DNA of 64,000 nucleotides from a virus. The translations under genes and the position numbers were made by a program. Positions within the stretch are counted from its first letter, which is position 1. Every line of letters starts with the position of its first letter. Below the pieces are notes generated by a model, which was not told the DNA's origin, searched no databases, and saw only the letters and a list, made by a program, of their open reading frames with translations. Location: IMG/VR virus record IMGVR_UViG_3300045988_166360, positions 1 to 64,000 of that record; one strand, given 5' to 3'. Below, in pieces: positions 1 to 64,000 of the stretch.

Positions 1-38
1 GGATACCACGGATACCACGGATACCACGGATACCACGG
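1..38. repeat. Tandem 9-bp repeat (GGATACCAC)x4 at window edge; in frame with the downstream giant ORF it would encode (DTT)n
   Basis: Exact 9-mer periodicity read directly; frame of ORF 71..5806 stays open back to base 2. Confidence 0.9.
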
Positions 39-70
39 TTCCTGTAGCTAAAGAGGAAGCCAATAAGATT

Positions 71-3000
71 GTGGCTCCCGTACAGGAATTCCTGGACACG
101 GGCATGGGGAGACAGGAAGCAGAGGAAACCGTGGATGCCCTGACCGCAGGGACAGCTACGTTTGACCCCAACACGGGGGCCTGGTTAGCCCGCGGCTCCC
201 TTGAACAACGGGCGGAGAAGCTGGTGGTGCTTAATAGCATGACCAGCCCCACGGGACCCGTGGTTACTACGAACACCGGGGAGAGTATTGTCATGACCCC
301 GAACGCCAGTATGTATGCACCGAGTGCCAACCCCAAAGCGGAAGAGGCCCCTACTACCAAATGGGGGAACGCGGTCATGAGCCTGGGCTTGCCTCTGGAT
401 GGAAGCGGAGCCAATGGCATCAGCCTCTTGAATAAGGCAAGCACCCATGCCACCAAAGCTCAACAGAAAGCTATCGAAGGACTGGTGAAAGCCCTTAACG
501 CGGCGGGCCTTGACCTTGCGGTACGCATGAGCACTGCGAAGGACGGCAACCTTGCCCCGGCCATGATTACCTACAACATAGGTTCGGATGGGGAATTGTC
601 AGGTGGGGTTATTGACCTCTTCACCAACAGGGAGAACGCGGTGGAAGGCACTACGGGCACACTCATCCATGAAGCCATCCACCTTCTGGACAGGCATCTC
701 AGGAAGAACAACGCGGATTATGCCCGCGACATGGCCCATCTTCGTTCCGCGGTTGCCAACCGATTTAATGACATTCATGCCATCCTGCGGGAAGCTTATG
801 ACGGCAGTCTTGACCCAAATGAAATGAACGCTATCGCGGCGGTCATGAATGACATTGCCTACGGGCTCAGAGGGGCTGACGAATTTGCTTCTGTAGTGTT
901 CTCCAATCCCGTCATCAATTCCCTCGTGGCAGGCATCACCGGGAAGAACGCAGACATAAACATGCTTTCCCGGTACGCGGAAACCACGGGAGCCAGGAAG
1001 CCAATCCATACCCGCATCATTGACTGGTTGCGTAACTTGTTCCAGGAGATTCGGAATGAAATGAGTGATGCCCCGATACTTGAGGAATCGGAATGGAACG
1101 ATTATGTCCAGCGGGTTGCGGATGTTCGCCCGGACGGAGCATGGTACAGCATCGACCGACCTGAAACCTACGGGGTTAATGTCACAGACTACACCGGGAA
1201 TAAGTTGGGAGAAAACTATTTTAACCCAATGGCTTATGAAGGAGACCTGTCTCAGAAGCTAAGCTTCGGCGTGGCCGCGGAACTTGTGGGTTCAGCCTCC
1301 GGCAACTGGGCGACCGTGATTCGGAACGCATGGTACAGAGCCCGTCAGGATGAACTGGGTCTCAGCATTCCGTCCCCTCAGCAACGGCTGGTGTTGCAGG
1401 AACAAATGGTAAACCTGCAATCCGCGTATGAACGTGTGAATGAACGGTTGGGCAAAGTCAAAGAAGTGCTGAACAACTATGCGGTTTCAAACAACCTGTC
1501 CCCGGAAGCCCAGAAAAAACTGGCAACTTCCATTCTGAATACCGCGGGCAATCTGGACAATGACATTGAACCGGAAACCGTAGCCCGTATCAATAAGGAA
1601 ACCAATGCCGAAATCGCATCCCTTAAAGAAGCCCGCAACTATCGGATTAGCAGGGCCAAACAACATGTGCAGAACGTGGTCAACCGGAACGCTGAACTTG
1701 TCCGTGCGGCCAACCTCATGGCTAACACCAGCGAAGGACGCGCCTCCATCAATGACATGATTCGTTTGCTGAACGAAGTGAGCCGGGAAGGATATTCGGC
1801 CACGGTCAACGCGGAAGCAATGGCTCCCGATATGGACCAAAGGCTCACGGAATCCATGGGTTCCTTGGGTAACTTGGTCCAGAAGTTGGAGAATGAAGCT
1901 CTCGCTTCCCGGTACTATGCCCTGGCCCAAGACACCCGGAGTTACATCCTGAATCAGATAAACGGCGTAGAATCCCCCTTCACTCTGGATGAATTGCAGG
2001 AAGGATGGGAAACCCTGCGTGCCGATTATCTGCGAAAGGAGCTGTCTAAAAATATCAAGATTGCCAACATGCTTCAAAACATTAAGGAAGCAAAGGCTCA
2101 AGCGCGGGAATGGATTAAAGAAGCCAACGCGGAATACGCACAGGCCACGCGCCATTCGGGTGTTAAAGCGGATGGAACTGTAGTAGAACCCGGTATCGTA
2201 TGGAAGAAACGGGATGCCGCCCTGTTGGAAGCCCGAAGGAAGAAGCAGGCTGAATTCATGAAACGCAGAGAGGAAGCAGAAAAATACCTGCAATCCCAGG
2301 GAGTCATTGGAAAGCTTGTGTACAACGCTATTGTCGATGCACGCAAGGAAATCGCAGTCACTCAAAAAGTTATTGCCCAAATCACAGGGGACAGTAAAAT
2401 GGCTGACAATGCCCAGCGCATGGACTACCTGCACCGCACCTACTTTGCAGTCGGGAAATTTGGGCGAGACTATACGAAGGCTATGCGGGATATTATCAAC
2501 AACCCGTTCAGTTATGTGGCCAAAGAATATAAAGGTCTCACTCAACTCCTTAACGAAGCGGCAACCATCCACGCCGAAACTCACCAGCGGAATCTGGCCG
2601 AAGCCGTAAGCGGAGTCATTGACAACATGCAGGCACTTGCAACTCTTCATGATGAGCTGGGGCTTGAGCTGGTTGTGCCTGTGGCCAGAAGCAATTCCAA
2701 CAACAGGCTTCTGTTTAACGGGGTTGAAAAGAGTATGCACAGTGAGAACATTCTGGATTTCATTCATGAAAACTATGGCGAAATCCAGCTTGCCGCTGAC
2801 CTTAAGGACGGAGATAACATGTCGGACATCTACGATAAAGCCATGTCCATGATAGAACAGAGCGACAGGTATACTTCAAGGCGTGTGGCTAAGGTCAAAC
2901 AAAGGCTTCGCACAGAGGCTCAAGACCGCTATCTTGCCAGCCTTCTTCCTGAAGTCCCTGGGGAAACTATCCAGGACAAACTGGGCACCTTTGATTCCGG

Positions 3001-5806
3001 GGATGCCATGGCTCAAAGAATCCATCAGGTCCTTCCTCCGGTTTCAGTCAATGCCGTCAAGCAAATATGGAATGAACCCCATTTAAGCATTGAAGAAAAA
3101 CTGGATAATGTTGTGGACCTTCTCCGGGGGCAGGCTGAAATCCAGATGAACATCAATGGATTGGGCAACGTCATCAATGCCCAGGACCTTCAAGTGTTGG
3201 AGTACCCCAAACTGGCAAACCTGGCTATGGACCGGGCTAAAAAAGCTATTGATGAAGTCCTGTCTAAAAGGCGTAGCCGGGAGGATGTACTTGCCCAACG
3301 GAAACGTGAGCCGGAGTGGAAACGTAAAGCCATGCACGAACTCAGTGATACTACCATTGGTGAAGCTATTGGCGTATTGCAAAACACGGTCTCCCTTCAA
3401 TCCAAACTGGCAGTGAACCAGGCTCTTTCAAATGAGTACGCAACTCTGCTGAAAGACCAGGGGATAGTAGTGCCTGAAGACAGCATCGACCGCAATCCCT
3501 GGATGGAAGAAATCAAACTGAAAAACCAACGGAATGCTCTGAACGGATTATATGCCGCGCCGGAAGTGGTCCAGTCTATTTATAAAATCTACAGGCCAGC
3601 GGATGAAATCATGGAGTCTAATGATGATGCCTATAAGAAAGTACAGGACTACTGGAAACACCTGGGCAGAAGAAACGCGTTCCAGAGGGCATCAAACTAT
3701 GTCAACATGGCTACTCTTATTGCCAACCCTGGCTCCACTTTCCGAAACATGTATGGCACGGCGGCGCAGTTGCTTCATGCAGGTGCCATCCCCATTAAGG
3801 GCATTAAAGAGATTAGCTCCCTGGTGAAAGAGTGGGGCCAAATGCGACTGCTGTACAGGAAAGCTCAGGAAGGAGGCATTGGAGCAGAAGCGTCTGCTCA
3901 AAAGCTTCTTCAAGCCGAAGAAAACTATAACAAAAAACTGCAATACTGGCAGGAAATCGGCTTGCTTGATGCTGGGCAAATGGAGTTCCTTCGGAATGTT
4001 TGGAAACTGGAAGAGTACGCCAAGGTTCAGCAGGAACTGGAATCCGGGGACTTCGAGAATTCTTTCTACAACTTCGTGGAATCCCTAGAGAACAAACGTA
4101 CAGAGGAATCCCTTAAGGAAAAAGCAAAGGCCACAGCCAAGAAAGCAGTTAAGACAGCAGGGGCTCCTATTGACTGGATGAAACTGGCTTATGGCATGCC
4201 GGATGCCGCGGCTAAAATTGCCCTGTTTAGAAACCAGCAGGAGCTGAGCCGCGTGCAGTTAGGTATCCAGCTGGAACGAGCGAAAGCCAGTGACGAACCT
4301 AACGCCAGACAGCAGGCTCTTCTTCGTGCATTCGCGGATGGGAAACAGGCGTGGTCAGCTTATGTGGACAGGCACGCGGCCTCCAAAGTAAAGACCCTGC
4401 TCCCCACTGCAACCCGCACTCCCTCCTGGGTTAAGACGATGGGGGAATGGATGGCTCCTTACTTCATGTTCCAGTATCATACCTTCCAGTCCACTATGTA
4501 CAATGTCGGATATGGAATGGGGGAAATAAATGACGGGGTATGGGCAATCAACCACGGCAAGAAAAAAGAAGGGGCGTACCTTATATCCCGCGGCACCGGG
4601 AGATTCCTGGGTTCCGCGGCGGCCTTACTGGCTGTGCCTGCAATGTCGCGTTGGCTCTGGATTACGGTCCTTCATAATTTACTCGAAGATGACAAAGACA
4701 ATATTCAAGTGATAGATAATGAAACAGTGCTTCGCAAAATGGCTGAGTCAGGACTGTTTCCTACCTATGATAAATTTGGAGACCTGTTAGCCGTGATAGA
4801 CCGAGACAAGAATACCTTCTCGTATTTTAATTTGGACTATGTAAACCCCTTTAAGAACATAGTTAAATCCTTTAGCACGTTATGGAGACTGGCAGTAGAT
4901 TATGATGAGGACCGATGGTCTTCCAACCCCAAGGAAGAACTGCTTAACTTGTTAAAGACTACCGTTCTCGCTCCTTCCATGCTGGGGTCTACTCTGGTTG
5001 CATTGGCTGACGAAGAAAACTATCCTTACCAATATGCCACTGTAGGAGATGAAAATATTAAACCCCTTGAAGGGATTCTTAACGCTGTGGCTATTGCCGC
5101 AGGATTCGCCCCTCAAATGGGAGGGGAACACACCTGGACATTCGCAGAGCGCATGGCCAAAAAAGTAAATGATAACCTGCCGTTCTACAACTGGATAATT
5201 AAATCAGTTAGACAATTCGGTAGCAACTCACCGGACATAAGTGACAGAGCTTACCTTGCTCAAACAATGGGCACAGGCTTACGAAGGCCAATGGATTTAT
5301 CGGATGCCTGGTCCCGTGGTTTAAAGAACGCACAACGTGCGCTCAATGAAACCAAACGCATGTCTATTCTTAAGCCCAACTTCTATTCAAGAATAGATAA
5401 CAATGCCAACGTAGATTCTATTCTGGCAGAAGAACAGGAAGCAATCATCAGCCGCTATGTTGACATGGTAAACGCTTGCCGATTTGTCTATGCTCTAAGC
5501 AAAAGCCCCTCAAAACAAACCCCGGATACTTCTCTGAAAGTAGTTTTAGAGAAGTCAGGTGTAAGTGCCAAACAATTCAACGCGGCTTTGTCAGGGGTAA
5601 TTCCGGGAATAATCAGTAAGGAATCCGCTAAGGAGGCCATCAACCGCCTGAACCTTGAAAAAGAAAAGTCAAACCTTACCGACTCTGGACGAAAGGCCAT
5701 CGAAAAACAAATTGAACTCATTCTTCAGTTCGTGAAGAAGGGTTCCATTGATGTCAATGACAGAGCTCTAAGCCAAAAAGAAATCGAAGGAGCTCTTCAA
5801 CAGTAA
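71..5806 (+). CDS. Giant virion-associated protein (1911 aa), candidate ejected/internal or tape-measure-like protein with zincin-like HExxH motif (IHEAIH about aa 200) and extensive coiled-coil-like low-complexity; 5' end uncertain and may extend upstream of window
   Basis: Single uninterrupted 5.7-kb ORF on the same strand as the structural module; HEAIH motif seen in translation; no upstream in-frame stop in window; GTG at 71 or ATG at 104 are possible starts. Confidence 0.8.
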   Translation: MAPVQEFLDTGMGRQEAEETVDALTAGTATFDPNTGAWLARGSLEQRAEKLVVLNSMTSPTGPVVTTNTGESIVMTPNASMYAPSANPKAEEAPTTKWGNAVMSLGLPLDGSGANGISLLNKASTHATKAQQKAIEGLVKALNAAGLDLAVRMSTAKDGNLAPAMITYNIGSDGELSGGVIDLFTNRENAVEGTTGTLIHEAIHLLDRHLRKNNADYARDMAHLRSAVANRFNDIHAILREAYDGSLDPNEMNAIAAVMNDIAYGLRGADEFASVVFSNPVINSLVAGITGKNADINMLSRYAETTGARKPIHTRIIDWLRNLFQEIRNEMSDAPILEESEWNDYVQRVADVRPDGAWYSIDRPETYGVNVTDYTGNKLGENYFNPMAYEGDLSQKLSFGVAAELVGSASGNWATVIRNAWYRARQDELGLSIPSPQQRLVLQEQMVNLQSAYERVNERLGKVKEVLNNYAVSNNLSPEAQKKLATSILNTAGNLDNDIEPETVARINKETNAEIASLKEARNYRISRAKQHVQNVVNRNAELVRAANLMANTSEGRASINDMIRLLNEVSREGYSATVNAEAMAPDMDQRLTESMGSLGNLVQKLENEALASRYYALAQDTRSYILNQINGVESPFTLDELQEGWETLRADYLRKELSKNIKIANMLQNIKEAKAQAREWIKEANAEYAQATRHSGVKADGTVVEPGIVWKKRDAALLEARRKKQAEFMKRREEAEKYLQSQGVIGKLVYNAIVDARKEIAVTQKVIAQITGDSKMADNAQRMDYLHRTYFAVGKFGRDYTKAMRDIINNPFSYVAKEYKGLTQLLNEAATIHAETHQRNLAEAVSGVIDNMQALATLHDELGLELVVPVARSNSNNRLLFNGVEKSMHSENILDFIHENYGEIQLAADLKDGDNMSDIYDKAMSMIEQSDRYTSRRVAKVKQRLRTEAQDRYLASLLPEVPGETIQDKLGTFDSGDAMAQRIHQVLPPVSVNAVKQIWNEPHLSIEEKLDNVVDLLRGQAEIQMNINGLGNVINAQDLQVLEYPKLANLAMDRAKKAIDEVLSKRRSREDVLAQRKREPEWKRKAMHELSDTTIGEAIGVLQNTVSLQSKLAVNQALSNEYATLLKDQGIVVPEDSIDRNPWMEEIKLKNQRNALNGLYAAPEVVQSIYKIYRPADEIMESNDDAYKKVQDYWKHLGRRNAFQRASNYVNMATLIANPGSTFRNMYGTAAQLLHAGAIPIKGIKEISSLVKEWGQMRLLYRKAQEGGIGAEASAQKLLQAEENYNKKLQYWQEIGLLDAGQMEFLRNVWKLEEYAKVQQELESGDFENSFYNFVESLENKRTEESLKEKAKATAKKAVKTAGAPIDWMKLAYGMPDAAAKIALFRNQQELSRVQLGIQLERAKASDEPNARQQALLRAFADGKQAWSAYVDRHAASKVKTLLPTATRTPSWVKTMGEWMAPYFMFQYHTFQSTMYNVGYGMGEINDGVWAINHGKKKEGAYLISRGTGRFLGSAAALLAVPAMSRWLWITVLHNLLEDDKDNIQVIDNETVLRKMAESGLFPTYDKFGDLLAVIDRDKNTFSYFNLDYVNPFKNIVKSFSTLWRLAVDYDEDRWSSNPKEELLNLLKTTVLAPSMLGSTLVALADEENYPYQYATVGDENIKPLEGILNAVAIAAGFAPQMGGEHTWTFAERMAKKVNDNLPFYNWIIKSVRQFGSNSPDISDRAYLAQTMGTGLRRPMDLSDAWSRGLKNAQRALNETKRMSILKPNFYSRIDNNANVDSILAEEQEAIISRYVDMVNACRFVYALSKSPSKQTPDTSLKVVLEKSGVSAKQFNAALSGVIPGIISKESAKEAINRLNLEKEKSNLTDSGRKAIEKQIELILQFVKKGSIDVNDRALSQKEIEGALQQ

Positions 5807-5833
5807 ACAATATTAAAACCTTGACGTATAGGG

Positions 5834-5869
5834 GGCATGGGGAGTACACTTCCCCATGCCTTCTTTTCG
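5834..5869 (+). terminator. Stem-loop (10-bp stem GGCATGGGGA/TCCCCATGCC) followed by a U-rich tract; either a terminator after the giant gene or a start-codon-sequestering structure for the next ORF
   Basis: Inverted repeat read directly; ATG of ORF 5856 lies inside the 3' arm. Confidence 0.45.
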
Positions 5870-6467
5870 TATCATACCTAACCATGTCAAAGCAACCCCG
5901 CCTGGGGGATGGAAATTTATTGTCCCTGAATCCATGAGTGTTCGGTTGAAAGGTATTAAAATCGAAGGCCCCACACTTGAACAACTTCGAAAGAATGTAA
6001 CCCGGCTGTTCATAAATAACGGAGAACCTTTTCGTAATGAACAGTTTGAAGAAGCCTTGTGCTCCACTCTGCCTTTAGAATATTGCATGACTTGTGGAGA
6101 TAAGGGGATTGAATGGCGAGAATATGAGCCCATGTCCGCACGAAAAGTCCTGGCTTTCTTCGCCACCATGGTGTTATGGTATAGGCAAGGGCACCGATTT
6201 GTAAGCAGTGAAGAGGCCCAACGACGCTATGCTATTTGCAAACAATGCCCACGGGCAACCTCAACACCACCGCCCGGCTTGGACAAAGAAGGATGTGCAA
6301 CATGCGGAGCCGAAGGCGCGGGGAGAAAATTCTTAAAAGAGAAAACACAAAATCTTGTGGACCTTGCCAACGGGGAGCCTCCCTTATACTGCACCTTGTG
6401 TGGCTGTGACCTGACCGTAAAAGCCCACTTTGATATAGACTCTGACTGTTGGAAGAAAAAGCCTTGA
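5856..6467 (+). CDS. Cys-rich protein with four CxxC pairs (putative multi-zinc-ribbon protein); start may be the internal ATG at 5934
   Basis: ORF 203 aa; CMTCG, CKQCP, CATCG, CTLCGC motifs in translation. Confidence 0.55.
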   Translation: MPSFRIIPNHVKATPPGGWKFIVPESMSVRLKGIKIEGPTLEQLRKNVTRLFINNGEPFRNEQFEEALCSTLPLEYCMTCGDKGIEWREYEPMSARKVLAFFATMVLWYRQGHRFVSSEEAQRRYAICKQCPRATSTPPPGLDKEGCATCGAEGAGRKFLKEKTQNLVDLANGEPPLYCTLCGCDLTVKAHFDIDSDCWKKKP

Positions 6468-6483
6468 CAATAATAAACACACA

Positions 6484-6511
6484 AGCCCAGCAGGGAAATC
6501 CCTGCTGGGCT
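6484..6511. terminator. Strong bidirectional hairpin (13-bp stem AGCCCAGCAGGGA/TCCCTGCTGGGCT) between convergent genes
   Basis: Perfect inverted repeat between the stop of 5856..6467 (+) and the stop of 6601..6960 (-). Confidence 0.7.
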
Positions 6512-6600
6512 TGATGCTAAGAACCCAAACACTATAGTCCAAATAAAAAGACTATCGTTGCGGGATTTTTATATCATGTTATTATTTAAAGTGTCAACCT

Positions 6601-6960
6601 TTATTTTACGATATAGTTTTTATCCGTATAATCTTTCTTGAGTTTAGCAAGATGGGATTCGGCCTCTTCCCATTTACTTTTCAATTCCGATACTGTTATT
6701 TCGTACTCATAAATAGCTAAACGAATTGCGTCTTCCGCAGTGAGGAATATATCTTTATTAAAGATACCTGTATCTTGAGTTCGAAAATGATGATTGATAA
6801 AGTGCACTTCAACCTTTTTATTTCCTAAATTGTAGGAGATATAATCTACTTCTACCCCCAGAATGACAGGCCATCCAGCCTGAGATGATTTGATATATGC
6901 TGTACTTCCTTTGTGCAAAGGAATATTTTTGAGCTCTTCGATTTCAAAAGAAGTTTTCAT
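6601..6960 (-). CDS. Hypothetical protein (119 aa), early-block gene
   Basis: ORF in co-oriented minus-strand gene array. Confidence 0.6.
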   Translation of the reverse strand: MKTSFEIEELKNIPLHKGSTAYIKSSQAGWPVILGVEVDYISYNLGNKKVEVHFINHHFRTQDTGIFNKDIFLTAEDAIRLAIYEYEITVSELKSKWEEAESHLAKLKKDYTDKNYIVK

Positions 6961-7018
6961 TGTATTACTTTTTTAAATTTGTTGGTCTTTCCTGGCAACG
7001 CAAGTATAAGGCTAGAGG

Positions 7019-7519
7019 TTATTTAGATTCAAGAGTGGCAACAAGTTGCGTAATCATCCCAATACAAGCCTGCAATTCAGAAGCCGGATTAACGTCCGCT
7101 AATCTATCATGGGTCCAGATATTAAAAAGACGAACCAGTATTCTATCTTCCGCACAGTCTTTATAGCTTTTAGCCATCACCGTGCGTTGAAATTGTTTCA
7201 GAATAAGATGAAGCTCATAAGTTTCAAACACCTTAGCCCAGTTCTTAGAGTGATACTCTAAATACCACCGAGCTTTCTTAAGGTCTTCAACACGCTTCTT
7301 TTTATACCGGGAACGCATCAAATACTTTACGGCATTTCCCAAAGCAAAAGGAAGTTTGCCTGTAATCTCGATAGCTTCAATACCGCTGGGATGAGAAGTA
7401 TAATGAGAAGGATGATTAACCACATCGTTTGATGTATTATCTTTCTCCGGTAAATCTGCAAACGCCCTGGTCTTCACTCTACTAGACACTACGGTATTTA
7501 TTACTTCGTGTTCTTGCAT
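7019..7519 (-). CDS. DUF3310-like phage protein (NHPSHY...GIEAIE...ALGNAVKY motif family)
   Basis: Translation contains HPSHY and downstream conserved segments recalled from the DUF3310 family; recognition from memory only. Confidence 0.5.
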   Translation of the reverse strand: MQEHEVINTVVSSRVKTRAFADLPEKDNTSNDVVNHPSHYTSHPSGIEAIEITGKLPFALGNAVKYLMRSRYKKKRVEDLKKARWYLEYHSKNWAKVFETYELHLILKQFQRTVMAKSYKDCAEDRILVRLFNIWTHDRLADVNPASELQACIGMITQLVATLESK

Positions 7520-8102
7520 TTTGTGTAAGTGATTGATAAATTAAACGTTGTCTATATTTTTGTACAAGATAGTCTGCTTTTAAATAAACTTCGGCTGGGG
7601 GTAAGGCCCGCGGGCCGCGAGTGGTGGACCAATTATAACTGACTCGAACCAAAAACTTAAGAACTTTTTCAGCTATTTTTTTAGCCTCAGAAGAACTGCC
7701 TACCTGAGCAACCGCTACATAAGAAAACAATTGATATTTCGCAGGCCCCCCTACAACATAATAACGATTCTGGTTTTTTTTCCATAAAAGACTTTCTGCT
7801 TTCCTATTTTTAGCATACACGTTTATAAAATCACAAGCAAGGAAGCCTCCATAATCCAACTCCCTTGCACCTAAAGATTTTTTCTCCGAAAGCTTTGTGT
7901 CTTTCCACCTTTCATGTGCAGGCAGATAGCTTTTTAGGTTCTCTAAAAATGCTTCTCTTGCCTTACGTGCGTTTCGTAAATACCTGTACCGGATTAAAGC
8001 ACGGTATCTTGGAGTATCTGGAAAAGTCTTATATAAACCTTCACCGTAATAATATCGAAGAGACATCTTGTAGAATAGCAGGAATATAAATTCGAGAACC
8101 AC
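7482..8102 (-). CDS. Hypothetical basic protein (up to 206 aa; probable start at internal Met, about 8066)
   Basis: ORF overlapping both neighbours; Lys/Arg-rich. Confidence 0.45.
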   Translation of the reverse strand: MVLEFIFLLFYKMSLRYYYGEGLYKTFPDTPRYRALIRYRYLRNARKAREAFLENLKSYLPAHERWKDTKLSEKKSLGARELDYGGFLACDFINVYAKNRKAESLLWKKNQNRYYVVGGPAKYQLFSYVAVAQVGSSSEAKKIAEKVLKFLVRVSYNWSTTRGPRALPPAEVYLKADYLVQKYRQRLIYQSLTQNARTRSNKYRSV

Positions 8103-8730
8103 AGTCGGGGGTATCCTTAAAAGCCCAGGCTAAACCATATTTATCTTCCATACCTTTTCGAAGAGTATGGAAAAGACTTCGAATTTGAGGCTGAGCAGAA
8201 CTGTCCAAACGCATACGGAAGATATGTCTCCACTCCCGGAGGTTGGTAGTCACGGCAATGGTTGTAGCAGTACAGTTAGGGAGAAGACCGCGGGCTTCTT
8301 CAGGCGGCAATCCTTCTTTAATAAGGTTCTCATAAGAATCCACCATTGTCTGACACCTACCCTTGAACAACATGATAGGCGAAAAAGACAAGGAACGGTC
8401 TCCAAAGAACTGAGGCTTAACCAGTTGAATAGTTCCTTTCTTATTATAGTTCACATACCGCTGGGACTCCATGGAGAAAGCGCAGTGGCGGTGACGTACC
8501 AACTGATGGGTCACACTTCTATCTGTAGTCAGAACTGCGGAGATTGTAATATGTTCCAGCACACTTTCATGTCCCCGGTGGAGAATTTTAGACAAGAAAT
8601 CATGAGGGCTTCCTTTAGTCTCACTTTTATAACAAGTGCGCCCTGCTTTTTCTGCCATAGCTACTGCCTCAGAAACTGTCTCCTGACTAAGAGGAAGACG
8701 CACCTGCTGTTCAATCCATTCAATGTTCAT
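8041..8730 (-). CDS. thyX: Flavin-dependent thymidylate synthase ThyX
   Basis: Translation carries the ThyX signature RHRxxxxxxxSxRY (RHRHCAFSMESQRY) and a conserved N-terminal segment. Confidence 0.85.
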   Translation of the reverse strand: MNIEWIEQQVRLPLSQETVSEAVAMAEKAGRTCYKSETKGSPHDFLSKILHRGHESVLEHITISAVLTTDRSVTHQLVRHRHCAFSMESQRYVNYNKKGTIQLVKPQFFGDRSLSFSPIMLFKGRCQTMVDSYENLIKEGLPPEEARGLLPNCTATTIAVTTNLREWRHIFRMRLDSSAQPQIRSLFHTLRKGMEDKYGLAWAFKDTPDCGSRIYIPAILQDVSSILLR

Positions 8731-9016
8731 TGTTGTCTGTTCTGTTTAAGAGTTCTTTAAATCTTTCCTCAGCTTCCACAATGTTAGTGTAAGTCCACCC
8801 ATAACTCCCCCATTCTTCAGGACTGGGCAAATATTCGTCCCCTGCTTTAACTCCTGTGAAGTCATTGTCTTTCAACCGGGTTCGGACAAGAACAACTTCA
8901 TAATTCTTACGTACCCATTCGGGGCAAGTCTGTACATAAAGAGCTACGTTTCTTTTCCTTCTTATCAGAGTAAGTGTAAAGGGTTTTCTAATATATTTGT
9001 CAGGAATCTTTTTCAT
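8720..9016 (-). CDS. Hypothetical protein (98 aa)
   Basis: ORF in array. Confidence 0.55.
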   Translation of the reverse strand: MKKIPDKYIRKPFTLTLIRRKRNVALYVQTCPEWVRKNYEVVLVRTRLKDNDFTGVKAGDEYLPSPEEWGSYGWTYTNIVEAEERFKELLNRTDNNEH

Positions 9017-9045
9017 TTAGTGGTATTGTAAATTAAGTTTTTATG

Positions 9046-9300
9046 TTAATTCAAGCTTGAGGTTTCGTTTGGCTGAGGGATAATACCAGAAGTTACCGCA
9101 ATTTGTATTTCCTCTTTTATAATTTGCTCTAACTGAGAAGAAGGTTCAAATATCAGGTTAGCATAGAAACAACCAACATATCTGTCTATAGACATAGGGA
9201 TACCTTTCTTCTTAGCCGCCTTATAAAAAACGGGGATATACTCTTTGAGAAAACTTCGTACTAATTTTTCATGCTTCTGAATTAAAAATCTCTTCCTCAT
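9046..9300 (-). CDS. Hypothetical small protein (84 aa), paralog of 9330..9572
   Basis: Shared LKxxIPxxYKxAxKKGI...D.Y.G motif and near-identical 3' flank DNA with neighbour. Confidence 0.6.
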   Translation of the reverse strand: MRKRFLIQKHEKLVRSFLKEYIPVFYKAAKKKGIPMSIDRYVGCFYANLIFEPSSQLEQIIKEEIQIAVTSGIIPQPNETSSLN

Positions 9301-9329
9301 TTAATGGTATTATAAATTAAGATTTTATG

Positions 9330-9572
9330 TTAATCCAAGTTTTGAGGTCTTCTTAAAACAATGCCGGGACGTGGGATGTCCATCCTCTCTACTGCCCATT
9401 GGACTTCTTCCCGCACTATAGAATCAATAGCCTGGGCACCAAGTCTACCAACTGCAATCCCAATATAATTGTCCATAGTCAGGTCAATCCCCTTCTTCTG
9501 AGCCCTCTTATACCACAATGGGATATTCTTTTTAAGATAGTGTCGAATTAAATCCTCCTTCATACTTACCAT
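9330..9572 (-). CDS. Hypothetical small protein (80 aa), paralog of 9046..9300 (tandem duplication)
   Basis: Protein and flanking DNA similarity to neighbour. Confidence 0.6.
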   Translation of the reverse strand: MVSMKEDLIRHYLKKNIPLWYKRAQKKGIDLTMDNYIGIAVGRLGAQAIDSIVREEVQWAVERMDIPRPGIVLRRPQNLD

Positions 9573-10132
9573 TGAGTTATCACGGACACATTATGGCCTT
9601 GCCAGTGGTAATGCTTTTCCACCTTGCCCTCTTTATCCCTTGTCACCACGGAAACCGAGGTTCCATCCCCACCCGAGGCGACATCAAGGTCCGATACTTT
9701 GAGACCTTTAAATGTCCCCACGCCTTTACTGCCTACCATTACAGCACACCATTCATATTCGGCATCCACGAAAGCCGGGGAACCCGCGGGTTCACAGGAA
9801 GTAAAACATATAACAGCAACCAGGCCCAACAGGATAGCCAAAACCAACATACTGATTTTATGAGTTAAGTGCTTCATATATTTTCGGTGTCTTCTTCGTT
9901 TAAGTTTGAGTTGTTTTTTAATTCTTTTCCGATTGTTCTTAACCTGAAAGCGCACATTGTCCGGCAGAGGTTTAAGGTAAGGGCGCATCCTTTCCAGCTC
10001 GTAGAAAAACAGGAGAACATACCCGCAGGTAGCGCATACTATTTGTGGGTCAGAACCATCAGTAACCTGATAGGGGGCCCCACATATAGGACATACGAGG
10101 GAATCAGTTGAGGATGATTTTTGACTTGGCAT
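9566..10132 (-). CDS. Zinc-ribbon protein with C-terminal transmembrane helix (188 aa)
   Basis: CPICG...CATCG motif; hydrophobic segment ISMLVLAILLGLVAVICF. Confidence 0.55.
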   Translation of the reverse strand: MPSQKSSSTDSLVCPICGAPYQVTDGSDPQIVCATCGYVLLFFYELERMRPYLKPLPDNVRFQVKNNRKRIKKQLKLKRRRHRKYMKHLTHKISMLVLAILLGLVAVICFTSCEPAGSPAFVDAEYEWCAVMVGSKGVGTFKGLKVSDLDVASGGDGTSVSVVTRDKEGKVEKHYHWQGHNVSVITQW

Positions 10133-10694
10133 CTTCTACACGTTGTTGCAAAACTTCCTTGCTGATATAGGAGTATTCAGAAAGCTTCAACACTTTCTGG
10201 CTTACGACACTGGCCAGGACTGTAAAATACCTGAAGGTATTAAAGGGTTCCTTGGATTCCTTGGATTCCTTGGATTCCTTGGAATGATAGGAGACAAGCA
10301 TATGAACAGCCATAACAAGAACAATAGCACGGACTATCGTATTTGTATCTGTGTACATGGCACACGCTTTTCCTTCATTCTCAATTTCCTGAGTGAACAT
10401 GACATAATCCCGGAGTTGAGTGACATATTCCACCGCCTTTTCCAGCATAAATTTAATCCCTTGAACCGGGGGAGGCACGACTCCGGGGAACAGGGAAGCG
10501 GCATGTTCCCCAATCGCCACGGCTTTTTCAGCCACCTCTTCCGCAGAAGCATTTTTAGCCAAGCCGAAATCAGGGATGGATTCCCAAGCCAGTTCCAGTT
10601 CTGCCTTAAGCTTAATGAATTCCGGCTCTTTCATCTCCTGGGCCACCGCCTCTGTAACAGCGTCAAGGACAATTTCTTTTTTAATATCAGTCAT
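10104..10694 (-). CDS. Hypothetical protein (196 aa) containing a (KES)4 tripeptide repeat
   Basis: Translation KESKESKESKE encoded by the 9-bp tandem array at 10249-10288. Confidence 0.55.
   Translation of the reverse strand: MTDIKKEIVLDAVTEAVAQEMKEPEFIKLKAELELAWESIPDFGLAKNASAEEVAEKAVAIGEHAASLFPGVVPPPVQGIKFMLEKAVEYVTQLRDYVMFTQEIENEGKACAMYTDTNTIVRAIVLVMAVHMLVSYHSKESKESKESKEPFNTFRYFTVLASVVSQKVLKLSEYSYISKEVLQQRVEDAKSKIILN
10249..10288. repeat. Tandem 9-bp repeat (CCTTGGATT)x4, i.e. (AATCCAAGG)n on the coding strand
   Basis: Exact periodicity read directly; member of the GGAAYCC-core repeat family. Confidence 0.9.
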
Positions 10695-10699
10695 ACTTC

Positions 10700-11173
10700 T
10701 TAATCAATAAAATTCGGAACGACAAATACAGCGTCATGTGAGGCTCCTTTGTGAACCTCTGCCTCCTTCACTGTAATTTTCATCTGGTTTTCAACCAGAG
10801 AAAGGAGGACTAAAGAATCCCGGCTGAAAATCTGTTCTTCACCCGTTTCAATGTTCTTGCAAACAAACCCAGGTTTCCTGCCATTGGAGAACCTAACCAC
10901 CACATAATCCCTGCATCTAGATGTTTGATGAGCATACAGAAGGTATCGAACTACATCTCCTACTTCCAAATAGCGTAACGGAAGGTAAAGCATCCGGGTG
11001 AGGTCATATGGCTGAGCCATAATTAAAGAAGAAACCGGATTTGTTAAGGGCTTAACCAGATAGTTATGGTCTTTTTTCAAAAGGATTCCGGGATTTATTC
11101 CCTTGTAAAGAACAAGGTCTCCAACTTCCAGAGGGTTTATCTGGTCTATAAGTAATCTAAGATTTATACTCAT
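10700..11173 (-). CDS. Hypothetical protein (157 aa)
   Basis: ORF in array. Confidence 0.55.
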   Translation of the reverse strand: MSINLRLLIDQINPLEVGDLVLYKGINPGILLKKDHNYLVKPLTNPVSSLIMAQPYDLTRMLYLPLRYLEVGDVVRYLLYAHQTSRCRDYVVVRFSNGRKPGFVCKNIETGEEQIFSRDSLVLLSLVENQMKITVKEAEVHKGASHDAVFVVPNFID

Positions 11174-11337
11174 TTTCTTTTATATTTACGGTTAAGTATT
11201 ATATACTGTAGGAAAGCATCCCCTATGATATAGAATATCATCCCACACCAACAAAGGAGCAATACTGTACCAATGAAGAATAAAATGTCAATCATGAAAA
11301 CATTATAATTGAACAGGGAAGAGTAGGGGGCTTCCAG

Positions 11338-11907
11338 CTAGGCACGGAGGTTATCCTGTAGGGAACCACCCAGAGCAAGGCTTTCTATTTCTTCTTCCGT
11401 CACGTCATTTAGCCTGATAGCCAAAGCTTCTTCGGCAAAATCCACAAGCACTACCCCCTCCGGTTCCAGAAAGGCCGGGCGATATTTAACTTCCTGGGTC
11501 AAAGCGGGACGCGCCTTAAAGAGAGCGGCATAAAGGCTTGTGGAGTATCTGACCGCATTGATTCCCGGACGGCGGGGAGTATAATACAGAGTGGCGTATT
11601 TATGTTCCTTCCCGCGCTTTACAACGGGGGTTTCCAGCCGCATCACCATGACGCTTCTGTTCTTGTGGTCATTATGATAAATCACAGGCAATGTGATTTT
11701 GGATTTATCAAAAGAAGCCGGACCGAACCCGTAGCTTTCCAGCTCAAGGATAGCCGGAGTCCATGGGTTCCATGGGATAGTAAGTAGAGTTAGCGTATCT
11801 ACTATAAACAGAGGGTCAGAGGGTATCTTTTCTCCATAAATATCAGGATTCTTCTTTACATAGTCAGTAAGAAGCCATAGTTGTTGTGCCAGTGCGATAG
11901 ATTTCAT
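11338..11907 (-). CDS. Hypothetical protein (189 aa)
   Basis: ORF in array. Confidence 0.55.
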   Translation of the reverse strand: MKSIALAQQLWLLTDYVKKNPDIYGEKIPSDPLFIVDTLTLLTIPWNPWTPAILELESYGFGPASFDKSKITLPVIYHNDHKNRSVMVMRLETPVVKRGKEHKYATLYYTPRRPGINAVRYSTSLYAALFKARPALTQEVKYRPAFLEPEGVVLVDFAEEALAIRLNDVTEEEIESLALGGSLQDNLRA

Positions 11908-11944
11908 TCTAGTGTCAGGGGTTAAAGTTATATAAAGATTCTAA

Positions 11945-12292
11945 TCAATAGACCGCAGGAGATATACCATAATCTTCCAGTATGCGAGCGTTTAAACATG
12001 CCAAGTTCTGGTGTTTATACATGCGCTTTCGGCACATATGAATGGCAACCTCCATTAAAAACTGGGGAACAAACCAGAACAACACCAAAAACGTCCACAC
12101 GGAGAATGGTACGAAAGGTCCATATAAAATACTTATAAGAAGAATGGTACTACTGGAAATAAAACCCACTAAGCTCACAGCAAAAGAAAACCTGTCAAAA
12201 AGGCTCCACCAAAAATGGTATTTATCAGCCATTCTTATGTGCTTCAAATATCTGGCACGAGTCTCCAACATAGTAGTATCAAAAGAATTCAT
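11945..12292 (-). CDS. Small membrane protein (115 aa, 2 predicted TM helices)
   Basis: Hydrophobic stretches SLVGFISSSTILLISILYGPFVPFSVWTFLVLFWFV. Confidence 0.55.
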   Translation of the reverse strand: MNSFDTTMLETRARYLKHIRMADKYHFWWSLFDRFSFAVSLVGFISSSTILLISILYGPFVPFSVWTFLVLFWFVPQFLMEVAIHMCRKRMYKHQNLACLNARILEDYGISPAVY

Positions 12293-12314
12293 AGCGTAAT
12301 GTAAGGCTCTACGT

Positions 12315-12923
12315 TTAACGGAACACTACTTTAATTTCGGTTACATCCGAGTTCTCCTTCTTAGCAACAACTGTGCTGAACTTCACCATACAGGGGAGGA
12401 ACATTTTTTCAACTAGACGGCGTGCTTTAATAGATTTCTGTTTCAACGTTCCAGGTTTATCACAGTTCAACAACCGAAACTTCATGTAAGATAAACTCTG
12501 GTCAACCATAAAATCCACCGCACCCAGTTCATCCGCAACCTTAAGTCCCACGTCATTCCAGTTCTGGTTGATTACGGCTAAAAAAATATTAGCCCATTCA
12601 GTTGCATCTTTAAAGGACAAGGAGGCCACATCCAAAAGAGCCAGAGCCTGCCCGTTCCACTTCAACCTATAAAGACGGGTGACATATGAGGTAAGGGAAA
12701 TGCGTTGCAATTCAACGGCGTATGGTCTTCTATACGGTTTCACGAACGCCGAACCTTCCCCGTTCCAAACCTTCGAATTTTCAATCCGTACAGAATCTTC
12801 TTCCGCGTGTAAGGACAGGAAGGAAGGTTGAATCATGTTTACATAAGTAACCAACCTAACCCATTCAGTACGGGAAAGTTCTTCACGGGTTCTGCAATTA
12901 GTGTTTACTCGAAAAGCTTTCAT
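12315..12923 (-). CDS. Hypothetical protein (202 aa)
   Basis: ORF in array. Confidence 0.55.
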   Translation of the reverse strand: MKAFRVNTNCRTREELSRTEWVRLVTYVNMIQPSFLSLHAEEDSVRIENSKVWNGEGSAFVKPYRRPYAVELQRISLTSYVTRLYRLKWNGQALALLDVASLSFKDATEWANIFLAVINQNWNDVGLKVADELGAVDFMVDQSLSYMKFRLLNCDKPGTLKQKSIKARRLVEKMFLPCMVKFSTVVAKKENSDVTEIKVVFR

Positions 12924-12975
12924 GCGTTATATAGGTATTTAAATAATGCTTTAGTTTAGAATAAGTATCGTTATA

Positions 12976-14154
12976 TCAAATAAAAGAGGGCGGGTTAATA
13001 AGGGAAGTATCAATCGCAGGGTATAAAGAGCAAGTGCCGTTAGTAATGAGATACTTTGACCTGTCAGTAAGCAGGACTTCAAGACGTTGATTTACTCCCT
13101 GATAATGCTCATGGGCATCTAACCATTCTTTCAATAGACCTTGCAAGTACCTTTCACTCTTAGCACTGGTCAAAGCTACTTCCACCTTGTCAAGCTCATT
13201 CTTAATGTGGCATTCCTGTTCTTTCAGATTTTGCACCAAAACCTCCCGCCCTATGTCATCCGTTCGGAAACTAAAGGTACCTCGGCAAGTATAAAAAATA
13301 TCTGCGGGGAAAGAAATACGTTCAACAACTTCCGCAAATAGCGGGTCTCCTGTCTTACAAACGTTAATAATAAGAGCCAGCTCATTCACATCTACAAAAG
13401 TTTTAATATTATGCAAGGGGTATCTGTCCCGGAGAGCATCAAAAGTAGCAAGTTCAGAATGAAAGAAATGCTCAACCAAATAAGGGGTAAAGAAATTTCC
13501 TGCCAAATCCTTGACCTTATGGCGCAGAACGAGCATAAAAAGCCGGGAAATTTTTAATGCAATCCAGCGATTGATTAGATAATTTTGAGTGCGTTTGACA
13601 TCTCGAAGCATGCTTTCAACCGCATCACGACAACCCAGTATCTCGTTAGAATTAAGCTTATACAGAAAACGGTCCAACACATATGCACACGCCGTTTCTA
13701 CCTGCCACATATGATTATCAACATTCTTATGATTATCAACATTGAGAAAAGAAAACAGGTGTGTATAGAGAGAACTAGCTAAAGTTTTTCCCATACTGAT
13801 ATGAATGCCATAAATGGGCATGAAGCAGGAGGTTGCCAATGCTACACCATTTCTTCTGCGTATTTGTGCCTCCTTCTCGTCATACTCCCCTTTACAGTCT
13901 CCACAACTTGATGTATTGAACAGGAAAGCTTCCCGGACATCACCCGGGTAAGGATTGTCCAGATACTTCACAGGTTGGAGGCAATCCAAATCCCCGCAAA
14001 AATAAATGAGGGAAAGGGCGTTATCCTTGAAGCTTTTTATAAGTTTTACTGTAGTTATATTTTTCATACTTAAACAACTGTTGAATGTTAATGAATTAAC
14101 GGTTGTACTTAGGAATAGCGGTGTAATAACTATCTCTTTTATAGTGATAGGCAT
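12976..14154 (-). CDS. Hypothetical protein (up to 392 aa; alternative non-overlapping start at 14067); contains internal NVDNHKNVDNH duplication
   Basis: Longest ORF of the early block; 15-bp direct DNA repeat inside. Confidence 0.6.
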   Translation of the reverse strand: MPITIKEIVITPLFLSTTVNSLTFNSCLSMKNITTVKLIKSFKDNALSLIYFCGDLDCLQPVKYLDNPYPGDVREAFLFNTSSCGDCKGEYDEKEAQIRRRNGVALATSCFMPIYGIHISMGKTLASSLYTHLFSFLNVDNHKNVDNHMWQVETACAYVLDRFLYKLNSNEILGCRDAVESMLRDVKRTQNYLINRWIALKISRLFMLVLRHKVKDLAGNFFTPYLVEHFFHSELATFDALRDRYPLHNIKTFVDVNELALIINVCKTGDPLFAEVVERISFPADIFYTCRGTFSFRTDDIGREVLVQNLKEQECHIKNELDKVEVALTSAKSERYLQGLLKEWLDAHEHYQGVNQRLEVLLTDRSKYLITNGTCSLYPAIDTSLINPPSFI

Positions 14155-14917
14155 GAGGTGAAAAAATATCTTGAAGAAGGGAATCCTGTTTAATCATTTC
14201 CCGCTTGATTTTAATTGCCGACTGCACAATCTTTCTTAAAAGGCTTTCCTTTTGTAAATTATGCAGGGATTTAAGCGTTTCCTCAATTTTAGATTCCAGA
14301 TACTCAACATCTTTTTTAAGCTCAAGGATTATAGATTGCATAGCCTCTCCCTTGACAATACGGCGGCTTTCAGAATCCACAAGCTCTTTAAAGTCTAACG
14401 AAAAAGAAATGGACTCGTTCAAGGAAGAAGAAGCTATTCCAAAAAAGCGCAAATACTGCCTATTATACTCGCTAAATTCTACGTAACCTTTAAGCTTGGC
14501 TAATACTTCATGTTGTTGCGCCTGTTTTAAAGCTTCCTCCAAACAAACTTTAATCATTTTGTCCAGCTTAACATTGTACACTTTCCCTTCAAAAAAAGGA
14601 AGATTAGCAATAACTCGCTGAATAAAATCTACGGATGTAACGGCACAATAATAATAAACTAGCAAGTTTTGTCTTGAGTAAATTATATCATTCCAAAAAT
14701 TTCTCAAACAACTCCCTAATTCAGCCCATTCTTGAGCTCTAAACCCGTCAACAGGCTCTTCGTTAAACATGCACCATATTTCTTCCCTGACTTTGGAACG
14801 AGCGGCTTCACTTTTAGCAATATAATTTACTACTTCGGTATTCTTAGCGTATTTCATATTCATATTTATTCTTTTTCTATTGTTTATTATTTCTTCTATG
14901 TTAATATTTTTATTCAA
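14096..14917 (-). CDS. Hypothetical protein (273 aa)
   Basis: ORF in array. Confidence 0.55.
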   Translation of the reverse strand: MNKNINIEEIINNRKRINMNMKYAKNTEVVNYIAKSEAARSKVREEIWCMFNEEPVDGFRAQEWAELGSCLRNFWNDIIYSRQNLLVYYYCAVTSVDFIQRVIANLPFFEGKVYNVKLDKMIKVCLEEALKQAQQHEVLAKLKGYVEFSEYNRQYLRFFGIASSSLNESISFSLDFKELVDSESRRIVKGEAMQSIILELKKDVEYLESKIEETLKSLHNLQKESLLRKIVQSAIKIKREMIKQDSLLQDIFSPHAYHYKRDSYYTAIPKYNR

Positions 14918-15158
14918 CAGGGGAATGAATTTCCATTTCTTCTAAATAGTCTTCTTTATCTGGCACGAAAACTTCACCCCATTGAATATGTAAAGCTTCT
15001 TCGTCTTCGGTAAAGATTAAACTACCAGACATCCCACAACACGGGCATGTTTCAGCAGTAACAGGCACTAACCCCCTCCATTCACAATTTAAACAAGTTA
15101 CCGCATCCCCGTTTCCGGTAAAAATGCGCCCTAAGTTCAACATTTTTTCTTTGTTCAT
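14910..15158 (-). CDS. Small zinc-ribbon protein (82 aa)
   Basis: CLNCEW...CPCCG motif. Confidence 0.55.
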   Translation of the reverse strand: MNKEKMLNLGRIFTGNGDAVTCLNCEWRGLVPVTAETCPCCGMSGSLIFTEDEEALHIQWGEVFVPDKEDYLEEMEIHSPVE

Positions 15159-15184
15159 ATATATATATTATAATTAGTTTATAT

Positions 15185-15481
15185 TCAGGCGGGATTCATT
15201 CCTGCATCTTCCAGTATCAGGCAAAGGGGGTCAGACAGGTGCACACGAGAAACTACCCACTTATCTTTGTTGTGAAGATATTCCTCCGTCCTCATCCTTT
15301 TATAATGTGCATTTTGAAGCACTCCCTTCTGTTTAGCCAATACCAAAATCGCAGAATCAAATTCTGATGCAAATTTCGCAAGCTCTATCAATTCAGAATC
15401 CGCATCTTGTGACAATTGCAGAACATAAGGTTCTACCTGTTTGACTTTCCGAGCAAGTTGATTAAGGGTCATTTTGTACAT
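15185..15481 (-). CDS. Hypothetical protein (98 aa)
   Basis: ORF in array. Confidence 0.5.
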   Translation of the reverse strand: MYKMTLNQLARKVKQVEPYVLQLSQDADSELIELAKFASEFDSAILVLAKQKGVLQNAHYKRMRTEEYLHNKDKWVVSRVHLSDPLCLILEDAGMNPA

Positions 15482-15490
15482 AGTTAATAT

Positions 15491-15730
15491 TTAATCAAAA
15501 ATAACAGAAATGCCAATGTCACCAACTACAATATTAGCATCATATGAGGCTACGGCTTCCCGGACTACGGGCAAAATTACATCTACCACTGATGTGAAAA
15601 TATTTAAAATGCAGACATTGCAAGAGCGGAAACTTTTACCCTCAATGCTACGTATAAGTGGGTGCAAGTTTTGCTCATGTGCCGCTTTCCATATATTATC
15701 TGCTATAATAGCCATATTATTTTCTCTCAT
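15491..15730 (-). CDS. Hypothetical protein (79 aa)
   Basis: ORF directly downstream of conserved early promoter. Confidence 0.5.
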   Translation of the reverse strand: MRENNMAIIADNIWKAAHEQNLHPLIRSIEGKSFRSCNVCILNIFTSVVDVILPVVREAVASYDANIVVGDIGISVIFD

Positions 15731-15784
15731 AAGTATATTTCTTTCTATTAGTTTTTTGTTATTTATCCCTTGTGGGTTGTCTTC

Positions 15785-15840
15785 AACTTAGCAGATTTTG
15801 CTACCTTGTCAAATTATTTTTTAGATTGTATGACAAAAAC
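15785..15840 (-). promoter_or_regulatory. Early promoter, minus strand: TTGACA-N16-TAAGTT plus conserved upstream element (revcomp of TTGTCAAATTATTTTTTAGATTGTATGACAAA)
   Basis: Hexamers read on reverse complement: -35 at 15807-15812, -10 at 15785-15790; motif repeated at three other loci. Confidence 0.6.
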
Positions 15841-15849
15841 GGGGAACTT

Positions 15850-16428
15850 TTATACTGAAACAACTTCACAACCTATAATTACCACTCGGCAAAAGTCCTG
15901 ACAGTCTCCCTTAATTTCACGGATTGTAGAAAGAAGATGAATAAAATCGTCCGGTTTCTTGAACTTGACAAGTTGAGGGAAAAGAGTAGTACCCAGATTT
16001 ACCGCTCCAAAGTTGGATTGAAGATGTGCCCTAATACAACGCCGAAGCTCTTTATTCTTAATTGAACCTGTCATGACAATGGCATTTTTTCCCACATAGG
16101 AAGCCGACAAGTCTTCAAAAGAAGGGGAAACTCCTGCAAAGGCCCGCCGTGCAATGTTGCTCATGTTTTCCCATAAAGGGCGGCGACAATATACTAATCT
16201 GGTTCCCCGTCTTGAAGCTATTTCATTCCACCATTTACGGGAATTTATAATATCTAGAGGCATTTCCCAGTTTTCAACCTCCTGCAAATTATTGAGCCGG
16301 AAAGAAATAGATTCCATGGATACCGGGGCGGCAAATTTAACGTTGCCCTGCTGGTCAACTACAATCATATAAAATTGCCCCGTTTTAGATTCATAAACAA
16401 GAGCGTGTAATTTGTCAATCATATTCAT
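15850..16428 (-). CDS. Hypothetical protein (192 aa)
   Basis: ORF in array. Confidence 0.55.
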   Translation of the reverse strand: MNMIDKLHALVYESKTGQFYMIVVDQQGNVKFAAPVSMESISFRLNNLQEVENWEMPLDIINSRKWWNEIASRRGTRLVYCRRPLWENMSNIARRAFAGVSPSFEDLSASYVGKNAIVMTGSIKNKELRRCIRAHLQSNFGAVNLGTTLFPQLVKFKKPDDFIHLLSTIREIKGDCQDFCRVVIIGCEVVSV

Positions 16429-16464
16429 ATTTTATTTTCTAGTGATTTTTAAGGTTATATTCTT

Positions 16465-16839
16465 CTAAATATTTTTATTACTCAAAATTATCTGAATTAA
16501 AAAAGAAGCCTGACGCAAAGCCCTAGCTTGAACGTTTAGCCAAGATTCATTTCTGTTCGGAGGTTTGATGCCGCCTTTAGTTTTCTTAAGTTCCGAAAGA
16601 GTACACAAACGGTTAGCTATATCTGTATCATAAATTAAAGAGCACCCACTAAAAGAATAATGCTTCCAACTATCCGCACCATTTAACAAATATCTTTTTA
16701 GGCAGTTTAATTCTATAACTTTGCCGTCTTCAATATTTTCCGCTAACTCTTTAGCGTATAAAGTCACACCTTTCCCCCATGTGCTACGCGGGCACATAGC
16801 TTCCAACTCTTCCAATACTTTTTTTTGATTGTATATCAT
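16465..16839 (-). CDS. Hypothetical protein (124 aa)
   Basis: ORF in array. Confidence 0.5.
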   Translation of the reverse strand: MIYNQKKVLEELEAMCPRSTWGKGVTLYAKELAENIEDGKVIELNCLKRYLLNGADSWKHYSFSGCSLIYDTDIANRLCTLSELKKTKGGIKPPNRNESWLNVQARALRQASFLIQIILSNKNI

Positions 16840-16860
16840 ATCTATATTATATTTATTGAT

Positions 16861-17322
16861 TTACTTAATAAGACGCAAAGAAATTACTCTTACTTTTATA
16901 GGATTGCTTTCCCTCAACCATTCCTCCCTTTCTGATAGAATATAATTCTGTTTATGATTTTTAAATATCTTATTTACCGCTGAAAGTTGCCATTCCCTAC
17001 GGGTGTAGCGTGATTCTATCGGAAAAACTACTTCCAACCTAAATTCCGACAACTTACGAACCAATAAAACCTGCGATAATTTCTTTAATTCCTCCTTTAT
17101 ATTATCCGCAACTGTCTTTGAAGTTTTACCGGAAAAAATTTCCAACAAATCAGAAGCCGCCGCATAAAGTTCTTCACCGTCATCCCACACTTGACTAGCG
17201 GTTTGCCAGTGGCAAACATAACAACCCGCTTCATAATACATGCCAAGACCGGGTTCCGGCTCATAATCCATTACTTCTAAAAACCCGCCACAAAAAGGGC
17301 ATTTTAAATCTGTAACTTCCAT
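16861..17322 (-). CDS. Zinc-ribbon protein (153 aa)
   Basis: CPFCGG...CYVCHW motif. Confidence 0.55.
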   Translation of the reverse strand: MEVTDLKCPFCGGFLEVMDYEPEPGLGMYYEAGCYVCHWQTASQVWDDGEELYAAASDLLEIFSGKTSKTVADNIKEELKKLSQVLLVRKLSEFRLEVVFPIESRYTRREWQLSAVNKIFKNHKQNYILSEREEWLRESNPIKVRVISLRLIK

Positions 17323-17364
17323 AATTTTATAAATAGCTTTAATTTATTAGTCACTTCTGATTAG

Positions 17365-17652
17365 TCACTTCTTTTGGCTCCCAGTTGTCCGGTATCTTGT
17401 CTTCAAAAACCCCGCACGTTTTGCAAAGTAGGCTATTTCAGCTTGTGGACTAGTTGAAGTACGGGAAAAACGTTTATAAGTTAAATACAACCGAGAAGAC
17501 AAAGAATGAATTACTCCTATTGCGGTACCGTGAAGATATAAAACAGGGCCTTCACTACGCAAGGGAGACTTGCCCGTAATTTTAACGCATGCTAAATAAT
17601 CCGGCACTAGCTTTTCAATATATTTTCTCATAATTAGGTCTTTTCTATTCAA
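17365..17652 (-). CDS. Hypothetical protein (95 aa)
   Basis: ORF downstream of conserved early promoter. Confidence 0.5.
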   Translation of the reverse strand: MNRKDLIMRKYIEKLVPDYLACVKITGKSPLRSEGPVLYLHGTAIGVIHSLSSRLYLTYKRFSRTSTSPQAEIAYFAKRAGFLKTRYRTTGSQKK

Positions 17653-17684
17653 TTTGTTATCTCTTTCCTATATAGGATATTTTC

Positions 17685-17740
17685 AAACTATCAAATTTTA
17701 CTGCCTTGTCAAATTATTTTTCAAAGAGTATGACAAAATC
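17685..17740 (-). promoter_or_regulatory. Early promoter, minus strand: TTGACA-N16-TAGTTT plus conserved upstream element
   Basis: -35 at 17707-17712, -10 at 17685-17690 on reverse complement; same architecture as 15785-15840. Confidence 0.6.
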
Positions 17741-17780
17741 ACAACTTATTTATATAGAGCAACTTACAAAATCTAACAAT

Positions 17781-18332
17781 TTACAGATAGTCCACGCGGG
17801 AAAGGTATTTACTCCAATTCAGATTTTCCGGCTCTACCTCCTGACCTTTCACTTGTTGGAACGTCATATAAAGTACAACTCGATTTCCTTTAATATCAAA
17901 TCCAAGAGCACACCATTCATCTATGTATTCATCCCCGTCTTTTGCGTCTAAAATGCAACCGTCAAATACCCTGTCAGAAGGGTGCATGTGCTCAGAAGCA
18001 CAAAATACTTTACCTTCATACACAAACCCCCCGAACTTCTTTCGTAAGTCATTGAAATTCACGGATGAGGCCCCATATACAAAATGATTGTCATTATCCG
18101 CTACCACTTCCACTACATAGAGAGGGGAACCGAGAGCCTTGCCAAGCATGGCCTCCATGTACTCCACGGAAGAACGGGAGGGGATATAGACTAGCCACGC
18201 AGTGCCCCGCGGCCAGCAAATAAATTCACGGGTTAGGGCCCTTTGTGCACGCTTTTTAGCATTGCGCCCGTCCGCACCCTCGCTATTGAGATAACTCCAA
18301 AATACAACAACAATTTTTGCTTGCTTGTCCAT
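17781..18332 (-). CDS. Hypothetical protein (183 aa)
   Basis: ORF in array. Confidence 0.55.
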   Translation of the reverse strand: MDKQAKIVVVFWSYLNSEGADGRNAKKRAQRALTREFICWPRGTAWLVYIPSRSSVEYMEAMLGKALGSPLYVVEVVADNDNHFVYGASSVNFNDLRKKFGGFVYEGKVFCASEHMHPSDRVFDGCILDAKDGDEYIDEWCALGFDIKGNRVVLYMTFQQVKGQEVEPENLNWSKYLSRVDYL

Positions 18333-18342
18333 AACTTATTTT

Positions 18343-18650
18343 TCTGATTTGTTATTTTTTATATAGCGGCGGGGGAACCTTTCCCCGTTCGCATGACTTC
18401 ACTTTATCGCATTTTTTCAGCACGTCAACTATTTTTTTTATTTTGTATGACAAAGCTATAACCCCTTTATTTAGAGCTCTTTAGGTAGTCTAACATATGG
18501 AGGTCAAAAGCTGATTGCCGTTCCCGCCCCATACCTTCCCGCTTACGATATGAAGCGAGAAAATGACAGGGGGAGAAAAGAAAATTCCTACCTAAATAGT
18601 AGGAATTAGGAAGAAAAGAATGGGCCGCCGAAACGGGCGGCCCCAGTGAA
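18343..18650. repeat. Copy 1 of a 310-bp near-identical direct repeat (terminator hairpin plus early promoter TTGACG-N16-TAAAGT with -10 at 18401-18406)
   Basis: Near-identical to 19209-19520 except for a few indels and an inverted hairpin loop (GAAAC vs GTTTC). Confidence 0.9.
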
Positions 18651-18658
18651 GAGTTGAA

Positions 18659-19207
18659 CTATTCAATCAACCTCTTCACGCGCGCTTCCGCGTCCTCATA
18701 AGACGGACTCATGAACCGCCCGCCCTGATAAGTATCTAATGCACTCTTACTTAAATAGTTGATGTGTACATAAAAGCTCAAATAGGGCCGCCCGTGCCGT
18801 GCGTAGTTCCACCGTTCAGGGGCAAGTGACTCGTCCCAGGGCCTATCAGCAACGCGGCGAAAACCCGCCCTAACGTAGAGGTCATTGAGTTTTTCAGTAT
18901 CCAAGCACATCAGCCACGCCGCGCCGTGCGCTACCGCGTCACAGACTAGCCAGCCACCGAGTACAATGCTTTTTGGACTCTTGATAAGCGTAACTAGCTC
19001 TAACTCTTCCGTGACTGCGTACACTGCCACGGGCTCGGCGGGGGTGCCGATAAGGTGGCATTGAGCTTTTTTACGTGCGTACCAGTCACGAGACTGGATA
19101 TCTACCGCGCCGCGCGTGCCTTCATCAATGAGGCTACGCAGTTTTTCGGCGGCGGTCAGCCACTCGTCAATATTTTCCGTTCCGGCGTTGTATTGGTATC
19201 TCTTCAT
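18659..19207 (-). CDS. GC-rich moron gene flanked by direct repeats; weak GNAT-acetyltransferase-like motif (LYVRAGFRRV) (182 aa)
   Basis: ORF with markedly higher GC than its early-block neighbours; GNAT call is a weak motif-level guess. Confidence 0.5.
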   Translation of the reverse strand: MKRYQYNAGTENIDEWLTAAEKLRSLIDEGTRGAVDIQSRDWYARKKAQCHLIGTPAEPVAVYAVTEELELVTLIKSPKSIVLGGWLVCDAVAHGAAWLMCLDTEKLNDLYVRAGFRRVADRPWDESLAPERWNYARHGRPYLSFYVHINYLSKSALDTYQGGRFMSPSYEDAEARVKRLIE

Positions 19208-19208
19208 T

Positions 19209-19520
19209 TTTTCTGATTTGTTATTTTTTATATAGCGGCGGGGGAACCTTTCCCCGTTCGCATGACTTCACTTTATCGCATTTTTTCAGCACGTCAACTA
19301 TTTTTTTTATTTTGTATGACAAAGCTATAACCCCTTTATTTAGAGCTCTTTAGGTAGTCTAACATATGGAGGTCAAAAGCTGATTGCCGTTCCCGCCCCA
19401 TACCTTCCCGCTTACGATATGAAGCGAGAAAATGACAGGGGGGGGAGAAAAGAAAATTCCTACCTAAATAGTAGGAATCAGGAAGAAAAGAATGGGCCGC
19501 CCGTTTCGGCGGCCCCGGTG
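19209..19520. repeat. Copy 2 of the 310-bp terminator-promoter cassette (promoter -10 at 19270-19275, -35 at 19292-19297 on minus strand)
   Basis: See copy 1. Confidence 0.9.
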
Positions 19521-19522
19521 AA

Positions 19523-19951
19523 TTAAAGAATGCCCTGAAAAACCCGGTAGATTTTACCGCTTCCCGGCATGGTGCGGGGGTCATGCAGTGCGTAGGGGGT
19601 TAGTCCAAAAGGGCACCATGCGAGAAACTCACTGATTTCCAAGGATTTCAGGCAATCAACGGCATTGACGGCGGGGGAATCCGTAACTACGATTAAATCA
19701 CGCGCGCCCGCGCGGATAAGTTGGAAATTTTCATAAGTTTTTGAGTATCCGGGGGTTTGATACGCCGCCATTAACACTATCGCTTTATCAATTTCCGCGG
19801 GGGTCAGCTGATAAGATTTGACGCGGACTTCTGCGAGGCCCCATGATTCAACGGTCAACGTCCAAACCGTTTGATTGTCAATGCGTTCCCGTTCAACCTT
19901 CCAATTCAAATGCAGGTCTTCAATGTGCCCTTTCGTATGTACTGTCTTCAT
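19523..19951 (-). CDS. Hypothetical protein (142 aa), first gene of the leftward early array
   Basis: ORF immediately downstream of the leftward promoter at 20003-20030. Confidence 0.55.
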   Translation of the reverse strand: MKTVHTKGHIEDLHLNWKVERERIDNQTVWTLTVESWGLAEVRVKSYQLTPAEIDKAIVLMAAYQTPGYSKTYENFQLIRAGARDLIVVTDSPAVNAVDCLKSLEISEFLAWCPFGLTPYALHDPRTMPGSGKIYRVFQGIL

Positions 19952-20002
19952 TTTTAATGATTTCTATTGTTTTATTTCCCCCGGATTCCGGGGAACAGGG
20001 TC

Positions 20003-20030
20003 ATCATATCAGGGGCGGGGGCCTTGTCAA
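20003..20030 (-). promoter_or_regulatory. Leftward promoter TTGACA-N16-TATGAT at the edge of the control region
   Basis: Read on reverse complement: -35 at 20025-20030, -10 at 20003-20008. Confidence 0.55.
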
Positions 20031-20040
20031 CCCACGGTTT

Positions 20041-20076
20041 CCGCGGTATCCGTTGATTCCGCGGTATCCGTTGATT
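20041..20076. repeat. Direct 18-bp repeat (CCGCGGTATCCGTTGATT)x2
   Basis: Read directly. Confidence 0.9.
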
Positions 20077-20141
20077 CTTAGGTAGTTGTGATTGTGTCAT
20101 ACAAGATTTTCCGGGTTCCGTGGGCACAGGGGATTCCGTGG

Positions 20142-20196
20142 CTTCCGGGGGTTCCGGGGGTTCCGGGGGTTCCGGGGGTTCCGGGGGTTCCGGGGG
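20142..20196. repeat. Non-coding tandem 9-bp repeat (TTCCGGGGG)x6, i.e. (GGAACCCCC)n on the minus strand
   Basis: Read directly; same GGAAYCC-core family as the coding arrays. Confidence 0.9.
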
Positions 20197-20280
20197 TCAA
20201 CTTTTATACACCATACCTATACCCCTATGGGTATAAGAGTACAATATATAGGGCCCCCCCCCCTCAAACTGGTCAAATAT

Positions 20281-20380
20281 TTGACTATTTCGAAATCGAA
20301 ACAATTAAGAAAGGGTAACTGTTTCCTTTCTTAAATAGTTAAAGAACATTGACTATTTCGAAATCGAAACAATTAAGAAA
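20281..20380. repeat. Two exact 32-bp direct repeats (TTGACTATTTCGAAATCGAAACAATTAAGAAA) separated by a TTAAGAAAGG/CCTTTCTTAA hairpin
   Basis: Copies at 20281-20312 and 20349-20380. Confidence 0.9.
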
Positions 20381-20803
20381 TCTTAACTAATCGGCTCAAT
20401 TTTGCATTATATGTATTATGCGAAGTATGGAAGGGAAAAGCTTTAAGAATCAACAGGTTACGCTAAACAGGGTGCCAATAGGAAACAAACTGGGAAAAGG
20501 GGCGGCTGAATGTTAGAGCACCCGCGGAACCCACTGTTCCCCATACACTTAGGAAGAAACGGGCACCAAGAAATCAACGGAATCAGGGAATCAAAAGGAC
20601 ATTATGGAGACCGTCCGGGTTAGAGTTACTCGAACCTGACTTCTGGGAAAATCTGGAACTTTTTGAAAAATTTTTCAACCAAAAAAGACCAAATACCACC
20701 ACGGTTTCCAGGGCTCCGGGGAAGCAAAGTGGCCATTGTAAAAGATTAACTCAAATTTTTTCGGGGAAGACACGGGGCTAAATACCCCTTCTGGGCACAG
20801 AGG

Positions 20804-20828
20804 CTGTCAAGAAAAATCGACACGCGGC
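20804..20828. repeat. Copy A of the exact 24/25-bp element TGTCAAGAAAAATCGACACGCGGC (palindromic core TGTC-N10-GACA)
   Basis: Exact match to copies B and C with unrelated flanks. Confidence 0.9.
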
Positions 20829-20927
20829 GGGCTCGGGAGACAAACAGAGGTGAGGACTAAACAGTGAAGATAACGTAGGTGTTCTTAAACAACCTGCGGA
20901 CTAAAAACAGTCATGAAAGTATACAAA

Positions 20928-20967
20928 GTTCTAATCAGTTCTACCTGGTTCTACTGGGTTCTAATGC
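20928..20967. repeat. Four GTTCTA hexamers phased at exactly 10 bp (helical repeat)
   Basis: GTTCTAATCA GTTCTACCTG GTTCTACTGG GTTCTAATGC. Confidence 0.8.
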
Positions 20968-21106
20968 AACGAACCCCTGCTGAAACCCAAAGGGTTAAGA
21001 GGATTCAGGGTTAGAGTTACTCGAAGGTTCAGAAATAAAATCAAGTTACCGTCACAGTGACGATAAACTCCCTTCTGACTGACGACAACGTTTACAAACA
21101 GGAGGT

Positions 21107-21131
21107 CTGTCAAGAAAAATCGACACGCGGC
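21107..21131. repeat. Copy B of the 24/25-bp element TGTCAAGAAAAATCGACACGCGGC
   Basis: Exact match. Confidence 0.9.
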
Positions 21132-21158
21132 CTGGCTTCATTTTCATCCACTTCATGC

Positions 21159-21186
21159 TTGACAGAAGAGAAATTTCTGCTATAAA
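21159..21186 (+). promoter_or_regulatory. Near-consensus sigma70-like promoter TTGACA-N16-TATAAA inside the non-coding region
   Basis: -35 at 21159-21164, -10 at 21181-21186; no protein gene follows before the terminator at 21373. Confidence 0.6.
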
Positions 21187-21192
21187 AGCCTT

Positions 21193-21373
21193 CGGTTCTC
21201 GAAGAGGTCTGCCGGGGCTCACTCCCCCAACTGTAGACCCGCCCTTTACTCAGGTAGCCGCAACAGACAATGACGAGTAAAACTGTTGGCCGGGCAGACC
21301 TGGTGTCGGGTTCGAGAACCAAACTTCCATTGGATACCCCGGAGGTCGCGGCAACGGCTTCCGGGGTTTTTTG
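21193..21373 (+). ncRNA. Candidate small RNA 1 (about 180 nt) bounded by promoter 21159-21186 and intrinsic terminator 21337-21373
   Basis: Inferred from promoter plus terminator spacing; the only ORF here runs through the terminator. Confidence 0.4.
21337..21373 (+). terminator. Intrinsic terminator (stem CCCCGGAGG/CTTCCGGGG with one mismatch, followed by TTTTTT)
   Basis: Read directly. Confidence 0.6.
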
Positions 21374-21398
21374 TTGTCAAGAAAAATCGACACGCGGC
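21374..21398. repeat. Copy C of the 24/25-bp element TGTCAAGAAAAATCGACACGCGGC (directly abuts the terminator T-tract)
   Basis: Exact match. Confidence 0.9.
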
Positions 21399-21494
21399 AG
21401 AAACAAAAATCCGGGAGAGATTCCCGTAATGGCAAACCTCTCCCGGACAGAGTGACGAATAGTGAATAGTGAAGCGAATAGAAAGGAGGTGCTC

Positions 21495-21671
21495 ATGCAA
21501 AGAATCTTAACCAGAGCGGTTTCTGAATCCACGTCGCGTAGTGGCTTCAACAGGGGTTTTGCACAGGCAACGGCACCACCTTATCAGTCATTGAGTTTGT
21601 TGTCAAGGATATTGATTCCCGACCTGAGTTCTATAAAGAATCCCTTTTCCCGCAATGTTACCCTACCGTAA
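21495..21671 (+). CDS. Small ORF (58 aa) preceded by the only perfect Shine-Dalgarno sequence in the window (AAGGAGGTG at 21485-21493, 5-nt spacer)
   Basis: SD and ATG read directly; product is Ser-rich low complexity; could instead be an RNA element. Confidence 0.3.
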   Translation: MQRILTRAVSESTSRSGFNRGFAQATAPPYQSLSLLSRILIPDLSSIKNPFSRNVTLP

Positions 21672-21967
21672 CCGCGTTAATTGGGAAAAACGGGTTCGTG
21701 GTTCTGGGAGAAAAAACCACGCCGTTTTAATTAGGAGTAACTCTGTGAAAATAAAATTTAGGAATTTACAATGTTACCCAACCTTTCCACGCCTTTCCTA
21801 TTTCGTCTCCTTAGTTTGTCCGTCTCCCATCTTCAAAGCGGTTTTAGATAGGGGTAACATTGCAAGAACAGGAACAAATGGAAACATACACAATACAGAA
21901 ATCATCACATAAAGGAGAAACCCAAACAGAAAGTTGACAAGAGAAGGCAAGGAGGAACCCAAAAAAC

Positions 21968-21996
21968 TTGACTCAGAAAAAAGGTCATGATAACAT
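21968..21996 (+). promoter_or_regulatory. Sigma70-like promoter TTGACT-N17-TAACAT
   Basis: Read directly; about 110 nt upstream of the terminator at 22104. Confidence 0.4.
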
Positions 21997-22002
21997 CACT
22001 CA

Positions 22003-22146
22003 GGTTCTGTTCCTTAAAAGAGTATCAGACGAAAAAGGTTAAAATGTGTTCTGAGTCTTGTCAGGACAGGCCCATAATCGCGTTCATGGTTTCTGATTAG
22101 AGTCTGAGGGAGTCTATCCGAAAGGGTGAGGCTCCCTCAGTTTTTG
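22003..22146 (+). ncRNA. Candidate small RNA 2 (about 140 nt) ending at the strong intrinsic terminator
   Basis: Promoter plus terminator spacing; no plausible ORF. Confidence 0.35.
22104..22146 (+). terminator. Strong intrinsic terminator: perfect 9-bp stem CTGAGGGAG/CTCCCTCAG followed by TTTTT
   Basis: Read directly. Confidence 0.75.
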
Positions 22147-22339
22147 TAGTTAAAGAGGAAGCACATACACCAAACTCAAGCCCTAGCCCGAGAAGGCCCT
22201 TCCCTCATTGAAGCTAAACCAGTTATGCAATTTGTAGTTGAAAAAATAGTTTTGAAATAGTAGGCAAAAATTACGTCTAAACTACGCGTAAGTGACTGAT
22301 TATTAAATGCGGGCCTTTATTTGTAGTAAATAGTAGTAG

Positions 22340-22440
22340 AGAAAAAAATTGTATATATATATAATTTATAATATATAAAAAAAAAAAAAATAAAAAAAAT
22401 ATATTTACTGTATTACTATTTACTATTTAAAAAAAAAAGA
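22340..22440. repeat. AT-only low-complexity tract ((TA)n, A13, A8, A10) - candidate DNA-unwinding element or bend
   Basis: Read directly. Confidence 0.8.
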
Positions 22441-22736
22441 CAGTTAACCTGTTGAAAATCAACCTGTTATGAATAGTTTTACCAAAAACTATTTTTGAAC
22501 CCCCGGAGTCCAAGGAACCCCCGGAATCCACTCTCCGACATCATGTAACATGTTCGAGATTAGTGGCTTACAAAAATAGTTGTGACCTCCTTTCTGCTTC
22601 AACTACAAAACGTAATTTCTTCTATTTCAATGACTTCTCATCCACACACAGCTCTCATCTACCCGGGTGTAGTCCAGCAAAGAGCTGTCCTCACCCTCTG
22701 AATGTCAGTTTCAGATACAAACCTGACACTTTTCGC

Positions 22737-22765
22737 TTGACTTCCTCCACTTCGTCTGCTAAGGT
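22737..22765 (+). promoter_or_regulatory. Rightward promoter TTGACT-N17-TAAGGT; ATG of the first plus-strand gene lies 9 nt after the -10 (near-leaderless)
   Basis: Read directly. Confidence 0.5.
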
Positions 22766-22773
22766 CTCCTTCC

Positions 22774-23457
22774 ATGACCGAAACATCTAATCTGGACCTG
22801 AGCCACTACCGACAATACCTGCATATAGACCCCCAATACCTTTGGGACGAAAAAGAGCAATGCTTTCAGACCCGCAGTATGAGAGCCCAGGAATCCACGG
22901 ATTCCGTTGTGGCCTGCATTCTGAAAGTCTTTTGTGAATCCCCTCTCTATGTATCTCTCGAAAGACTGCATCGGCTCTTCTGTCTGATAAAAGGAAGAGA
23001 AGCGGACCCCACGGAATCCGCGGCCCTCAAGGAGCTTTTTCTTATTGCTTTTTATCCTGTAAGTGCTGAGCTTCGTCTCCCGACTTATTGCAGTTTTCAA
23101 TACGTGTGGAGCAAGGGCGGGTATGCAATGGCACATTATAGCGAACATCTCCGTTGGGAATTTAATAATGAATATGGCATCTACACCGACAAAGTTCTTC
23201 CTGTCAATAAGGTTCCTTTGTGCAATCTACTGGACATCAAACAGAAACGGTGCTATCCCATGCTTCTGGCCATCATCCATGAGCTGAACGGCAAATCCCT
23301 TGCCATACCCGAACTGCTCAGGAATCCTTATTTGTCGAAGTTCAGCAGGAATACCGTACTGAAACATGCCGAAGATGTATCAGCCCGGTATGGGCTTAAA
23401 ACATCGTCAGGCCGCCCTGCGGTTTTGAATTCCGACTGCAAAATTTTCTATTACTGA
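22774..23457 (+). CDS. Hypothetical protein (227 aa), first gene of the rightward arm
   Basis: ORF; start of co-oriented replication operon. Confidence 0.6.
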   Translation: MTETSNLDLSHYRQYLHIDPQYLWDEKEQCFQTRSMRAQESTDSVVACILKVFCESPLYVSLERLHRLFCLIKGREADPTESAALKELFLIAFYPVSAELRLPTYCSFQYVWSKGGYAMAHYSEHLRWEFNNEYGIYTDKVLPVNKVPLCNLLDIKQKRCYPMLLAIIHELNGKSLAIPELLRNPYLSKFSRNTVLKHAEDVSARYGLKTSSGRPAVLNSDCKIFYY

Positions 23458-23463
23458 TAAACC

Positions 23464-26328
23464 ATGACGACACAAAACAACAATACGCCGGAGGACGATT
23501 TGGAACTTACATTCACGTCACTCCGTCTTAGCCAGTTGCAGTTCAAAACAAAAGGCACGAAACTCGCCACAGCGGGAAGTTGCAACCATTCAATATCCAT
23601 TCCATTGAGGGACGTGCTTTGTCTCTTTAAAGGGGAGAAGATTACCAACCCGGAACTCATCCGGTTCTCCTATCAGGTGAAAATGTTCCAGGCAATGCAG
23701 AATCTGGTAGATGAAGAATCTCTTTGTCTCCCGCCCCTGTATACCCGGATATTAGCGCAATGGAAGAAGCTGGGCCTCACGCCGGGGGAACTAAAACCCT
23801 CGCTCCCTGCTGTTGTGCCCTCTGTTCAGTTCCTGGGCAAACCCGGTTTCTATGACTTTTCCGCAGGTTCCTGTTACTACACTAACCGCAGGCTTGTCTC
23901 CGTTGACGGAACTTCCTGGCGGCATACAGGTGTCTTCGGCATTGACGTGGACCTTAAGGAAAACCCGGAACATACTGCGGAGTCATTACTGGATGTGGCT
24001 CGCGCCAAACTCCCGGGCCTTGACGGCTTTCTGTTTGCCTATGTAAGTCCGAACCGGGGGCTTAAGATTTTCTTCCAGGTCTCTCATCAGAATCTGCAAC
24101 AGCTGAATCAGATGCCTCAGCTGGAAGGTGAAGAAGGAGAAGAGCTGGATGTAAAGCGTTTGGCCAATGAGCGTGCTTTCCTTCATAATGTCGTCTACTA
24201 CAAATTGGCTGATTATGTAGCTAAGGAAACGGGGTTTGTTCTGGACATGGCCTGCAAGGACCCGGCACGGATGCAGTTTCTCTATCTGGGAACCTTTATC
24301 CCCGGAACCCAAGGAACCCCCGGATTCCATGTAAGCAACATTGCCGAAGTAAAGGAAGCATACCTGAGAGATGCGAAGAATCGTCCAGTTAATTCGGAAC
24401 TCCCCAGCGTAGCTCCCGGTTCTCCTAAACCCAAAATTCTGGTGGATTTCATTCGTTGGCTTAAAGTCAATGAGTACCATGATACGGCCCAGGGCCTTGA
24501 GCAAATGGACTATGTTAAGGGTGATGGGTGCCTCTACGGCGAATGCCCTCAATGTCGTGGCGGGAGGTCTGAAGTCAGCACAAATCTTGACCTTAGATTT
24601 TATCCTCACCCACAGTATGCAAATCGTTCCTACTTCTATTGCTTCCATGCCAGTTGCCATGGTGCTAATCCCGATGTTGTGTCTGTCCAATGGCTCTTCA
24701 ATCAGTACCTTGCGGATATTGAGGCTGAAGTGGAAAAGAATCTGAATGTAGAAGTCTGGTGTCAGGACCCTTTGCTGATGAAATGTTTCATGCAGGGGTT
24801 GAGCCCTGTCAACTCCAACGCCTCAATACCTGATGTCAGCTCTGCGAAACTGCGTCGGCTGGATTACCCTTATGTTAAACAGTCCAAGACAGGGAAGCTG
24901 ATACCTCTTCTGACCGACAGGAATATTGGTCATCTTCTGCACTATGGACTTAATATCAGGGTGTTCCGTCGCATGAACACCCAAGAGCTTCTCCTTTTGG
25001 ATTTCAAGAACTGCAGGTGGTACGAAACCAACCCGGCTATTCTGTCCCAGATTTCCGGGTTCTGGCAGGAGGTGGTGCCGGGACAGGCTATTCCGGCGCA
25101 ACGCCTGATGGATGCGTTGCGTAATCTGGCGCAGAGCAACTACTATCACCCATTGGCAACATTCGCCAGTTCGCGCCCCTGGGATGCTCAGGACCGTCTT
25201 CGCAATTTCCTTGACTTCTTTGTCATGGACCAGACTGTGGAAATGCCCGAAGGCTGGACTCCTGACTCCTATAGGGATGCAGTCCTTACCACCTGGCTCA
25301 TCTATCTCTGGAAACGTGTCGCCATGCGTCTCGACCTAAACCCCACAGGCACCGTGAATCAAGGGTTCCCCCAGAACTATGTACCTGTGTTTTCCGGGAA
25401 GCAGGGTGTAGGTAAGACCAAAGCTACCGAATGGCTCTTCAATGGGTTGTCCATTGATAAAGCTCAGTCCATTGAAGGTTCAAACAGCGCAGACTCTACG
25501 GTTCAGATGTCCCGGCACTCTGTTATCGTACTCGACGAAATTGATGAGGAAGTATCTAATAAAGCCAAGCAGAGCAAGCTGAAACGGATTCTCACCGGAG
25601 AATCGGACAACTGCCGTATTGCTTATGGGTCTGCACCGTCAACCTATCACTATTGCGCCAGTGTCATAGGGTCCACCAACCAAAGCCAGTTCCTGCGGGA
25701 CAACTCCGGCTCCCGTCGTTATTATCCGCTTATTCTTGGTGAACGTCCGAAACCAAAAGAACCTCTGCCCGAAGGTGTAGATGTTAACTGGGATGCCGTT
25801 AAGAAGCTGTTCGAAATGGATAACCAGCAACTCTGGGCCCAGATTAAGTACATGGTGGATTCCGGGGAAGCTGATAAGTACAGCTGGTCGAAACTGGTTA
25901 AGGTTGGTGAATACGTAGCTTCGAATTACGCCAGTTGCCAGGGGGACGATACGGACCTGGTGAAATATCTGGTGCCCGTGGCTCTTAAGGATACGGATGT
26001 GTCGGGGGGCCGTTTGTCCAAAAAGATTCCCGGAAATTTTACAACCATGCGAAATGTCCTTGAATACGTGCGAGTTACCTGGGGTAACGGGTCCCGGCAG
26101 GAAGGCTGGGATGATAAGAATTTTGAGCGCGACCTTGCTCAAGCGTATGGGCGGGATTCCCTGATGAAGCATAGTGTCCGGCGTGAGTGTGACCCAGGTC
26201 CGGTTCAACGTTATTTCTTCCTGCCTGTTGACCTGTGGATGAAGGAAGCCAGCAGGGAAACAAAGGAGCGAATCTATGCACAGTACCCCCATATTGAGAA
26301 ATTGTCACAAACCTCGCTCGAAAGTTAA
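23464..26328 (+). CDS. Primase-helicase fusion: N-terminal archaeo-eukaryotic-type primase/polymerase domain (GIDVDL motif), Cys/His zinc-binding segment (CPQCRGG...CFHASCHG), C-terminal SF3/D5-like P-loop NTPase (GKQGVGKT Walker A; VIVLDEID Walker B)
   Basis: Motifs read in translation; 954 aa. Confidence 0.8.
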   Translation: MTTQNNNTPEDDLELTFTSLRLSQLQFKTKGTKLATAGSCNHSISIPLRDVLCLFKGEKITNPELIRFSYQVKMFQAMQNLVDEESLCLPPLYTRILAQWKKLGLTPGELKPSLPAVVPSVQFLGKPGFYDFSAGSCYYTNRRLVSVDGTSWRHTGVFGIDVDLKENPEHTAESLLDVARAKLPGLDGFLFAYVSPNRGLKIFFQVSHQNLQQLNQMPQLEGEEGEELDVKRLANERAFLHNVVYYKLADYVAKETGFVLDMACKDPARMQFLYLGTFIPGTQGTPGFHVSNIAEVKEAYLRDAKNRPVNSELPSVAPGSPKPKILVDFIRWLKVNEYHDTAQGLEQMDYVKGDGCLYGECPQCRGGRSEVSTNLDLRFYPHPQYANRSYFYCFHASCHGANPDVVSVQWLFNQYLADIEAEVEKNLNVEVWCQDPLLMKCFMQGLSPVNSNASIPDVSSAKLRRLDYPYVKQSKTGKLIPLLTDRNIGHLLHYGLNIRVFRRMNTQELLLLDFKNCRWYETNPAILSQISGFWQEVVPGQAIPAQRLMDALRNLAQSNYYHPLATFASSRPWDAQDRLRNFLDFFVMDQTVEMPEGWTPDSYRDAVLTTWLIYLWKRVAMRLDLNPTGTVNQGFPQNYVPVFSGKQGVGKTKATEWLFNGLSIDKAQSIEGSNSADSTVQMSRHSVIVLDEIDEEVSNKAKQSKLKRILTGESDNCRIAYGSAPSTYHYCASVIGSTNQSQFLRDNSGSRRYYPLILGERPKPKEPLPEGVDVNWDAVKKLFEMDNQQLWAQIKYMVDSGEADKYSWSKLVKVGEYVASNYASCQGDDTDLVKYLVPVALKDTDVSGGRLSKKIPGNFTTMRNVLEYVRVTWGNGSRQEGWDDKNFERDLAQAYGRDSLMKHSVRRECDPGPVQRYFFLPVDLWMKEASRETKERIYAQYPHIEKLSQTSLES

Positions 26329-26362
26329 GATTTTTTCTTGACAAAAATTATAAGAAGGTCAC

Positions 26363-26398
26363 AATGGGCCCGTCCTGCGGGTACGAGGCGGGCCCATT
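26363..26398 (+). terminator. GC-rich hairpin (AATGGGCCCG...CGGGCCCATT) after the primase gene; no U-tract, so weak terminator or processing site
   Basis: Inverted repeat read directly. Confidence 0.35.
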
Positions 26399-26451
26399 CA
26401 GCTTCCTCCTTACCCGCTGTTGAATACTAAAACGCCAACCAGCAATAAGAC

Positions 26452-26916
26452 ATGAATAGTGTAACCGAACCGAATGAACATGACATGACCCTGTACTCCG
26501 AAGATGGAGTTCCGGTCATTCGCATTCCCCGCCTCTGCCCCTACTGCCACCAAAGCCATGTGCAGTTTGAGACAGAAGTGTACTCATCCCAGACCGTGAT
26601 ATATCTGACCTGCCCTGTCTGTGGAATTTCGACTGCCCCTTATAAGCCGGGCCCGGAGGCTTCCGTAGTTACTGCCCAGTATTTTGTCATGAAGCAGTGG
26701 CTTCGGCAGATTGCCATGCTTCCGGCATTCATGCTGTTGCGCCCCGGGGACGACTTGCTTCTCAAGGACTCTGCTCACGTAACCGCAGTAACCACGCCGC
26801 TGGAATCTGACCATAATTTTCTGGTGATGGACAAGGAGGGCCGGGTCTTTATGATAGCTCCCTCTGACATTGACTCCGCGCTTAACGACCGCATCAAAAG
26901 AATCCTTAAACACTGA
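26452..26916 (+). CDS. Hypothetical protein with zinc ribbon (CPYCHQSH...CPVCG) (154 aa)
   Basis: ORF, motif. Confidence 0.55.
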   Translation: MNSVTEPNEHDMTLYSEDGVPVIRIPRLCPYCHQSHVQFETEVYSSQTVIYLTCPVCGISTAPYKPGPEASVVTAQYFVMKQWLRQIAMLPAFMLLRPGDDLLLKDSAHVTAVTTPLESDHNFLVMDKEGRVFMIAPSDIDSALNDRIKRILKH

Positions 26917-26920
26917 AACC

Positions 26921-27307
26921 ATGAACGACTTGATTGTTGCGCCCACAACCATTGCAGATTATATTGACCGGACTTTCAAACAGATGGGGCTGGTGGAATC
27001 TTCTTCCGACCTTCTCCGACACCTGCAATGGGAGATTGAAGAGTATAAGGACGCGGAAGGTTCTGACAGAGCCGCCGAGGCTTTTGATGTAGCCGTGCTT
27101 GCCGTGCGTCTCCTTCATGCCGTGCTGAATGAAGCGGAGGATTACAGTGCCGCCAATTACAGAGCGTTTGAGAAAGAGAATGAGATACGGAAGCGGATGC
27201 GTTATGCCCTCAAGTTTTTTAAGGAAAGGAGCGGTGAGAACCTCCCCGGGGCTACTCCCTACGAGTGCTATGCCGACGCGAAGAAACACCTTAACCAGAT
27301 GGACTGA
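26921..27307 (+). CDS. Hypothetical protein (128 aa; ORF opens at 26870 but first non-overlapping ATG is 26921)
   Basis: ORF tightly coupled to the polymerase gene. Confidence 0.5.
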   Translation: MNDLIVAPTTIADYIDRTFKQMGLVESSSDLLRHLQWEIEEYKDAEGSDRAAEAFDVAVLAVRLLHAVLNEAEDYSAANYRAFEKENEIRKRMRYALKFFKERSGENLPGATPYECYADAKKHLNQMD

Positions 27308-29211
27308 TGGAAAGTGCTACTGCTTTGTCTCTCCCGAAGGTGCCTGGCTATGACATGGAGATTACGGAGGACCAGACGAAACTGGCGGGCCCTGTCCTTG
27401 CGATTGACTTTGAAACTTTTTATGAAGGGGAATATTCCCTTAAACGAATGGACCCCCGGTCCTATTGCACCCACGAGAAGTTTGACGCATATGTCATGTC
27501 GGCCTACGATGGGAAGTATTGCTGGGTGGGGCATCCTAAAGAGTTTAACTGGGCAGAAACCACCAGAGATAAAATCATTGTTTCTTTCAACGCCAGCTTC
27601 GACTACGCCGTTTACCTGTTTGGACTGAAAGCCCCCGGAAGCCACGGAATCCCCTGTACCCCCGGATTCCGCACACCCTTCACTGCCTGGCTCTGTTCAC
27701 GCGCGGCCTCCAATTATCTGTCCATATATGGCTCACTGTCGGAGATAGTGCTTCGTTTATGGAACATTGCGGTCAGCAAGGAAGTCCGGGCCAGGGCAGA
27801 GGGCATCGACTTCCGTACCCTGGATGCGATTCCCGAAGATATGAAGGAATACGTGGCGGGCGACTCCTACTACTGTTACGCTGTCTGGGACAAGTTTGAG
27901 CGTTTCTGGCCGGAGCATGAACGCGAGTGTTGGCTGAACACCTGCATCATGGGATGGAGGGGCGTGCCGACCAGCCGCGCGGCTGTTGAGGAAGGACTGG
28001 AACTGCTGAAGGAGGCAAGGGAACAGTATAAGGAAGCCATCCCCCTGGAAAAGAAACTTTCCCTTCTCCAACTCCGCAAAGCCTGCCAGGATTTAAATAT
28101 CCCCCCTCCTGAAACAACCAGCAAGGCCAGTGAGAAATTTACGGACTGGCTTGAAACTTACGGAAAGCTTATTCCCTGGGTAAGCCTTTTGGGCAAGTAC
28201 CGGAGCGTCAACCGTCTTATTTCTCTGACGGAGCGCATGCTTTCCCGTGTCTATACCGACCATGAAGGGGTGGACCGGATTCCTTACACGCTTACCTACT
28301 GTGGAGCCAGTACGGGACGCTGGACAGCCGGAGGTGACAAATTAAACCTGCAACAGCTTAACCGGGATAAGGTTGGGGAGTTTAGCCAGCGGGAACTTAT
28401 TCAGGCACCTCCCGGGTATAAGCTGGTGGTCTGTGACTGGGCCGGGATTGAAGCCCGCCTCACTGCCTGGCTTTGCGGGCAGGAAAAAATTCTTGAAACC
28501 CTCCGCGCAGGTGAAAAGGACATCTATGCCGCTAACGCGAAAGGCTGGGGCCTTATCCCTGATTCGGTGACAGATTTCAAGGCATACTGCAAGGAGACCC
28601 CCGGGCAGGAAAATCTTCGCCAGCATGTGAAAGCCGGGGTGCTTGCCTGTGGTTTCAGTGCGGGATGGTCTGCGATTCAACGCACCAATCCGGGCATGGA
28701 CCGAAACCAGTGCCAGGCCATTGTCGATATGTACCGGAGCCGGAGCCCGGAGGTGGTCGCGTGGTGGCGGGAACTTGACGCACTGGCGGCCCGCGGCTAC
28801 CGGACTCCTTCCCACAGTTTTGCCCTCACCCTGCCCTCCGGGCGAAAGCTGTATTATCGTAACTGTTACAAGAAGCTTATCCAGCCCAAAGACGGGAGGC
28901 GGCCCTACTTCGCAACCTGTGTCAATTTCGGGAAAAAGACTTCCATTGTAAATACTAACCTGTTGAGCAACAACAATATCCAGGCTATTGCCCGCGACCT
29001 GATGGTTCGCGCTTTCAACAGATTCTGCAAGGAATTGCCCGGGGCCAGCCCGTGTCTTCTTGTCCATGACGAAGCTGTGGTTATGGTTCCCGCGGACAGC
29101 GCGGAGGAATACGCACAGCGGATTGAGGAAATCATGGAGGACACTCCCCAATGGGCGAACACCCTGCCTCTCCTTGCCGAACCGGAAATCATGGAGAAGT
29201 ATAGGAAATGA
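27307..29211 (+). CDS. Family A DNA polymerase with 3'-5' exonuclease domain
   Basis: Exo I (LAIDFETF), Exo II (NASFDYAV), pol motif A (DWAGIEARL), motif B (RQHVKAGVLACGFSAG), motif C (LVHDEAVV) in translation. Confidence 0.9.
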   Translation: MESATALSLPKVPGYDMEITEDQTKLAGPVLAIDFETFYEGEYSLKRMDPRSYCTHEKFDAYVMSAYDGKYCWVGHPKEFNWAETTRDKIIVSFNASFDYAVYLFGLKAPGSHGIPCTPGFRTPFTAWLCSRAASNYLSIYGSLSEIVLRLWNIAVSKEVRARAEGIDFRTLDAIPEDMKEYVAGDSYYCYAVWDKFERFWPEHERECWLNTCIMGWRGVPTSRAAVEEGLELLKEAREQYKEAIPLEKKLSLLQLRKACQDLNIPPPETTSKASEKFTDWLETYGKLIPWVSLLGKYRSVNRLISLTERMLSRVYTDHEGVDRIPYTLTYCGASTGRWTAGGDKLNLQQLNRDKVGEFSQRELIQAPPGYKLVVCDWAGIEARLTAWLCGQEKILETLRAGEKDIYAANAKGWGLIPDSVTDFKAYCKETPGQENLRQHVKAGVLACGFSAGWSAIQRTNPGMDRNQCQAIVDMYRSRSPEVVAWWRELDALAARGYRTPSHSFALTLPSGRKLYYRNCYKKLIQPKDGRRPYFATCVNFGKKTSIVNTNLLSNNNIQAIARDLMVRAFNRFCKELPGASPCLLVHDEAVVMVPADSAEEYAQRIEEIMEDTPQWANTLPLLAEPEIMEKYRK

Positions 29212-30572
29212 GCTGTCCTCTTAAACCATACCCGCCCCAGGTGGAGTGCATTGATGCCATGGTCAGGGCATTACGTGCCCGCGGCTTTGTTATCAACAAG
29301 TCCTGCACCGGGACGGGGAAGACTCTTGTCACTATCGAAACGGCCCGCATCCTGGGCCTCCGTCCTCTGGTTGTCTGTCCTGCCATTGTTGTCACCCAGT
29401 GGAAACGTGCCATGGAGGCGCAGGGTGTAGTTGATGCGGGCATCTATTCCTGGGAGAAAATCCGCAGGGGTAACACACCGTTTTACTCCAAGCCTCCACG
29501 GATTCCCCGTAGCCGTGTAGCCCTTGGCAGATGGACCCTTCCCGACAATTCGGTCCTTGTCCTGGATGAAAGCCACAAGGCCAAGACCTACCGGAGCCAG
29601 AGCAACATCATGGCATTGTCTGCCGCGGTCCAGAAGATTCCCTCCATCCTGCTTTCGGCCACTCCGTTCATTACCCCGTTGGACATGAGCGTCCCGGCAA
29701 CCTATGCCGGATGGATTAGGGACCCCCGGATTGGTTTCTGGATGTGGGCTGGACAGCAAGGATGTACCGAGTCTTTCTGGGGTGGATTGGAATTTAAGTT
29801 ATCCACTAGAACTCAATCCCTTATGGAGAACTTGAAACGTAAGCTGTTCGACGCGGGCGTTATGACGGAGATTGACAGGGAAAAGCTTGACACATTCTTT
29901 CCGAAAAACCGTATTGAATATCTGTCCGTAGACGTGGAGGTAGGGGGCATGAAAAGGATTAAGGCATTGCAGAAAGCCCTGGACAAGCTGGATAATGCCT
30001 GGGCCGAAAGCATTGAGCGAGCCAGTGAGAACGGTGTTGAACTTCCTGCGATAGTGGAGTTGCTTCGTCTTCGCCAGCAGTCGGAGCTCGCCAAGCTTCC
30101 CACAATGGCAGAAAAGGCGGTGGAGCTGTTGGAAAGCGGATATAGTGTCGCCATCTTTGTTTCGTTCCTTGACAGCATACAGACCCTTTCGGAGCTTATC
30201 TGTCAGAAAGCGGAGAAAGAAATGTTGTTTTCCGAAATCAGCGGAAGACTGACCGGAACGGAGAGGCAGGAGGAAGTTGATAAGTTTCAATCAAATAGAA
30301 CCCGTGTCGCTCTGGTTCAGATTAGCGCGGGCGGGACCGGAGTATCCCTCCATGACACGGATGGCAATTTCCCCCGGGCCGCTCTTATCTCTCCTGACTA
30401 CTCTATTCAAAATCTGTTGCAGGCCCAGGGGCGTATTGCCCGGTTGGGGGCCCGGTCCTCCACCATTCAATATATCGTGACTGCCGCGGATACCGTGGAA
30501 GAAAAAATCATTAAAGCACTCAACACTAAGGAAATTTGTTTTAACTCCCTTACACTCAATGACAGCGAATAA
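29208..30572 (+). CDS. SNF2/DEAD-DEAH-box family helicase
   Basis: Walker A CTGTGKT, DEAH-like LVLDESHKAK, motif VI QAQGRIARLG. Confidence 0.85.
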   Translation: MSCPLKPYPPQVECIDAMVRALRARGFVINKSCTGTGKTLVTIETARILGLRPLVVCPAIVVTQWKRAMEAQGVVDAGIYSWEKIRRGNTPFYSKPPRIPRSRVALGRWTLPDNSVLVLDESHKAKTYRSQSNIMALSAAVQKIPSILLSATPFITPLDMSVPATYAGWIRDPRIGFWMWAGQQGCTESFWGGLEFKLSTRTQSLMENLKRKLFDAGVMTEIDREKLDTFFPKNRIEYLSVDVEVGGMKRIKALQKALDKLDNAWAESIERASENGVELPAIVELLRLRQQSELAKLPTMAEKAVELLESGYSVAIFVSFLDSIQTLSELICQKAEKEMLFSEISGRLTGTERQEEVDKFQSNRTRVALVQISAGGTGVSLHDTDGNFPRAALISPDYSIQNLLQAQGRIARLGARSSTIQYIVTAADTVEEKIIKALNTKEICFNSLTLNDSE

Positions 30573-31794
30573 TAAAGTACCAGCGGATAATTCCGCGGAC
30601 ACTCACAGTAAATACAGCCCGAGTTCGATTGCCATGCTCGCAACCTGTCCGGGATATATTCCCCGCCCTATGACACAGGATGAAGAAGAGGATGAATTTT
30701 CCCCCTCTGCCGTGGGCACCCGAGTCCACGGAGCCCTGGAAACCCAGAACCCGGATATGCTTTTAACCCGGCATGAGCGTTCCCTTTATAACGCGGCCAA
30801 CAATATGCTGGGCATTTTGCGGGAAATGTTTACCAAAGAGGTGGGAACTGCGGAGTTCGAAGCACTGCCCGAACACAAGTTCCCCGGTATCCGTTTTAAC
30901 CCGGATGACCCGGAACAGACGGGGACTGCCGACGTTTTATTCCGACATGGAAATACCTCTATGATTGTGGACTACAAGATGGGCATTGTGCCCGTGTCCA
31001 ACCCCGAGGTTAATAGTCAGTTTATTTATTATGGGTTGTTGGAATTTGCAGAACGCCCTGAATGTGAAAGGATTATACTTGCAGTAATTCAACCGAGCCA
31101 GCAGGATGCGCTTAAGACCGCCGCCTTCTACCGGACGAAGGAATCACCGACATTTTCTTCCGACATGCCCACGGTATCCATGGATGCCGTGGAAGCCGTG
31201 GAATCCGTGGCTTCCGTGATTATGCGCCGCTGTAGGGATGCGGATAATCCGTATGCCTATTCTTCGTCGCCTCATGTCTGTCCCTACTGTGACCGACTGG
31301 CGACTTGTAAGAAGATTACCAGCATGGCCAGGAACTTCTCCCTTAAAGTATTGAAGGATAAGGAGTTAGCGGAAGGCATGATTGATAGTGTCGGGTCTGC
31401 CATGGATAACCCGGAAACCCTGGGTTCCCTTCTTTCCTTTGCAAGCATTATCAGCGAGGCGAATAAGGTGCATAAGGATTATGCCAAAACCCTGTTCTCC
31501 TGTGGGGTGGATGTCCCCGGCTGGAAGTACGCGAGCCGGGGAAGCACCGTTAAGGTGGACAATGATTCCTTCCGTGCCTACGTGGAACAATTTTTATCTC
31601 CGGAGGATATTCTGGACAACATATCCAGGCTCCCAGTCATGAAACTCCTGGACCTTCTGTTGGAGAAGTCCATGGAATCCGGGGTTTCCGGGAAGGATAA
31701 GAAGGCCGCTAAGGAATTACTGTTGAAGGAATTACAGGACCTGGGCATTGTACGTGAGGTGAAAGGCGCAATGGCTCTGTTAAAAATGAAATGA
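30559..31794 (+). CDS. PD-(D/E)XK nuclease of the Cas4/RecB-like family (phage exonuclease)
   Basis: DVLFRHGNTSMIVDYKMG core (D...D/E.K) and C-terminal Cys cluster CPYCDRLATC typical of Cas4-like FeS nucleases; alternative start at 30634. Confidence 0.6.
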   Translation: MTANNKVPADNSADTHSKYSPSSIAMLATCPGYIPRPMTQDEEEDEFSPSAVGTRVHGALETQNPDMLLTRHERSLYNAANNMLGILREMFTKEVGTAEFEALPEHKFPGIRFNPDDPEQTGTADVLFRHGNTSMIVDYKMGIVPVSNPEVNSQFIYYGLLEFAERPECERIILAVIQPSQQDALKTAAFYRTKESPTFSSDMPTVSMDAVEAVESVASVIMRRCRDADNPYAYSSSPHVCPYCDRLATCKKITSMARNFSLKVLKDKELAEGMIDSVGSAMDNPETLGSLLSFASIISEANKVHKDYAKTLFSCGVDVPGWKYASRGSTVKVDNDSFRAYVEQFLSPEDILDNISRLPVMKLLDLLLEKSMESGVSGKDKKAAKELLLKELQDLGIVREVKGAMALLKMK

Positions 31795-31908
31795 AAAATT
31801 GTTGACATTAGCGGAGATTCTGCTAAGGTTCCCCGCGTCGAGAGGTTAAGGGGGCGGTTCACTCGCTAAAGAAATTCCCCCGCATAGAATATAAGAATAC
31901 TTGAATAT

Positions 31909-32670
31909 ATGGCTACTGTAAGAAAATCTAATGACCCGGACATGCAGGATGAAGCTCTTGATTTGATGGAATGTCCTCGACAGGAGTTGGCTTCTATTAA
32001 CAACTATCAGTCTTTTGAAGGCGAAACGGATGCTTCCGACATCCAGATTCCTTATCTTAAACTGTGGCAAGCCTCTAGTGAGGAAGCTAAACTGGACAAC
32101 CCTGTAGGAAGTTTGGGTGCCTTTCTTCTCAACGGTCTCGTTGTCGCCGAGCGCAATAATCCCCTGGAATGTATTGTGCTGAAAGCTAAAAAGTGTTATC
32201 GGGAATTCATTCCTTTCAACGAGCGTCAGCCGGGAGTTTTTGCCAAGACCTGGAACACCAAGGAGGAATATGAGGCCGAAGGTTTTACCAAGGAACAGGT
32301 TAACCGCGCCCTGGCCATGTGGCTTCTGATTAAGAAGCCCGAAGGGATTAAGGATGCCTCTACTACCCAGGATGACCTTGATGCTCTCTTCACGATTGAC
32401 TTCATGGGCGACCAGTGGACCCTGGCCCGTTACACGCCGGAAGGCAACCAGTATACGGGTGTTGGTGCACCCTTCATCCAGTTCATGATGCTGAAAGGTG
32501 CCAAGACTGGTTCCCTTGCCTACCGTGTCCAGATTGGAGCACAGAGGGCGGTAAGCCGTGACGGCAAGCACAGCTACGCGAAAGCTTACCTTAAGTTCAA
32601 ACCCCATCCCGTGGAGGGCCAGGTGGAGGCTATTCAGGAGATGGGCCTCTTGTCCGCTGTGACCCAGTAG
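31909..32670 (+). CDS. Hypothetical protein (253 aa), position suggests a ssDNA-binding or annealing partner of the nuclease
   Basis: ORF between nuclease and resolvase; no motif recognised. Confidence 0.5.
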   Translation: MATVRKSNDPDMQDEALDLMECPRQELASINNYQSFEGETDASDIQIPYLKLWQASSEEAKLDNPVGSLGAFLLNGLVVAERNNPLECIVLKAKKCYREFIPFNERQPGVFAKTWNTKEEYEAEGFTKEQVNRALAMWLLIKKPEGIKDASTTQDDLDALFTIDFMGDQWTLARYTPEGNQYTGVGAPFIQFMMLKGAKTGSLAYRVQIGAQRAVSRDGKHSYAKAYLKFKPHPVEGQVEAIQEMGLLSAVTQ

Positions 32671-32802
32671 CCGATTTTCCCATCGACTTCGCTATTGTAT
32701 AATTGTTTTTGCTATTGGTTCTTGTACCCCCGCCCCGTTGGGAAACGCGGCGGGGGTTTTCTTTGCGCTTGACTCAGACATGTTTCTCCGGTATATTCCC
32801 GA

Positions 32803-33318
32803 ATGCAACTGGTAGCATGTGACCCCGGTGTCCACGGAGCCCTCGCTCTCGCGGATACCCGGCAAAAAAAAATATATGTGCAAAATATGCCGGAAGATAC
32901 TCGTGAACTGGAAGGGCTCCTGAACAAGCTACCCAGTCAAGGCGACCGCAGGCTTGTGATTGAGAAAATGAGCTATGCCATGAGTGGAGGCGGCAAGGTG
33001 AGCAATCCCCGAAGTTCCGGGCTCCTGGGTTATGCTACTGGGCGCGTTGTCGGATATGCCCTTGCCAGTGGTTACGAATTGACGGAAGTCCCCCCTGTCA
33101 AGTGGATGAGGGCTGTTGGAGCTTATGACAGCGGCCTTACCGCAAGGGACAGGACCCGATGGAAGAATAATCTGAAACAGATAGCTATTGAGAATTTCCC
33201 CGGAGTTAAGGTGACGCTACAGAATGCGGATGCCCTGCTCATCCTCCTGTGGGCTTTCCGTGAATTCAGCGGAGACCACAGTCTTACCATGGGCTCCTGG
33301 GAGATAGCCCGAATTTGA
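32803..33318 (+). CDS. RuvC-like Holliday junction resolvase
   Basis: N-terminal LVACDPGVHGALALAD and C-terminal DALLILLWA acidic motifs match the RuvC fold family. Confidence 0.65.
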   Translation: MQLVACDPGVHGALALADTRQKKIYVQNMPEDTRELEGLLNKLPSQGDRRLVIEKMSYAMSGGGKVSNPRSSGLLGYATGRVVGYALASGYELTEVPPVKWMRAVGAYDSGLTARDRTRWKNNLKQIAIENFPGVKVTLQNADALLILLWAFREFSGDHSLTMGSWEIARI

Positions 33319-33321
33319 AAC

Positions 33322-35157
33322 ATGGCCAGACATTTTACACGCTATGGGAGGCAATGGGAATTTGGAACCTCCGACCTGGATATTGAGCTTTGGTGCTTCA
33401 AATATGACTGGCCTGTAGAGAAAGGCGGCCTGGGACGGTACGGTCACGCGCATCACGCCATTGACTTGTTGTGGAATTATGAAGGGAGCCCCACACCTAT
33501 TATCTGGACCCCCTGGCTGGAACAGATGATTGAGACTGCATCCGTGCACGACGTATGTATTATGGGCGGCGGTTCTTCCAGCGGCAAGTCCCTGTCCATG
33601 GCTATCATGGCGTTGCTTTATTATCTTGCGGACCCCATTGATACTTTATGCCTTGTCACTTCTACAACTATTGAAGGCGCGAAAAAACGTATCTTCAAGG
33701 ATATTAAGAGGTTGTGGAGACAGGAATTTCCTGGACGGCTTGTTGATGGCAAGGGCCAGATTAAAGGCATCAATGAGGAAGGAAAGATTGATGATTCCCG
33801 CGGCATTGCCATTATTCCCTGTGCCAACGTAGGAGACCCGAGTTCCCGGTTCATTGGTATTAAAGCCAAGAATATGCACGTATTTTATGACGAGCTGTCG
33901 GAGCTTCCTATTGAATTGGTGGATGTTTGGAGGACCAACCTCATCACCAACCGTTCGGACACGCCTCCCACCCTGATGGCCGCGTCCAACCCCAAAAGCC
34001 GGACGGATGCTTTTGGGGTAATGGCTATGCCTAAAGATGGGTGGAACTCCGTGGATATTTTTGAAGAATATTCCTGGGAAACCCGCGACGGAATCTATAT
34101 CCGGTTTGATAATACCCAGAACCCGCGGATTAAATATCAGCGTGAGGATTGGAGTTTTTATACTCCTTTGAGTATTATCCAGCAAACTATTGACCAGTAT
34201 GGCGAGAACAGCCCGTTTGTCATGCGGTTCCATAAAGCCACTTTTTCTGATGATACGGAAGAAGGGGCTCTTTTGTCAGAAGCGGAAATTTATGGAAGCG
34301 GAGCCGATGCCATGCCTGTCTGGGGAGATGGAGAGCTTGTCACTATTGCAGGTCTTGACCCGGCCTATACTAACGGAGGCGACCAAACCTGCCTTAAGTT
34401 TGCGAAAGTAGGAAAGACGGTTGAAGGTCTTTGGGCTTGCGCGGTGACTCATACCTACCTGCTTAAATCTACTAAAGCCAAGGAAAAGCTGAGGCAACGA
34501 AACTTTGATATTGCCCAACAGGTAGGCGAGCTCCTGCGTGCCCATAATGTTCAAAGTAAATATCTGGCCGTTGACGTGACCGGAGGTACGGGTTTTATTG
34601 ATATTCTTGCCCAGCATGTGGGCACAGACTTCCAGACGGTAAGCTTTGCTGGAAAGGCAAGCAGTGTCCCTCTGGGCCTGCTTCAAAACCAGGAGGCATG
34701 CCAGCAGTATTCCAACAAGGTTTCTGAGTTGTGGGGTTGTGTCAAGTTGGCCATCAACGCCCGTCAGCTGTATGGGCTTGACCCGACAACGATTGTCGAA
34801 TTGAAGTCCCGGCTTTACACTATGAATGGAACCCGTATATCCATTGAACCCAAGGTAGCCATGAAGAAAAGAATCCACAAATCCCCGGATAACGCGGATG
34901 CGTTGGCTCTTATAGTACACGTCTGCCGGGGAATCATGGGACCTGACTTCGGTAAAATACGGCTTGACATCCAGAACCAGCAAGTGGTAAAACATGAAGA
35001 AGTTATCAAATATCGAACGGACGGCACCGCGTATATCGAAGCCCGGGATATTGGAAGGTATCTTGGCGGGTTTACTCCCGCGACTTCTGAAGACCGCCCG
35101 TTACAAGATGATTTTCGTGAAGAAGTGAATCAGGCAATGAGTATGTTATGGACCTAA
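33322..35157 (+). CDS. terL: Terminase large subunit
   Basis: Walker A-like IMGGGSSSGKS, ATPase coupling and C-terminal nuclease (VDVTGGTGFIDIL); size 611 aa. Confidence 0.8.
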   Translation: MARHFTRYGRQWEFGTSDLDIELWCFKYDWPVEKGGLGRYGHAHHAIDLLWNYEGSPTPIIWTPWLEQMIETASVHDVCIMGGGSSSGKSLSMAIMALLYYLADPIDTLCLVTSTTIEGAKKRIFKDIKRLWRQEFPGRLVDGKGQIKGINEEGKIDDSRGIAIIPCANVGDPSSRFIGIKAKNMHVFYDELSELPIELVDVWRTNLITNRSDTPPTLMAASNPKSRTDAFGVMAMPKDGWNSVDIFEEYSWETRDGIYIRFDNTQNPRIKYQREDWSFYTPLSIIQQTIDQYGENSPFVMRFHKATFSDDTEEGALLSEAEIYGSGADAMPVWGDGELVTIAGLDPAYTNGGDQTCLKFAKVGKTVEGLWACAVTHTYLLKSTKAKEKLRQRNFDIAQQVGELLRAHNVQSKYLAVDVTGGTGFIDILAQHVGTDFQTVSFAGKASSVPLGLLQNQEACQQYSNKVSELWGCVKLAINARQLYGLDPTTIVELKSRLYTMNGTRISIEPKVAMKKRIHKSPDNADALALIVHVCRGIMGPDFGKIRLDIQNQQVVKHEEVIKYRTDGTAYIEARDIGRYLGGFTPATSEDRPLQDDFREEVNQAMSMLWT

Positions 35158-35822
35158 AGAGCGCGTCACAAAACACTATCGCACCCGTCACTGCGGACTG
35201 CAATTGGCAAAACACGTTGTACCGCAAGGTGTTGGACATGTATAAAGCCGGAGCCCCGATATCTGTTATTTCGGAAATAACAGGATTGCCGGAGGATAAG
35301 ATTAACAAGCTGGTGGACCAGGTGCAACTTTCCCGGGAAGAATTAACCATCCGAAACCAGCTTCTCAACAGCTATACTCAAAACACTCAAGCCCGCATCC
35401 TGAAACGCCAGGAAGCTCGAACCAATATTGAGCTCAATATTGTAGAGAACATGAGTGAGCAGTATAAAGACCTGATGAACAGCGGGTTTAAGAAGGTGGC
35501 CAGCTTTATGGCAGACGCGGATATTTCGTCCCTTAAAGAAGTCCCTATGTTCTTGTCCATCATGGAACGGAGCCACGACCTGTGGGAACGGTTTAACGAA
35601 GCTATTGCCAAGCGTGACATGGATATGTTGGCTACGGTAATTAAACAGTTTGAGCTTGAGCAGACGGAGACGATTACCCAAATGGGGTTGCAGGGAGGCC
35701 CTATTGTTCTCAATAAAGACGGAACCCGGCCAGAGCTTAAGGAGGACAGTGCCAGCCGCACCATTACGCTCAAACTTAAAAAGAAGGGTGTAAAACCGGA
35801 AGAGGACCCGAATAATCGTTGA
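35148..35822 (+). CDS. Hypothetical protein with N-terminal helix-turn-helix (ISVISEITGLPEDKINKLV); possible small terminase or DNA-binding protein
   Basis: ORF overlapping terL stop; HTH-like segment. Confidence 0.45.
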   Translation: MDLKSASQNTIAPVTADCNWQNTLYRKVLDMYKAGAPISVISEITGLPEDKINKLVDQVQLSREELTIRNQLLNSYTQNTQARILKRQEARTNIELNIVENMSEQYKDLMNSGFKKVASFMADADISSLKEVPMFLSIMERSHDLWERFNEAIAKRDMDMLATVIKQFELEQTETITQMGLQGGPIVLNKDGTRPELKEDSASRTITLKLKKKGVKPEEDPNNR

Positions 35823-35846
35823 CATTTTTGATAAGGTTGTTATAGT
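35819..35846 (+). promoter_or_regulatory. Sigma70-like promoter TTGACA-N16-TATAGT; the ATG at 35854 is 7 nt after the -10, which predicts a leaderless mRNA
   Basis: Read directly. Confidence 0.6.
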
Positions 35847-35853
35847 CAGCGGC

Positions 35854-36684
35854 ATGGCTCGAGACGAAAATTTGCAAGAACTCTTCCGTCGATGGACTCC
35901 GGTTACGCTTATCAATCTGCCAGAGGAAATTCAAACTCCTGAAATTTTCCCCGATTACATGGGCCCTGAGAAGGACCCAGCCCCTGTCGGACATGTTAAG
36001 GGCCTTTTGACGGTTTTAGGTTATTCGCATGACCTTAAGAGACCTTACGTAGTTAAATGTGTTTGCGGAAACATTCTTAAGGCTTCGGTTCAGCAGGTCT
36101 CGCTTCAATATAAAATGGCCCAATATCTGTCACAGGACACTCTTTGTTGCGGCTGTTTCTGCCAGATTACGCGCACGGCTTATTTGATTCGCCTTCGGGT
36201 TGAAGCTTTACGTTCCTGGTGCCAGCAGATGGGGTCCTGGCTGGACGACCTCAACACTCTTCGGAGGTATGCCCGGAAATATAAAGTGGAAATCAGTAAG
36301 AATGTTGAACATAGAAAGCCTCTTCGTCAGATAGTGCGGATGGAATATGAGGATGACCCTTTGACTTTTGACCGCAGGGTTGAGCCTAAAATGATTGATG
36401 ACCAGGATATGTTCATGAAACTTATCGCCCCCAGCCCGGAGTATGAAAAATTTCTGAGGGAAATGGCTGATAAATTAGCGCATGAATATGAACCCTGGGC
36501 CGCCATTCCCATGGCAAGCCTTAGTGCGTATGCCAGTTACAAACGGGAATTGCCGGAATTTGATGCGGCCACCTTCATTAACTTTGTCAATTATCTCATT
36601 GACATGGAACAGAATTCAAGTAAAGTTGCTTCATCCGATGGCGAAGAAAACCAAAAAGACAGAAAATCGAAAAAAGGGAGCTAA
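35854..36684 (+). CDS. Hypothetical Cys-rich protein (276 aa)
   Basis: ORF; VKCVCGN...CCGCFCQ motif. Confidence 0.6.
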   Translation: MARDENLQELFRRWTPVTLINLPEEIQTPEIFPDYMGPEKDPAPVGHVKGLLTVLGYSHDLKRPYVVKCVCGNILKASVQQVSLQYKMAQYLSQDTLCCGCFCQITRTAYLIRLRVEALRSWCQQMGSWLDDLNTLRRYARKYKVEISKNVEHRKPLRQIVRMEYEDDPLTFDRRVEPKMIDDQDMFMKLIAPSPEYEKFLREMADKLAHEYEPWAAIPMASLSAYASYKRELPEFDAATFINFVNYLIDMEQNSSKVASSDGEENQKDRKSKKGS

Positions 36685-37192
36685 TCGAAAACCCACTTTA
36701 GGTTCTTCTGAGAATGTTAAGAACTTCCTTTCGGTGGCAAAAGACCCTGCGGTCTGGGACAAAGCCTGGGAATACCGTAATTATTTTCGTTCGTGGGTAA
36801 GCGCGGGCAAGCGTCCCATTTTAGAACCCAGAGGTTTTGAAGTAAATAACCCTCGTTATGATGTGGTTGGTACTCAACACCTTATGTGCCCTAAAGTTGT
36901 CAATAAGCCAGGAGTTCCGCATAAATATTTCCGCTTGTACATGTTTCAAAATTACCCTGGCTTCGTCAACCACATGGGTTCCAGGGAGGACCGCAAGTAC
37001 CCCTACTTCAATTTTTTGATGTATGAGCCTATTGTTGAGGCTCAGTTTTACTTCCGCTGGTATGCGTTCAGCGCATTGATGACCCACAGGGCTTTCAGCA
37101 TCCTGCCTCCGCAGGCAGTCCTGTCCTTAACCCAAGCTTCCGAAATGGACGCTTTAGTATATCCTGAAAACAAACTACACACTGTACTTTAA
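36638..37192 (+). CDS. Hypothetical protein with basic N-terminus (184 aa from internal ATG)
   Basis: ORF 36482..37192 trimmed to first ATG after the upstream gene's coding body. Confidence 0.5.
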   Translation: MAKKTKKTENRKKGANRKPTLGSSENVKNFLSVAKDPAVWDKAWEYRNYFRSWVSAGKRPILEPRGFEVNNPRYDVVGTQHLMCPKVVNKPGVPHKYFRLYMFQNYPGFVNHMGSREDRKYPYFNFLMYEPIVEAQFYFRWYAFSALMTHRAFSILPPQAVLSLTQASEMDALVYPENKLHTVL

Positions 37193-37194
37193 CT

Positions 37195-38109
37195 ATGGCT
37201 ACTATAGTAATCCCGTGTGAGCCTCGCGTGCTGGTCAACGGTACGCGGATTGCTCAAAACCTGCTTGACAGCGTAGCGGCTTCCAGCCGCCCTGACCATG
37301 AAGTCTGGCTTCTGCTTCCGTACCGGGCGAAAGCGGCGGCTGAGCCTATGCTTGACCTGTTGCGAAATCAGTTCCGGGACCTTCGGACTCTGGAACTTCT
37401 CACACCTGTCACTGACCCTTACAAACTGGTGACACATATGTTCGCACGTCTTCATCAGGCACTCACCTATGAAAATAATCTGAATGAACGTCCCATTATT
37501 TGGGTGTCCGAACGCGGCAATGAAACCTTCCTCCCCGGAGCCATTGATGCCCTGGATGCCGCGTTCTTCCGTAAAAAGTGTGACACGGTTGCGGGTAAGT
37601 ATTTTACTATCCCCGCTACGGAAACTTCTGCGGAATCTTTTACCCTGGATGGGACCTTTGTTATGTCCAGCCAACTGGCCAAGATTTATTCCCAGCGGGT
37701 TCCTTATGTTTCCGTGTCCTCTCATTTCCGGCTCTTCCTTGATAAAGTGCTGACGGAAAAATGCTACAACGTAGCGAACTGGGACGAGCTTATTCAAGTG
37801 GGCCCGGTGCCCACTACTGACGGTTTTGTTCTGCCGCAGGAATCAGAGCAAAGCTATGTGACTTCCCCTGTAGAAGTAAGCATTGCCAAATTCAGTGAAG
37901 AAACTGTTAAGATTCTGGGACAGAGCGAACAGACTGGCGGTCCGGTAAAAGCTCGTGAAGACCTTTCGGAAGCGGAAGGATTGAAACCTTCCACCCGTAT
38001 CGTTGTTCCGAAAGCGACCAAGCCCAAGTCTAAAAAAGCGGCTAAGGAAGACGCAGTTACTTCTGACGCAATTAAGCCGGAAGAAGACCCTGAATCCGAA
38101 TTCATTTAA
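37195..38109 (+). CDS. Hypothetical protein (304 aa) with Lys-rich C-terminus
   Basis: ORF. Confidence 0.6.
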   Translation: MATIVIPCEPRVLVNGTRIAQNLLDSVAASSRPDHEVWLLLPYRAKAAAEPMLDLLRNQFRDLRTLELLTPVTDPYKLVTHMFARLHQALTYENNLNERPIIWVSERGNETFLPGAIDALDAAFFRKKCDTVAGKYFTIPATETSAESFTLDGTFVMSSQLAKIYSQRVPYVSVSSHFRLFLDKVLTEKCYNVANWDELIQVGPVPTTDGFVLPQESEQSYVTSPVEVSIAKFSEETVKILGQSEQTGGPVKAREDLSEAEGLKPSTRIVVPKATKPKSKKAAKEDAVTSDAIKPEEDPESEFI

Positions 38110-38114
38110 TCGTT

Positions 38115-40394
38115 ATGCCTAAACCAGATTCCATTGCCCCGGTAGGGCCCGGAGTTATCGGCGTGGTTGACGAGAATGGCAACCTGCTGAAACGGCGGGT
38201 GCCTACCGCCGACCAGGCACGAGCTCTTTTATATTTCTGCCTCACCGCGGACCAGTTGTCCATGCAGGCCCGCACGGAAGCTCAGGCTGAACTTGACGGA
38301 CAACGCCCGTATGACCCGATGGCTTTGTCCGCAGTAGGACAGAACTACCGGACCAATTACAATTTCCGCACCATGCGGATTATCCGGGAAAAAGTGGCGG
38401 CCAGTTTGAGAGAGGTGTGGGACAGCCCTGAATTCATTTCAGTGCAAACCCGCTTCGGAGACGACTCCCGCAGACCTATTTATTCGGATATTCTGTCTTC
38501 CGAACTCACCCAGATGGTGAAGTCCATGCCGGGGTTCACCTCTATTATTACCGACCTCCTGCATTATTTTTCTTTCCATGGTTTCGGTCTTGCCTACTTT
38601 GAGGACCCCGACTCCTGGTTCTTTAAGGCAGGAAGCTTGAATGAATTTGCTTTTGAGCGCAAGGTTAAACCGGATAGCAGTACGCTGGAAGTGGTATTCG
38701 CCACGCGAACTCTGCGGGCTCATGAACTTTATGAGTATATCCGTGACCCCCAGACTGCGCGTGAAGCGGGCTGGGATGTGGAGGAAGTAATGAAAGTTCT
38801 TCGTACCGCCAGTTATAACCAGACTGTTCAGCCTCAGCGTATCTCCTGGGAAACGGAGAAGATGCTCAAGAACGGCGATTATACTTTGACGGATATTATT
38901 GGAACCAGCATTCCAATTTCCCACATGTGGGTTCGTGAATTCGACGGCACTGTCACCCATTCCATTTTCTTTGTCAACGGGAATGGCGGCAATGGCCAGG
39001 ATGTGAAGAGGGACCAGAACCGGGATGTGGATGACACCAAGTTCCTTTACACAAAGTATGGAGCTTATGACTCCATGGAACAGGCGTTTGTTCTTTTCCC
39101 CCTGGGCAGTAGCACCAACGGGGACATCCATGCTTTGCGCGGGTATGGGAACGACCTTCTTCCCCACACCAGAGTTATCGACAAACTGGTGAACCAGGCG
39201 ACGGATGCCGCTTTTCTGGGTATGTCTTTGAATGTGATGGCTTCCAATGAGACTTCCCGTCTCTCTGCCATGGTCAATCCGATGGGGGCTTACACTATCC
39301 TGGACCCCACGGTACAGTTGCAGACCAATGCCACGCCCAATCTGCAACAGGTTGCTTCCCTCCCCTTGACTTTGTTGCAAAGCCAGATTAGGGAACGTCT
39401 GGGTGAAATAGATGTCAACGCGGACGGAGGAATGGGCCGGACCCAACTGGAAGCGGAAATTCGAATGGGCAACGCAAGCAAGGTCAGCAACAATATCATG
39501 GACATGCTTTTGGAGCACTTGTCCACCCTTCTCCGTGAAATCGTTCGCCGCATTATCCGCAAGGACTATGACGAGGGGATTGCCGGGGCTAAGGAACGCC
39601 AGCGCATGATTGACCGCCTTGAGGAAGCCGGGGTTCCCGTGGAAGCCCTGTTTGCCATTGACCTGGATAGCGTTACAGCCCTGCCTCCCATTGGCGCGGG
39701 CAGTAAGGTAAGACGGACTCTGGCTCTCCGGCAGTGCCTCAACTATATGCAGTTCATGCCCCGGGCTGGGCAGGAACGTCTGATTCGTATGGCCATTGCC
39801 AACGAAACGAACGGACGCACGGCCCGCCTTCTCATGCCATTGAAGGATGACCCCAACCCCTCTGAAACGATTGCCGCATCCATTGCTTCCGTACAGAACA
39901 ATCAGCTTATGGCGGGACAGGAAGTTCCGGTTATGCCGAACGAAGACCACCGGACGCATGCCGAAGTGCATGCCAACTTTATTCTGTCTCTGGTCCCCGA
40001 TGCCCAGCTTACTCCTGAAGAAATGGCTCAACTTGCTCAGCCTCTGCAACTTTTGGTAAGCCAACTTGCTGGTCATATGGATTATCTACAGGCCAGTAAG
40101 GAAGTCGTTCCCGAATTTGAACAGTATGAAAAACTGGTCAAACGGTGTAACGAAATCATTACCAATGGCATGCGGGCCCTCGAAGCCATGCAGGCCAGGC
40201 AGAATGAAGAGCAGGGCCAGGAAGAAGGGCCTACGCCGGAACAAATGAAAGCCCAGGCCGACATCGAATTGAAGCGCATGAAGACGGAAGCGGAAATTAA
40301 ACTGGCTCAAGAAAAACAACAGGCAGAAATAGCGGCCAAGACTGTTGAAGCAAACGCCAAGGCCGCGGCAAACCTGGGAGGTACCAATGTCTAA
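38115..40394 (+). CDS. Putative portal protein (759 aa)
   Basis: Size and position between terL and scaffold/capsid genes; no motif-level proof. Confidence 0.5.
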   Translation: MPKPDSIAPVGPGVIGVVDENGNLLKRRVPTADQARALLYFCLTADQLSMQARTEAQAELDGQRPYDPMALSAVGQNYRTNYNFRTMRIIREKVAASLREVWDSPEFISVQTRFGDDSRRPIYSDILSSELTQMVKSMPGFTSIITDLLHYFSFHGFGLAYFEDPDSWFFKAGSLNEFAFERKVKPDSSTLEVVFATRTLRAHELYEYIRDPQTAREAGWDVEEVMKVLRTASYNQTVQPQRISWETEKMLKNGDYTLTDIIGTSIPISHMWVREFDGTVTHSIFFVNGNGGNGQDVKRDQNRDVDDTKFLYTKYGAYDSMEQAFVLFPLGSSTNGDIHALRGYGNDLLPHTRVIDKLVNQATDAAFLGMSLNVMASNETSRLSAMVNPMGAYTILDPTVQLQTNATPNLQQVASLPLTLLQSQIRERLGEIDVNADGGMGRTQLEAEIRMGNASKVSNNIMDMLLEHLSTLLREIVRRIIRKDYDEGIAGAKERQRMIDRLEEAGVPVEALFAIDLDSVTALPPIGAGSKVRRTLALRQCLNYMQFMPRAGQERLIRMAIANETNGRTARLLMPLKDDPNPSETIAASIASVQNNQLMAGQEVPVMPNEDHRTHAEVHANFILSLVPDAQLTPEEMAQLAQPLQLLVSQLAGHMDYLQASKEVVPEFEQYEKLVKRCNEIITNGMRALEAMQARQNEEQGQEEGPTPEQMKAQADIELKRMKTEAEIKLAQEKQQAEIAAKTVEANAKAAANLGGTNV

Positions 40395-40707
40395 TATCTG
40401 GCCCACCTATACTGAGGAAGCGTTCAGGACCAACCCGAAAGCCCAGGGTTCCCTGTTCGAATTGTTGCAGGACCCTGTGATGCAGGAGGCCCTTCTTATT
40501 ATCCAGTCTAAATTGAATGCGTCCCTTCCATCCACTGTAGAAGCGGCGGCTCTTGCCGGAGCCTATGCCGCGGGAGCTCAGGCCGTAATCTCCGGCCTCC
40601 ATAGACTGGCGCAACCCATGGAATCCACGGAAGCCCCGGTAGCCATGGAACCCGTGGCTACCGTGGAACGGAACGCCTGGATTAACTCACTTAAACCTAT
40701 TATCTAA
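40387..40707 (+). CDS. Hypothetical small protein (106 aa)
   Basis: ORF trimmed to ATG overlapping portal stop. Confidence 0.5.
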   Translation: MSNIWPTYTEEAFRTNPKAQGSLFELLQDPVMQEALLIIQSKLNASLPSTVEAAALAGAYAAGAQAVISGLHRLAQPMESTEAPVAMEPVATVERNAWINSLKPII

Positions 40708-40715
40708 ACTAATTT

Positions 40716-41924
40716 ATGTCAGACACTCAAAATCCCGCTATTGCGGAGGCCCCCGTGCCCAGGGCTATCGACTCAGCTGTTCGAGGAATCTTTGACCAGG
40801 TATTCAATACGCCTCCGGGTACTTCGGATTCTCCGGTACCCCCGGCCCCGGATGGGACGGTCATCCTTTCAGAGCAACCCCGAATTGCCCAGGAAGAAGT
40901 CCAACCCACCCCCGCTGTAGAAGAAATTAAAAATCCTAACGGAAATCCTGTTGAAGAAGTTAAGCCGGAAGAACCGGAAGAGGAAGAAACGGAGGAAGAA
41001 GAACAGGAGGAAACGGAAGAAGAGTCAGAAGAACAAAAGGGGAAGGACGAGGAAGAAACAACTCCCCCGGAAAGGAAAGCAAGCAAAGCCGCCAGCAAGG
41101 CTTTTGCCGAGATGCGGGTCCAGCTGAAAGGAGCCAAGAAGGAAATCCAGGAACTGAGACAGCAACTCGAAGAAGCTAAGTCCATCACCCCTGACAGCGA
41201 AGAACTGGAAGCTCTCCGCGAAATTGTCAAGGGTTATGCCTTTACCGCTACGGAGGAATATAAGACTCAGGTCACTAATCCGTACAATAAAGCCAATGCC
41301 CGGATTGGCGAACTGGCGCAAAGCGAAGGTGTCACTGTCGATATGGACCGGATGAATGAGGTTGCTCTTAATTCGGAACTGGATGCCTTCGATAAAGAAG
41401 AAGCCTATGAAACTATCGGAACGGATGCCGGACTGAGCGGGGCTTCCCTTTCCCGTTTTGTCCGCATGGCCAAAATCCGGGATGCCGCTATTGAAGCGCA
41501 CGGCAAGTTCCAGGCAGATGCTGACAAGTATGTGGAGGAACTGAAAGCCAGCAGGGGTAAAACCGCAGAAGGTGGCAAGTATGAAGTCAATCTTGACAAT
41601 TATACGTTGGAAGCCATGCGGGCGAGAGCCAAAGAGCTGGGGATTAACTCCGAAATTACAGAGGACAATCTCAAGCATGCACGCCATTTAGCCCACAAAA
41701 TCAACAACAGTTCTTTTATGGACGGAGCCCTTGCGGAAATCATGCAGAAGGAACTGCTGGAAGCTCGCGGACAGATTGAAGCCCTGGAAGCCAAGGTGAA
41801 AAAGCTTCGCAATGCCCGCCCCACTGCTGGGAAAGGAAGCCCTGAACCTCCTGAAAATCCCAAACCTACGGGGCCAGTAAGTGTGAATGATGTTATTCAC
41901 AGTGCTTTTGACTTGCTTCATTAA
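40716..41924 (+). CDS. Putative scaffolding protein (Glu-rich, coiled-coil, 402 aa)
   Basis: Acidic low-complexity stretch EEEETEEEEQEETEEESEE, heptad-like regions, position before capsid gene. Confidence 0.45.
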   Translation: MSDTQNPAIAEAPVPRAIDSAVRGIFDQVFNTPPGTSDSPVPPAPDGTVILSEQPRIAQEEVQPTPAVEEIKNPNGNPVEEVKPEEPEEEETEEEEQEETEEESEEQKGKDEEETTPPERKASKAASKAFAEMRVQLKGAKKEIQELRQQLEEAKSITPDSEELEALREIVKGYAFTATEEYKTQVTNPYNKANARIGELAQSEGVTVDMDRMNEVALNSELDAFDKEEAYETIGTDAGLSGASLSRFVRMAKIRDAAIEAHGKFQADADKYVEELKASRGKTAEGGKYEVNLDNYTLEAMRARAKELGINSEITEDNLKHARHLAHKINNSSFMDGALAEIMQKELLEARGQIEALEAKVKKLRNARPTAGKGSPEPPENPKPTGPVSVNDVIHSAFDLLH

Positions 41925-42138
41925 GCCTGGAATAAATATTTCTTGACATCTACCTGGAAATAATACAAAAAAGGTGCATCCAAAGCGGTGCATCTTTTTT
42001 GCTTTACCCGCGAGCAAACAAATATTTTCATTTCGCAGGCGTATCAATCCTGGTCCTGTCCCTGCCGTGACCGCCAAAGAACCCATCCAATTTATCCAAA
42101 CAAAGGAGCCGTTGCCGTAATCAACTAAAAAAAAACAA

Positions 42139-43395
42139 ATGGCTAATTCTCCTAACGACATTCAGGCCCAGGACCTCAAGTTGGTCACGATGACCAACCT
42201 TCTTAACGCCACTATGTACAGCACGTTTGCTCGTACTTCCCCCTGGAACTCCCAGATGATTATGTCTGGCGAGTGGACGGACGGCGTTGGTGACTCCGGG
42301 CGTATCGCAACCTTCGGTGCTACGGACCCCCGTCCCGAATGGATGAACATCAGTCTTAACTCTACTTCTGACCAGATTCCGATTACGGTCAATGACACGG
42401 GTGCTACTATCTACTCCTACAGCCGCTTCATTACGCGCCTGGCTTCCCAGAAACTGGACGTGCTTCGTATGCGCCAGTCCTGGCAGGCTCAGCAACAGGC
42501 CGAAAACGTGGTTAAGCAGTTGGTCCGAGCTGTGGGCAACACCTGGTCCCGTTTCTACCGTCAGAGCTACATCAACATTGCGTCCTACAAGCTTATCCCC
42601 ACGAAGGCGGGCATTGTCGGTCTCGATGTGGTAAGCAACGACATCAACTCCATGCCGGAAGTTAAGCCGGAAGCCGCGCTTAACGACAACCTGATGAACC
42701 AGGTATGGCAGGTCCTCATCAATGAAGGAGCAGGCGAATCCGCGGCTTTCATGGACCAGGGTTCCCCGGTGTTCCTGGCTTACACCTCCAAGGATACGGT
42801 TGACTTTATCCTGCGTGAAAACCAGATTATCCACAAGGACTGGAACTTTGCCGAAGCGGCTGAGGGTAAGGAAGCTACTCTGCTTCGCCAGCTTGGCGTG
42901 AAGTGGACGTACAAGGGCTTCACCTATATCGTGGACAACATGAACCCCCGCTATACTTTCGATGACACCAAGCCGACCGGGCAGAAGTGGGTGGAAGTTC
43001 CGCAGTACATCAAGTCCGAAACGGCTGTGGGTTCCCGTTATGTCCCGAACCCGGCTTACCTGAACGCGCCGTATGAGGACACCATTGTGTTCGTCAAGGA
43101 CGTGTACAAGTCTCTGGTTCCCCGTCCGGTTTCCGCTTATGGCCAGGCCAAGTGGGACCCCGTAACCTACGCGGGCGAACTGACCTGGGTAAACAACAAG
43201 GACAACAACGGCAACTATATGGGCACTCAGGGCCTGTTTATTGCCACGCTGTCTGCGGCCCCGATGCCTGTTTTCCCGCGTCACGGCGTTGTCATTCGTC
43301 ACATCCGCACGACTTCAGGTCGTGACCTGGTAGATGCGAATGGCCAGCCCATTGGTTCCCTGGTCAGCACTCCTTCCGCAGTTGCTGGTCTGTAA
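42139..43395 (+). CDS. Putative major capsid protein (418 aa)
   Basis: Position after scaffold; long A-rich leader; strong intrinsic terminator immediately downstream. Confidence 0.5.
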   Translation: MANSPNDIQAQDLKLVTMTNLLNATMYSTFARTSPWNSQMIMSGEWTDGVGDSGRIATFGATDPRPEWMNISLNSTSDQIPITVNDTGATIYSYSRFITRLASQKLDVLRMRQSWQAQQQAENVVKQLVRAVGNTWSRFYRQSYINIASYKLIPTKAGIVGLDVVSNDINSMPEVKPEAALNDNLMNQVWQVLINEGAGESAAFMDQGSPVFLAYTSKDTVDFILRENQIIHKDWNFAEAAEGKEATLLRQLGVKWTYKGFTYIVDNMNPRYTFDDTKPTGQKWVEVPQYIKSETAVGSRYVPNPAYLNAPYEDTIVFVKDVYKSLVPRPVSAYGQAKWDPVTYAGELTWVNNKDNNGNYMGTQGLFIATLSAAPMPVFPRHGVVIRHIRTTSGRDLVDANGQPIGSLVSTPSAVAGL

Positions 43396-43418
43396 TCTAA
43401 ACCCTTAACTCAGTAACC

Positions 43419-43457
43419 GGGGCGGGTGGGATATTCCTGCCCGCCCCATATTTTTTA
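43419..43457 (+). terminator. Intrinsic terminator (GGGGCGGG/CCCGCCCC stem followed by ATATTTTTT)
   Basis: Read directly. Confidence 0.7.
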
Positions 43458-43463
43458 AGTCAA

Positions 43464-43742
43464 ATGAAAATTGCTTACGACCCTGAAAAGTTCGGTGAAC
43501 TTAAACCCGGAGACGATGTGCAAGTCATGGGTGTTGGTGTAGTTTCCGACGACGGTAAATCCATTGAAATCGTTTCTATCGAAGACCAGGAACTGGATGA
43601 GAGTGACGAGGACGAGAAGGATGACGAGGAATCCGAGGAAGAAACCGAATCCCCTAAAAAAGTAACCGAAGAAGAAACGGATGAAGAACTGGCAGAAGGG
43701 GCAGACCTTGATGCCATTATTGCGTCCGGTTTTGGCAGATAA
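43464..43742 (+). CDS. Small highly acidic protein (92 aa, Asp/Glu-rich)
   Basis: ORF. Confidence 0.5.
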   Translation: MKIAYDPEKFGELKPGDDVQVMGVGVVSDDGKSIEIVSIEDQELDESDEDEKDDEESEEETESPKKVTEEETDEELAEGADLDAIIASGFGR

Positions 43743-43760
43743 ACTTTAAAGTTTTAGTAT

Positions 43761-44291
43761 ATGGCTTCCATCACTTTCCCCACGGCATCCCCGGTAACTT
43801 TGAATTCCGGGGAAGAATATACCACGGAAATCGCGGATAAGAGCGACTACATTCTTATGTTCACTTTGGACCGGGGTACTGGTTCCCTCCTGATTCAGAA
43901 CTCATCTACACTGGTAGATGGAACGGACGTGTTTAACCGCCCCCTGCTTCTGAAACAGTTGGATTCAGCCAGTGCCCCGAACATTAAAGCTACGGCTACT
44001 TTGGCCGAAGCGGTTATCACTCTTTCCGTAGTTAAAGCACCTGCTTCTGAATACGGAACTGTTTCATGCACTCCTGGCGTTAAACATCAAGTGAGCCTTT
44101 CCGTAGATTCAGCCGAACCGGAAACTTCTTCCGCGGTTATTTACTTCGGAGACTCTCTGGATGCCGCGGTTTCCTCTGTTTACGTGCATGACGGAGACCT
44201 CATTATTCCTCCTGAAGACAATGCAGTCGTTCCTCTCAACAGGGGAATTTTGCTTACCCCCCTTGTCGAACAAACTAAAGCTCAAGCTTAA
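43761..44291 (+). CDS. Hypothetical structural protein (176 aa)
   Basis: ORF. Confidence 0.55.
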   Translation: MASITFPTASPVTLNSGEEYTTEIADKSDYILMFTLDRGTGSLLIQNSSTLVDGTDVFNRPLLLKQLDSASAPNIKATATLAEAVITLSVVKAPASEYGTVSCTPGVKHQVSLSVDSAEPETSSAVIYFGDSLDAAVSSVYVHDGDLIIPPEDNAVVPLNRGILLTPLVEQTKAQA

Positions 44292-44310
44292 CCCTTAACA
44301 ATTTTAAATT

Positions 44311-45276
44311 ATGCCTGCAACCAATCTTCCCATTCCCGCAGAAAACGCCGCCATCAACCGCGGCGAACTGTACCAGCTTACGGGCCTCACCGCAAGCACC
44401 CGGTACCAGTTTGTAATCAGTTCTACTAAAAACCCTTCTGTCACAATCGCAAAAGAAGAAGCCCTGACCACTATCCAGGCACAGGGCAATTTTAACGGAA
44501 CCCCGTTTTATTTCACCACGGACGCTGGACAAACCTCAGCCTATTTGCTGGTGAACGCGCTGGAAGGAGCTGTTATTACGTTGAACATGAAGGCTGACCC
44601 CATCCCGTCTCCTTCTTCCGTTACGCTTCCCAATACGCTGGACCCCGACAAGTGGTACGTGGTGACGGGTTTGACCAACGGTGCCCTCTATGAACTGGCC
44701 GTAAGTTCCGATGCCCCGGTAACTGTGTTTTCCAAAACTGGAACCGCCCTGGCGACTGCGGTGGAAAATCCCCCGCTTATGACCCAGGCGGGCTCTATCC
44801 AGTTCCAGACTACGGGAACTTCCGCGTGGCTGTATGTGGACGGGGCTTTCCCGGCCAACGTCAGTCTGAAACCCTTCACTGGCGTGGTGGGTTCCGTGCC
44901 TCCCCAGGTTACTCAACTTAATTCGACCACCCTTACTGTAGCTCTTCAGGGCCCCGCTCCTGCCGGGTATTATTTCCTGGATGTTGTTACGGAAGCCGGG
45001 TCTAATGCCAATTCCGATGGAACCCTTACCACGAATGTAACTCCGACTTACCAGGCCTGGACAGGGTTGAAATCCGGGGCTATGCTGGAACCTTTGACTC
45101 CCGCCAACAGCAAAGTAACTGCGACGGATATTCAAGGACGCATGATGTTCAGTTCGGGAGCCGTTCTGGGTAGTGGCCAGAGCACGACGCTTGTCACTCT
45201 GACCGTACCAACCGGAGGCACTCCGCAGGAATTTAGCGGGACTGCCGTGGTCACTTTTGCCGGGAACATTTCTTAG
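44311..45276 (+). CDS. Hypothetical structural protein (321 aa), Thr/Ser-rich beta-type composition
   Basis: ORF. Confidence 0.55.
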   Translation: MPATNLPIPAENAAINRGELYQLTGLTASTRYQFVISSTKNPSVTIAKEEALTTIQAQGNFNGTPFYFTTDAGQTSAYLLVNALEGAVITLNMKADPIPSPSSVTLPNTLDPDKWYVVTGLTNGALYELAVSSDAPVTVFSKTGTALATAVENPPLMTQAGSIQFQTTGTSAWLYVDGAFPANVSLKPFTGVVGSVPPQVTQLNSTTLTVALQGPAPAGYYFLDVVTEAGSNANSDGTLTTNVTPTYQAWTGLKSGAMLEPLTPANSKVTATDIQGRMMFSSGAVLGSGQSTTLVTLTVPTGGTPQEFSGTAVVTFAGNIS

Positions 45277-45294
45277 CACCCAATCCATTTAACC

Positions 45295-45334
45295 TTGACA
45301 CACATGGACCCATTGACCTATAGTCAATGGGTCC
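45295..45334 (+). promoter_or_regulatory. Promoter TTGACA-N18-TATAGT overlapped by a perfect 12-bp inverted repeat GGACCCATTGAC-N5-GTCAATGGGTCC (operator, or a terminator hairpin for the upstream gene)
   Basis: Read directly. Confidence 0.55.
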
Positions 45335-45353
45335 GAACTTTTGAATTCTTTTT

Positions 45354-47132
45354 ATGGATATTAACGACTATATAAACGGGACTCCTATTGAGCCGGGGGT
45401 TACGTACAAACTGGGGAATGCGGATGCCAATACCGCGTGGACCCTGGTTTCCGACCGCCCGTGCCTCTTTAAGCTGTCAGCCACGGCACCCACGGATTCC
45501 GCGTGGTCCAATGTCACGGAGGAACAATATATCATTAACGGAGACGTTTCCAATCAGGTTATTGAAATCACGTCTCCCAATGGCAAGTATTTTGTCGTAG
45601 CCACCCATGACCAGGATTCCGCGGCTACCGTGGAATCCGCGTATGCTACGGTGTCTCTTAAGCCGTTGGGTTTCAATGTAGAGGACTCATATGAAACAAC
45701 TCCGTTGAATGGAGACGGCCCGGTAACTGAAGGCTTTTATAAGATTTCCAACCTTGAATCCGGCAAGCTTTATTCCTTCAACGTAACCCCCGACGCGGGC
45801 GGCCTTAAGGCTACCAATCCCTCGCCGGAGTATGCTTTCTCCCTGTTCAGCGTAGATGGAAGCAACAATCCCAAGGCATTACTGGCCGCAGGGATTACGG
45901 AATGCCAGCTGGTATTTGTAGCCACGGAATCCACGGCAGTGCTGAACCTGTCCTCCACGCTTCCCGACAGCGAGTTTTTTGTCTGCATCCGAAATTTTAG
46001 TTTAGGCTCTGGTGGTTCCGGGTTCGACCCTTCTTCTGACCAGAGTATCACCGGAGCCTGGACCTTCTCCAATATTACCGTACCTACTCCCACGGCCTCT
46101 GGACAAGCGGCTAACAAGGGTTACGTGGATTCGAACTTCGTTTCGAAGTCTAATAATGAAACTATTGCAGGTGTTAAGACTTTTTCTTCGCCGCCTGTAG
46201 TTCCCAGTCCGACTGCGAATAATCAGGCCGCGCCGAAAAGCTATGTCGATTCCGCAGTAGATTCTGTTCACGAGTTTGACCCCGCAGAAGCCCAAAACAT
46301 TACCGGGTCTTGGAGCTTTTCGGATGGATTGACCAGAACCACAAAAGCATCCCCTGCAAATACAGATATCATGAATAAGGAAATGAGTGATGCTGTATAT
46401 GTACCTAAAGCGGGGGATTCTACTGTAGAGGGCACTAAAACCTTTTCCGGTTCAATTACCTTAGCTAATGAGGCTCCACTTGTTTTAGGGACAGGAACGG
46501 AGGCCGTAAAAATTTCGGGGTCAGGAACCGGGTCTGCTGTTATTGAAGGAGGCAACGATGCAACTTTGGATGTAGCTGTTCCCGTATCATTACAGGAAAC
46601 CGTAGCGATAACCAAGTTTACTTCAGATATATCTGAAATACCTTCTGCTCAGTCTCCGGTTACTCTGTGGGAACTTCAGAGCTTGAACGACGGTTGTTTG
46701 ATAACTCAAACAATCCCTAGCGGGAATCTCACTCTTACGGCTAAGGCATTTACTTCTGGTATAACTATTCAAAATAATGGATGGGCTATTACCAATAGTG
46801 CAGGACAATGCAACGGAGGTTACATTTTTCGAGGGGGAGTTACTTTTAGTCAAACTATTACAGTAGCTCAAACTGCTACCTTTAATGGTTCGGTAACGTT
46901 AGGCAACTCAGCCAAGATTTCTGGCCCTACACTGGACGAGTCGGCTATTTCTGACACGACATATATCCCTGTAGGCAACTCTGACCAGAAATATATCAAG
47001 TATAAGGAACTGACTAAAGCAGATTACGATGCTTTAGAAACGAAAAGCAATTCAACTATTTACTTTTTAACTGACCAGACTATGTGGGCTATCGGCACCA
47101 AGGAATTGGTGACTTCCGATATGCCCGCTTGA
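45354..47132 (+). CDS. Tail fibre protein (592 aa) with phage tail-fibre repeat-like segments (KGYVDS..., KSYVDSAVDSV)
   Basis: Repeated xYVDs motifs characteristic of tail-fibre repeats; Ser/Thr/Gly-rich. Confidence 0.6.
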   Translation: MDINDYINGTPIEPGVTYKLGNADANTAWTLVSDRPCLFKLSATAPTDSAWSNVTEEQYIINGDVSNQVIEITSPNGKYFVVATHDQDSAATVESAYATVSLKPLGFNVEDSYETTPLNGDGPVTEGFYKISNLESGKLYSFNVTPDAGGLKATNPSPEYAFSLFSVDGSNNPKALLAAGITECQLVFVATESTAVLNLSSTLPDSEFFVCIRNFSLGSGGSGFDPSSDQSITGAWTFSNITVPTPTASGQAANKGYVDSNFVSKSNNETIAGVKTFSSPPVVPSPTANNQAAPKSYVDSAVDSVHEFDPAEAQNITGSWSFSDGLTRTTKASPANTDIMNKEMSDAVYVPKAGDSTVEGTKTFSGSITLANEAPLVLGTGTEAVKISGSGTGSAVIEGGNDATLDVAVPVSLQETVAITKFTSDISEIPSAQSPVTLWELQSLNDGCLITQTIPSGNLTLTAKAFTSGITIQNNGWAITNSAGQCNGGYIFRGGVTFSQTITVAQTATFNGSVTLGNSAKISGPTLDESAISDTTYIPVGNSDQKYIKYKELTKADYDALETKSNSTIYFLTDQTMWAIGTKELVTSDMPA

Positions 47133-47190
47133 TGTGGGGGGGGGAGCTATTCCCCCCCCCCCACGGAACTAATTTACTGCAACAAAAGAC

Positions 47191-47679
47191 ATGAATAACT
47201 ACACCCATTTTGCATATCTCACCAGCGCAGAAACCAAGGGTATTGTGGCCCCGGTTGTAGCGTTGCCCGCCGAAGCCCCGGAAGGGTTTTATAAGATTAA
47301 ACTTTGGTTTGGCCCTGAAACTTCTTCTAGTGCTGGTTCTCAACCCTGTGATATTTGGATTACTACTACCTCTAGTAGCGTTTCCTTGCCTGACATCTCT
47401 TCAAATACGAGCAATTTAAGTGTTTCTCTAAATAGAGCCTCCCAGCTGTTAGTGAAAGGGTTGGATGGCAATATTTATACCTGTGGTTTTACCTCAATGG
47501 AGAGGTTTACTTATCCAGCCGACTCTGAACTGATAGGGGGAGAACTGCATGTTTACCATACTGCTTCTACTCCCGGTTCGGTGAAGTTGAGCTTTAAGGC
47601 ATCCTCCGCCGAAGAAGAGCATGACGTAGTACGAGTGGCATTCTTCCAAATTAGTGGCCCTGTAAATCAATCTGAATAA
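47191..47679 (+). CDS. Hypothetical protein (162 aa)
   Basis: ORF. Confidence 0.55.
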   Translation: MNNYTHFAYLTSAETKGIVAPVVALPAEAPEGFYKIKLWFGPETSSSAGSQPCDIWITTTSSSVSLPDISSNTSNLSVSLNRASQLLVKGLDGNIYTCGFTSMERFTYPADSELIGGELHVYHTASTPGSVKLSFKASSAEEEHDVVRVAFFQISGPVNQSE

Positions 47680-47695
47680 GTTCTAAGGAGAAATC

Positions 47696-48124
47696 ATGTA
47701 TATAAAATTTATCAACCTTACGGCACAATCTACTAACGAAACAGATATTGCCACCCTACCAGCCGAAGCTCCTTCTGGATGGTATGAAGTAGAGATTCCT
47801 GGGGGAGTTGCTTCCTATGCGTACAACGTTCAAGCGCATGGTCAAGGTTCCGGTGCTTATCAAGATTCCTTTCTTTCGATTCTTTATCAAGCAAACCCCT
47901 GCCTTCTTTTGTCAGGTGCAAGTTTGAGTGTTTTGTCTTCGAACTATGACTCCGAAACCAACTCCGTTATGTGGTCTGTGCCGAACGGAACTACTTTGGT
48001 TCAAATGAGATGCTTCTTCAAGCATGTTCAAGGAACAGAAACGCCTTTGGTTTCCTTGATGGGGCTTAATGTTTTTACTTCGGGAAACTATGTGAAAACC
48101 GTTATAGTTCGTCAATTAGCTTAG
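47696..48124 (+). CDS. Hypothetical protein (142 aa)
   Basis: ORF. Confidence 0.55.
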   Translation: MYIKFINLTAQSTNETDIATLPAEAPSGWYEVEIPGGVASYAYNVQAHGQGSGAYQDSFLSILYQANPCLLLSGASLSVLSSNYDSETNSVMWSVPNGTTLVQMRCFFKHVQGTETPLVSLMGLNVFTSGNYVKTVIVRQLA

Positions 48125-48129
48125 TTTTT

Positions 48130-48486
48130 ATGAACTCTTTCATAACTATTATTTATCCAGATTTGGGTAATTTTAATCTTGCCACAATTTTTTTACTTGG
48201 AAAAGACGATTCCGGCAATGTGCTGTCTTCTTCCTGGGAGCTGTCGGACTTGTCGGAAAGTCAAAGAGAAGCTTATAACACTCTGGTGGAAGCTATCAAA
48301 TCAGAACAGGAGCTTTGGACTGTCAGCCAGGGGTGGATTTATCCCGGGTATAAAGACGGAACATTGACTGAATTGATTCTAAAATTAGAAGCCGTTTCTG
48401 ATTCAGGAAACCGTTTCCTTCTGCCCGACAGGACTACTTCGGACCCTGCCTATCTTAATTTGTACTCTTCATTTATAGCCTCATGA
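48130..48486 (+). CDS. Hypothetical protein (118 aa)
   Basis: ORF. Confidence 0.55.
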   Translation: MNSFITIIYPDLGNFNLATIFLLGKDDSGNVLSSSWELSDLSESQREAYNTLVEAIKSEQELWTVSQGWIYPGYKDGTLTELILKLEAVSDSGNRFLLPDRTTSDPAYLNLYSSFIAS

Positions 48487-48584
48487 CCTTAAAGGAATTG
48501 CTTGAACTACTTACAAACCGCCGAAAATGAAAAAAGGAAAAGGTAAAGGAAAAGGTAAAGGGTGCGGTAAATAACGCACGTCAA

Positions 48585-48614
48585 CCCCGGAGGGCATCCC
48601 CTCCGGGGTTTTTG
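48585..48614 (+). terminator. Intrinsic terminator (CCCCGGAGGG/CCCTCCGGGG followed by TTTTTG)
   Basis: Read directly. Confidence 0.7.
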
Positions 48615-48668
48615 TCATACAGAAATAATAATGTTGACAAAAAGCAATTGTCAGATAAATTGAGAGAC

Positions 48669-48995
48669 ATGGAGTACGACTCTACATCTAAAAATATTGT
48701 GGTAGTTCAAGACTTAACCAATGGTCTTGGGCATATTATTGAGAGTAATAATAACAAAGAATCCGGTACAAAGAAGCGGGCTTATGTTGAATTTCCTTCA
48801 GCCCCACTTCCAGTGCCTTTGCCCTCCATGAGTTGGAATGAAGCTGATAAGACGGAAGAAGCTTTTCGTATCACCCGACTTCATGACTCTTCATTAGCCC
48901 CAGACCAGGAACTTTCAGAGTCAGAATCACAAATTAAGGAAGAAGTGAAATGGACTACTGAATGGGCAAAGGAACAATTGAATGAACAAAATTAA
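48669..48995 (+). CDS. Hypothetical protein (108 aa from ATG 48669; preceded by TTGACA-N16-TAAATT at 48634-48661, which predicts a leaderless start)
   Basis: ORF track start at 48612 is a TTG inside the terminator T-tract and was rejected. Confidence 0.5.
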   Translation: MEYDSTSKNIVVVQDLTNGLGHIIESNNNKESGTKKRAYVEFPSAPLPVPLPSMSWNEADKTEEAFRITRLHDSSLAPDQELSESESQIKEEVKWTTEWAKEQLNEQN

Positions 48996-49404
48996 AATGA
49001 AAATACAAAATAGACTATTCCAAAAAGGGGACACGGTGCGGTTCATAAATCAAGGGAGGATTCTCTCTCCACCGTTCGATTATGATAAAACGTATACAGT
49101 AACCCAAAAGGAAACAGAAACTGGGATAGTATATATTGATGGCTGTGGCATTTCATACGCCCTGCTGGAAGTGGTCGAGCCCGTTGAAAATATTTATCCT
49201 CTTGTATTTCATGAGGCAGTAAAATATCTGATGGAAGGACATATTCTGGAAAGATTGTCGCCTGTAAGTGAGGCTAAATTTCAGATACGTATGATTGATG
49301 GTCACATTCAAAGCAGAGACAGTGAATCTACTGATGACATAGATTGGTGCCCTTGTGTGCTCGATGACGAAGATGTTATGTCCAGGTGGAAAATTGTTGA
49401 CTAA
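48982..49404 (+). CDS. Small protein of a tandem paralog family (QKGDTVRF motif) (140 aa)
   Basis: Shares K(G/K)DxVR(Y/F) segment with the next two ORFs. Confidence 0.55.
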   Translation: MNKIKMKIQNRLFQKGDTVRFINQGRILSPPFDYDKTYTVTQKETETGIVYIDGCGISYALLEVVEPVENIYPLVFHEAVKYLMEGHILERLSPVSEAKFQIRMIDGHIQSRDSESTDDIDWCPCVLDDEDVMSRWKIVD

Positions 49405-49422
49405 TTAACTAATTGAAACACA

Positions 49423-49986
49423 ATGAAGAGAGAAAATTGTAAACCAGGAACCGAAGTATTTATTCCAGGAACTGTACTTTCAAATGATAATTACCCGTCA
49501 ACTCCCATAGAAGTGGTCCTGCAAAGGGGACCTGATGCTTGCACAATGTATTTTTCCCCGGATGTTTTGAAGCTGAAAGACCTTTTTCCGAAAAGAAAGT
49601 TTTATAAAAAGGATAAGGTGCGGTATATGCCCAGCGGACGAGAATGTTATATCGTACCTCCAAAAACGGATAAGATATATGAAGTAGTTTCTAATGAAGA
49701 TTCGGATGGCTGGATTTATATAAAAGGCCCTGATTTTAATAACTGTGTCAAATGGTTTGACTTGGAGCTTATTGAACCCGCTGAATCCTTCGAAGACGTT
49801 TCTTCTTTTTCAGTATTAAAATATGAAGACGCTTATTTTCGTGTAGGGCGTGAGGGGCGTTATGTCTATGAAATTTGGTTTGGCCCCAGAGTAGACAGCC
49901 CCCTTACTGAAGAGGATGCTCGCCAGAAAGCACAGGAACTTTGTGATGAATTAAATCGCAAATATAATAAGAAGTTAAATAATTAA
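49423..49986 (+). CDS. Small protein of tandem paralog family (187 aa)
   Basis: N-terminal 78 aa alignable with 49993..50229 (CKPGT.VF...PIEV...KRKF.K.DKVRY). Confidence 0.6.
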   Translation: MKRENCKPGTEVFIPGTVLSNDNYPSTPIEVVLQRGPDACTMYFSPDVLKLKDLFPKRKFYKKDKVRYMPSGRECYIVPPKTDKIYEVVSNEDSDGWIYIKGPDFNNCVKWFDLELIEPAESFEDVSSFSVLKYEDAYFRVGREGRYVYEIWFGPRVDSPLTEEDARQKAQELCDELNRKYNKKLNN

Positions 49987-49992
49987 ATTACT

Positions 49993-50229
49993 ATGAACCG
50001 TAAAGAATGTAAGCCCGGCACGAAAGTATTTGTTGAAGCTGTTATTCTTCAGGATAAGGGAGGAACAACCTGCCCTATTGAAGTGTGCATAAAGTTCTTG
50101 CCTAATACCAGTGGCCCAGTATGTTGGGTTAATCCTGAGCAATTATTTCTGATAGAAAATTTTCCAAAGAAAAGAAAGTTTCGTAAAGGAGATAAGGTAA
50201 GATATAAATCCTCGTATGGTTTGTTCTAA
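49993..50229 (+). pseudogene. Truncated third paralog (78 aa) of the same family, possibly decaying
   Basis: Aligns to the N-terminus of 49423..49986 and stops abruptly after KVRYKSSYGLF. Confidence 0.4.
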
Positions 50230-50302
50230 TTATCTTGGTTATTGTTTATGCCTGCTTGTATCTTATAGACAGGTTTAAATAAGTTCCTCTAAAATAATAT
50301 TC

Positions 50303-50330
50303 TTGACAAACCGAAACAGAGAACTATAAT
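50303..50330 (+). promoter_or_regulatory. Perfect consensus sigma70-type promoter TTGACA-N16-TATAAT
   Basis: Read directly; 27 nt upstream of ATG 50358. Confidence 0.7.
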
Positions 50331-50357
50331 TCTTCAAACTTCTAACCATAATCAATT

Positions 50358-50942
50358 ATGAATCTAAATAAGGTAGTACCTTCATGCTCTCATTGCCGTT
50401 ACAGCGATTTAACTGCTGAAACTTTTCCATGTTCAACTTGTTCTGACGAGTATGAACATTTCACACCAAAACCCGAATGCACTTCCTGTATCCACGGTAG
50501 CCGTTCATCCGGGGAACCTGCCTGCTCGGTATGCAATGATACGAAGGGAGAAGCAACCTCCGTCTGCAATGACTGTGAATATAACGGCACACCCCGTCTT
50601 ACTTACCCCTGTACACGCTGTATGGCTAATCCTTTCAACATTGCTCTACAGAAAAGCGCGGAGGCTGGTTATCAAAAATTCGTGGATGAAATGAATTCCC
50701 GTCCGACCCCCTGTATTTGCGGAAAGGACCCGGAATATGTAGAAACAGTTATTTATCCCGGAGAGGTCCACCGCTATGTGGTCTGCAATGGCGACTGCCC
50801 CGTACCCCATTCTCTGTCGGTCCACGGCGGCAATAGCCGGGAGGAAACCATTGGACGATGGAACACTTTTATTTTTAATCTTAAACAGAACAAAGAATTA
50901 TATGTATACAGCAAACATACCCCTTTACGTCAAGCAGGTTAA
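50358..50942 (+). CDS. Cys-rich protein with at least 8 CxxC pairs (tandem zinc ribbons) (194 aa)
   Basis: CSHC, CSTC, CTSC, CSVC, CNDC, CTRC, CICG, CNGDC in translation. Confidence 0.6.
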   Translation: MNLNKVVPSCSHCRYSDLTAETFPCSTCSDEYEHFTPKPECTSCIHGSRSSGEPACSVCNDTKGEATSVCNDCEYNGTPRLTYPCTRCMANPFNIALQKSAEAGYQKFVDEMNSRPTPCICGKDPEYVETVIYPGEVHRYVVCNGDCPVPHSLSVHGGNSREETIGRWNTFIFNLKQNKELYVYSKHTPLRQAG

Positions 50943-50946
50943 ACAA

Positions 50947-51135
50947 ATGCGTAAACTTCTTCAGAATAGCTTCGGCTTATCCTGGGAAGAACTTGCGTGC
51001 ATGACAGATTCCGAAGTCGAAGAAACCCTGGCTTCCCTGGGATACGTTCTTGTCAAAAACTTTTCGGCAGGAAATGATACCCTGTATGTAGTTCCCAAGA
51101 GTATGCTTGAAAACGTTTACGCTCTGACTCGATGA
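50947..51135 (+). CDS. Small hypothetical protein (62 aa from internal ATG)
   Basis: ORF 50776..51135 trimmed to avoid overlap. Confidence 0.4.
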   Translation: MRKLLQNSFGLSWEELACMTDSEVEETLASLGYVLVKNFSAGNDTLYVVPKSMLENVYALTR

Positions 51136-51226
51136 TTACAGATGCCCCCCCTCTGGTTTATATTCTTCTCACTCTAAGTTTTTGTATTTCTTATTACCTG
51201 TACTCTAAAAATCCTGACCTCTTTAC

Positions 51227-51706
51227 ATGAAAAATCAAAGCCAACTCATCAAACACCCCGGACTCAAGTATCCCCGGAAGCCACGGAACAGCACACCCCC
51301 TGTACAGAAAATCCCACACGGATACCTTTCAACACAGGAAATCGCGGATGCCGTGGGAAGAACTCCTACATGTATTCTTACTACACTGGAACGCCGTAAA
51401 GTGCCTAAAGTACGTTTCGGAAGGGTTGTGTACTGGGACGGAGAACTTGCCCGAGAGTATATCAGGGAAGTCGATGCTGACGTGTATGACCATATGCCTA
51501 ACGGATATATTGACATAGAAAGCGCGTTGGAACTTACCGGATTCAAAAGTGCCGCTTATTTATCCACCCTGTTCAAGAGAGGGAAAGTGCGCCGTATCCG
51601 GTACCGGGATGACATGGGAGCCGGAAGAAAGACGAGGTTCGCGTACAATGTTCTTGACCTGGAAACTCTTTTGAGTTTAAATTCTGACCCGGAGGACCAT
51701 GACTAA
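51227..51706 (+). CDS. DNA-binding protein with two excisionase/MerR-type helix-turn-helix repeats (159 aa)
   Basis: Two repeats ...EIADAVGRTPTCILTTLERRKVPKVRFG... and ...ESALELTGFKSAAYLSTLFKRGKVRRIRY... resembling HTH_17. Confidence 0.5.
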   Translation: MKNQSQLIKHPGLKYPRKPRNSTPPVQKIPHGYLSTQEIADAVGRTPTCILTTLERRKVPKVRFGRVVYWDGELAREYIREVDADVYDHMPNGYIDIESALELTGFKSAAYLSTLFKRGKVRRIRYRDDMGAGRKTRFAYNVLDLETLLSLNSDPEDHD

Positions 51707-52055
51707 GAGTATCTTCACTACCCAAAGAACGCTTCATCCGCGGATGGGGGCACAGGAAAGGCTGTTAGGGATTTTAACAAACCTGGAACTGTTCGGTGTT
51801 GATTTTTCTTTGTCTTCTCTCAGGATTCTTTTGGCCCTTCACGGAAGCGGGGGTACCGCGAAACTAACGGCAAAACAGTTATCCCTTCAGCTAAGCCTGT
51901 CCACCTCGAACATTTCTTATCACCTCAACAAGCTTCTGGATTATGGCCATGTGGAGAAGGTAACGGACAGCGACCCCCAGCAATACCAGCTCACGGCACG
52001 GGGGAGGAACCTCTGCCGTGACATCTTCAAACCCCAAGAATACATCAACAAATGA
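51699..52055 (+). CDS. ArsR/MarR-type winged-helix transcriptional regulator (118 aa)
   Basis: LTAKQLSLQLSLSTSNISYHLNKLLDYGHVEKV matches the ArsR-family recognition helix pattern. Confidence 0.5.
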   Translation: MTKSIFTTQRTLHPRMGAQERLLGILTNLELFGVDFSLSSLRILLALHGSGGTAKLTAKQLSLQLSLSTSNISYHLNKLLDYGHVEKVTDSDPQQYQLTARGRNLCRDIFKPQEYINK

Positions 52056-52474
52056 CTCAAGAAGAAATTGAAAAGGTAGCCGAACGGCTTTATGCTTTGA
52101 CGGATTCCAGGATTCTATGGAATGACCTGGACGACGAAGGCCGGAAACCCTACGTCAATCTGGCAGACAGCCTGGTGGACAAAAGACCCGAAATTTTGGC
52201 AGAACTGGTATCTAAGTATTGTGTCGATTTCGGAATGCCCAGCAAGTACAAGGCGGTTGTCGCTGGGATTATTTCCGGGATTCTTACTGCGGTCCTGGCC
52301 CTGACGGGCTTTTCCGTAACAGGCTGTTCTTCTGTCGAGGTGACAGAAGGCGAAGCCGTCCTGTGCAAAGACGGCTCCTGCCTGGTACTAACCCCTGGAC
52401 ATATCTCCTATTCCCAGGCCCAGCCGGAAACGGACGTGCCTCCGGTTGTCCAGGTAAAACCCAACAAGAAGTGA
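52052..52474 (+). CDS. Membrane-anchored protein (one TM helix VAGIISGILTAVLALTGFSV) (140 aa)
   Basis: ORF, hydrophobic segment. Confidence 0.5.
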   Translation: MTQEEIEKVAERLYALTDSRILWNDLDDEGRKPYVNLADSLVDKRPEILAELVSKYCVDFGMPSKYKAVVAGIISGILTAVLALTGFSVTGCSSVEVTEGEAVLCKDGSCLVLTPGHISYSQAQPETDVPPVVQVKPNKK

Positions 52475-52475
52475 C

Positions 52476-53429
52476 ATGACCGACAACGAGGTTCAATATT
52501 CCGAGTTACCCTCTGCCCCGGACCTCTTTAATCATCCGGTACCCACGGTTCCCGTGGGTACCGAATTGTTTAATGACACGCCTCCGTTCGATTCTCTTCC
52601 TGACCCCATTGCCCCGGTTTATGGGGATAGTGACGTGGGAGTACAGGTTTCGCGTCCTTACAATGACGACCCGTTGTTTCGGAATTACCCGGAAAACATG
52701 TTCGCCATTGTTTATGACCCTGAGTCTATTAACGGCCCCAGTGTAAAATATGTGGCCGGAGTTATTATTGAGGGCAACAATGTTATCCAAATCGGAGGGA
52801 CTCCGGGGTCTCTGCAAAACGTAATGAGCAACGAGCATGCTCCTTTGGATGACAATATTACCTGGTATTTGAATGTACAGAGTGACAGGTCTGCTTCTAC
52901 CGTCAGCAGTACAAAGGACCCGCTGGCAGACTTTTGGGTTCCTCTGGCCAAGATAACCAAAGGATGCAACGGTTATATTCAACAGTTGCACCGGGGGGCT
53001 GTCTTTCTCTCTACGTCCGCTTATGGTTTTGAAGTTCAGTTGGAGTTCAATGAACAAGGGACCCGGACGGGGATTAAAGTGCGTCCCGGTATCGTCATGT
53101 TGAATGGAAAGTCCCTGGGGAAATTCCCTGAAACCTTACAGGATGAGCCCTGGTATTACTCTGCCTTTACTCAGGATGGTCCGGTATATTTAAGACTTAC
53201 CCTAGACGACCATAGTATGGTAACGGGCTCCGCTATTGAATTTGAGTTAGCGACCCCTAAAATATACAATCTAGTCATAGGTGCCGAGCAAAAAGAGGAC
53301 CCTCCATTTACCTACTCTTTTTTATTAGCAGATATTAAAGAAAAACAAGTCACTCAGTATCTGCTGGGTACGGTCCAGTTACCTGTAGGTGGTGGTACTT
53401 TCTTCCCATATGGTGCTATCGATGAATAA
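52476..53429 (+). CDS. Hypothetical structural or receptor-interaction protein (317 aa)
   Basis: ORF preceding glycosylation cassette. Confidence 0.55.
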   Translation: MTDNEVQYSELPSAPDLFNHPVPTVPVGTELFNDTPPFDSLPDPIAPVYGDSDVGVQVSRPYNDDPLFRNYPENMFAIVYDPESINGPSVKYVAGVIIEGNNVIQIGGTPGSLQNVMSNEHAPLDDNITWYLNVQSDRSASTVSSTKDPLADFWVPLAKITKGCNGYIQQLHRGAVFLSTSAYGFEVQLEFNEQGTRTGIKVRPGIVMLNGKSLGKFPETLQDEPWYYSAFTQDGPVYLRLTLDDHSMVTGSAIEFELATPKIYNLVIGAEQKEDPPFTYSFLLADIKEKQVTQYLLGTVQLPVGGGTFFPYGAIDE

Positions 53430-53486
53430 TAAATCCCCCATTGCTATGTCTGTCAGGGGGAGTTTATGAAAATATAAAACAACATC

Positions 53487-54224
53487 ATGGTTAGGGTTTA
53501 TTTATTTACTTATGCAAAAGATGCAAACCCTGCGTTAGCCTGCGTTCGCTGTCTTCGAAATACGTTGCCTGAAGCTTGGATTACTGTTGTAGATGATGCT
53601 TCTGCTCCTTGTTCTTCCGATTTTATAAGACAATGTTTTCAGTTGGGGGTTTTTTCTTACATGCAAAGCACCTTTCCTCGAAATGGAAACTTGAAAGGGG
53701 ATAGATGTATTAAAGGCATTCTGTCCACGTTGGTTCAAAATTCAAACGAAGATGACGTTATCATAAAGATTGACTCTGATACTTTGTTACTGTCTCCTGC
53801 TCCTATAGAACGAATGCGGAACTTGGAGGCAGATGGCTTCGGAGCCAGTTCTTTATTCCGTCCTTTCGCGGGATTATGCTATGGCTTTACACAAAAAGCA
53901 TTAAAACTTTTACATGAAAAAACATATCTATTACCGTCTTCCTCTACGATAGAAGAAGATTTATGGATTGGAAAATTGATTTTTTTACAAAAGTTAAATA
54001 TGGCTATAGACAGGCCATGGACTCCCGTACATACTCAAGGACGGTGGACTGCCTATAACTGGCCATATTCTCCTGTCTTAGAACTATATCGCTCTTTGGA
54101 CGTAGTAACGTTTGGAACTTTTGAAGGAATCCCCTCTGTAGATAAAAACCATGTGGCAAACAAAATGAACGCTTTAATAGACTTGGTATATGGACCTGGC
54201 AATAATACCTGCAAAGCATCATAG
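53487..54224 (+). CDS. GT-A fold glycosyltransferase, family 2-like (245 aa)
   Basis: N-terminal WITVVDDASAP (compare VIVVDDGS of GT2) and DxD-like IKIDSDTLL. Confidence 0.5.
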   Translation: MVRVYLFTYAKDANPALACVRCLRNTLPEAWITVVDDASAPCSSDFIRQCFQLGVFSYMQSTFPRNGNLKGDRCIKGILSTLVQNSNEDDVIIKIDSDTLLLSPAPIERMRNLEADGFGASSLFRPFAGLCYGFTQKALKLLHEKTYLLPSSSTIEEDLWIGKLIFLQKLNMAIDRPWTPVHTQGRWTAYNWPYSPVLELYRSLDVVTFGTFEGIPSVDKNHVANKMNALIDLVYGPGNNTCKAS

Positions 54225-54795
54225 TTCAGAAGTCCCTTATAAAAACTTTCGGGCTCTATGGAGGGAGCCTCTTTTTTTACATTCCGTGAGGTATGCAGTA
54301 AAAGAAGGTGTACCCTGTGTAGTTTCTACGGACAGCGAAATTATTAAAGGTTTATGTCGTCGAAATAATATCCCTTACCTCCATGAAGAAGTAGATGATT
54401 CTAATATCCTGAATTGTGTAACTCAAGTAGTTAAAAAAGAAAAAGTGGATAGGTGGATTCTTTTACAACCTACAAGCCCGATACGCCCCCCCTCTCTGCT
54501 TAAGAAGTTATTGAGTAAGAATAATGAAAATATTATGACGGTTCAAAAAATATATCTCCATGGTAAACTGGGAAGCCGTTTTATACATAAAACTCGAAGG
54601 CAGGAATCCTCTGAAATCTTATATCAATTCAACGGAAGTATTTTAATAGGGAGTTATGACATGGTAATGAAGGAACAGACCCTATTCAAAAACCCTTTAA
54701 TGGTAGAACAGAGGGGACTATATAACTATCAAATAGACTATCTTGAAGATTTTGAACACCTGGAAAGGTATGGAAATTTGCATTGTGGGGAATAA
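54190..54795 (+). CDS. Acylneuraminate (CMP-NeuAc)/CMP-Kdo synthetase-family cytidylyltransferase (201 aa)
   Basis: AIIPAK....YKN, PLF.HSV, VVSTDSE, ILLQPTSPIR, NGSILIG segments align with NeuA/KdsB conserved blocks; the glycine-rich P-loop is atypical (HHSSEV). Confidence 0.65.
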   Translation: MDLAIIPAKHHSSEVPYKNFRALWREPLFLHSVRYAVKEGVPCVVSTDSEIIKGLCRRNNIPYLHEEVDDSNILNCVTQVVKKEKVDRWILLQPTSPIRPPSLLKKLLSKNNENIMTVQKIYLHGKLGSRFIHKTRRQESSEILYQFNGSILIGSYDMVMKEQTLFKNPLMVEQRGLYNYQIDYLEDFEHLERYGNLHCGE

Positions 54796-55285
54796 AAAGC
54801 CCAGTCAGGATTTTACCCAGGAAATAAATTCCGCAGACCAGGTTGTTCGAGTCAGTAAAATGGATTATCTAGATACTAGGTTGATAGGTTCTCGAACTGA
54901 TGAACTGTATCTGGAACCAAACATGGTGTGGCATTCTTATTCGCCAGAGGTTAGAAAATTATCTCTACTGCCCCGCATACCTTTAATTCATATTAGAGAA
55001 TCCTGGTGGAACCGGGTAGGAGAACACCTGCTTAAACAAAAGTGGATTAACAAAGGCCAAGTTAGAATAATTCCTAAAAGCAGGGAATTGGTTATGCCGG
55101 GATGCACTACATTGGCAATAGCTGTATATGATATTTCATTAAGATTCCCCGAAGCCAAATTACTTTTAACTGGGGCAGACATAGGGGAAGAAAGAAGAAA
55201 AATATTTTGGATTCATGTTTCCGGTGGAGAGGTGGAATTTTTGAATAGACTTATTTCAGAAGGAAGACTGAGGGTGTTGGGATAA
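54743..55285 (+). CDS. GT42 (Campylobacter CstII-type) sialyltransferase-like protein (180 aa)
   Basis: ICIVGNKKPS...EIN...DQVVRVSKMD resembles the CstII N-terminal IIAGNGPSL..EID...FDVFRCN; GCTTLAIAV...LLLTGADI resembles SGVYMCAVAIALGYKEIYLSGIDF. Confidence 0.55.
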   Translation: MKILNTWKGMEICIVGNKKPSQDFTQEINSADQVVRVSKMDYLDTRLIGSRTDELYLEPNMVWHSYSPEVRKLSLLPRIPLIHIRESWWNRVGEHLLKQKWINKGQVRIIPKSRELVMPGCTTLAIAVYDISLRFPEAKLLLTGADIGEERRKIFWIHVSGGEVEFLNRLISEGRLRVLG

Positions 55286-55365
55286 TGATTGCGGGAATAT
55301 ACAGAAAATGTATATTCCCGCAATCGTTTTATGAGAATGACACGGAAAACGCTTGATGGATTTTT

Positions 55366-56088
55366 ATGGCCAGTAATAATAACCCCATGTCCGAAACACA
55401 ACCTAACCATGAGTTTGATGATTTTGTTTTCATCATTTTTGCGTACAACTCTACCCTGGACTGGCCGGAGCGTGAGCCTCTGCTTGTTCACTATTCTGTC
55501 AATTATCTGCTCAACCACGGAATCCCCGGAACCCGTATTACCGTTCTGGCCAATGACCTGTCGGTATGTTCCTGGGCAAACCAGCAGGGAATGAAGTTTA
55601 TCCAGCTTAAAGCCACAAACCGTAAAACGATTACGGAAGCTATATCCTCCATAATGGGGGAGAATCCGTGGAAGAATATCATATGTCTCAACACCGTATT
55701 TCCTGTGCGTGAAGCGGACCTCCTGTCTTTGATGTGCAGTCAAATCAGGACGGAAAAACAACGGCTCTTTCTCACTGCTCACATGGGAGCCCACCACCAG
55801 AAGGAAGATAACACAGTAACTTGGGATACTGTATTGAACGGAAGTATCTTGGGCTTTCGTCACGACTCTGATATTAAATCCATCTTCCATCCCGATACAT
55901 TGTATCCTGTGCATCACAATGCTGAATGCGGGAATTATAACATCTGCTACAGATACCAGTATATGAAGGAACCCCTGGAATCCGCGGTTGCCGTGGGTTA
56001 CAAAATGTCCGCATGGACTGCGCCCTGCCCATCAGAATATCCCCGCAGGGTGGAAATAAAGCTGGACAAGGACACAGCTACCCACTAA
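55366..56088 (+). CDS. Second, divergent cytidylyltransferase-like protein (KdsB/NeuA fold; degenerate N-terminal P-loop FIIFAYN) (240 aa)
   Basis: REPLLVHYSVNYLLNHG..RITVLAND..V..WANQQG parallels KdsB [37 protein letters not shown]. Confidence 0.45.
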   Translation: MASNNNPMSETQPNHEFDDFVFIIFAYNSTLDWPEREPLLVHYSVNYLLNHGIPGTRITVLANDLSVCSWANQQGMKFIQLKATNRKTITEAISSIMGENPWKNIICLNTVFPVREADLLSLMCSQIRTEKQRLFLTAHMGAHHQKEDNTVTWDTVLNGSILGFRHDSDIKSIFHPDTLYPVHHNAECGNYNICYRYQYMKEPLESAVAVGYKMSAWTAPCPSEYPRRVEIKLDKDTATH

Positions 56089-56098
56089 CCTGACTCGC

Positions 56099-56554
56099 AT
56101 GAACAACTCCAACTTATATTTTGATGGGACTCTGGGAAGGTTCATCAGGAAAGAAATCTATGACCAGGTTAGCGTAGACAGCAACCTGATTGCCCTGCAG
56201 GGTCTGGCCTGCGGAGAATTGACCGTAGGGGCAGGATTCAATAATCGCCTGAAGCTGTACATTTCCCATGCCTCCGGCCTGGATTTAAGCACGTCCCAAA
56301 GTGTTTCCTTTGATATGGTGACAAAGGTGGCTCCTTATAACCAGGGCAACTTGCCCATATATACGGTAGTCGATACGACTGGCGCGTACATATCTAAACC
56401 CGCAGGGACTTCCGACGTATGCCTTTTCTCTACAAACATTATTGAGTTTGACCCGGAGAAATATCCAAGAGGCACCTATTGGATGGAAATTTCTCTCAAC
56501 TGTACAGGGAGAGTATGGTGCAACACTTTTCCCATTCTTTTTCACATCATTTAA
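56099..56554 (+). CDS. Hypothetical protein (151 aa)
   Basis: ORF. Confidence 0.55.
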   Translation: MNNSNLYFDGTLGRFIRKEIYDQVSVDSNLIALQGLACGELTVGAGFNNRLKLYISHASGLDLSTSQSVSFDMVTKVAPYNQGNLPIYTVVDTTGAYISKPAGTSDVCLFSTNIIEFDPEKYPRGTYWMEISLNCTGRVWCNTFPILFHII

Positions 56555-56559
56555 CCAAC

Positions 56560-56940
56560 ATGAAATTAGACCTCAACAGAATACTGAAACTTTATCCGCT
56601 CCTTAAAATCCTCCACTACCAGACAAAGGAAGGCTTTCATCATGAAAAATATGATGAAGCATTCGATGACCTGGGGGAACTTGCGGACAAATTTATTGAA
56701 ACCTACATGGGGCTGAATGGACGGGACTGGATTGCAGGTTCCCTCCCCATGCCCAAACTTGTAGAACCCAACACCCGGAACTGCGTTGCAAGATACCGCA
56801 TGGACATCATTGACGACCTTATCCCCTATCTCTACCAGATGGCTCGAGGACATAAGGCCCTGAACAAATTGGCAGAAGATTTTGACGAAGCCGCCCACGG
56901 AATCCTTGGTCTCCTGGAAAACTTCAGCAATGGCCAATAA
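56560..56940 (+). CDS. Hypothetical protein (126 aa from internal ATG)
   Basis: ORF 56479..56940 trimmed to first non-overlapping ATG. Confidence 0.5.
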   Translation: MKLDLNRILKLYPLLKILHYQTKEGFHHEKYDEAFDDLGELADKFIETYMGLNGRDWIAGSLPMPKLVEPNTRNCVARYRMDIIDDLIPYLYQMARGHKALNKLAEDFDEAAHGILGLLENFSNGQ

Positions 56941-56945
56941 AGGTT

Positions 56946-57437
56946 ATGCCCTGTGTGTATAATAAAGCAGAGTTTTACATGGCCAATGACGGCCCGGAAA
57001 GCAACTCTGAAATCATATCCCAGGTTCTGCCACGCATGGACGGGATACTTTCCCGAGCCCGCTCCATGACTTGGGGCATGATTAGCTATTCCCTGTCCAG
57101 GACAAATAATCCTTTCGGCATTGCGCTCGAACATATGCGGGTAGGCTTCGCCGCACGAACCGTATCCCTGCCGGATGTTACGGGTGTGTGTGATGTGTCC
57201 CATTGGATAATTATGGAAACGGTCCCCCTTTCTTTCGAGGACTTCCGTTGTATTTTCAGGATTCTGGAACCCACGGTATCCCCGGATGAACTGCACGATT
57301 ATCTCCTGCATAATCAATGGTACACTCCTTCCAAAGAAATCCAACTGGACAACGACATGATTACCCTGTTCCACTGGGAACTGGGCTACCCTGAAAACGA
57401 ACGAATCAACCCACTGAAAAATGACACAGAACAATAA
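56946..57437 (+). CDS. Hypothetical protein (163 aa)
   Basis: ORF. Confidence 0.55.
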   Translation: MPCVYNKAEFYMANDGPESNSEIISQVLPRMDGILSRARSMTWGMISYSLSRTNNPFGIALEHMRVGFAARTVSLPDVTGVCDVSHWIIMETVPLSFEDFRCIFRILEPTVSPDELHDYLLHNQWYTPSKEIQLDNDMITLFHWELGYPENERINPLKNDTEQ

Positions 57438-58161
57438 AATCAAAAAGATTCAACAGCTGGTAGGCGTAACTGCTGACGGCATTATAGGCCCTAAAACCAT
57501 TGACGCAATTCTTAAGCGGTTGACTTCGGATTCCATGGGTACCGGGGAATCCGTGGATGCTTATGAAATCCGTAACCGGATGGCCGCTAAAATCCTGAAC
57601 ATGGAAGACTATAAAATTACGGGGCCAGAATCCCTGCGGGTTACGCGCCTCCCCTCCGGTGATGGAGGCGGCACCCGGGAAATCGCAGGTATCTGCGACG
57701 GGATTGAACCGGAAGTGTTTAACCGGATTAAATCTCTGCTGGACAAGGGACTGCGGGAAGAAGCATGGGAGGACTGCCTCAGCTATGTACTTGAGAATAC
57801 GGCCACCATTGCAAGCTATTTTCCGAATTATGGTTTTGGCTACGAATTCATGGTGCGCGACCTGGCCTTTAACATGGGCAATGCCGGAGCTATCAAAGTT
57901 ATCCAGGGCATGGCCAACCGTGAGGGCACTGACGAGATTGCAGTGGATGGGAAGTGGGGCATTAAAACGCAGACAGCTTTGCTGGGGCTGACCTCAACCC
58001 TGCCCGAAGACTACGTGGTTAATGCTCTGGACAAAGCGGCCCGAACCCGTTACCAAAGTATTGTGGATGCCAATCCCGTCAAGGAAAAATTCCTCAAGGG
58101 GTGGCTCAACAGATGCGACGACCGCCTGGCTTTTGCTAATACTCTTGTGTCAAGCAAATAA
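57421..58161 (+). CDS. Peptidoglycan-binding-domain protein, endolysin candidate (GH108-like with PG_binding motifs) (246 aa)
   Basis: IQQLVGVTADGIIGPKTIDAI and DGKWGIKTQTALLG match the PG_binding_1/3 pattern lQ..lG...DG.iG..T..a; GDGGGTREIAGI resembles the GH108 DPGG.TkyGI block. Confidence 0.5.
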   Translation: MTQNNKIKKIQQLVGVTADGIIGPKTIDAILKRLTSDSMGTGESVDAYEIRNRMAAKILNMEDYKITGPESLRVTRLPSGDGGGTREIAGICDGIEPEVFNRIKSLLDKGLREEAWEDCLSYVLENTATIASYFPNYGFGYEFMVRDLAFNMGNAGAIKVIQGMANREGTDEIAVDGKWGIKTQTALLGLTSTLPEDYVVNALDKAARTRYQSIVDANPVKEKFLKGWLNRCDDRLAFANTLVSSK

Positions 58162-58217
58162 TTCTTTACACAGAGAAACGCGTTTAGTATCATGGCGGCG
58201 GGGTTAATCCTGCCGCC

Positions 58218-58592
58218 ATGTTTTTATTTGCTTTACTAGGCGTGGATGTTGGTGTCTGGACAATGTTCCTGACCCGCATTGTGGAGGAAATGAGCCCCGC
58301 GTACCTGGTGTTCGTGGGGCTCATTTTCGTGGCGGTTAAACTGGGGTACAAATATCTTAGCAAAAAAATTGATTTTACCTTGGACAAGGAAAAGTCATTT
58401 TTGGTCTTGCTTCAAGAGGCTCTACATGTTATCTCCGAACTGGATGAAACTCTCGACCAACTGCATGGGAAAGTTGATGCTCTCCGAAGCGACCATGAAG
58501 AGCTACTGGAACTACTCAGACAACAAAACATAACCAATGAAATTCCTGTCAAAACTATTTCAAAACCTCGAAAACCAAAAAACAGTCTGTGA
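58218..58592 (+). CDS. Holin-like protein (two N-terminal TM helices plus C-terminal coiled coil) (124 aa)
   Basis: FLFALLGVDVGVWTMFL and AYLVFVGLIFVAV hydrophobic helices; adjacent to lysin candidate. Confidence 0.45.
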   Translation: MFLFALLGVDVGVWTMFLTRIVEEMSPAYLVFVGLIFVAVKLGYKYLSKKIDFTLDKEKSFLVLLQEALHVISELDETLDQLHGKVDALRSDHEELLELLRQQNITNEIPVKTISKPRKPKNSL

Positions 58593-59049
58593 TAAACTGG
58601 CCACAGACCTGAACTGCTTAAGCAAAGAGTTGAGTCAATGCAGAAAACGCATTGCTGAAAGAAACCGATTCTATGCTACGCTTCCCATTGGGTGTGAAGA
58701 GGAAATGAAACTGCCCAGGAACCAGTGGGCATACTTCCTAAAAGGGAAAGTGGGGATTAAATACGTAGGGGAAAACCTTACCAGTTCCGTTACCTATGTC
58801 AAAACAAGGGAGGAAGTTAAAATCCCCAGGATTATTGACAGTGAACGGTCCCACAAACTCTATGTTATTTCTGGATATGTTATTGACAGGACTACAAATC
58901 TGACATATTCTGAAGGCGAATCAATTTCTTTTTTGAGGGGAGAACCCATGTCCCTGACCATTTACGGTTATGTCAGGATGACCTGGACTCCCCCGCTTCC
59001 CGGCTCAACACTTCCGTTCTTCCATTCGAATCATGCCTCTAATTCCTAA
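58537..59049 (+). CDS. Hypothetical protein (170 aa; real start probably downstream of the overlap)
   Basis: ORF. Confidence 0.45.
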   Translation: MKFLSKLFQNLENQKTVCDKLATDLNCLSKELSQCRKRIAERNRFYATLPIGCEEEMKLPRNQWAYFLKGKVGIKYVGENLTSSVTYVKTREEVKIPRIIDSERSHKLYVISGYVIDRTTNLTYSEGESISFLRGEPMSLTIYGYVRMTWTPPLPGSTLPFFHSNHASNS

Positions 59050-61915
59050 TACTGGTGCATCCAGCCCGCAACCGCCGATAATTCCAATAGGGACCACGGA
59101 CAGTTCGTGGCGCAACGGCCATGACCCGGACCGCCCCATGGGGGAACCCATTATCAATTTTCCCTATGCCGTAGTTAAGAACGTCATGTTCTTCGTGGAA
59201 CGGATTGTCAAAAATCCTAATGAACTGTCTGCCGAACTGGGGACTCCCTACAACCCCACTGCCGGGACCACCTTCCTCCCGTACATGCGGGAAGCGGTCC
59301 TGGTCCATGTGGAACCCGTAGCGGAAGACGCGCGTCGGCATATCTATCGGTTCTACTACATGGTGCCTCCCCAGGAGCAGTTCAAATACAACATCCAGGA
59401 TATGAAAAAAATTCAGGATGGGTATACGCTTAAGGACACGGCGGCGAACGGGAAGTTTATGAGCAGTGCGGCAGATGCCGACGACTTGAAAGATTTCTAC
59501 GAGATTACCCGGGAATGGGTGGAACCCACGGATTCCGCGTACACCCCGTTAGCCCTTGGTTCCTTTGACCCCAGCAACGAGAAGCTTGACCCTGACTTCT
59601 ATGACTTGCACGATTTCACGGGCTACGATGCCCAGCTGGTTTATGAAGAAGTAGGAAAATTTGAGGAAGACTACCTCAACAAATATTTCCGAAAAGTGTT
59701 GCGCGTGTATAAAACTCTCCCCGGTCCTGTTGTCAAGGAGTTCATGCCCAACAATATGTGGGTAAAGGGGGACACTGTATGGGAAAACGGCGGCCCCGGA
59801 ACTTCTGTTCCCGAAAACGAATGGGTGTCTCAAAACGCTATCAAACTTTCCCGCGAAGTGTGGGCCGCCCCTCTGTGGGAAGGGGAAGGCGGGCCGGAAC
59901 CTGGACAGGCGCGCATCCCCCATATGCCTACGGAAGAATTCGGGGAACAGCCCATCAGCACGGGGTGGGACAAGGGTTCCTACCCCAGCCTTCAGATGTA
60001 CACTATTGTGTCCATGTTCAAGCGCAATTCATCCATTGTGGAAAAGGAACAGCAGAACAGCCTTTCCGGCAACTGTTGCAACCCCGACTCCCGGTTCGTG
60101 CGCTGTATCAACACCACAGTGACGACCAGCCAGTCAGTGGACTGGACGGCCAACGGGGACCTTCCATCCATTGAACCCCCGGACCCCAGTGAGAACTGTA
60201 GCCAATGGAGGGTGGATAGTAGTGTGGTAGTCCGAGAAGGGTATAGCCAGAAGGAAACCCGGAAGCAATGCACTACGTATAAACAGATTGACGAGTTCTG
60301 GGAATCCCAGTTCGACCGGATTACGAACCAGGTTTATCCGGTGCTTCGCAAAATCGTGCACGACCCCTCCACCGACTTCGACACGGTATGGCAGGAAGAA
60401 GGGTTCAAAAAATACACGGATGCCGTGGGTAATGTTTACTACGGGCGCAAGCTGGAAAACCCGACAATCGAAGTTCCGGTTTCCATCCCCGACACCCCCT
60501 GGACCCAGCTGACTTATTCCCTGAACGATTTTACCGCTTCGGAGGACAACCCCAGCCCGAGCGGCATGCTCACCAATTTCAGTACGGTCAACCCCTGGAA
60601 CAGCCCCAGTTATCCGAACTACGCCGGAACCTTCGCGTTCAACTGCGAATATACTTCCAACAATACCGGGGATGACAGGGGCACCGTGGTTTCCATCAAC
60701 TTCAAAGGAAACCGCTGGTGGCCTATGTATATTCAAAACAGCTACCCCACTTCGGAGTCTCCGGGAACAATTACTAATTCACCGCACTACGTGAACATTA
60801 ACCCTGACGGTCCCTGGTACACCCAGAACGGCCAGTACAAAGTCAGAGGGGAACTTTTCATAACTGACACCCTGTATGCCGAAGGGGTCACTGGCCAGAC
60901 CTGGACTTTCCCCATAGGTTATATGGACGGTTCAGGTGTGTACCAGCGCAACAATTCCTATAACCCGGAAATGAAATTTACCGTAGGAGCTTTGCCTACG
61001 GGAATCAGCAACGCTTACCTGGACGTGGAGTTGGGCCAGTTGAATCTTCATTGCTGGATTGAAAACCCAGACAACTCTAATATCACCGGGACTATTCCCA
61101 TACTCCTGAACGGCACAAAAATATTTGACATCGAAGTTTCCGGTGTAGTCAGTACCGGGAACGAACCTCCGAACGTAAGCAGTTCAAGGCTCGCCAAAGC
61201 CGACTATACGGACGGGACCTACGTCCTCAAATCCGAAGTCGTTAATAAGCTGGACATGACGTTCAACTGCCAACGGTTCCCTTACTGGCAGTTTGGAGTA
61301 ACTATAGCCAGCTTAAACGGCAATACCTATAAACGGGAAACAAGCACCGAAGTGTCCCGTGTAGTCCTCCGGCAGTGGGTGAACCCCTGCTACGCTGTGG
61401 ATAGCTACATGCAGGTTCCCGGTATTGGATATTACCGGAAATATACCACCACCATGAACTACAGTTTCCCGCCAGTCCTGGGAAGCGTCATGTGGATGCC
61501 GTGGAACACCCGGCCCGATATGTCCGGGAAAGGAGGCGGCCAATACTTCCCTACGACAACCATGTCTCAGGACTCCTATTCAGGCCCCTGCACGGCAATT
61601 GTGGAAGAACTGTTCAGCCCGGATGGTTCCTGGCCGAACACCTGGGGCCTGGGAACAACTCCGCAGTATATTACCAACAGCGGGTATTTCTCCACGCCGT
61701 TGGTGGATTTCCGTCTCCCAGCCTGCCTCCACCCTAACCTGAACTTTGTCGTGACAATCGGAAACCAGGATGCCAAATGGCAACCCGGCCAATTCACATG
61801 CACCTTCCCTTCCACCTCTGTGACCACCTGGCAACCCGTAACTTCCTACTACGCGTCCCCGTGGAACGGCGGCATGCTGTGCAAGAAAGTAACCATCTAT
61901 CCTCCAACCGCATAA
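59033..61915 (+). CDS. Large tail protein, receptor-binding or tail-spike candidate (960 aa, Trp/Tyr/Asn/Gly-rich)
   Basis: Size, composition, position after lysis genes in the tail region. Confidence 0.6.
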   Translation: MPLIPNTGASSPQPPIIPIGTTDSSWRNGHDPDRPMGEPIINFPYAVVKNVMFFVERIVKNPNELSAELGTPYNPTAGTTFLPYMREAVLVHVEPVAEDARRHIYRFYYMVPPQEQFKYNIQDMKKIQDGYTLKDTAANGKFMSSAADADDLKDFYEITREWVEPTDSAYTPLALGSFDPSNEKLDPDFYDLHDFTGYDAQLVYEEVGKFEEDYLNKYFRKVLRVYKTLPGPVVKEFMPNNMWVKGDTVWENGGPGTSVPENEWVSQNAIKLSREVWAAPLWEGEGGPEPGQARIPHMPTEEFGEQPISTGWDKGSYPSLQMYTIVSMFKRNSSIVEKEQQNSLSGNCCNPDSRFVRCINTTVTTSQSVDWTANGDLPSIEPPDPSENCSQWRVDSSVVVREGYSQKETRKQCTTYKQIDEFWESQFDRITNQVYPVLRKIVHDPSTDFDTVWQEEGFKKYTDAVGNVYYGRKLENPTIEVPVSIPDTPWTQLTYSLNDFTASEDNPSPSGMLTNFSTVNPWNSPSYPNYAGTFAFNCEYTSNNTGDDRGTVVSINFKGNRWWPMYIQNSYPTSESPGTITNSPHYVNINPDGPWYTQNGQYKVRGELFITDTLYAEGVTGQTWTFPIGYMDGSGVYQRNNSYNPEMKFTVGALPTGISNAYLDVELGQLNLHCWIENPDNSNITGTIPILLNGTKIFDIEVSGVVSTGNEPPNVSSSRLAKADYTDGTYVLKSEVVNKLDMTFNCQRFPYWQFGVTIASLNGNTYKRETSTEVSRVVLRQWVNPCYAVDSYMQVPGIGYYRKYTTTMNYSFPPVLGSVMWMPWNTRPDMSGKGGGQYFPTTTMSQDSYSGPCTAIVEELFSPDGSWPNTWGLGTTPQYITNSGYFSTPLVDFRLPACLHPNLNFVVTIGNQDAKWQPGQFTCTFPSTSVTTWQPVTSYYASPWNGGMLCKKVTIYPPTA

Positions 61916-61919
61916 TCTC

Positions 61920-62657
61920 ATGGCGTTCATTACTAAATCCTATTTGACGTATCGAAATGTATGCGACGAATTGTGTATGCTCATTACCAATACGCCGCCC
62001 TCCAAAACCAATGTTGACTTCCGCAGGATTCTAAAAGAAGCCCAGAACCTCCTGCTTAACGAAGCCACGGTATCCCCGGATTCCATGGCAACTCTTGACT
62101 TCGAAGGGATTGAACGGGACGGAACCATATCCTTGCCGGAAGAATATGACAGTATCGTTGAGGCATGGACTCCGGGGGGCCAGAGGTACAACATTGTTGA
62201 CCGGGCCATGTTCGAATCCAACACCTGGTTCCGTAGCGAGTACCCCCGCAGGCCGCACGGTTCCCCTCCCCTCATGGTGGACATGGGGCTAAATGACAAA
62301 AACCTCCGCACCTATGCCGTACTGTCTGGTAGCAATGGCATTAACGACCAGAACAACACCATGACCGTGACCGCGCGTTGCGCCCTCCGCGGGCTGTCCC
62401 TGAATGTTTATGACGACAGCGCATGGGAAGATGAAGAGGTCCGCATTTATCCGGGATGTCTTCCCGCCCTCAAGGCCATGATGCTGTCCGTAGTCTACAA
62501 TGAACAGGGCAATACCCAGATGGGCACGGACAGTTACGGACTGGCAGTCAAATACCTGAACGACCATCTTCGCAAATACCGTCAGGGCACCTATCAGGCA
62601 CCCAACATTATTCAAGTGGGTGGCCTGATGCAGAGCCCCGGACTTAATCTCATGTAA
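61920..62657 (+). CDS. Hypothetical structural protein (245 aa)
   Basis: ORF. Confidence 0.55.
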   Translation: MAFITKSYLTYRNVCDELCMLITNTPPSKTNVDFRRILKEAQNLLLNEATVSPDSMATLDFEGIERDGTISLPEEYDSIVEAWTPGGQRYNIVDRAMFESNTWFRSEYPRRPHGSPPLMVDMGLNDKNLRTYAVLSGSNGINDQNNTMTVTARCALRGLSLNVYDDSAWEDEEVRIYPGCLPALKAMMLSVVYNEQGNTQMGTDSYGLAVKYLNDHLRKYRQGTYQAPNIIQVGGLMQSPGLNLM

Positions 62658-62662
62658 CCCTT

Positions 62663-63748
62663 ATGGCAACTCAATCTACAGCTACAAGTAATGAAGGGAA
62701 GAACCCCGTAACCAAGTCTCCGCGGCAGAAGATTACTGAAGAAGTTCTGCCCAAGGTAAACCCCGACGTGCCGCTTCGCCCCAGCTCCAACAACGACCCG
62801 AACAAACCTGTCGATGCTAAGGCATTGAACGAAGTGGCCGCGGCCAACAGCAACCACGGAATCCAGAGACCTCCGGGAACCCCGGAAAGGCCCAGCGCGG
62901 CCTACTGGGCCAGCAAGGGAATCACGGAACCCACGGTTCCAGGTGCCGCGGACCCGAACAGCAGAGCCTATGCGGAAGCCCAGCGGGCCAGTTACCAAAA
63001 ACTCATAGCCCAGGGGCCGACCGCAGAGGACAGGCTTCTCATGAGGGGCGTGGACCAGAATGTAAGCAGAGGGCAGATGCCTGTAATCAGAGGACCTGAA
63101 CCCGCCGTACCCACGGGACCCACGGTACCCACGGGACCCGGGGGTCGAACTTCCGCGTCTTCGAATCTGACCTTCGGGGACTTCAGTGCGAAAATGAAGA
63201 ATGACCTCCCCCCGGAACAGTATAAACTTTTCCAGTCCCTGTCTCCCGCTGTACAAACAAACCTATACAACAGGTTTAAAGCGCAACAGATTAGACAGAT
63301 GGGAACCACGGGAACCACGGGAACCACGGGAACCACGGGAACCACGGGAACCACGGGAACCGTGGGGGCCTTGCCTGCCGGGGGTTCTCCCATACCTACG
63401 GCAGAAACAACCCCGCTGGGACGGGATGAAAAAATGCTGAATGTTCTGCGGGACTCTACAGCAGACCCGCAAGCCAGGGCTCAAGCCAAAGCCTATCTGA
63501 CGGTCAAGACCATGTATGCCCAGAAAGGAAAATACGCAAACGAAATTAAAGCCCTGGAACGAGGTGCCCGCGCTTACCGTAAACAACTGGACAATATGTT
63601 CAAAAATACTTTGAACCGAAGGGACCCGCGGTACCAACAACAGTATGACCACCTAAGATTGCTGAGGAAGAACAACCCGCAGGCGAAACTTATCATGTAC
63701 ACGGAACTGTTGAAGAGGCCGGAGTTTGCTTCTCTTAGATTCAAATAA
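62663..63748 (+). CDS. Low-complexity structural protein with (PTG)3 and (GTT)7 tripeptide repeats and basic C-terminus (361 aa)
   Basis: Repeats encoded by the 9-bp tandem arrays at 63107-63139 and 63301-63363. Confidence 0.6.
   Translation: MATQSTATSNEGKNPVTKSPRQKITEEVLPKVNPDVPLRPSSNNDPNKPVDAKALNEVAAANSNHGIQRPPGTPERPSAAYWASKGITEPTVPGAADPNSRAYAEAQRASYQKLIAQGPTAEDRLLMRGVDQNVSRGQMPVIRGPEPAVPTGPTVPTGPGGRTSASSNLTFGDFSAKMKNDLPPEQYKLFQSLSPAVQTNLYNRFKAQQIRQMGTTGTTGTTGTTGTTGTTGTVGALPAGGSPIPTAETTPLGRDEKMLNVLRDSTADPQARAQAKAYLTVKTMYAQKGKYANEIKALERGARAYRKQLDNMFKNTLNRRDPRYQQQYDHLRLLRKNNPQAKLIMYTELLKRPEFASLRFK
63107..63139. repeat. Tandem 9-bp repeat (CCCACGGGA/CCCACGGTA)x3 to 4
   Basis: Read directly. 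Confidence 0.85.
63301..63363. repeat. Tandem 9-bp repeat (GGGAACCAC)x7
   Basis: Read directly; encodes GTTGTTGTT... Confidence 0.9.
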
Positions 63749-63863
63749 TTCCACGACCGGAGAGTGAAGTATTTTCACTTGACGTTAGCCCCCGCTTTGA
63801 TAGACTTAGGCAGTCCCCAAAGCGGGGGCGCATTATATTAGCAACCAAACATTTAAGCAGATG

Positions 63864-64000
63864 GCCATTGATTTTACTAAAGCCAGCCTGACGGATTGGG
63901 ACCTGGATTCCGAACGTGCAGAACGACGGGAGGCCCGCGCCGCAGAAAAGCATGCCGCATGGCAACAGACACAGGAACAGAAAGCCCTGGACCGCCAGGC
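63864..64000 (+). CDS. 5' end of a further plus-strand gene (truncated by window end)
   Basis: ORF open to end of window. Confidence 0.4.

Follow-up and report, generated by a model that had tools for sequence, protein, structure and literature searches.

What would a phage do with four clustered genes, one of which belongs to a family of sugar-activating enzymes and lies directly beside another whose product resembles sialyltransferases? Serotype-converting modules such as gtrABC of P22/SfX and oac of Sf6 are phage-borne, lie near a receptor-binding gene and modify the surface glycan, masking the receptor. In mycobacteriophages, soluble glycosyltransferases encoded beside the structural genes act on virion proteins in the cytoplasm; to our knowledge, the donors there are ordinary hexose-type ones and the enzymes are of the GT2/GT4 type. 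Our search of the literature turned up no phage sialyltransferase or cytidylyltransferase cassette. Here we analyze such a candidate in a 64,000-nucleotide stretch of viral DNA (positions 1 to 64,000 of IMG/VR record IMGVR_UViG_3300045988_166360, hereafter the window), where a sequence-only reading had proposed a nonulosonic-acid/Kdo-type glycosylation cassette of four genes, here called A to D.

Layout and neighborhood of the cassette

ORFs A to D were all recovered on the + strand where they had been placed (Table 1), between structural and lysis genes, in keeping with the proposed location in an accessory region. All four ORFs are conserved. The description as four consecutive, overlapping genes holds in that A and B overlap by 35 nt and B and C by 26 nt (C counted from ATG 54770, its start in all homologues), but C and D are separated by an 80-nt gap. 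Gene callers start D at ATG 55387. An ORF at 55213-55917 on the - strand was considered as the real gene in place of D and rejected, because conservation at the protein level in distant relatives is seen only in the + frame. None of the four proteins has a transmembrane segment. The GC content of A-B-C is 0.37-0.40 against 0.47-0.52 in the flanks, making the region a low-GC island.

Table 1. Positions and assignments of the cassette genes and neighboring features in the window
Feature	Position	Strand	Length	Assignment
A	53487-54224	+	245 aa	Soluble DxD glycosyltransferase of GT-A fold; GT31/GT8-like; unannotated phage family
B	54190-54795	+	201 aa	Divergent CMP-ulosonic-acid synthetase, PF02348 CTP_transf_3
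C	54743/54770-55285	+	180/171 aa	Minimal protein of predicted sialyltransferase fold; putative CMP-ulosonic-acid transferase
D	55366-56088	+	240 aa	Degenerate B-type cytidylyltransferase-fold paralogue
Poly-C tract, C7	54486-54492	+		Within B, immediately 3′ of the QPTSPIR codons
Upstream 317-aa protein	52476-53429	+	317 aa	Candidate receptor-binding/tail-fibre-like protein, candidate acceptor
140-aa protein	52052-52474	+	140 aa	One hydrophobic segment
Winged-helix regulator	51699-52055	+		MarR/ArsR-type; PF12802 E 3.3e-8, PF01022 E 2.2e-6

We put the phage genome at about 70-72 kb, of which about 6-8 kb lie outside the window. It encodes a DNA polymerase of its own as well as a protein of the helicase/primase type. 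Neither a NeuB/NeuC-like synthase nor an integrase was found among 30 larger ORFs of the window, so the earlier statement that NeuB/NeuC is missing holds for the ORFs scanned; a tRNA search of the window found none. Two regulators and a membrane protein had been reported to adjoin the cassette. The MarR-type regulator and a protein with one strong hydrophobic segment are indeed present, but the second regulator has weak HTH/excisionase-like matches only. A, C, D and the upstream 317-aa protein have no match in Pfam, PHROG or NCBIfam models, and the labels GT2 and GT42 given to A and C are therefore not family memberships.

The C-terminal domain of the 317-aa protein (~140 aa, about residues 175-315, ending GTFFPYG) moves together with A-B-C between unrelated elements. 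In L002 and L007, the proteins encoded immediately 5′ of A-B-C, of 717 and 738 aa, end in this domain; these loci share with the window only the domain and A-B-C. The 317-aa protein has no family or PDB match and no detectable homology to known virion proteins; from its position only, a structural (fibre/receptor-binding) role is putative. The 140-aa protein is co-conserved with it in related phages. Its sequence reads as an internal Met62 followed by a lipoprotein-like signal (…LTGFSVTG-C92).

Gene B encodes a member of the CMP-sugar synthetase family

B belongs to the CMP-sugar synthetase family: it matches PF02348 at E 2.1e-9 (38 bits; gathering score 22.6), with residues 4-192 aligning to profile positions 2-203 of 217. 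The NeuA/KdsB-family call is thereby upheld, and the two blocks cited for it, ILLQPTSPIR and VVSTDSE, both lie in B. Thirteen family members share the invariant residues IIPAK9, S12, K18-N19, Q93-P-T-S-P-x-R99 and Q181-I-D183, and the nucleotide-binding loop and the Q-x-x-x-P sugar/Mg motif are present and align to those of NeuA and KdsB. Searched against structures, the B-family profile finds KdsB (1vh3, 5.6e-10) and NeuA (1eyr, 3.3e-9).

The identity of the sugar is less evident from these comparisons. LLQPTSPLR is identical to the sequence of N. meningitidis NeuA, whereas KdsB has QGDEP there. B scores 30.6-36.5 bits against the NCBIfam KdsB equivalogs, far below their cut-offs of 155-255 and with QPTSP in place of QGDEP, and 27 bits against the PseF equivalog, whose cut-off is 205.7. 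For the 13 family members PseF is the best NCBIfam match (2.8e-17 vs 2.1e-12 for KdsB), while for the window B itself KdsB models are slightly ahead of PseF. As regards the NeuA catalytic residues, QPTSPIR, KN and D183, at the position of the Mg-binding D211 of N. meningitidis NeuA, are present, but the position of the other Mg-binding residue, D209, is an invariant Gln in the B family. The C-terminal xIDT motif thus holds a single Asp, as in the aligned KdsB (GVDT), compared with two in NeuA (DID). Overall we favor a nine-carbon acid of the sialic, pseudaminic or legionaminic type over Kdo as the probable substrate.

The poly-C tract of B varies in length. In two independent metagenome contigs (L003 and L028) it is C8, which causes a frameshift and truncates B, and in the L006 lineage the tract is interrupted. 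Two of 12 near-identical contigs thus carry a frameshifted B, and so the pathway is sometimes not intact.

Gene C encodes a putative minimal sialyltransferase-fold enzyme

Modeling shows a predicted sialyltransferase-type fold for C, the GT-A variant common to GT29, GT42, Maf and MptE, and its nearest structures are all sialyl- or NulO-transferases. This part of the proposed CstII-like assignment stands, but membership of GT42 does not: C has no Pfam match at E <= 1, PF06002 and PF00777 included, and in the PDB search CstII chains reach no better than E about 0.5, with residues 1-62 aligned. The sole near-significant sequence match of the C family to PDB profiles is to sialyl motif L of ST3Gal-I.

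Both blocks on which the GT42 call was based, GNKKPS...EI...D.VVR and LTGADI, are found in C, the first of them within a motif-L-like GNK...D23-x-V-x-R27; the protein also has T113-T114 and a VS-motif-like H149-x4-E154. The full CstII/Cst-I architecture (~260-290 aa, a lid domain, and a His with two phosphate-binding Tyr) is not seen in the 171-aa C. H149 and E154 are conserved across the family, at a spacing that we take to be that of the GT29 VS motif, and from this spacing H149 is likely to be the general base. A conserved His, the candidate counterpart of CstII His188, is thus present, but an invariant phosphate-binding Tyr is not. Among the nine closest homologues the only invariant Tyr is Y47, in a YLEPN motif upstream of that region, and the 25-sequence C alignment has no invariant or near-invariant Tyr. 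The Asp of the G-x-D position varies within the family. As predicted from the models, the C family comprises undescribed, very small, putative enzymes of sialyltransferase fold, structurally closer to animal GT29 than to known bacterial families.

Genes A and D

A is a metal-dependent glycosyltransferase of GT-A fold, as indicated by its fold, its DxD motif (D96-S-D98) and its acidic catalytic-base motif (E157-D158), both motifs being invariant in the family. The GT2 assignment was not borne out: there is no profile match to PF00535 or related GT2 Pfam models, and the nearest structures are GT31 and GT8. Sequence and profile searches of A against the PDB gave matches at chance level only. A relationship of A to the nucleotidyltransferase B was also considered and rejected (hhalign of A against B, 4% probability). 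In unrelated phages without B and C, the start of an A-family gene and the stop codon of a large ORF lie no more than a few bases apart, and the two genes often overlap by 4 nt. We take these large unannotated genes that habitually precede the A family to be putatively tail-fibre-like.

D was correctly recognized as a second, degenerate KdsB-like protein. Aligned by hhalign with the enlarged B family, it gives a probability of 95% (E 3.5e-8; D 40-195 on B 28-185), compared with 0.2-0.3% in controls against A and C. An earlier alignment with a smaller B profile had reached a probability of 50%, and the relationship became convincing only with the enlarged profile and the controls. The catalytic motifs are gone: where B has PAK, KN, QPTSP and QID, D reads FAY, ER, NTVFP and NIC. 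Searches of D against the PDB and Pfam gave no match beyond chance level, and it is conserved at 24-26% identity in the related phages L001, L008 and L009. D is likely to be non-catalytic or repurposed, judging from these substitutions.

Mobility, B-C coupling and host

This uncultured phage is common in human gut metagenomes, and the exact A protein is present in 133 blocks of the sequence collection. INPHARED has no match to the region (megablast), nor to the terminase, B or C (tblastn), so there is no cultured relative to lend annotation; the phage DNA polymerase has matches there at <28% identity only. None of 50,697 deposited phage genomes holds a B- or C-like gene. The trio A+B+C recurs in unrelated viral contigs whose GC content ranges from 37% to 59%, C being triplicated in L039/L040 and in L037, and the invariant catalytic-type residues of A, B and C are kept across lineages that are only 30-55% identical. 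ORFs beside B-like genes in other viral contigs, inspected by eye, look like ordinary phage genes (methylase-, amidase- and transposase-like) rather than sugar synthases. From this distribution we conclude that A-B-C is, as far as gene content tells, a horizontally acquired cassette joined with the upstream C-terminal domain.

Every phage locus has B and C side by side with overlapping ends. Of the 9 multi-domain representatives scanned, 8 join the two in a single chain, once in reversed order, and B-C fusions also occur in 11 genome loci, eight of these genome hits being in Akkermansia/Verrucomicrobiales MAGs. In one fusion C is also joined to a GT10 fucosyltransferase. Gene order and fusion together show a predicted functional coupling of B and C, and the link between them is thus stronger than could be seen from the window alone, the domains being fused in many bacteria. 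The gene clusters that hold the bacterial fusions also encode GT4, GT31+GT11, GT6 and GT10 enzymes together with a weakly CgtA-like protein, by gene content a glycan-assembly context.

The Akkermansia fusion proteins share 37-40% identity with B in their N-terminal domain, and the closest bacterial relatives of the C family are likewise found in Akkermansia. The distribution of homologues makes this genus or a related verrucomicrobial species the probable host. The lipooligosaccharide (LOS) of A. muciniphila is complex and fucosylated, has no O-antigen and carries three Kdo residues, with sialic acid unmentioned (PMC11436972). A literature search found neither a bacterial sialyltransferase of Akkermansia nor a matching Akkermansia phage.

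A proposed capping pathway and its alternatives

We propose that the cassette is an acquired cytoplasmic glycan-capping pathway in which B activates, C transfers and A builds the acceptor, the virion being slightly favored as its target (probability roughly 0.55). B would use CTP to convert a 2-keto-3-deoxy (ulosonic) acid from the host pool to the CMP-sugar, and C would transfer the ulosonic acid from this donor to a glycan. A, if GT31-like and of the inverting beta-1,3 type, would make or lengthen the acceptor for capping by C, with a UDP-sugar as donor; D could, speculatively, assist as a partner subunit or a scaffold. Because none of the four proteins is other than soluble, the acceptor must be reachable from the cytoplasm. 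It may be the phage's own upstream protein, the putative receptor-binding or tail-fibre protein, which would yield a glycosylated virion. The domain shared with L002/L007 and the coupling of the A family to large ORFs slightly favor such a virion or fibre target, as judged from gene context.

A plausible but less probable acceptor is a lipooligosaccharide or capsule precursor on the cytoplasmic face of the host membrane, whose modification would mask the receptor and bring about superinfection exclusion or spare progeny from adsorbing to debris and vesicles. The oligosaccharide-type glycosyltransferase clusters of the bacterial B-C fusions point this way, a lipid-linked glycan appearing to fit them at least as well as a protein, and so do the co-conserved membrane/lipoprotein-like gene and the regulators upstream. 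Linkage of a receptor-binding domain to receptor-altering enzymes is moreover the established logic of serotype-converting phages. Fucosylated A. muciniphila LOS is a plausible phage receptor (PMC11436972), and phages have been proposed to target the A. muciniphila capsule (PMC13343947). However, the A family is tightly tied to large upstream ORFs even where B and C are absent, and late cytoplasmic modification would leave little time to reach the surface in a lytic cycle. The scanned ORFs include replication genes of the phage's own and no integrase, which argues against classical lysogenic conversion and makes a stable form of it unlikely.

The nature of the sugar and the integrity of the enzymes allow further readings. 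We consider it less likely that Kdo, or an octulosonic acid resembling it, takes the place of the nonulosonic acid; B would then act as a CMP-Kdo synthetase and C as the Kdo transferase. CMP-Kdo is unstable, and channeling of this labile donor would explain the synthetase-transferase fusions; KdsB models and structures are the best matches of the window B, and the single Asp of the xIDT motif is KdsB-like rather than NeuA-like. The sugar-site motif QPTSPxR, on the other hand, is that of NeuA and not the aligned QGDEP of KdsB, PseF scores best family-wide, and the structures nearest to C are all sialyl- or NulO-transferases. We know of no characterized Kdo transferase (GT30, GT99 or GT107) with a GT29/GT42-type fold. 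The neighboring GT10/GT11/GT6/GT31 enzymes also form a host-glycan-mimicry-like set, of which sialic acid would be the natural cap. In favor of Kdo, no scavenging would be needed, because the presumed host already makes it, with three residues in its LOS (PMC11436972). It is improbable that C is instead an MptE/thiamine-pyrophosphokinase-like nucleotide-dependent enzyme or binding module that serves a different cytidylyl-dependent pathway together with B: such enzymes are equally small and C lacks a sialyltransferase Pfam match, but its top matches and sole sequence-level signal are sialyltransferases, the G-x-D Asp varies while H149 and E154 are conserved, and it is found fused to a CMP-sugar synthetase, once also to a GT10 fucosyltransferase, within glycosyltransferase clusters. 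Least credible is a decaying, non-functional passenger or moron remnant. The loss of all catalytic motifs in D, the frameshifted B in some near-identical contigs and the atypical GC would agree with decay, but it is contradicted by the retention of catalytic-type residues across divergent lineages, the recurrence of the trio in unrelated phages and the many copies of the exact A protein.

The proposed capping of the virion can be carried further, to a distinctly speculative picture that we think unlikely to hold in full. The phage would cap its putative receptor-binding protein with a mucus-derived sialic-acid-type sugar freed by its mucin-degrading host and so appear 'self'-like in mucus; the C family would represent minimal prokaryotic or phage relatives of eukaryotic GT29, and the poly-C tract of B may switch expression.

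Comparison with known systems

The LOS sialylation genes of Campylobacter jejuni (neuA, the GT42 gene cstII/cst-I and cgtB/cgtA) encode a transferase of about 290 aa, compared with the 171 aa of C. In contrast to that GT42 enzyme, C has no PF06002 match and no lid or membrane-association region and is, by its predicted structure, closer to GT29; in contrast to the C. jejuni set as a whole, the genes described here are phage-borne, no neuB/neuC was found, and B is a separate branch of PF02348. Compared with eukaryotic and viral GT29 enzymes (ST3Gal-I, PDB 2wnf; those of giant viruses and poxviruses), C lacks a PF00777 match, the disulfide cysteines, an obvious motif III and the stem/TM; at roughly half their size, it is a cytoplasmic protein of prokaryotes or phages. 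The Maf flagellin nonulosonic-acid transferases and MptE-like proteins have no detected sequence similarity to C; Maf proteins are much larger and multidomain, and no flagellin-type substrate is present here.

Whereas mycobacteriophage virion glycosylation relies on other donors, this cassette would represent a branch built on a CMP-ulosonic acid, complete with the enzyme that activates the sugar, and acting on a putative substrate protein. Gtr systems consist of membrane proteins that act in the periplasm with undecaprenyl-phosphate-linked sugars in temperate phages, while the present cassette is all soluble, putatively CMP-sugar-based and, among the scanned ORFs, not accompanied by an integrase.

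If the chemistry is as proposed, this would be, as far as we know, the first known phage-encoded activation and transfer of a sialic-acid-type sugar. If the virion is the target, phage virion glycosylation would extend beyond actinobacteriophages, with a bearing on the adherence of gut phages to mucus and on immune recognition. The C family also bears on the origin of eukaryotic sialyltransferases and offers compact candidate catalysts for glycoengineering. Finally, host-glycan mimicry by a medically interesting bacterium is suggested by the Akkermansia loci in which the synthetase-transferase fusion stands beside GT10, GT11, GT6 and GT31 enzymes.

A common gut phage with a four-gene cassette

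The window derives from a phage encoding a family-A DNA polymerase, helicase/primase-type proteins, an exonuclease, a large terminase, an endolysin with a PG_binding_3 domain and, in its leftward early region, the flavin-dependent thymidylate synthase ThyX. No close relative turned up in 50,697 deposited phage genomes. Even so, 133 blocks of a public assembly collection contain gene A's exact product, on contigs of 67-72 kb whose record names point to human-gut metagenome studies. The phage is thus common in the gut, uncultured and about 70-72 kb long. Current libraries leave much of it unannotatable: three ORFs of 1911, 960 and 759 aa lack a PHROG match and, where tested, a Pfam match.

An ORF check of the window bore out the four genes of the sequence-only reading, here called A to D. 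Gene C starts at the ATG used by all its homologues. A and B overlap by 35 nt, B and C by 26 nt, and a gap of 80 nt separates C from D. A-B-C form a low-GC island (0.37-0.40 versus 0.47-0.52 on both flanks). No hydrophobic segment was found in any of A to D, and all four proteins are predicted to be soluble.

Coordinates of the cassette and of other features in the window
Feature	Position	Strand	Product or remark
A	53487-54224	+	245 aa
B	54190-54795	+	201 aa
C	54770-55285	+	171 aa
D	55366-56088	+	240 aa
Upstream protein	52476-53429	+	317 aa
Membrane protein	52052-52474	+	140 aa
ThyX	8041-8730	-	PF02511, E 3.9e-44
Unannotated ORF	71-5806		1911 aa
Unannotated ORF	38115-40394		759 aa
Unannotated ORF	59033-61915		960 aa
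Tail-fibre-like gene	45354-47132		592 aa
Tract inside B	54486-54492		C7
Tract	47136-47162		G9 closely followed by C11
Tract	20254-20263		C10
Tract	19438-19445		G8
Tract	22377-22390		A14
Tract	51145-51151		C7
Promoter-like site	50303-50330		TTGACA-16-TATAAT
Terminator-like hairpin	58191-58220		13 bp, GC-rich

B belongs to the cytidylyltransferase superfamily

B matches PF02348 (CTP_transf_3) with an E value of 2.1e-9 and 38 bits, against a gathering score of 22.6, and falls far below all NCBIfam equivalog cut-offs (31-36 bits versus 155-255 for the KdsB models, 27 versus 206 for PseF). A profile of the phage B family recovers the structures of KdsB (5.6e-10) and NeuA (3.3e-9) almost equally. 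In alignments, its LLQPTSPxR block equals LLQPTSPLR in NeuA of N. meningitidis, the KdsB counterpart being QGDEP, and its K-N pair also matches NeuA; of the C-terminal Asp pair of NeuA, D209 is replaced by an invariant Gln and D211 is kept as D183. All 13 B-family members examined match both PseF and KdsB, with best single scores of 2.8e-17 and 2.1e-12, respectively. B is therefore a true member of the superfamily and forms a separate branch within it; its substrate is somewhat more likely to be a nonulosonic acid than Kdo.

C has a predicted sialyltransferase fold

C has no match among Pfam, PHROG and NCBIfam models, and phmmer found nothing for it in the PDB. An AlphaFold model built from nine close sequences is confident (pLDDT 87.8, pTM 0.86) and displays a sialyltransferase fold. 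Its structural neighbours, given with their scores, are the GT29 enzymes ST3Gal-I (12.0), ST6GalNAc2 (11.7), ST8SiaIII (9.4) and ST6Gal1 (9.3), an archaeal MptE-type HPPK (10.9), SteA (10.8), thiamine pyrophosphokinases (about 6-9), Maf (8.4) and the GT42 enzyme Cst-I (8.2). Among predicted viral structures the best were one phage orthologue, followed by GT29 proteins of giant viruses, herpesviruses, poxviruses and uncultured phages. A 25-sequence profile of the C family ranks ST3Gal-I first in the PDB, with an E value of only 0.05, over an alignment that spans exactly sialyl motif L (icivgNk...eiDsaDlVvRvskm versus CAVVGNSGNL...QIDSHDFVLRMNKA); CstII comes next at about 0.5.

Residues N8, D23, V25, R27, G40, D44, T114, H149 and E154 are kept across the family, the last two in an H-x4-E spacing. 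The VS motif of GT29 has the same spacing, and its His is the catalytic base. GT29 and GT42 enzymes are about twice the size of C, which lacks both the lid and Tyr pair of GT42 and the cysteines and motif III of GT29. C is thus not the GT42 (CstII-type) enzyme first proposed: it lies nearer to GT29 and is probably not a member of that family either. To our knowledge it is the smallest protein with a sialyltransferase fold.

B and C are fused in bacteria

B and C are coupled. When 1.84 billion representatives were searched exhaustively with a profile, 121 proteins with the C domain were found. CTP_transf_3 was present in 8 of the 9 multi-domain proteins scanned, directly N-terminal to the C domain in 7, one of which also carries an N-terminal GT10 fucosyltransferase. 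A scan of one genome per species gave 11 loci, all with B-like and C-like parts in a single ORF and 8 of them in Akkermansia or Verrucomicrobiales MAGs, a distribution that is a lower bound and may be biased, as the search pattern (VxRxSKM...) was narrow. The B part of these fusions is 30-40% identical to phage B (E down to 1e-40). Genes that are split in phages form one fused chain in Akkermansia.

The bacterial loci have a glycan-assembly context, with GT4, a protein combining GT31, methyltransferase and GT11, GT6, GT10, GT32 plus GT31, and a weakly CgtA-like protein nearby, along with a serine recombinase and a large RHS-repeat protein. By analogy, this enzyme set recalls makers of blood-group and Lewis-type structures. 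Mainly because of this context, together with the fold, C is read as a probable transferase consuming the CMP-sugar of B.

On four Akkermansia/Verrucomicrobiales MAG contigs (L014, L016, L021, L022), large multi-domain glycosyltransferase clusters flank the fusion, including a GT10 + CTP_transf_3 + C-domain protein, and are adjoined by a serine recombinase or PIF1 helicase and a 2011-aa RHS-repeat protein. The set has the look of a mobile locus serving to mimic host glycans of the blood-group or Lewis type.

Genes A and D

A has no profile match, and a Pfam domain was found in none of 53 homologues. Its confident model (pLDDT 90.6) predicts a GT-A fold, as the sequence-only reading had it, with a DxD site; the GT2 assignment found no support, GT8 enzymes scoring about 14-15 in structural comparison and the GT2 enzyme SpsA only 11.5. 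Invariant residues (D96-x-D98, T99, G129, D158) and those conserved in at least 90% of the family (D37, K94, E157) are consistent with functions usual in GT-A enzymes, namely nucleotide contact, a DxD metal site and an acidic base.

An A-family gene directly follows a large ORF that has no annotation, and in many cases the two overlap by 4 nt at the stop of the latter. The layout recurs in unrelated phages without B and C, usually near lysis genes (L010-L012, L053, L054, L056, L039). One such upstream ORF has a faint YadA_head match; the others are putatively tail-fibre-like by size and position. In L054 a 957-aa protein (6609-9482) 3′ of the A-family gene weakly matches Stealth_CR2, a capsule hexose-1-phosphate transferase family, a hint of association between A-family genes and other enzymes that modify glycans.

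D had been suggested to be a second, degenerate cytidylyltransferase-like protein, and profile comparison agrees: it is a degenerate paralogue of B. Against a small B alignment hhalign gave 50% probability; once the fusion domains were added to the B profile, the probability rose to 95% (E 3.5e-8, 150 columns), with 0.2-0.3% in control runs against A and C. The motif positions are not kept, PAK reading FAY, KN reading ER, QPTSP reading NTVFP and QID reading NIC. D is present in the related phages L001 and L008/L009 and is not downstream of C in the unrelated element L002 (L007, another such element, ends too soon after C to judge); D is therefore peripheral to the core cassette.

A mobile unit with an upstream protein

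In the window the 140-aa and 317-aa proteins precede A-B-C-D. L001, L008 and L009, which are related phages, keep these genes but in a shuffled order, B-C-[140]-[317]-A-...-D. L002 and L007 (the same as L036, 59% GC), two otherwise unrelated elements, resemble the window only in A, B and C and, preceding them, the final ~140 residues of a 717/738-aa protein. The three genes also turn up jointly in other viral contigs of 37-46% GC, which are unrelated to the window. There (L039/L040, 6631-8226, and L037, 4151-5999; GC 0.45 and 0.37) C occurs as three tandem paralogues beside a B-like and an A-like gene. The functional unit is therefore the C-terminal domain of the upstream protein with A, B and one or more copies of C. 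Receptor-binding tips of phage fibres are known for this pattern, in which a distal domain swaps along with its downstream accessory genes. The 317-aa protein has no detectable homologue of known function.

Triplication of C suggests several linkages, several acceptors or oligomer synthesis. In the otherwise near-identical contig L025 (ENA ERZ28641034 scaffold_46), a rearrangement/duplication of ~100 nt inside the 317-aa gene leaves only a 70-aa ORF. The 140-aa protein, co-conserved with the cassette, has a single hydrophobic segment and a short, Cys/Pro-containing tail; its internal Met62 precedes a lipoprotein-like signal (MPSKYK-hydrophobic-…SVTG-C92), and initiation there could give a small lipoprotein, such as an o-spanin-like or Llp-like exclusion factor.

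Proposed pathway and acceptor

In the pathway we propose, B would convert a sugar supplied by the host into a CMP-ulosonic acid, C would transfer the ulosonic acid with H149 as base, a role suggested by motif spacing, A would supply or extend the acceptor, and D would be a non-catalytic partner. No NeuB/NeuC-like gene was seen among the window's larger ORFs, the extent to which the earlier claim of a missing synthase holds, nor by eye beside B-like genes in other viral contigs.

We infer the sugar, the acceptor, the host and any virion role of the upstream protein. Virion glycosylation, with the upstream putative fibre protein as acceptor, is slightly favoured because the cassette is linked to that protein's C-terminal domain, genes of the A family are tied to a large ORF just 5′ of them, no integrase turned up in the scanned ORFs, and the cassette sits between structural and lysis genes within promoter- and terminator-like bounds (pattern matches). 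A close rival is that host LOS or capsule precursors are modified, masking the receptor; this fits both the glycan clusters that surround the bacterial homologues and Akkermansia LOS and capsule biology (PMC11436972, PMC13343947). The published A. muciniphila LOS carries three Kdo residues and several fucoses, with sialic acid unmentioned in the paper (PMC11436972), which keeps Kdo alive as the sugar.

The logic resembles that of Campylobacter LOS sialylation (neuA, cst and a beta-1,3 transferase) and of Maf-type protein glycosylation with nonulosonic acids, and the setting is like that of virion glycosylation in mycobacteriophages or of serotype conversion. Unlike in those systems, the families of C, A and D carry no annotation, B stands on a separate branch, and the carrier is a phage with no integrase found among the ORFs scanned. 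Literature searches turned up no account of a cassette of this kind. Its interest is real, yet hangs on biochemical proof of the proposed enzyme roles.

Variable tracts and transcription-like signals

The C7 tract inside B encodes R-P-P directly after QPTSPIR. It is C8 in two independent metagenome contigs (L003 and L028) of 12 near-identical ones, where the frameshift truncates B, and is interrupted in the more divergent L006 lineage (CCCCCCAC). The difference may stem from assembly error, or the pathway may be phase-variable through strand slippage.

A perfect sigma-70 consensus lies 5′ of ORF 50358 (verrucomicrobial promoters may differ), and a strong terminator-like hairpin lies just 3′ of the endolysin gene. 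These two pattern matches bracket the regulators, cassette and endolysin as one possible transcription unit. Of the other homopolymer tracts, the G9/C11 pair, directly 3′ of the tail-fibre-like gene, could form a strong hairpin, and the rest may be hypervariable sites.
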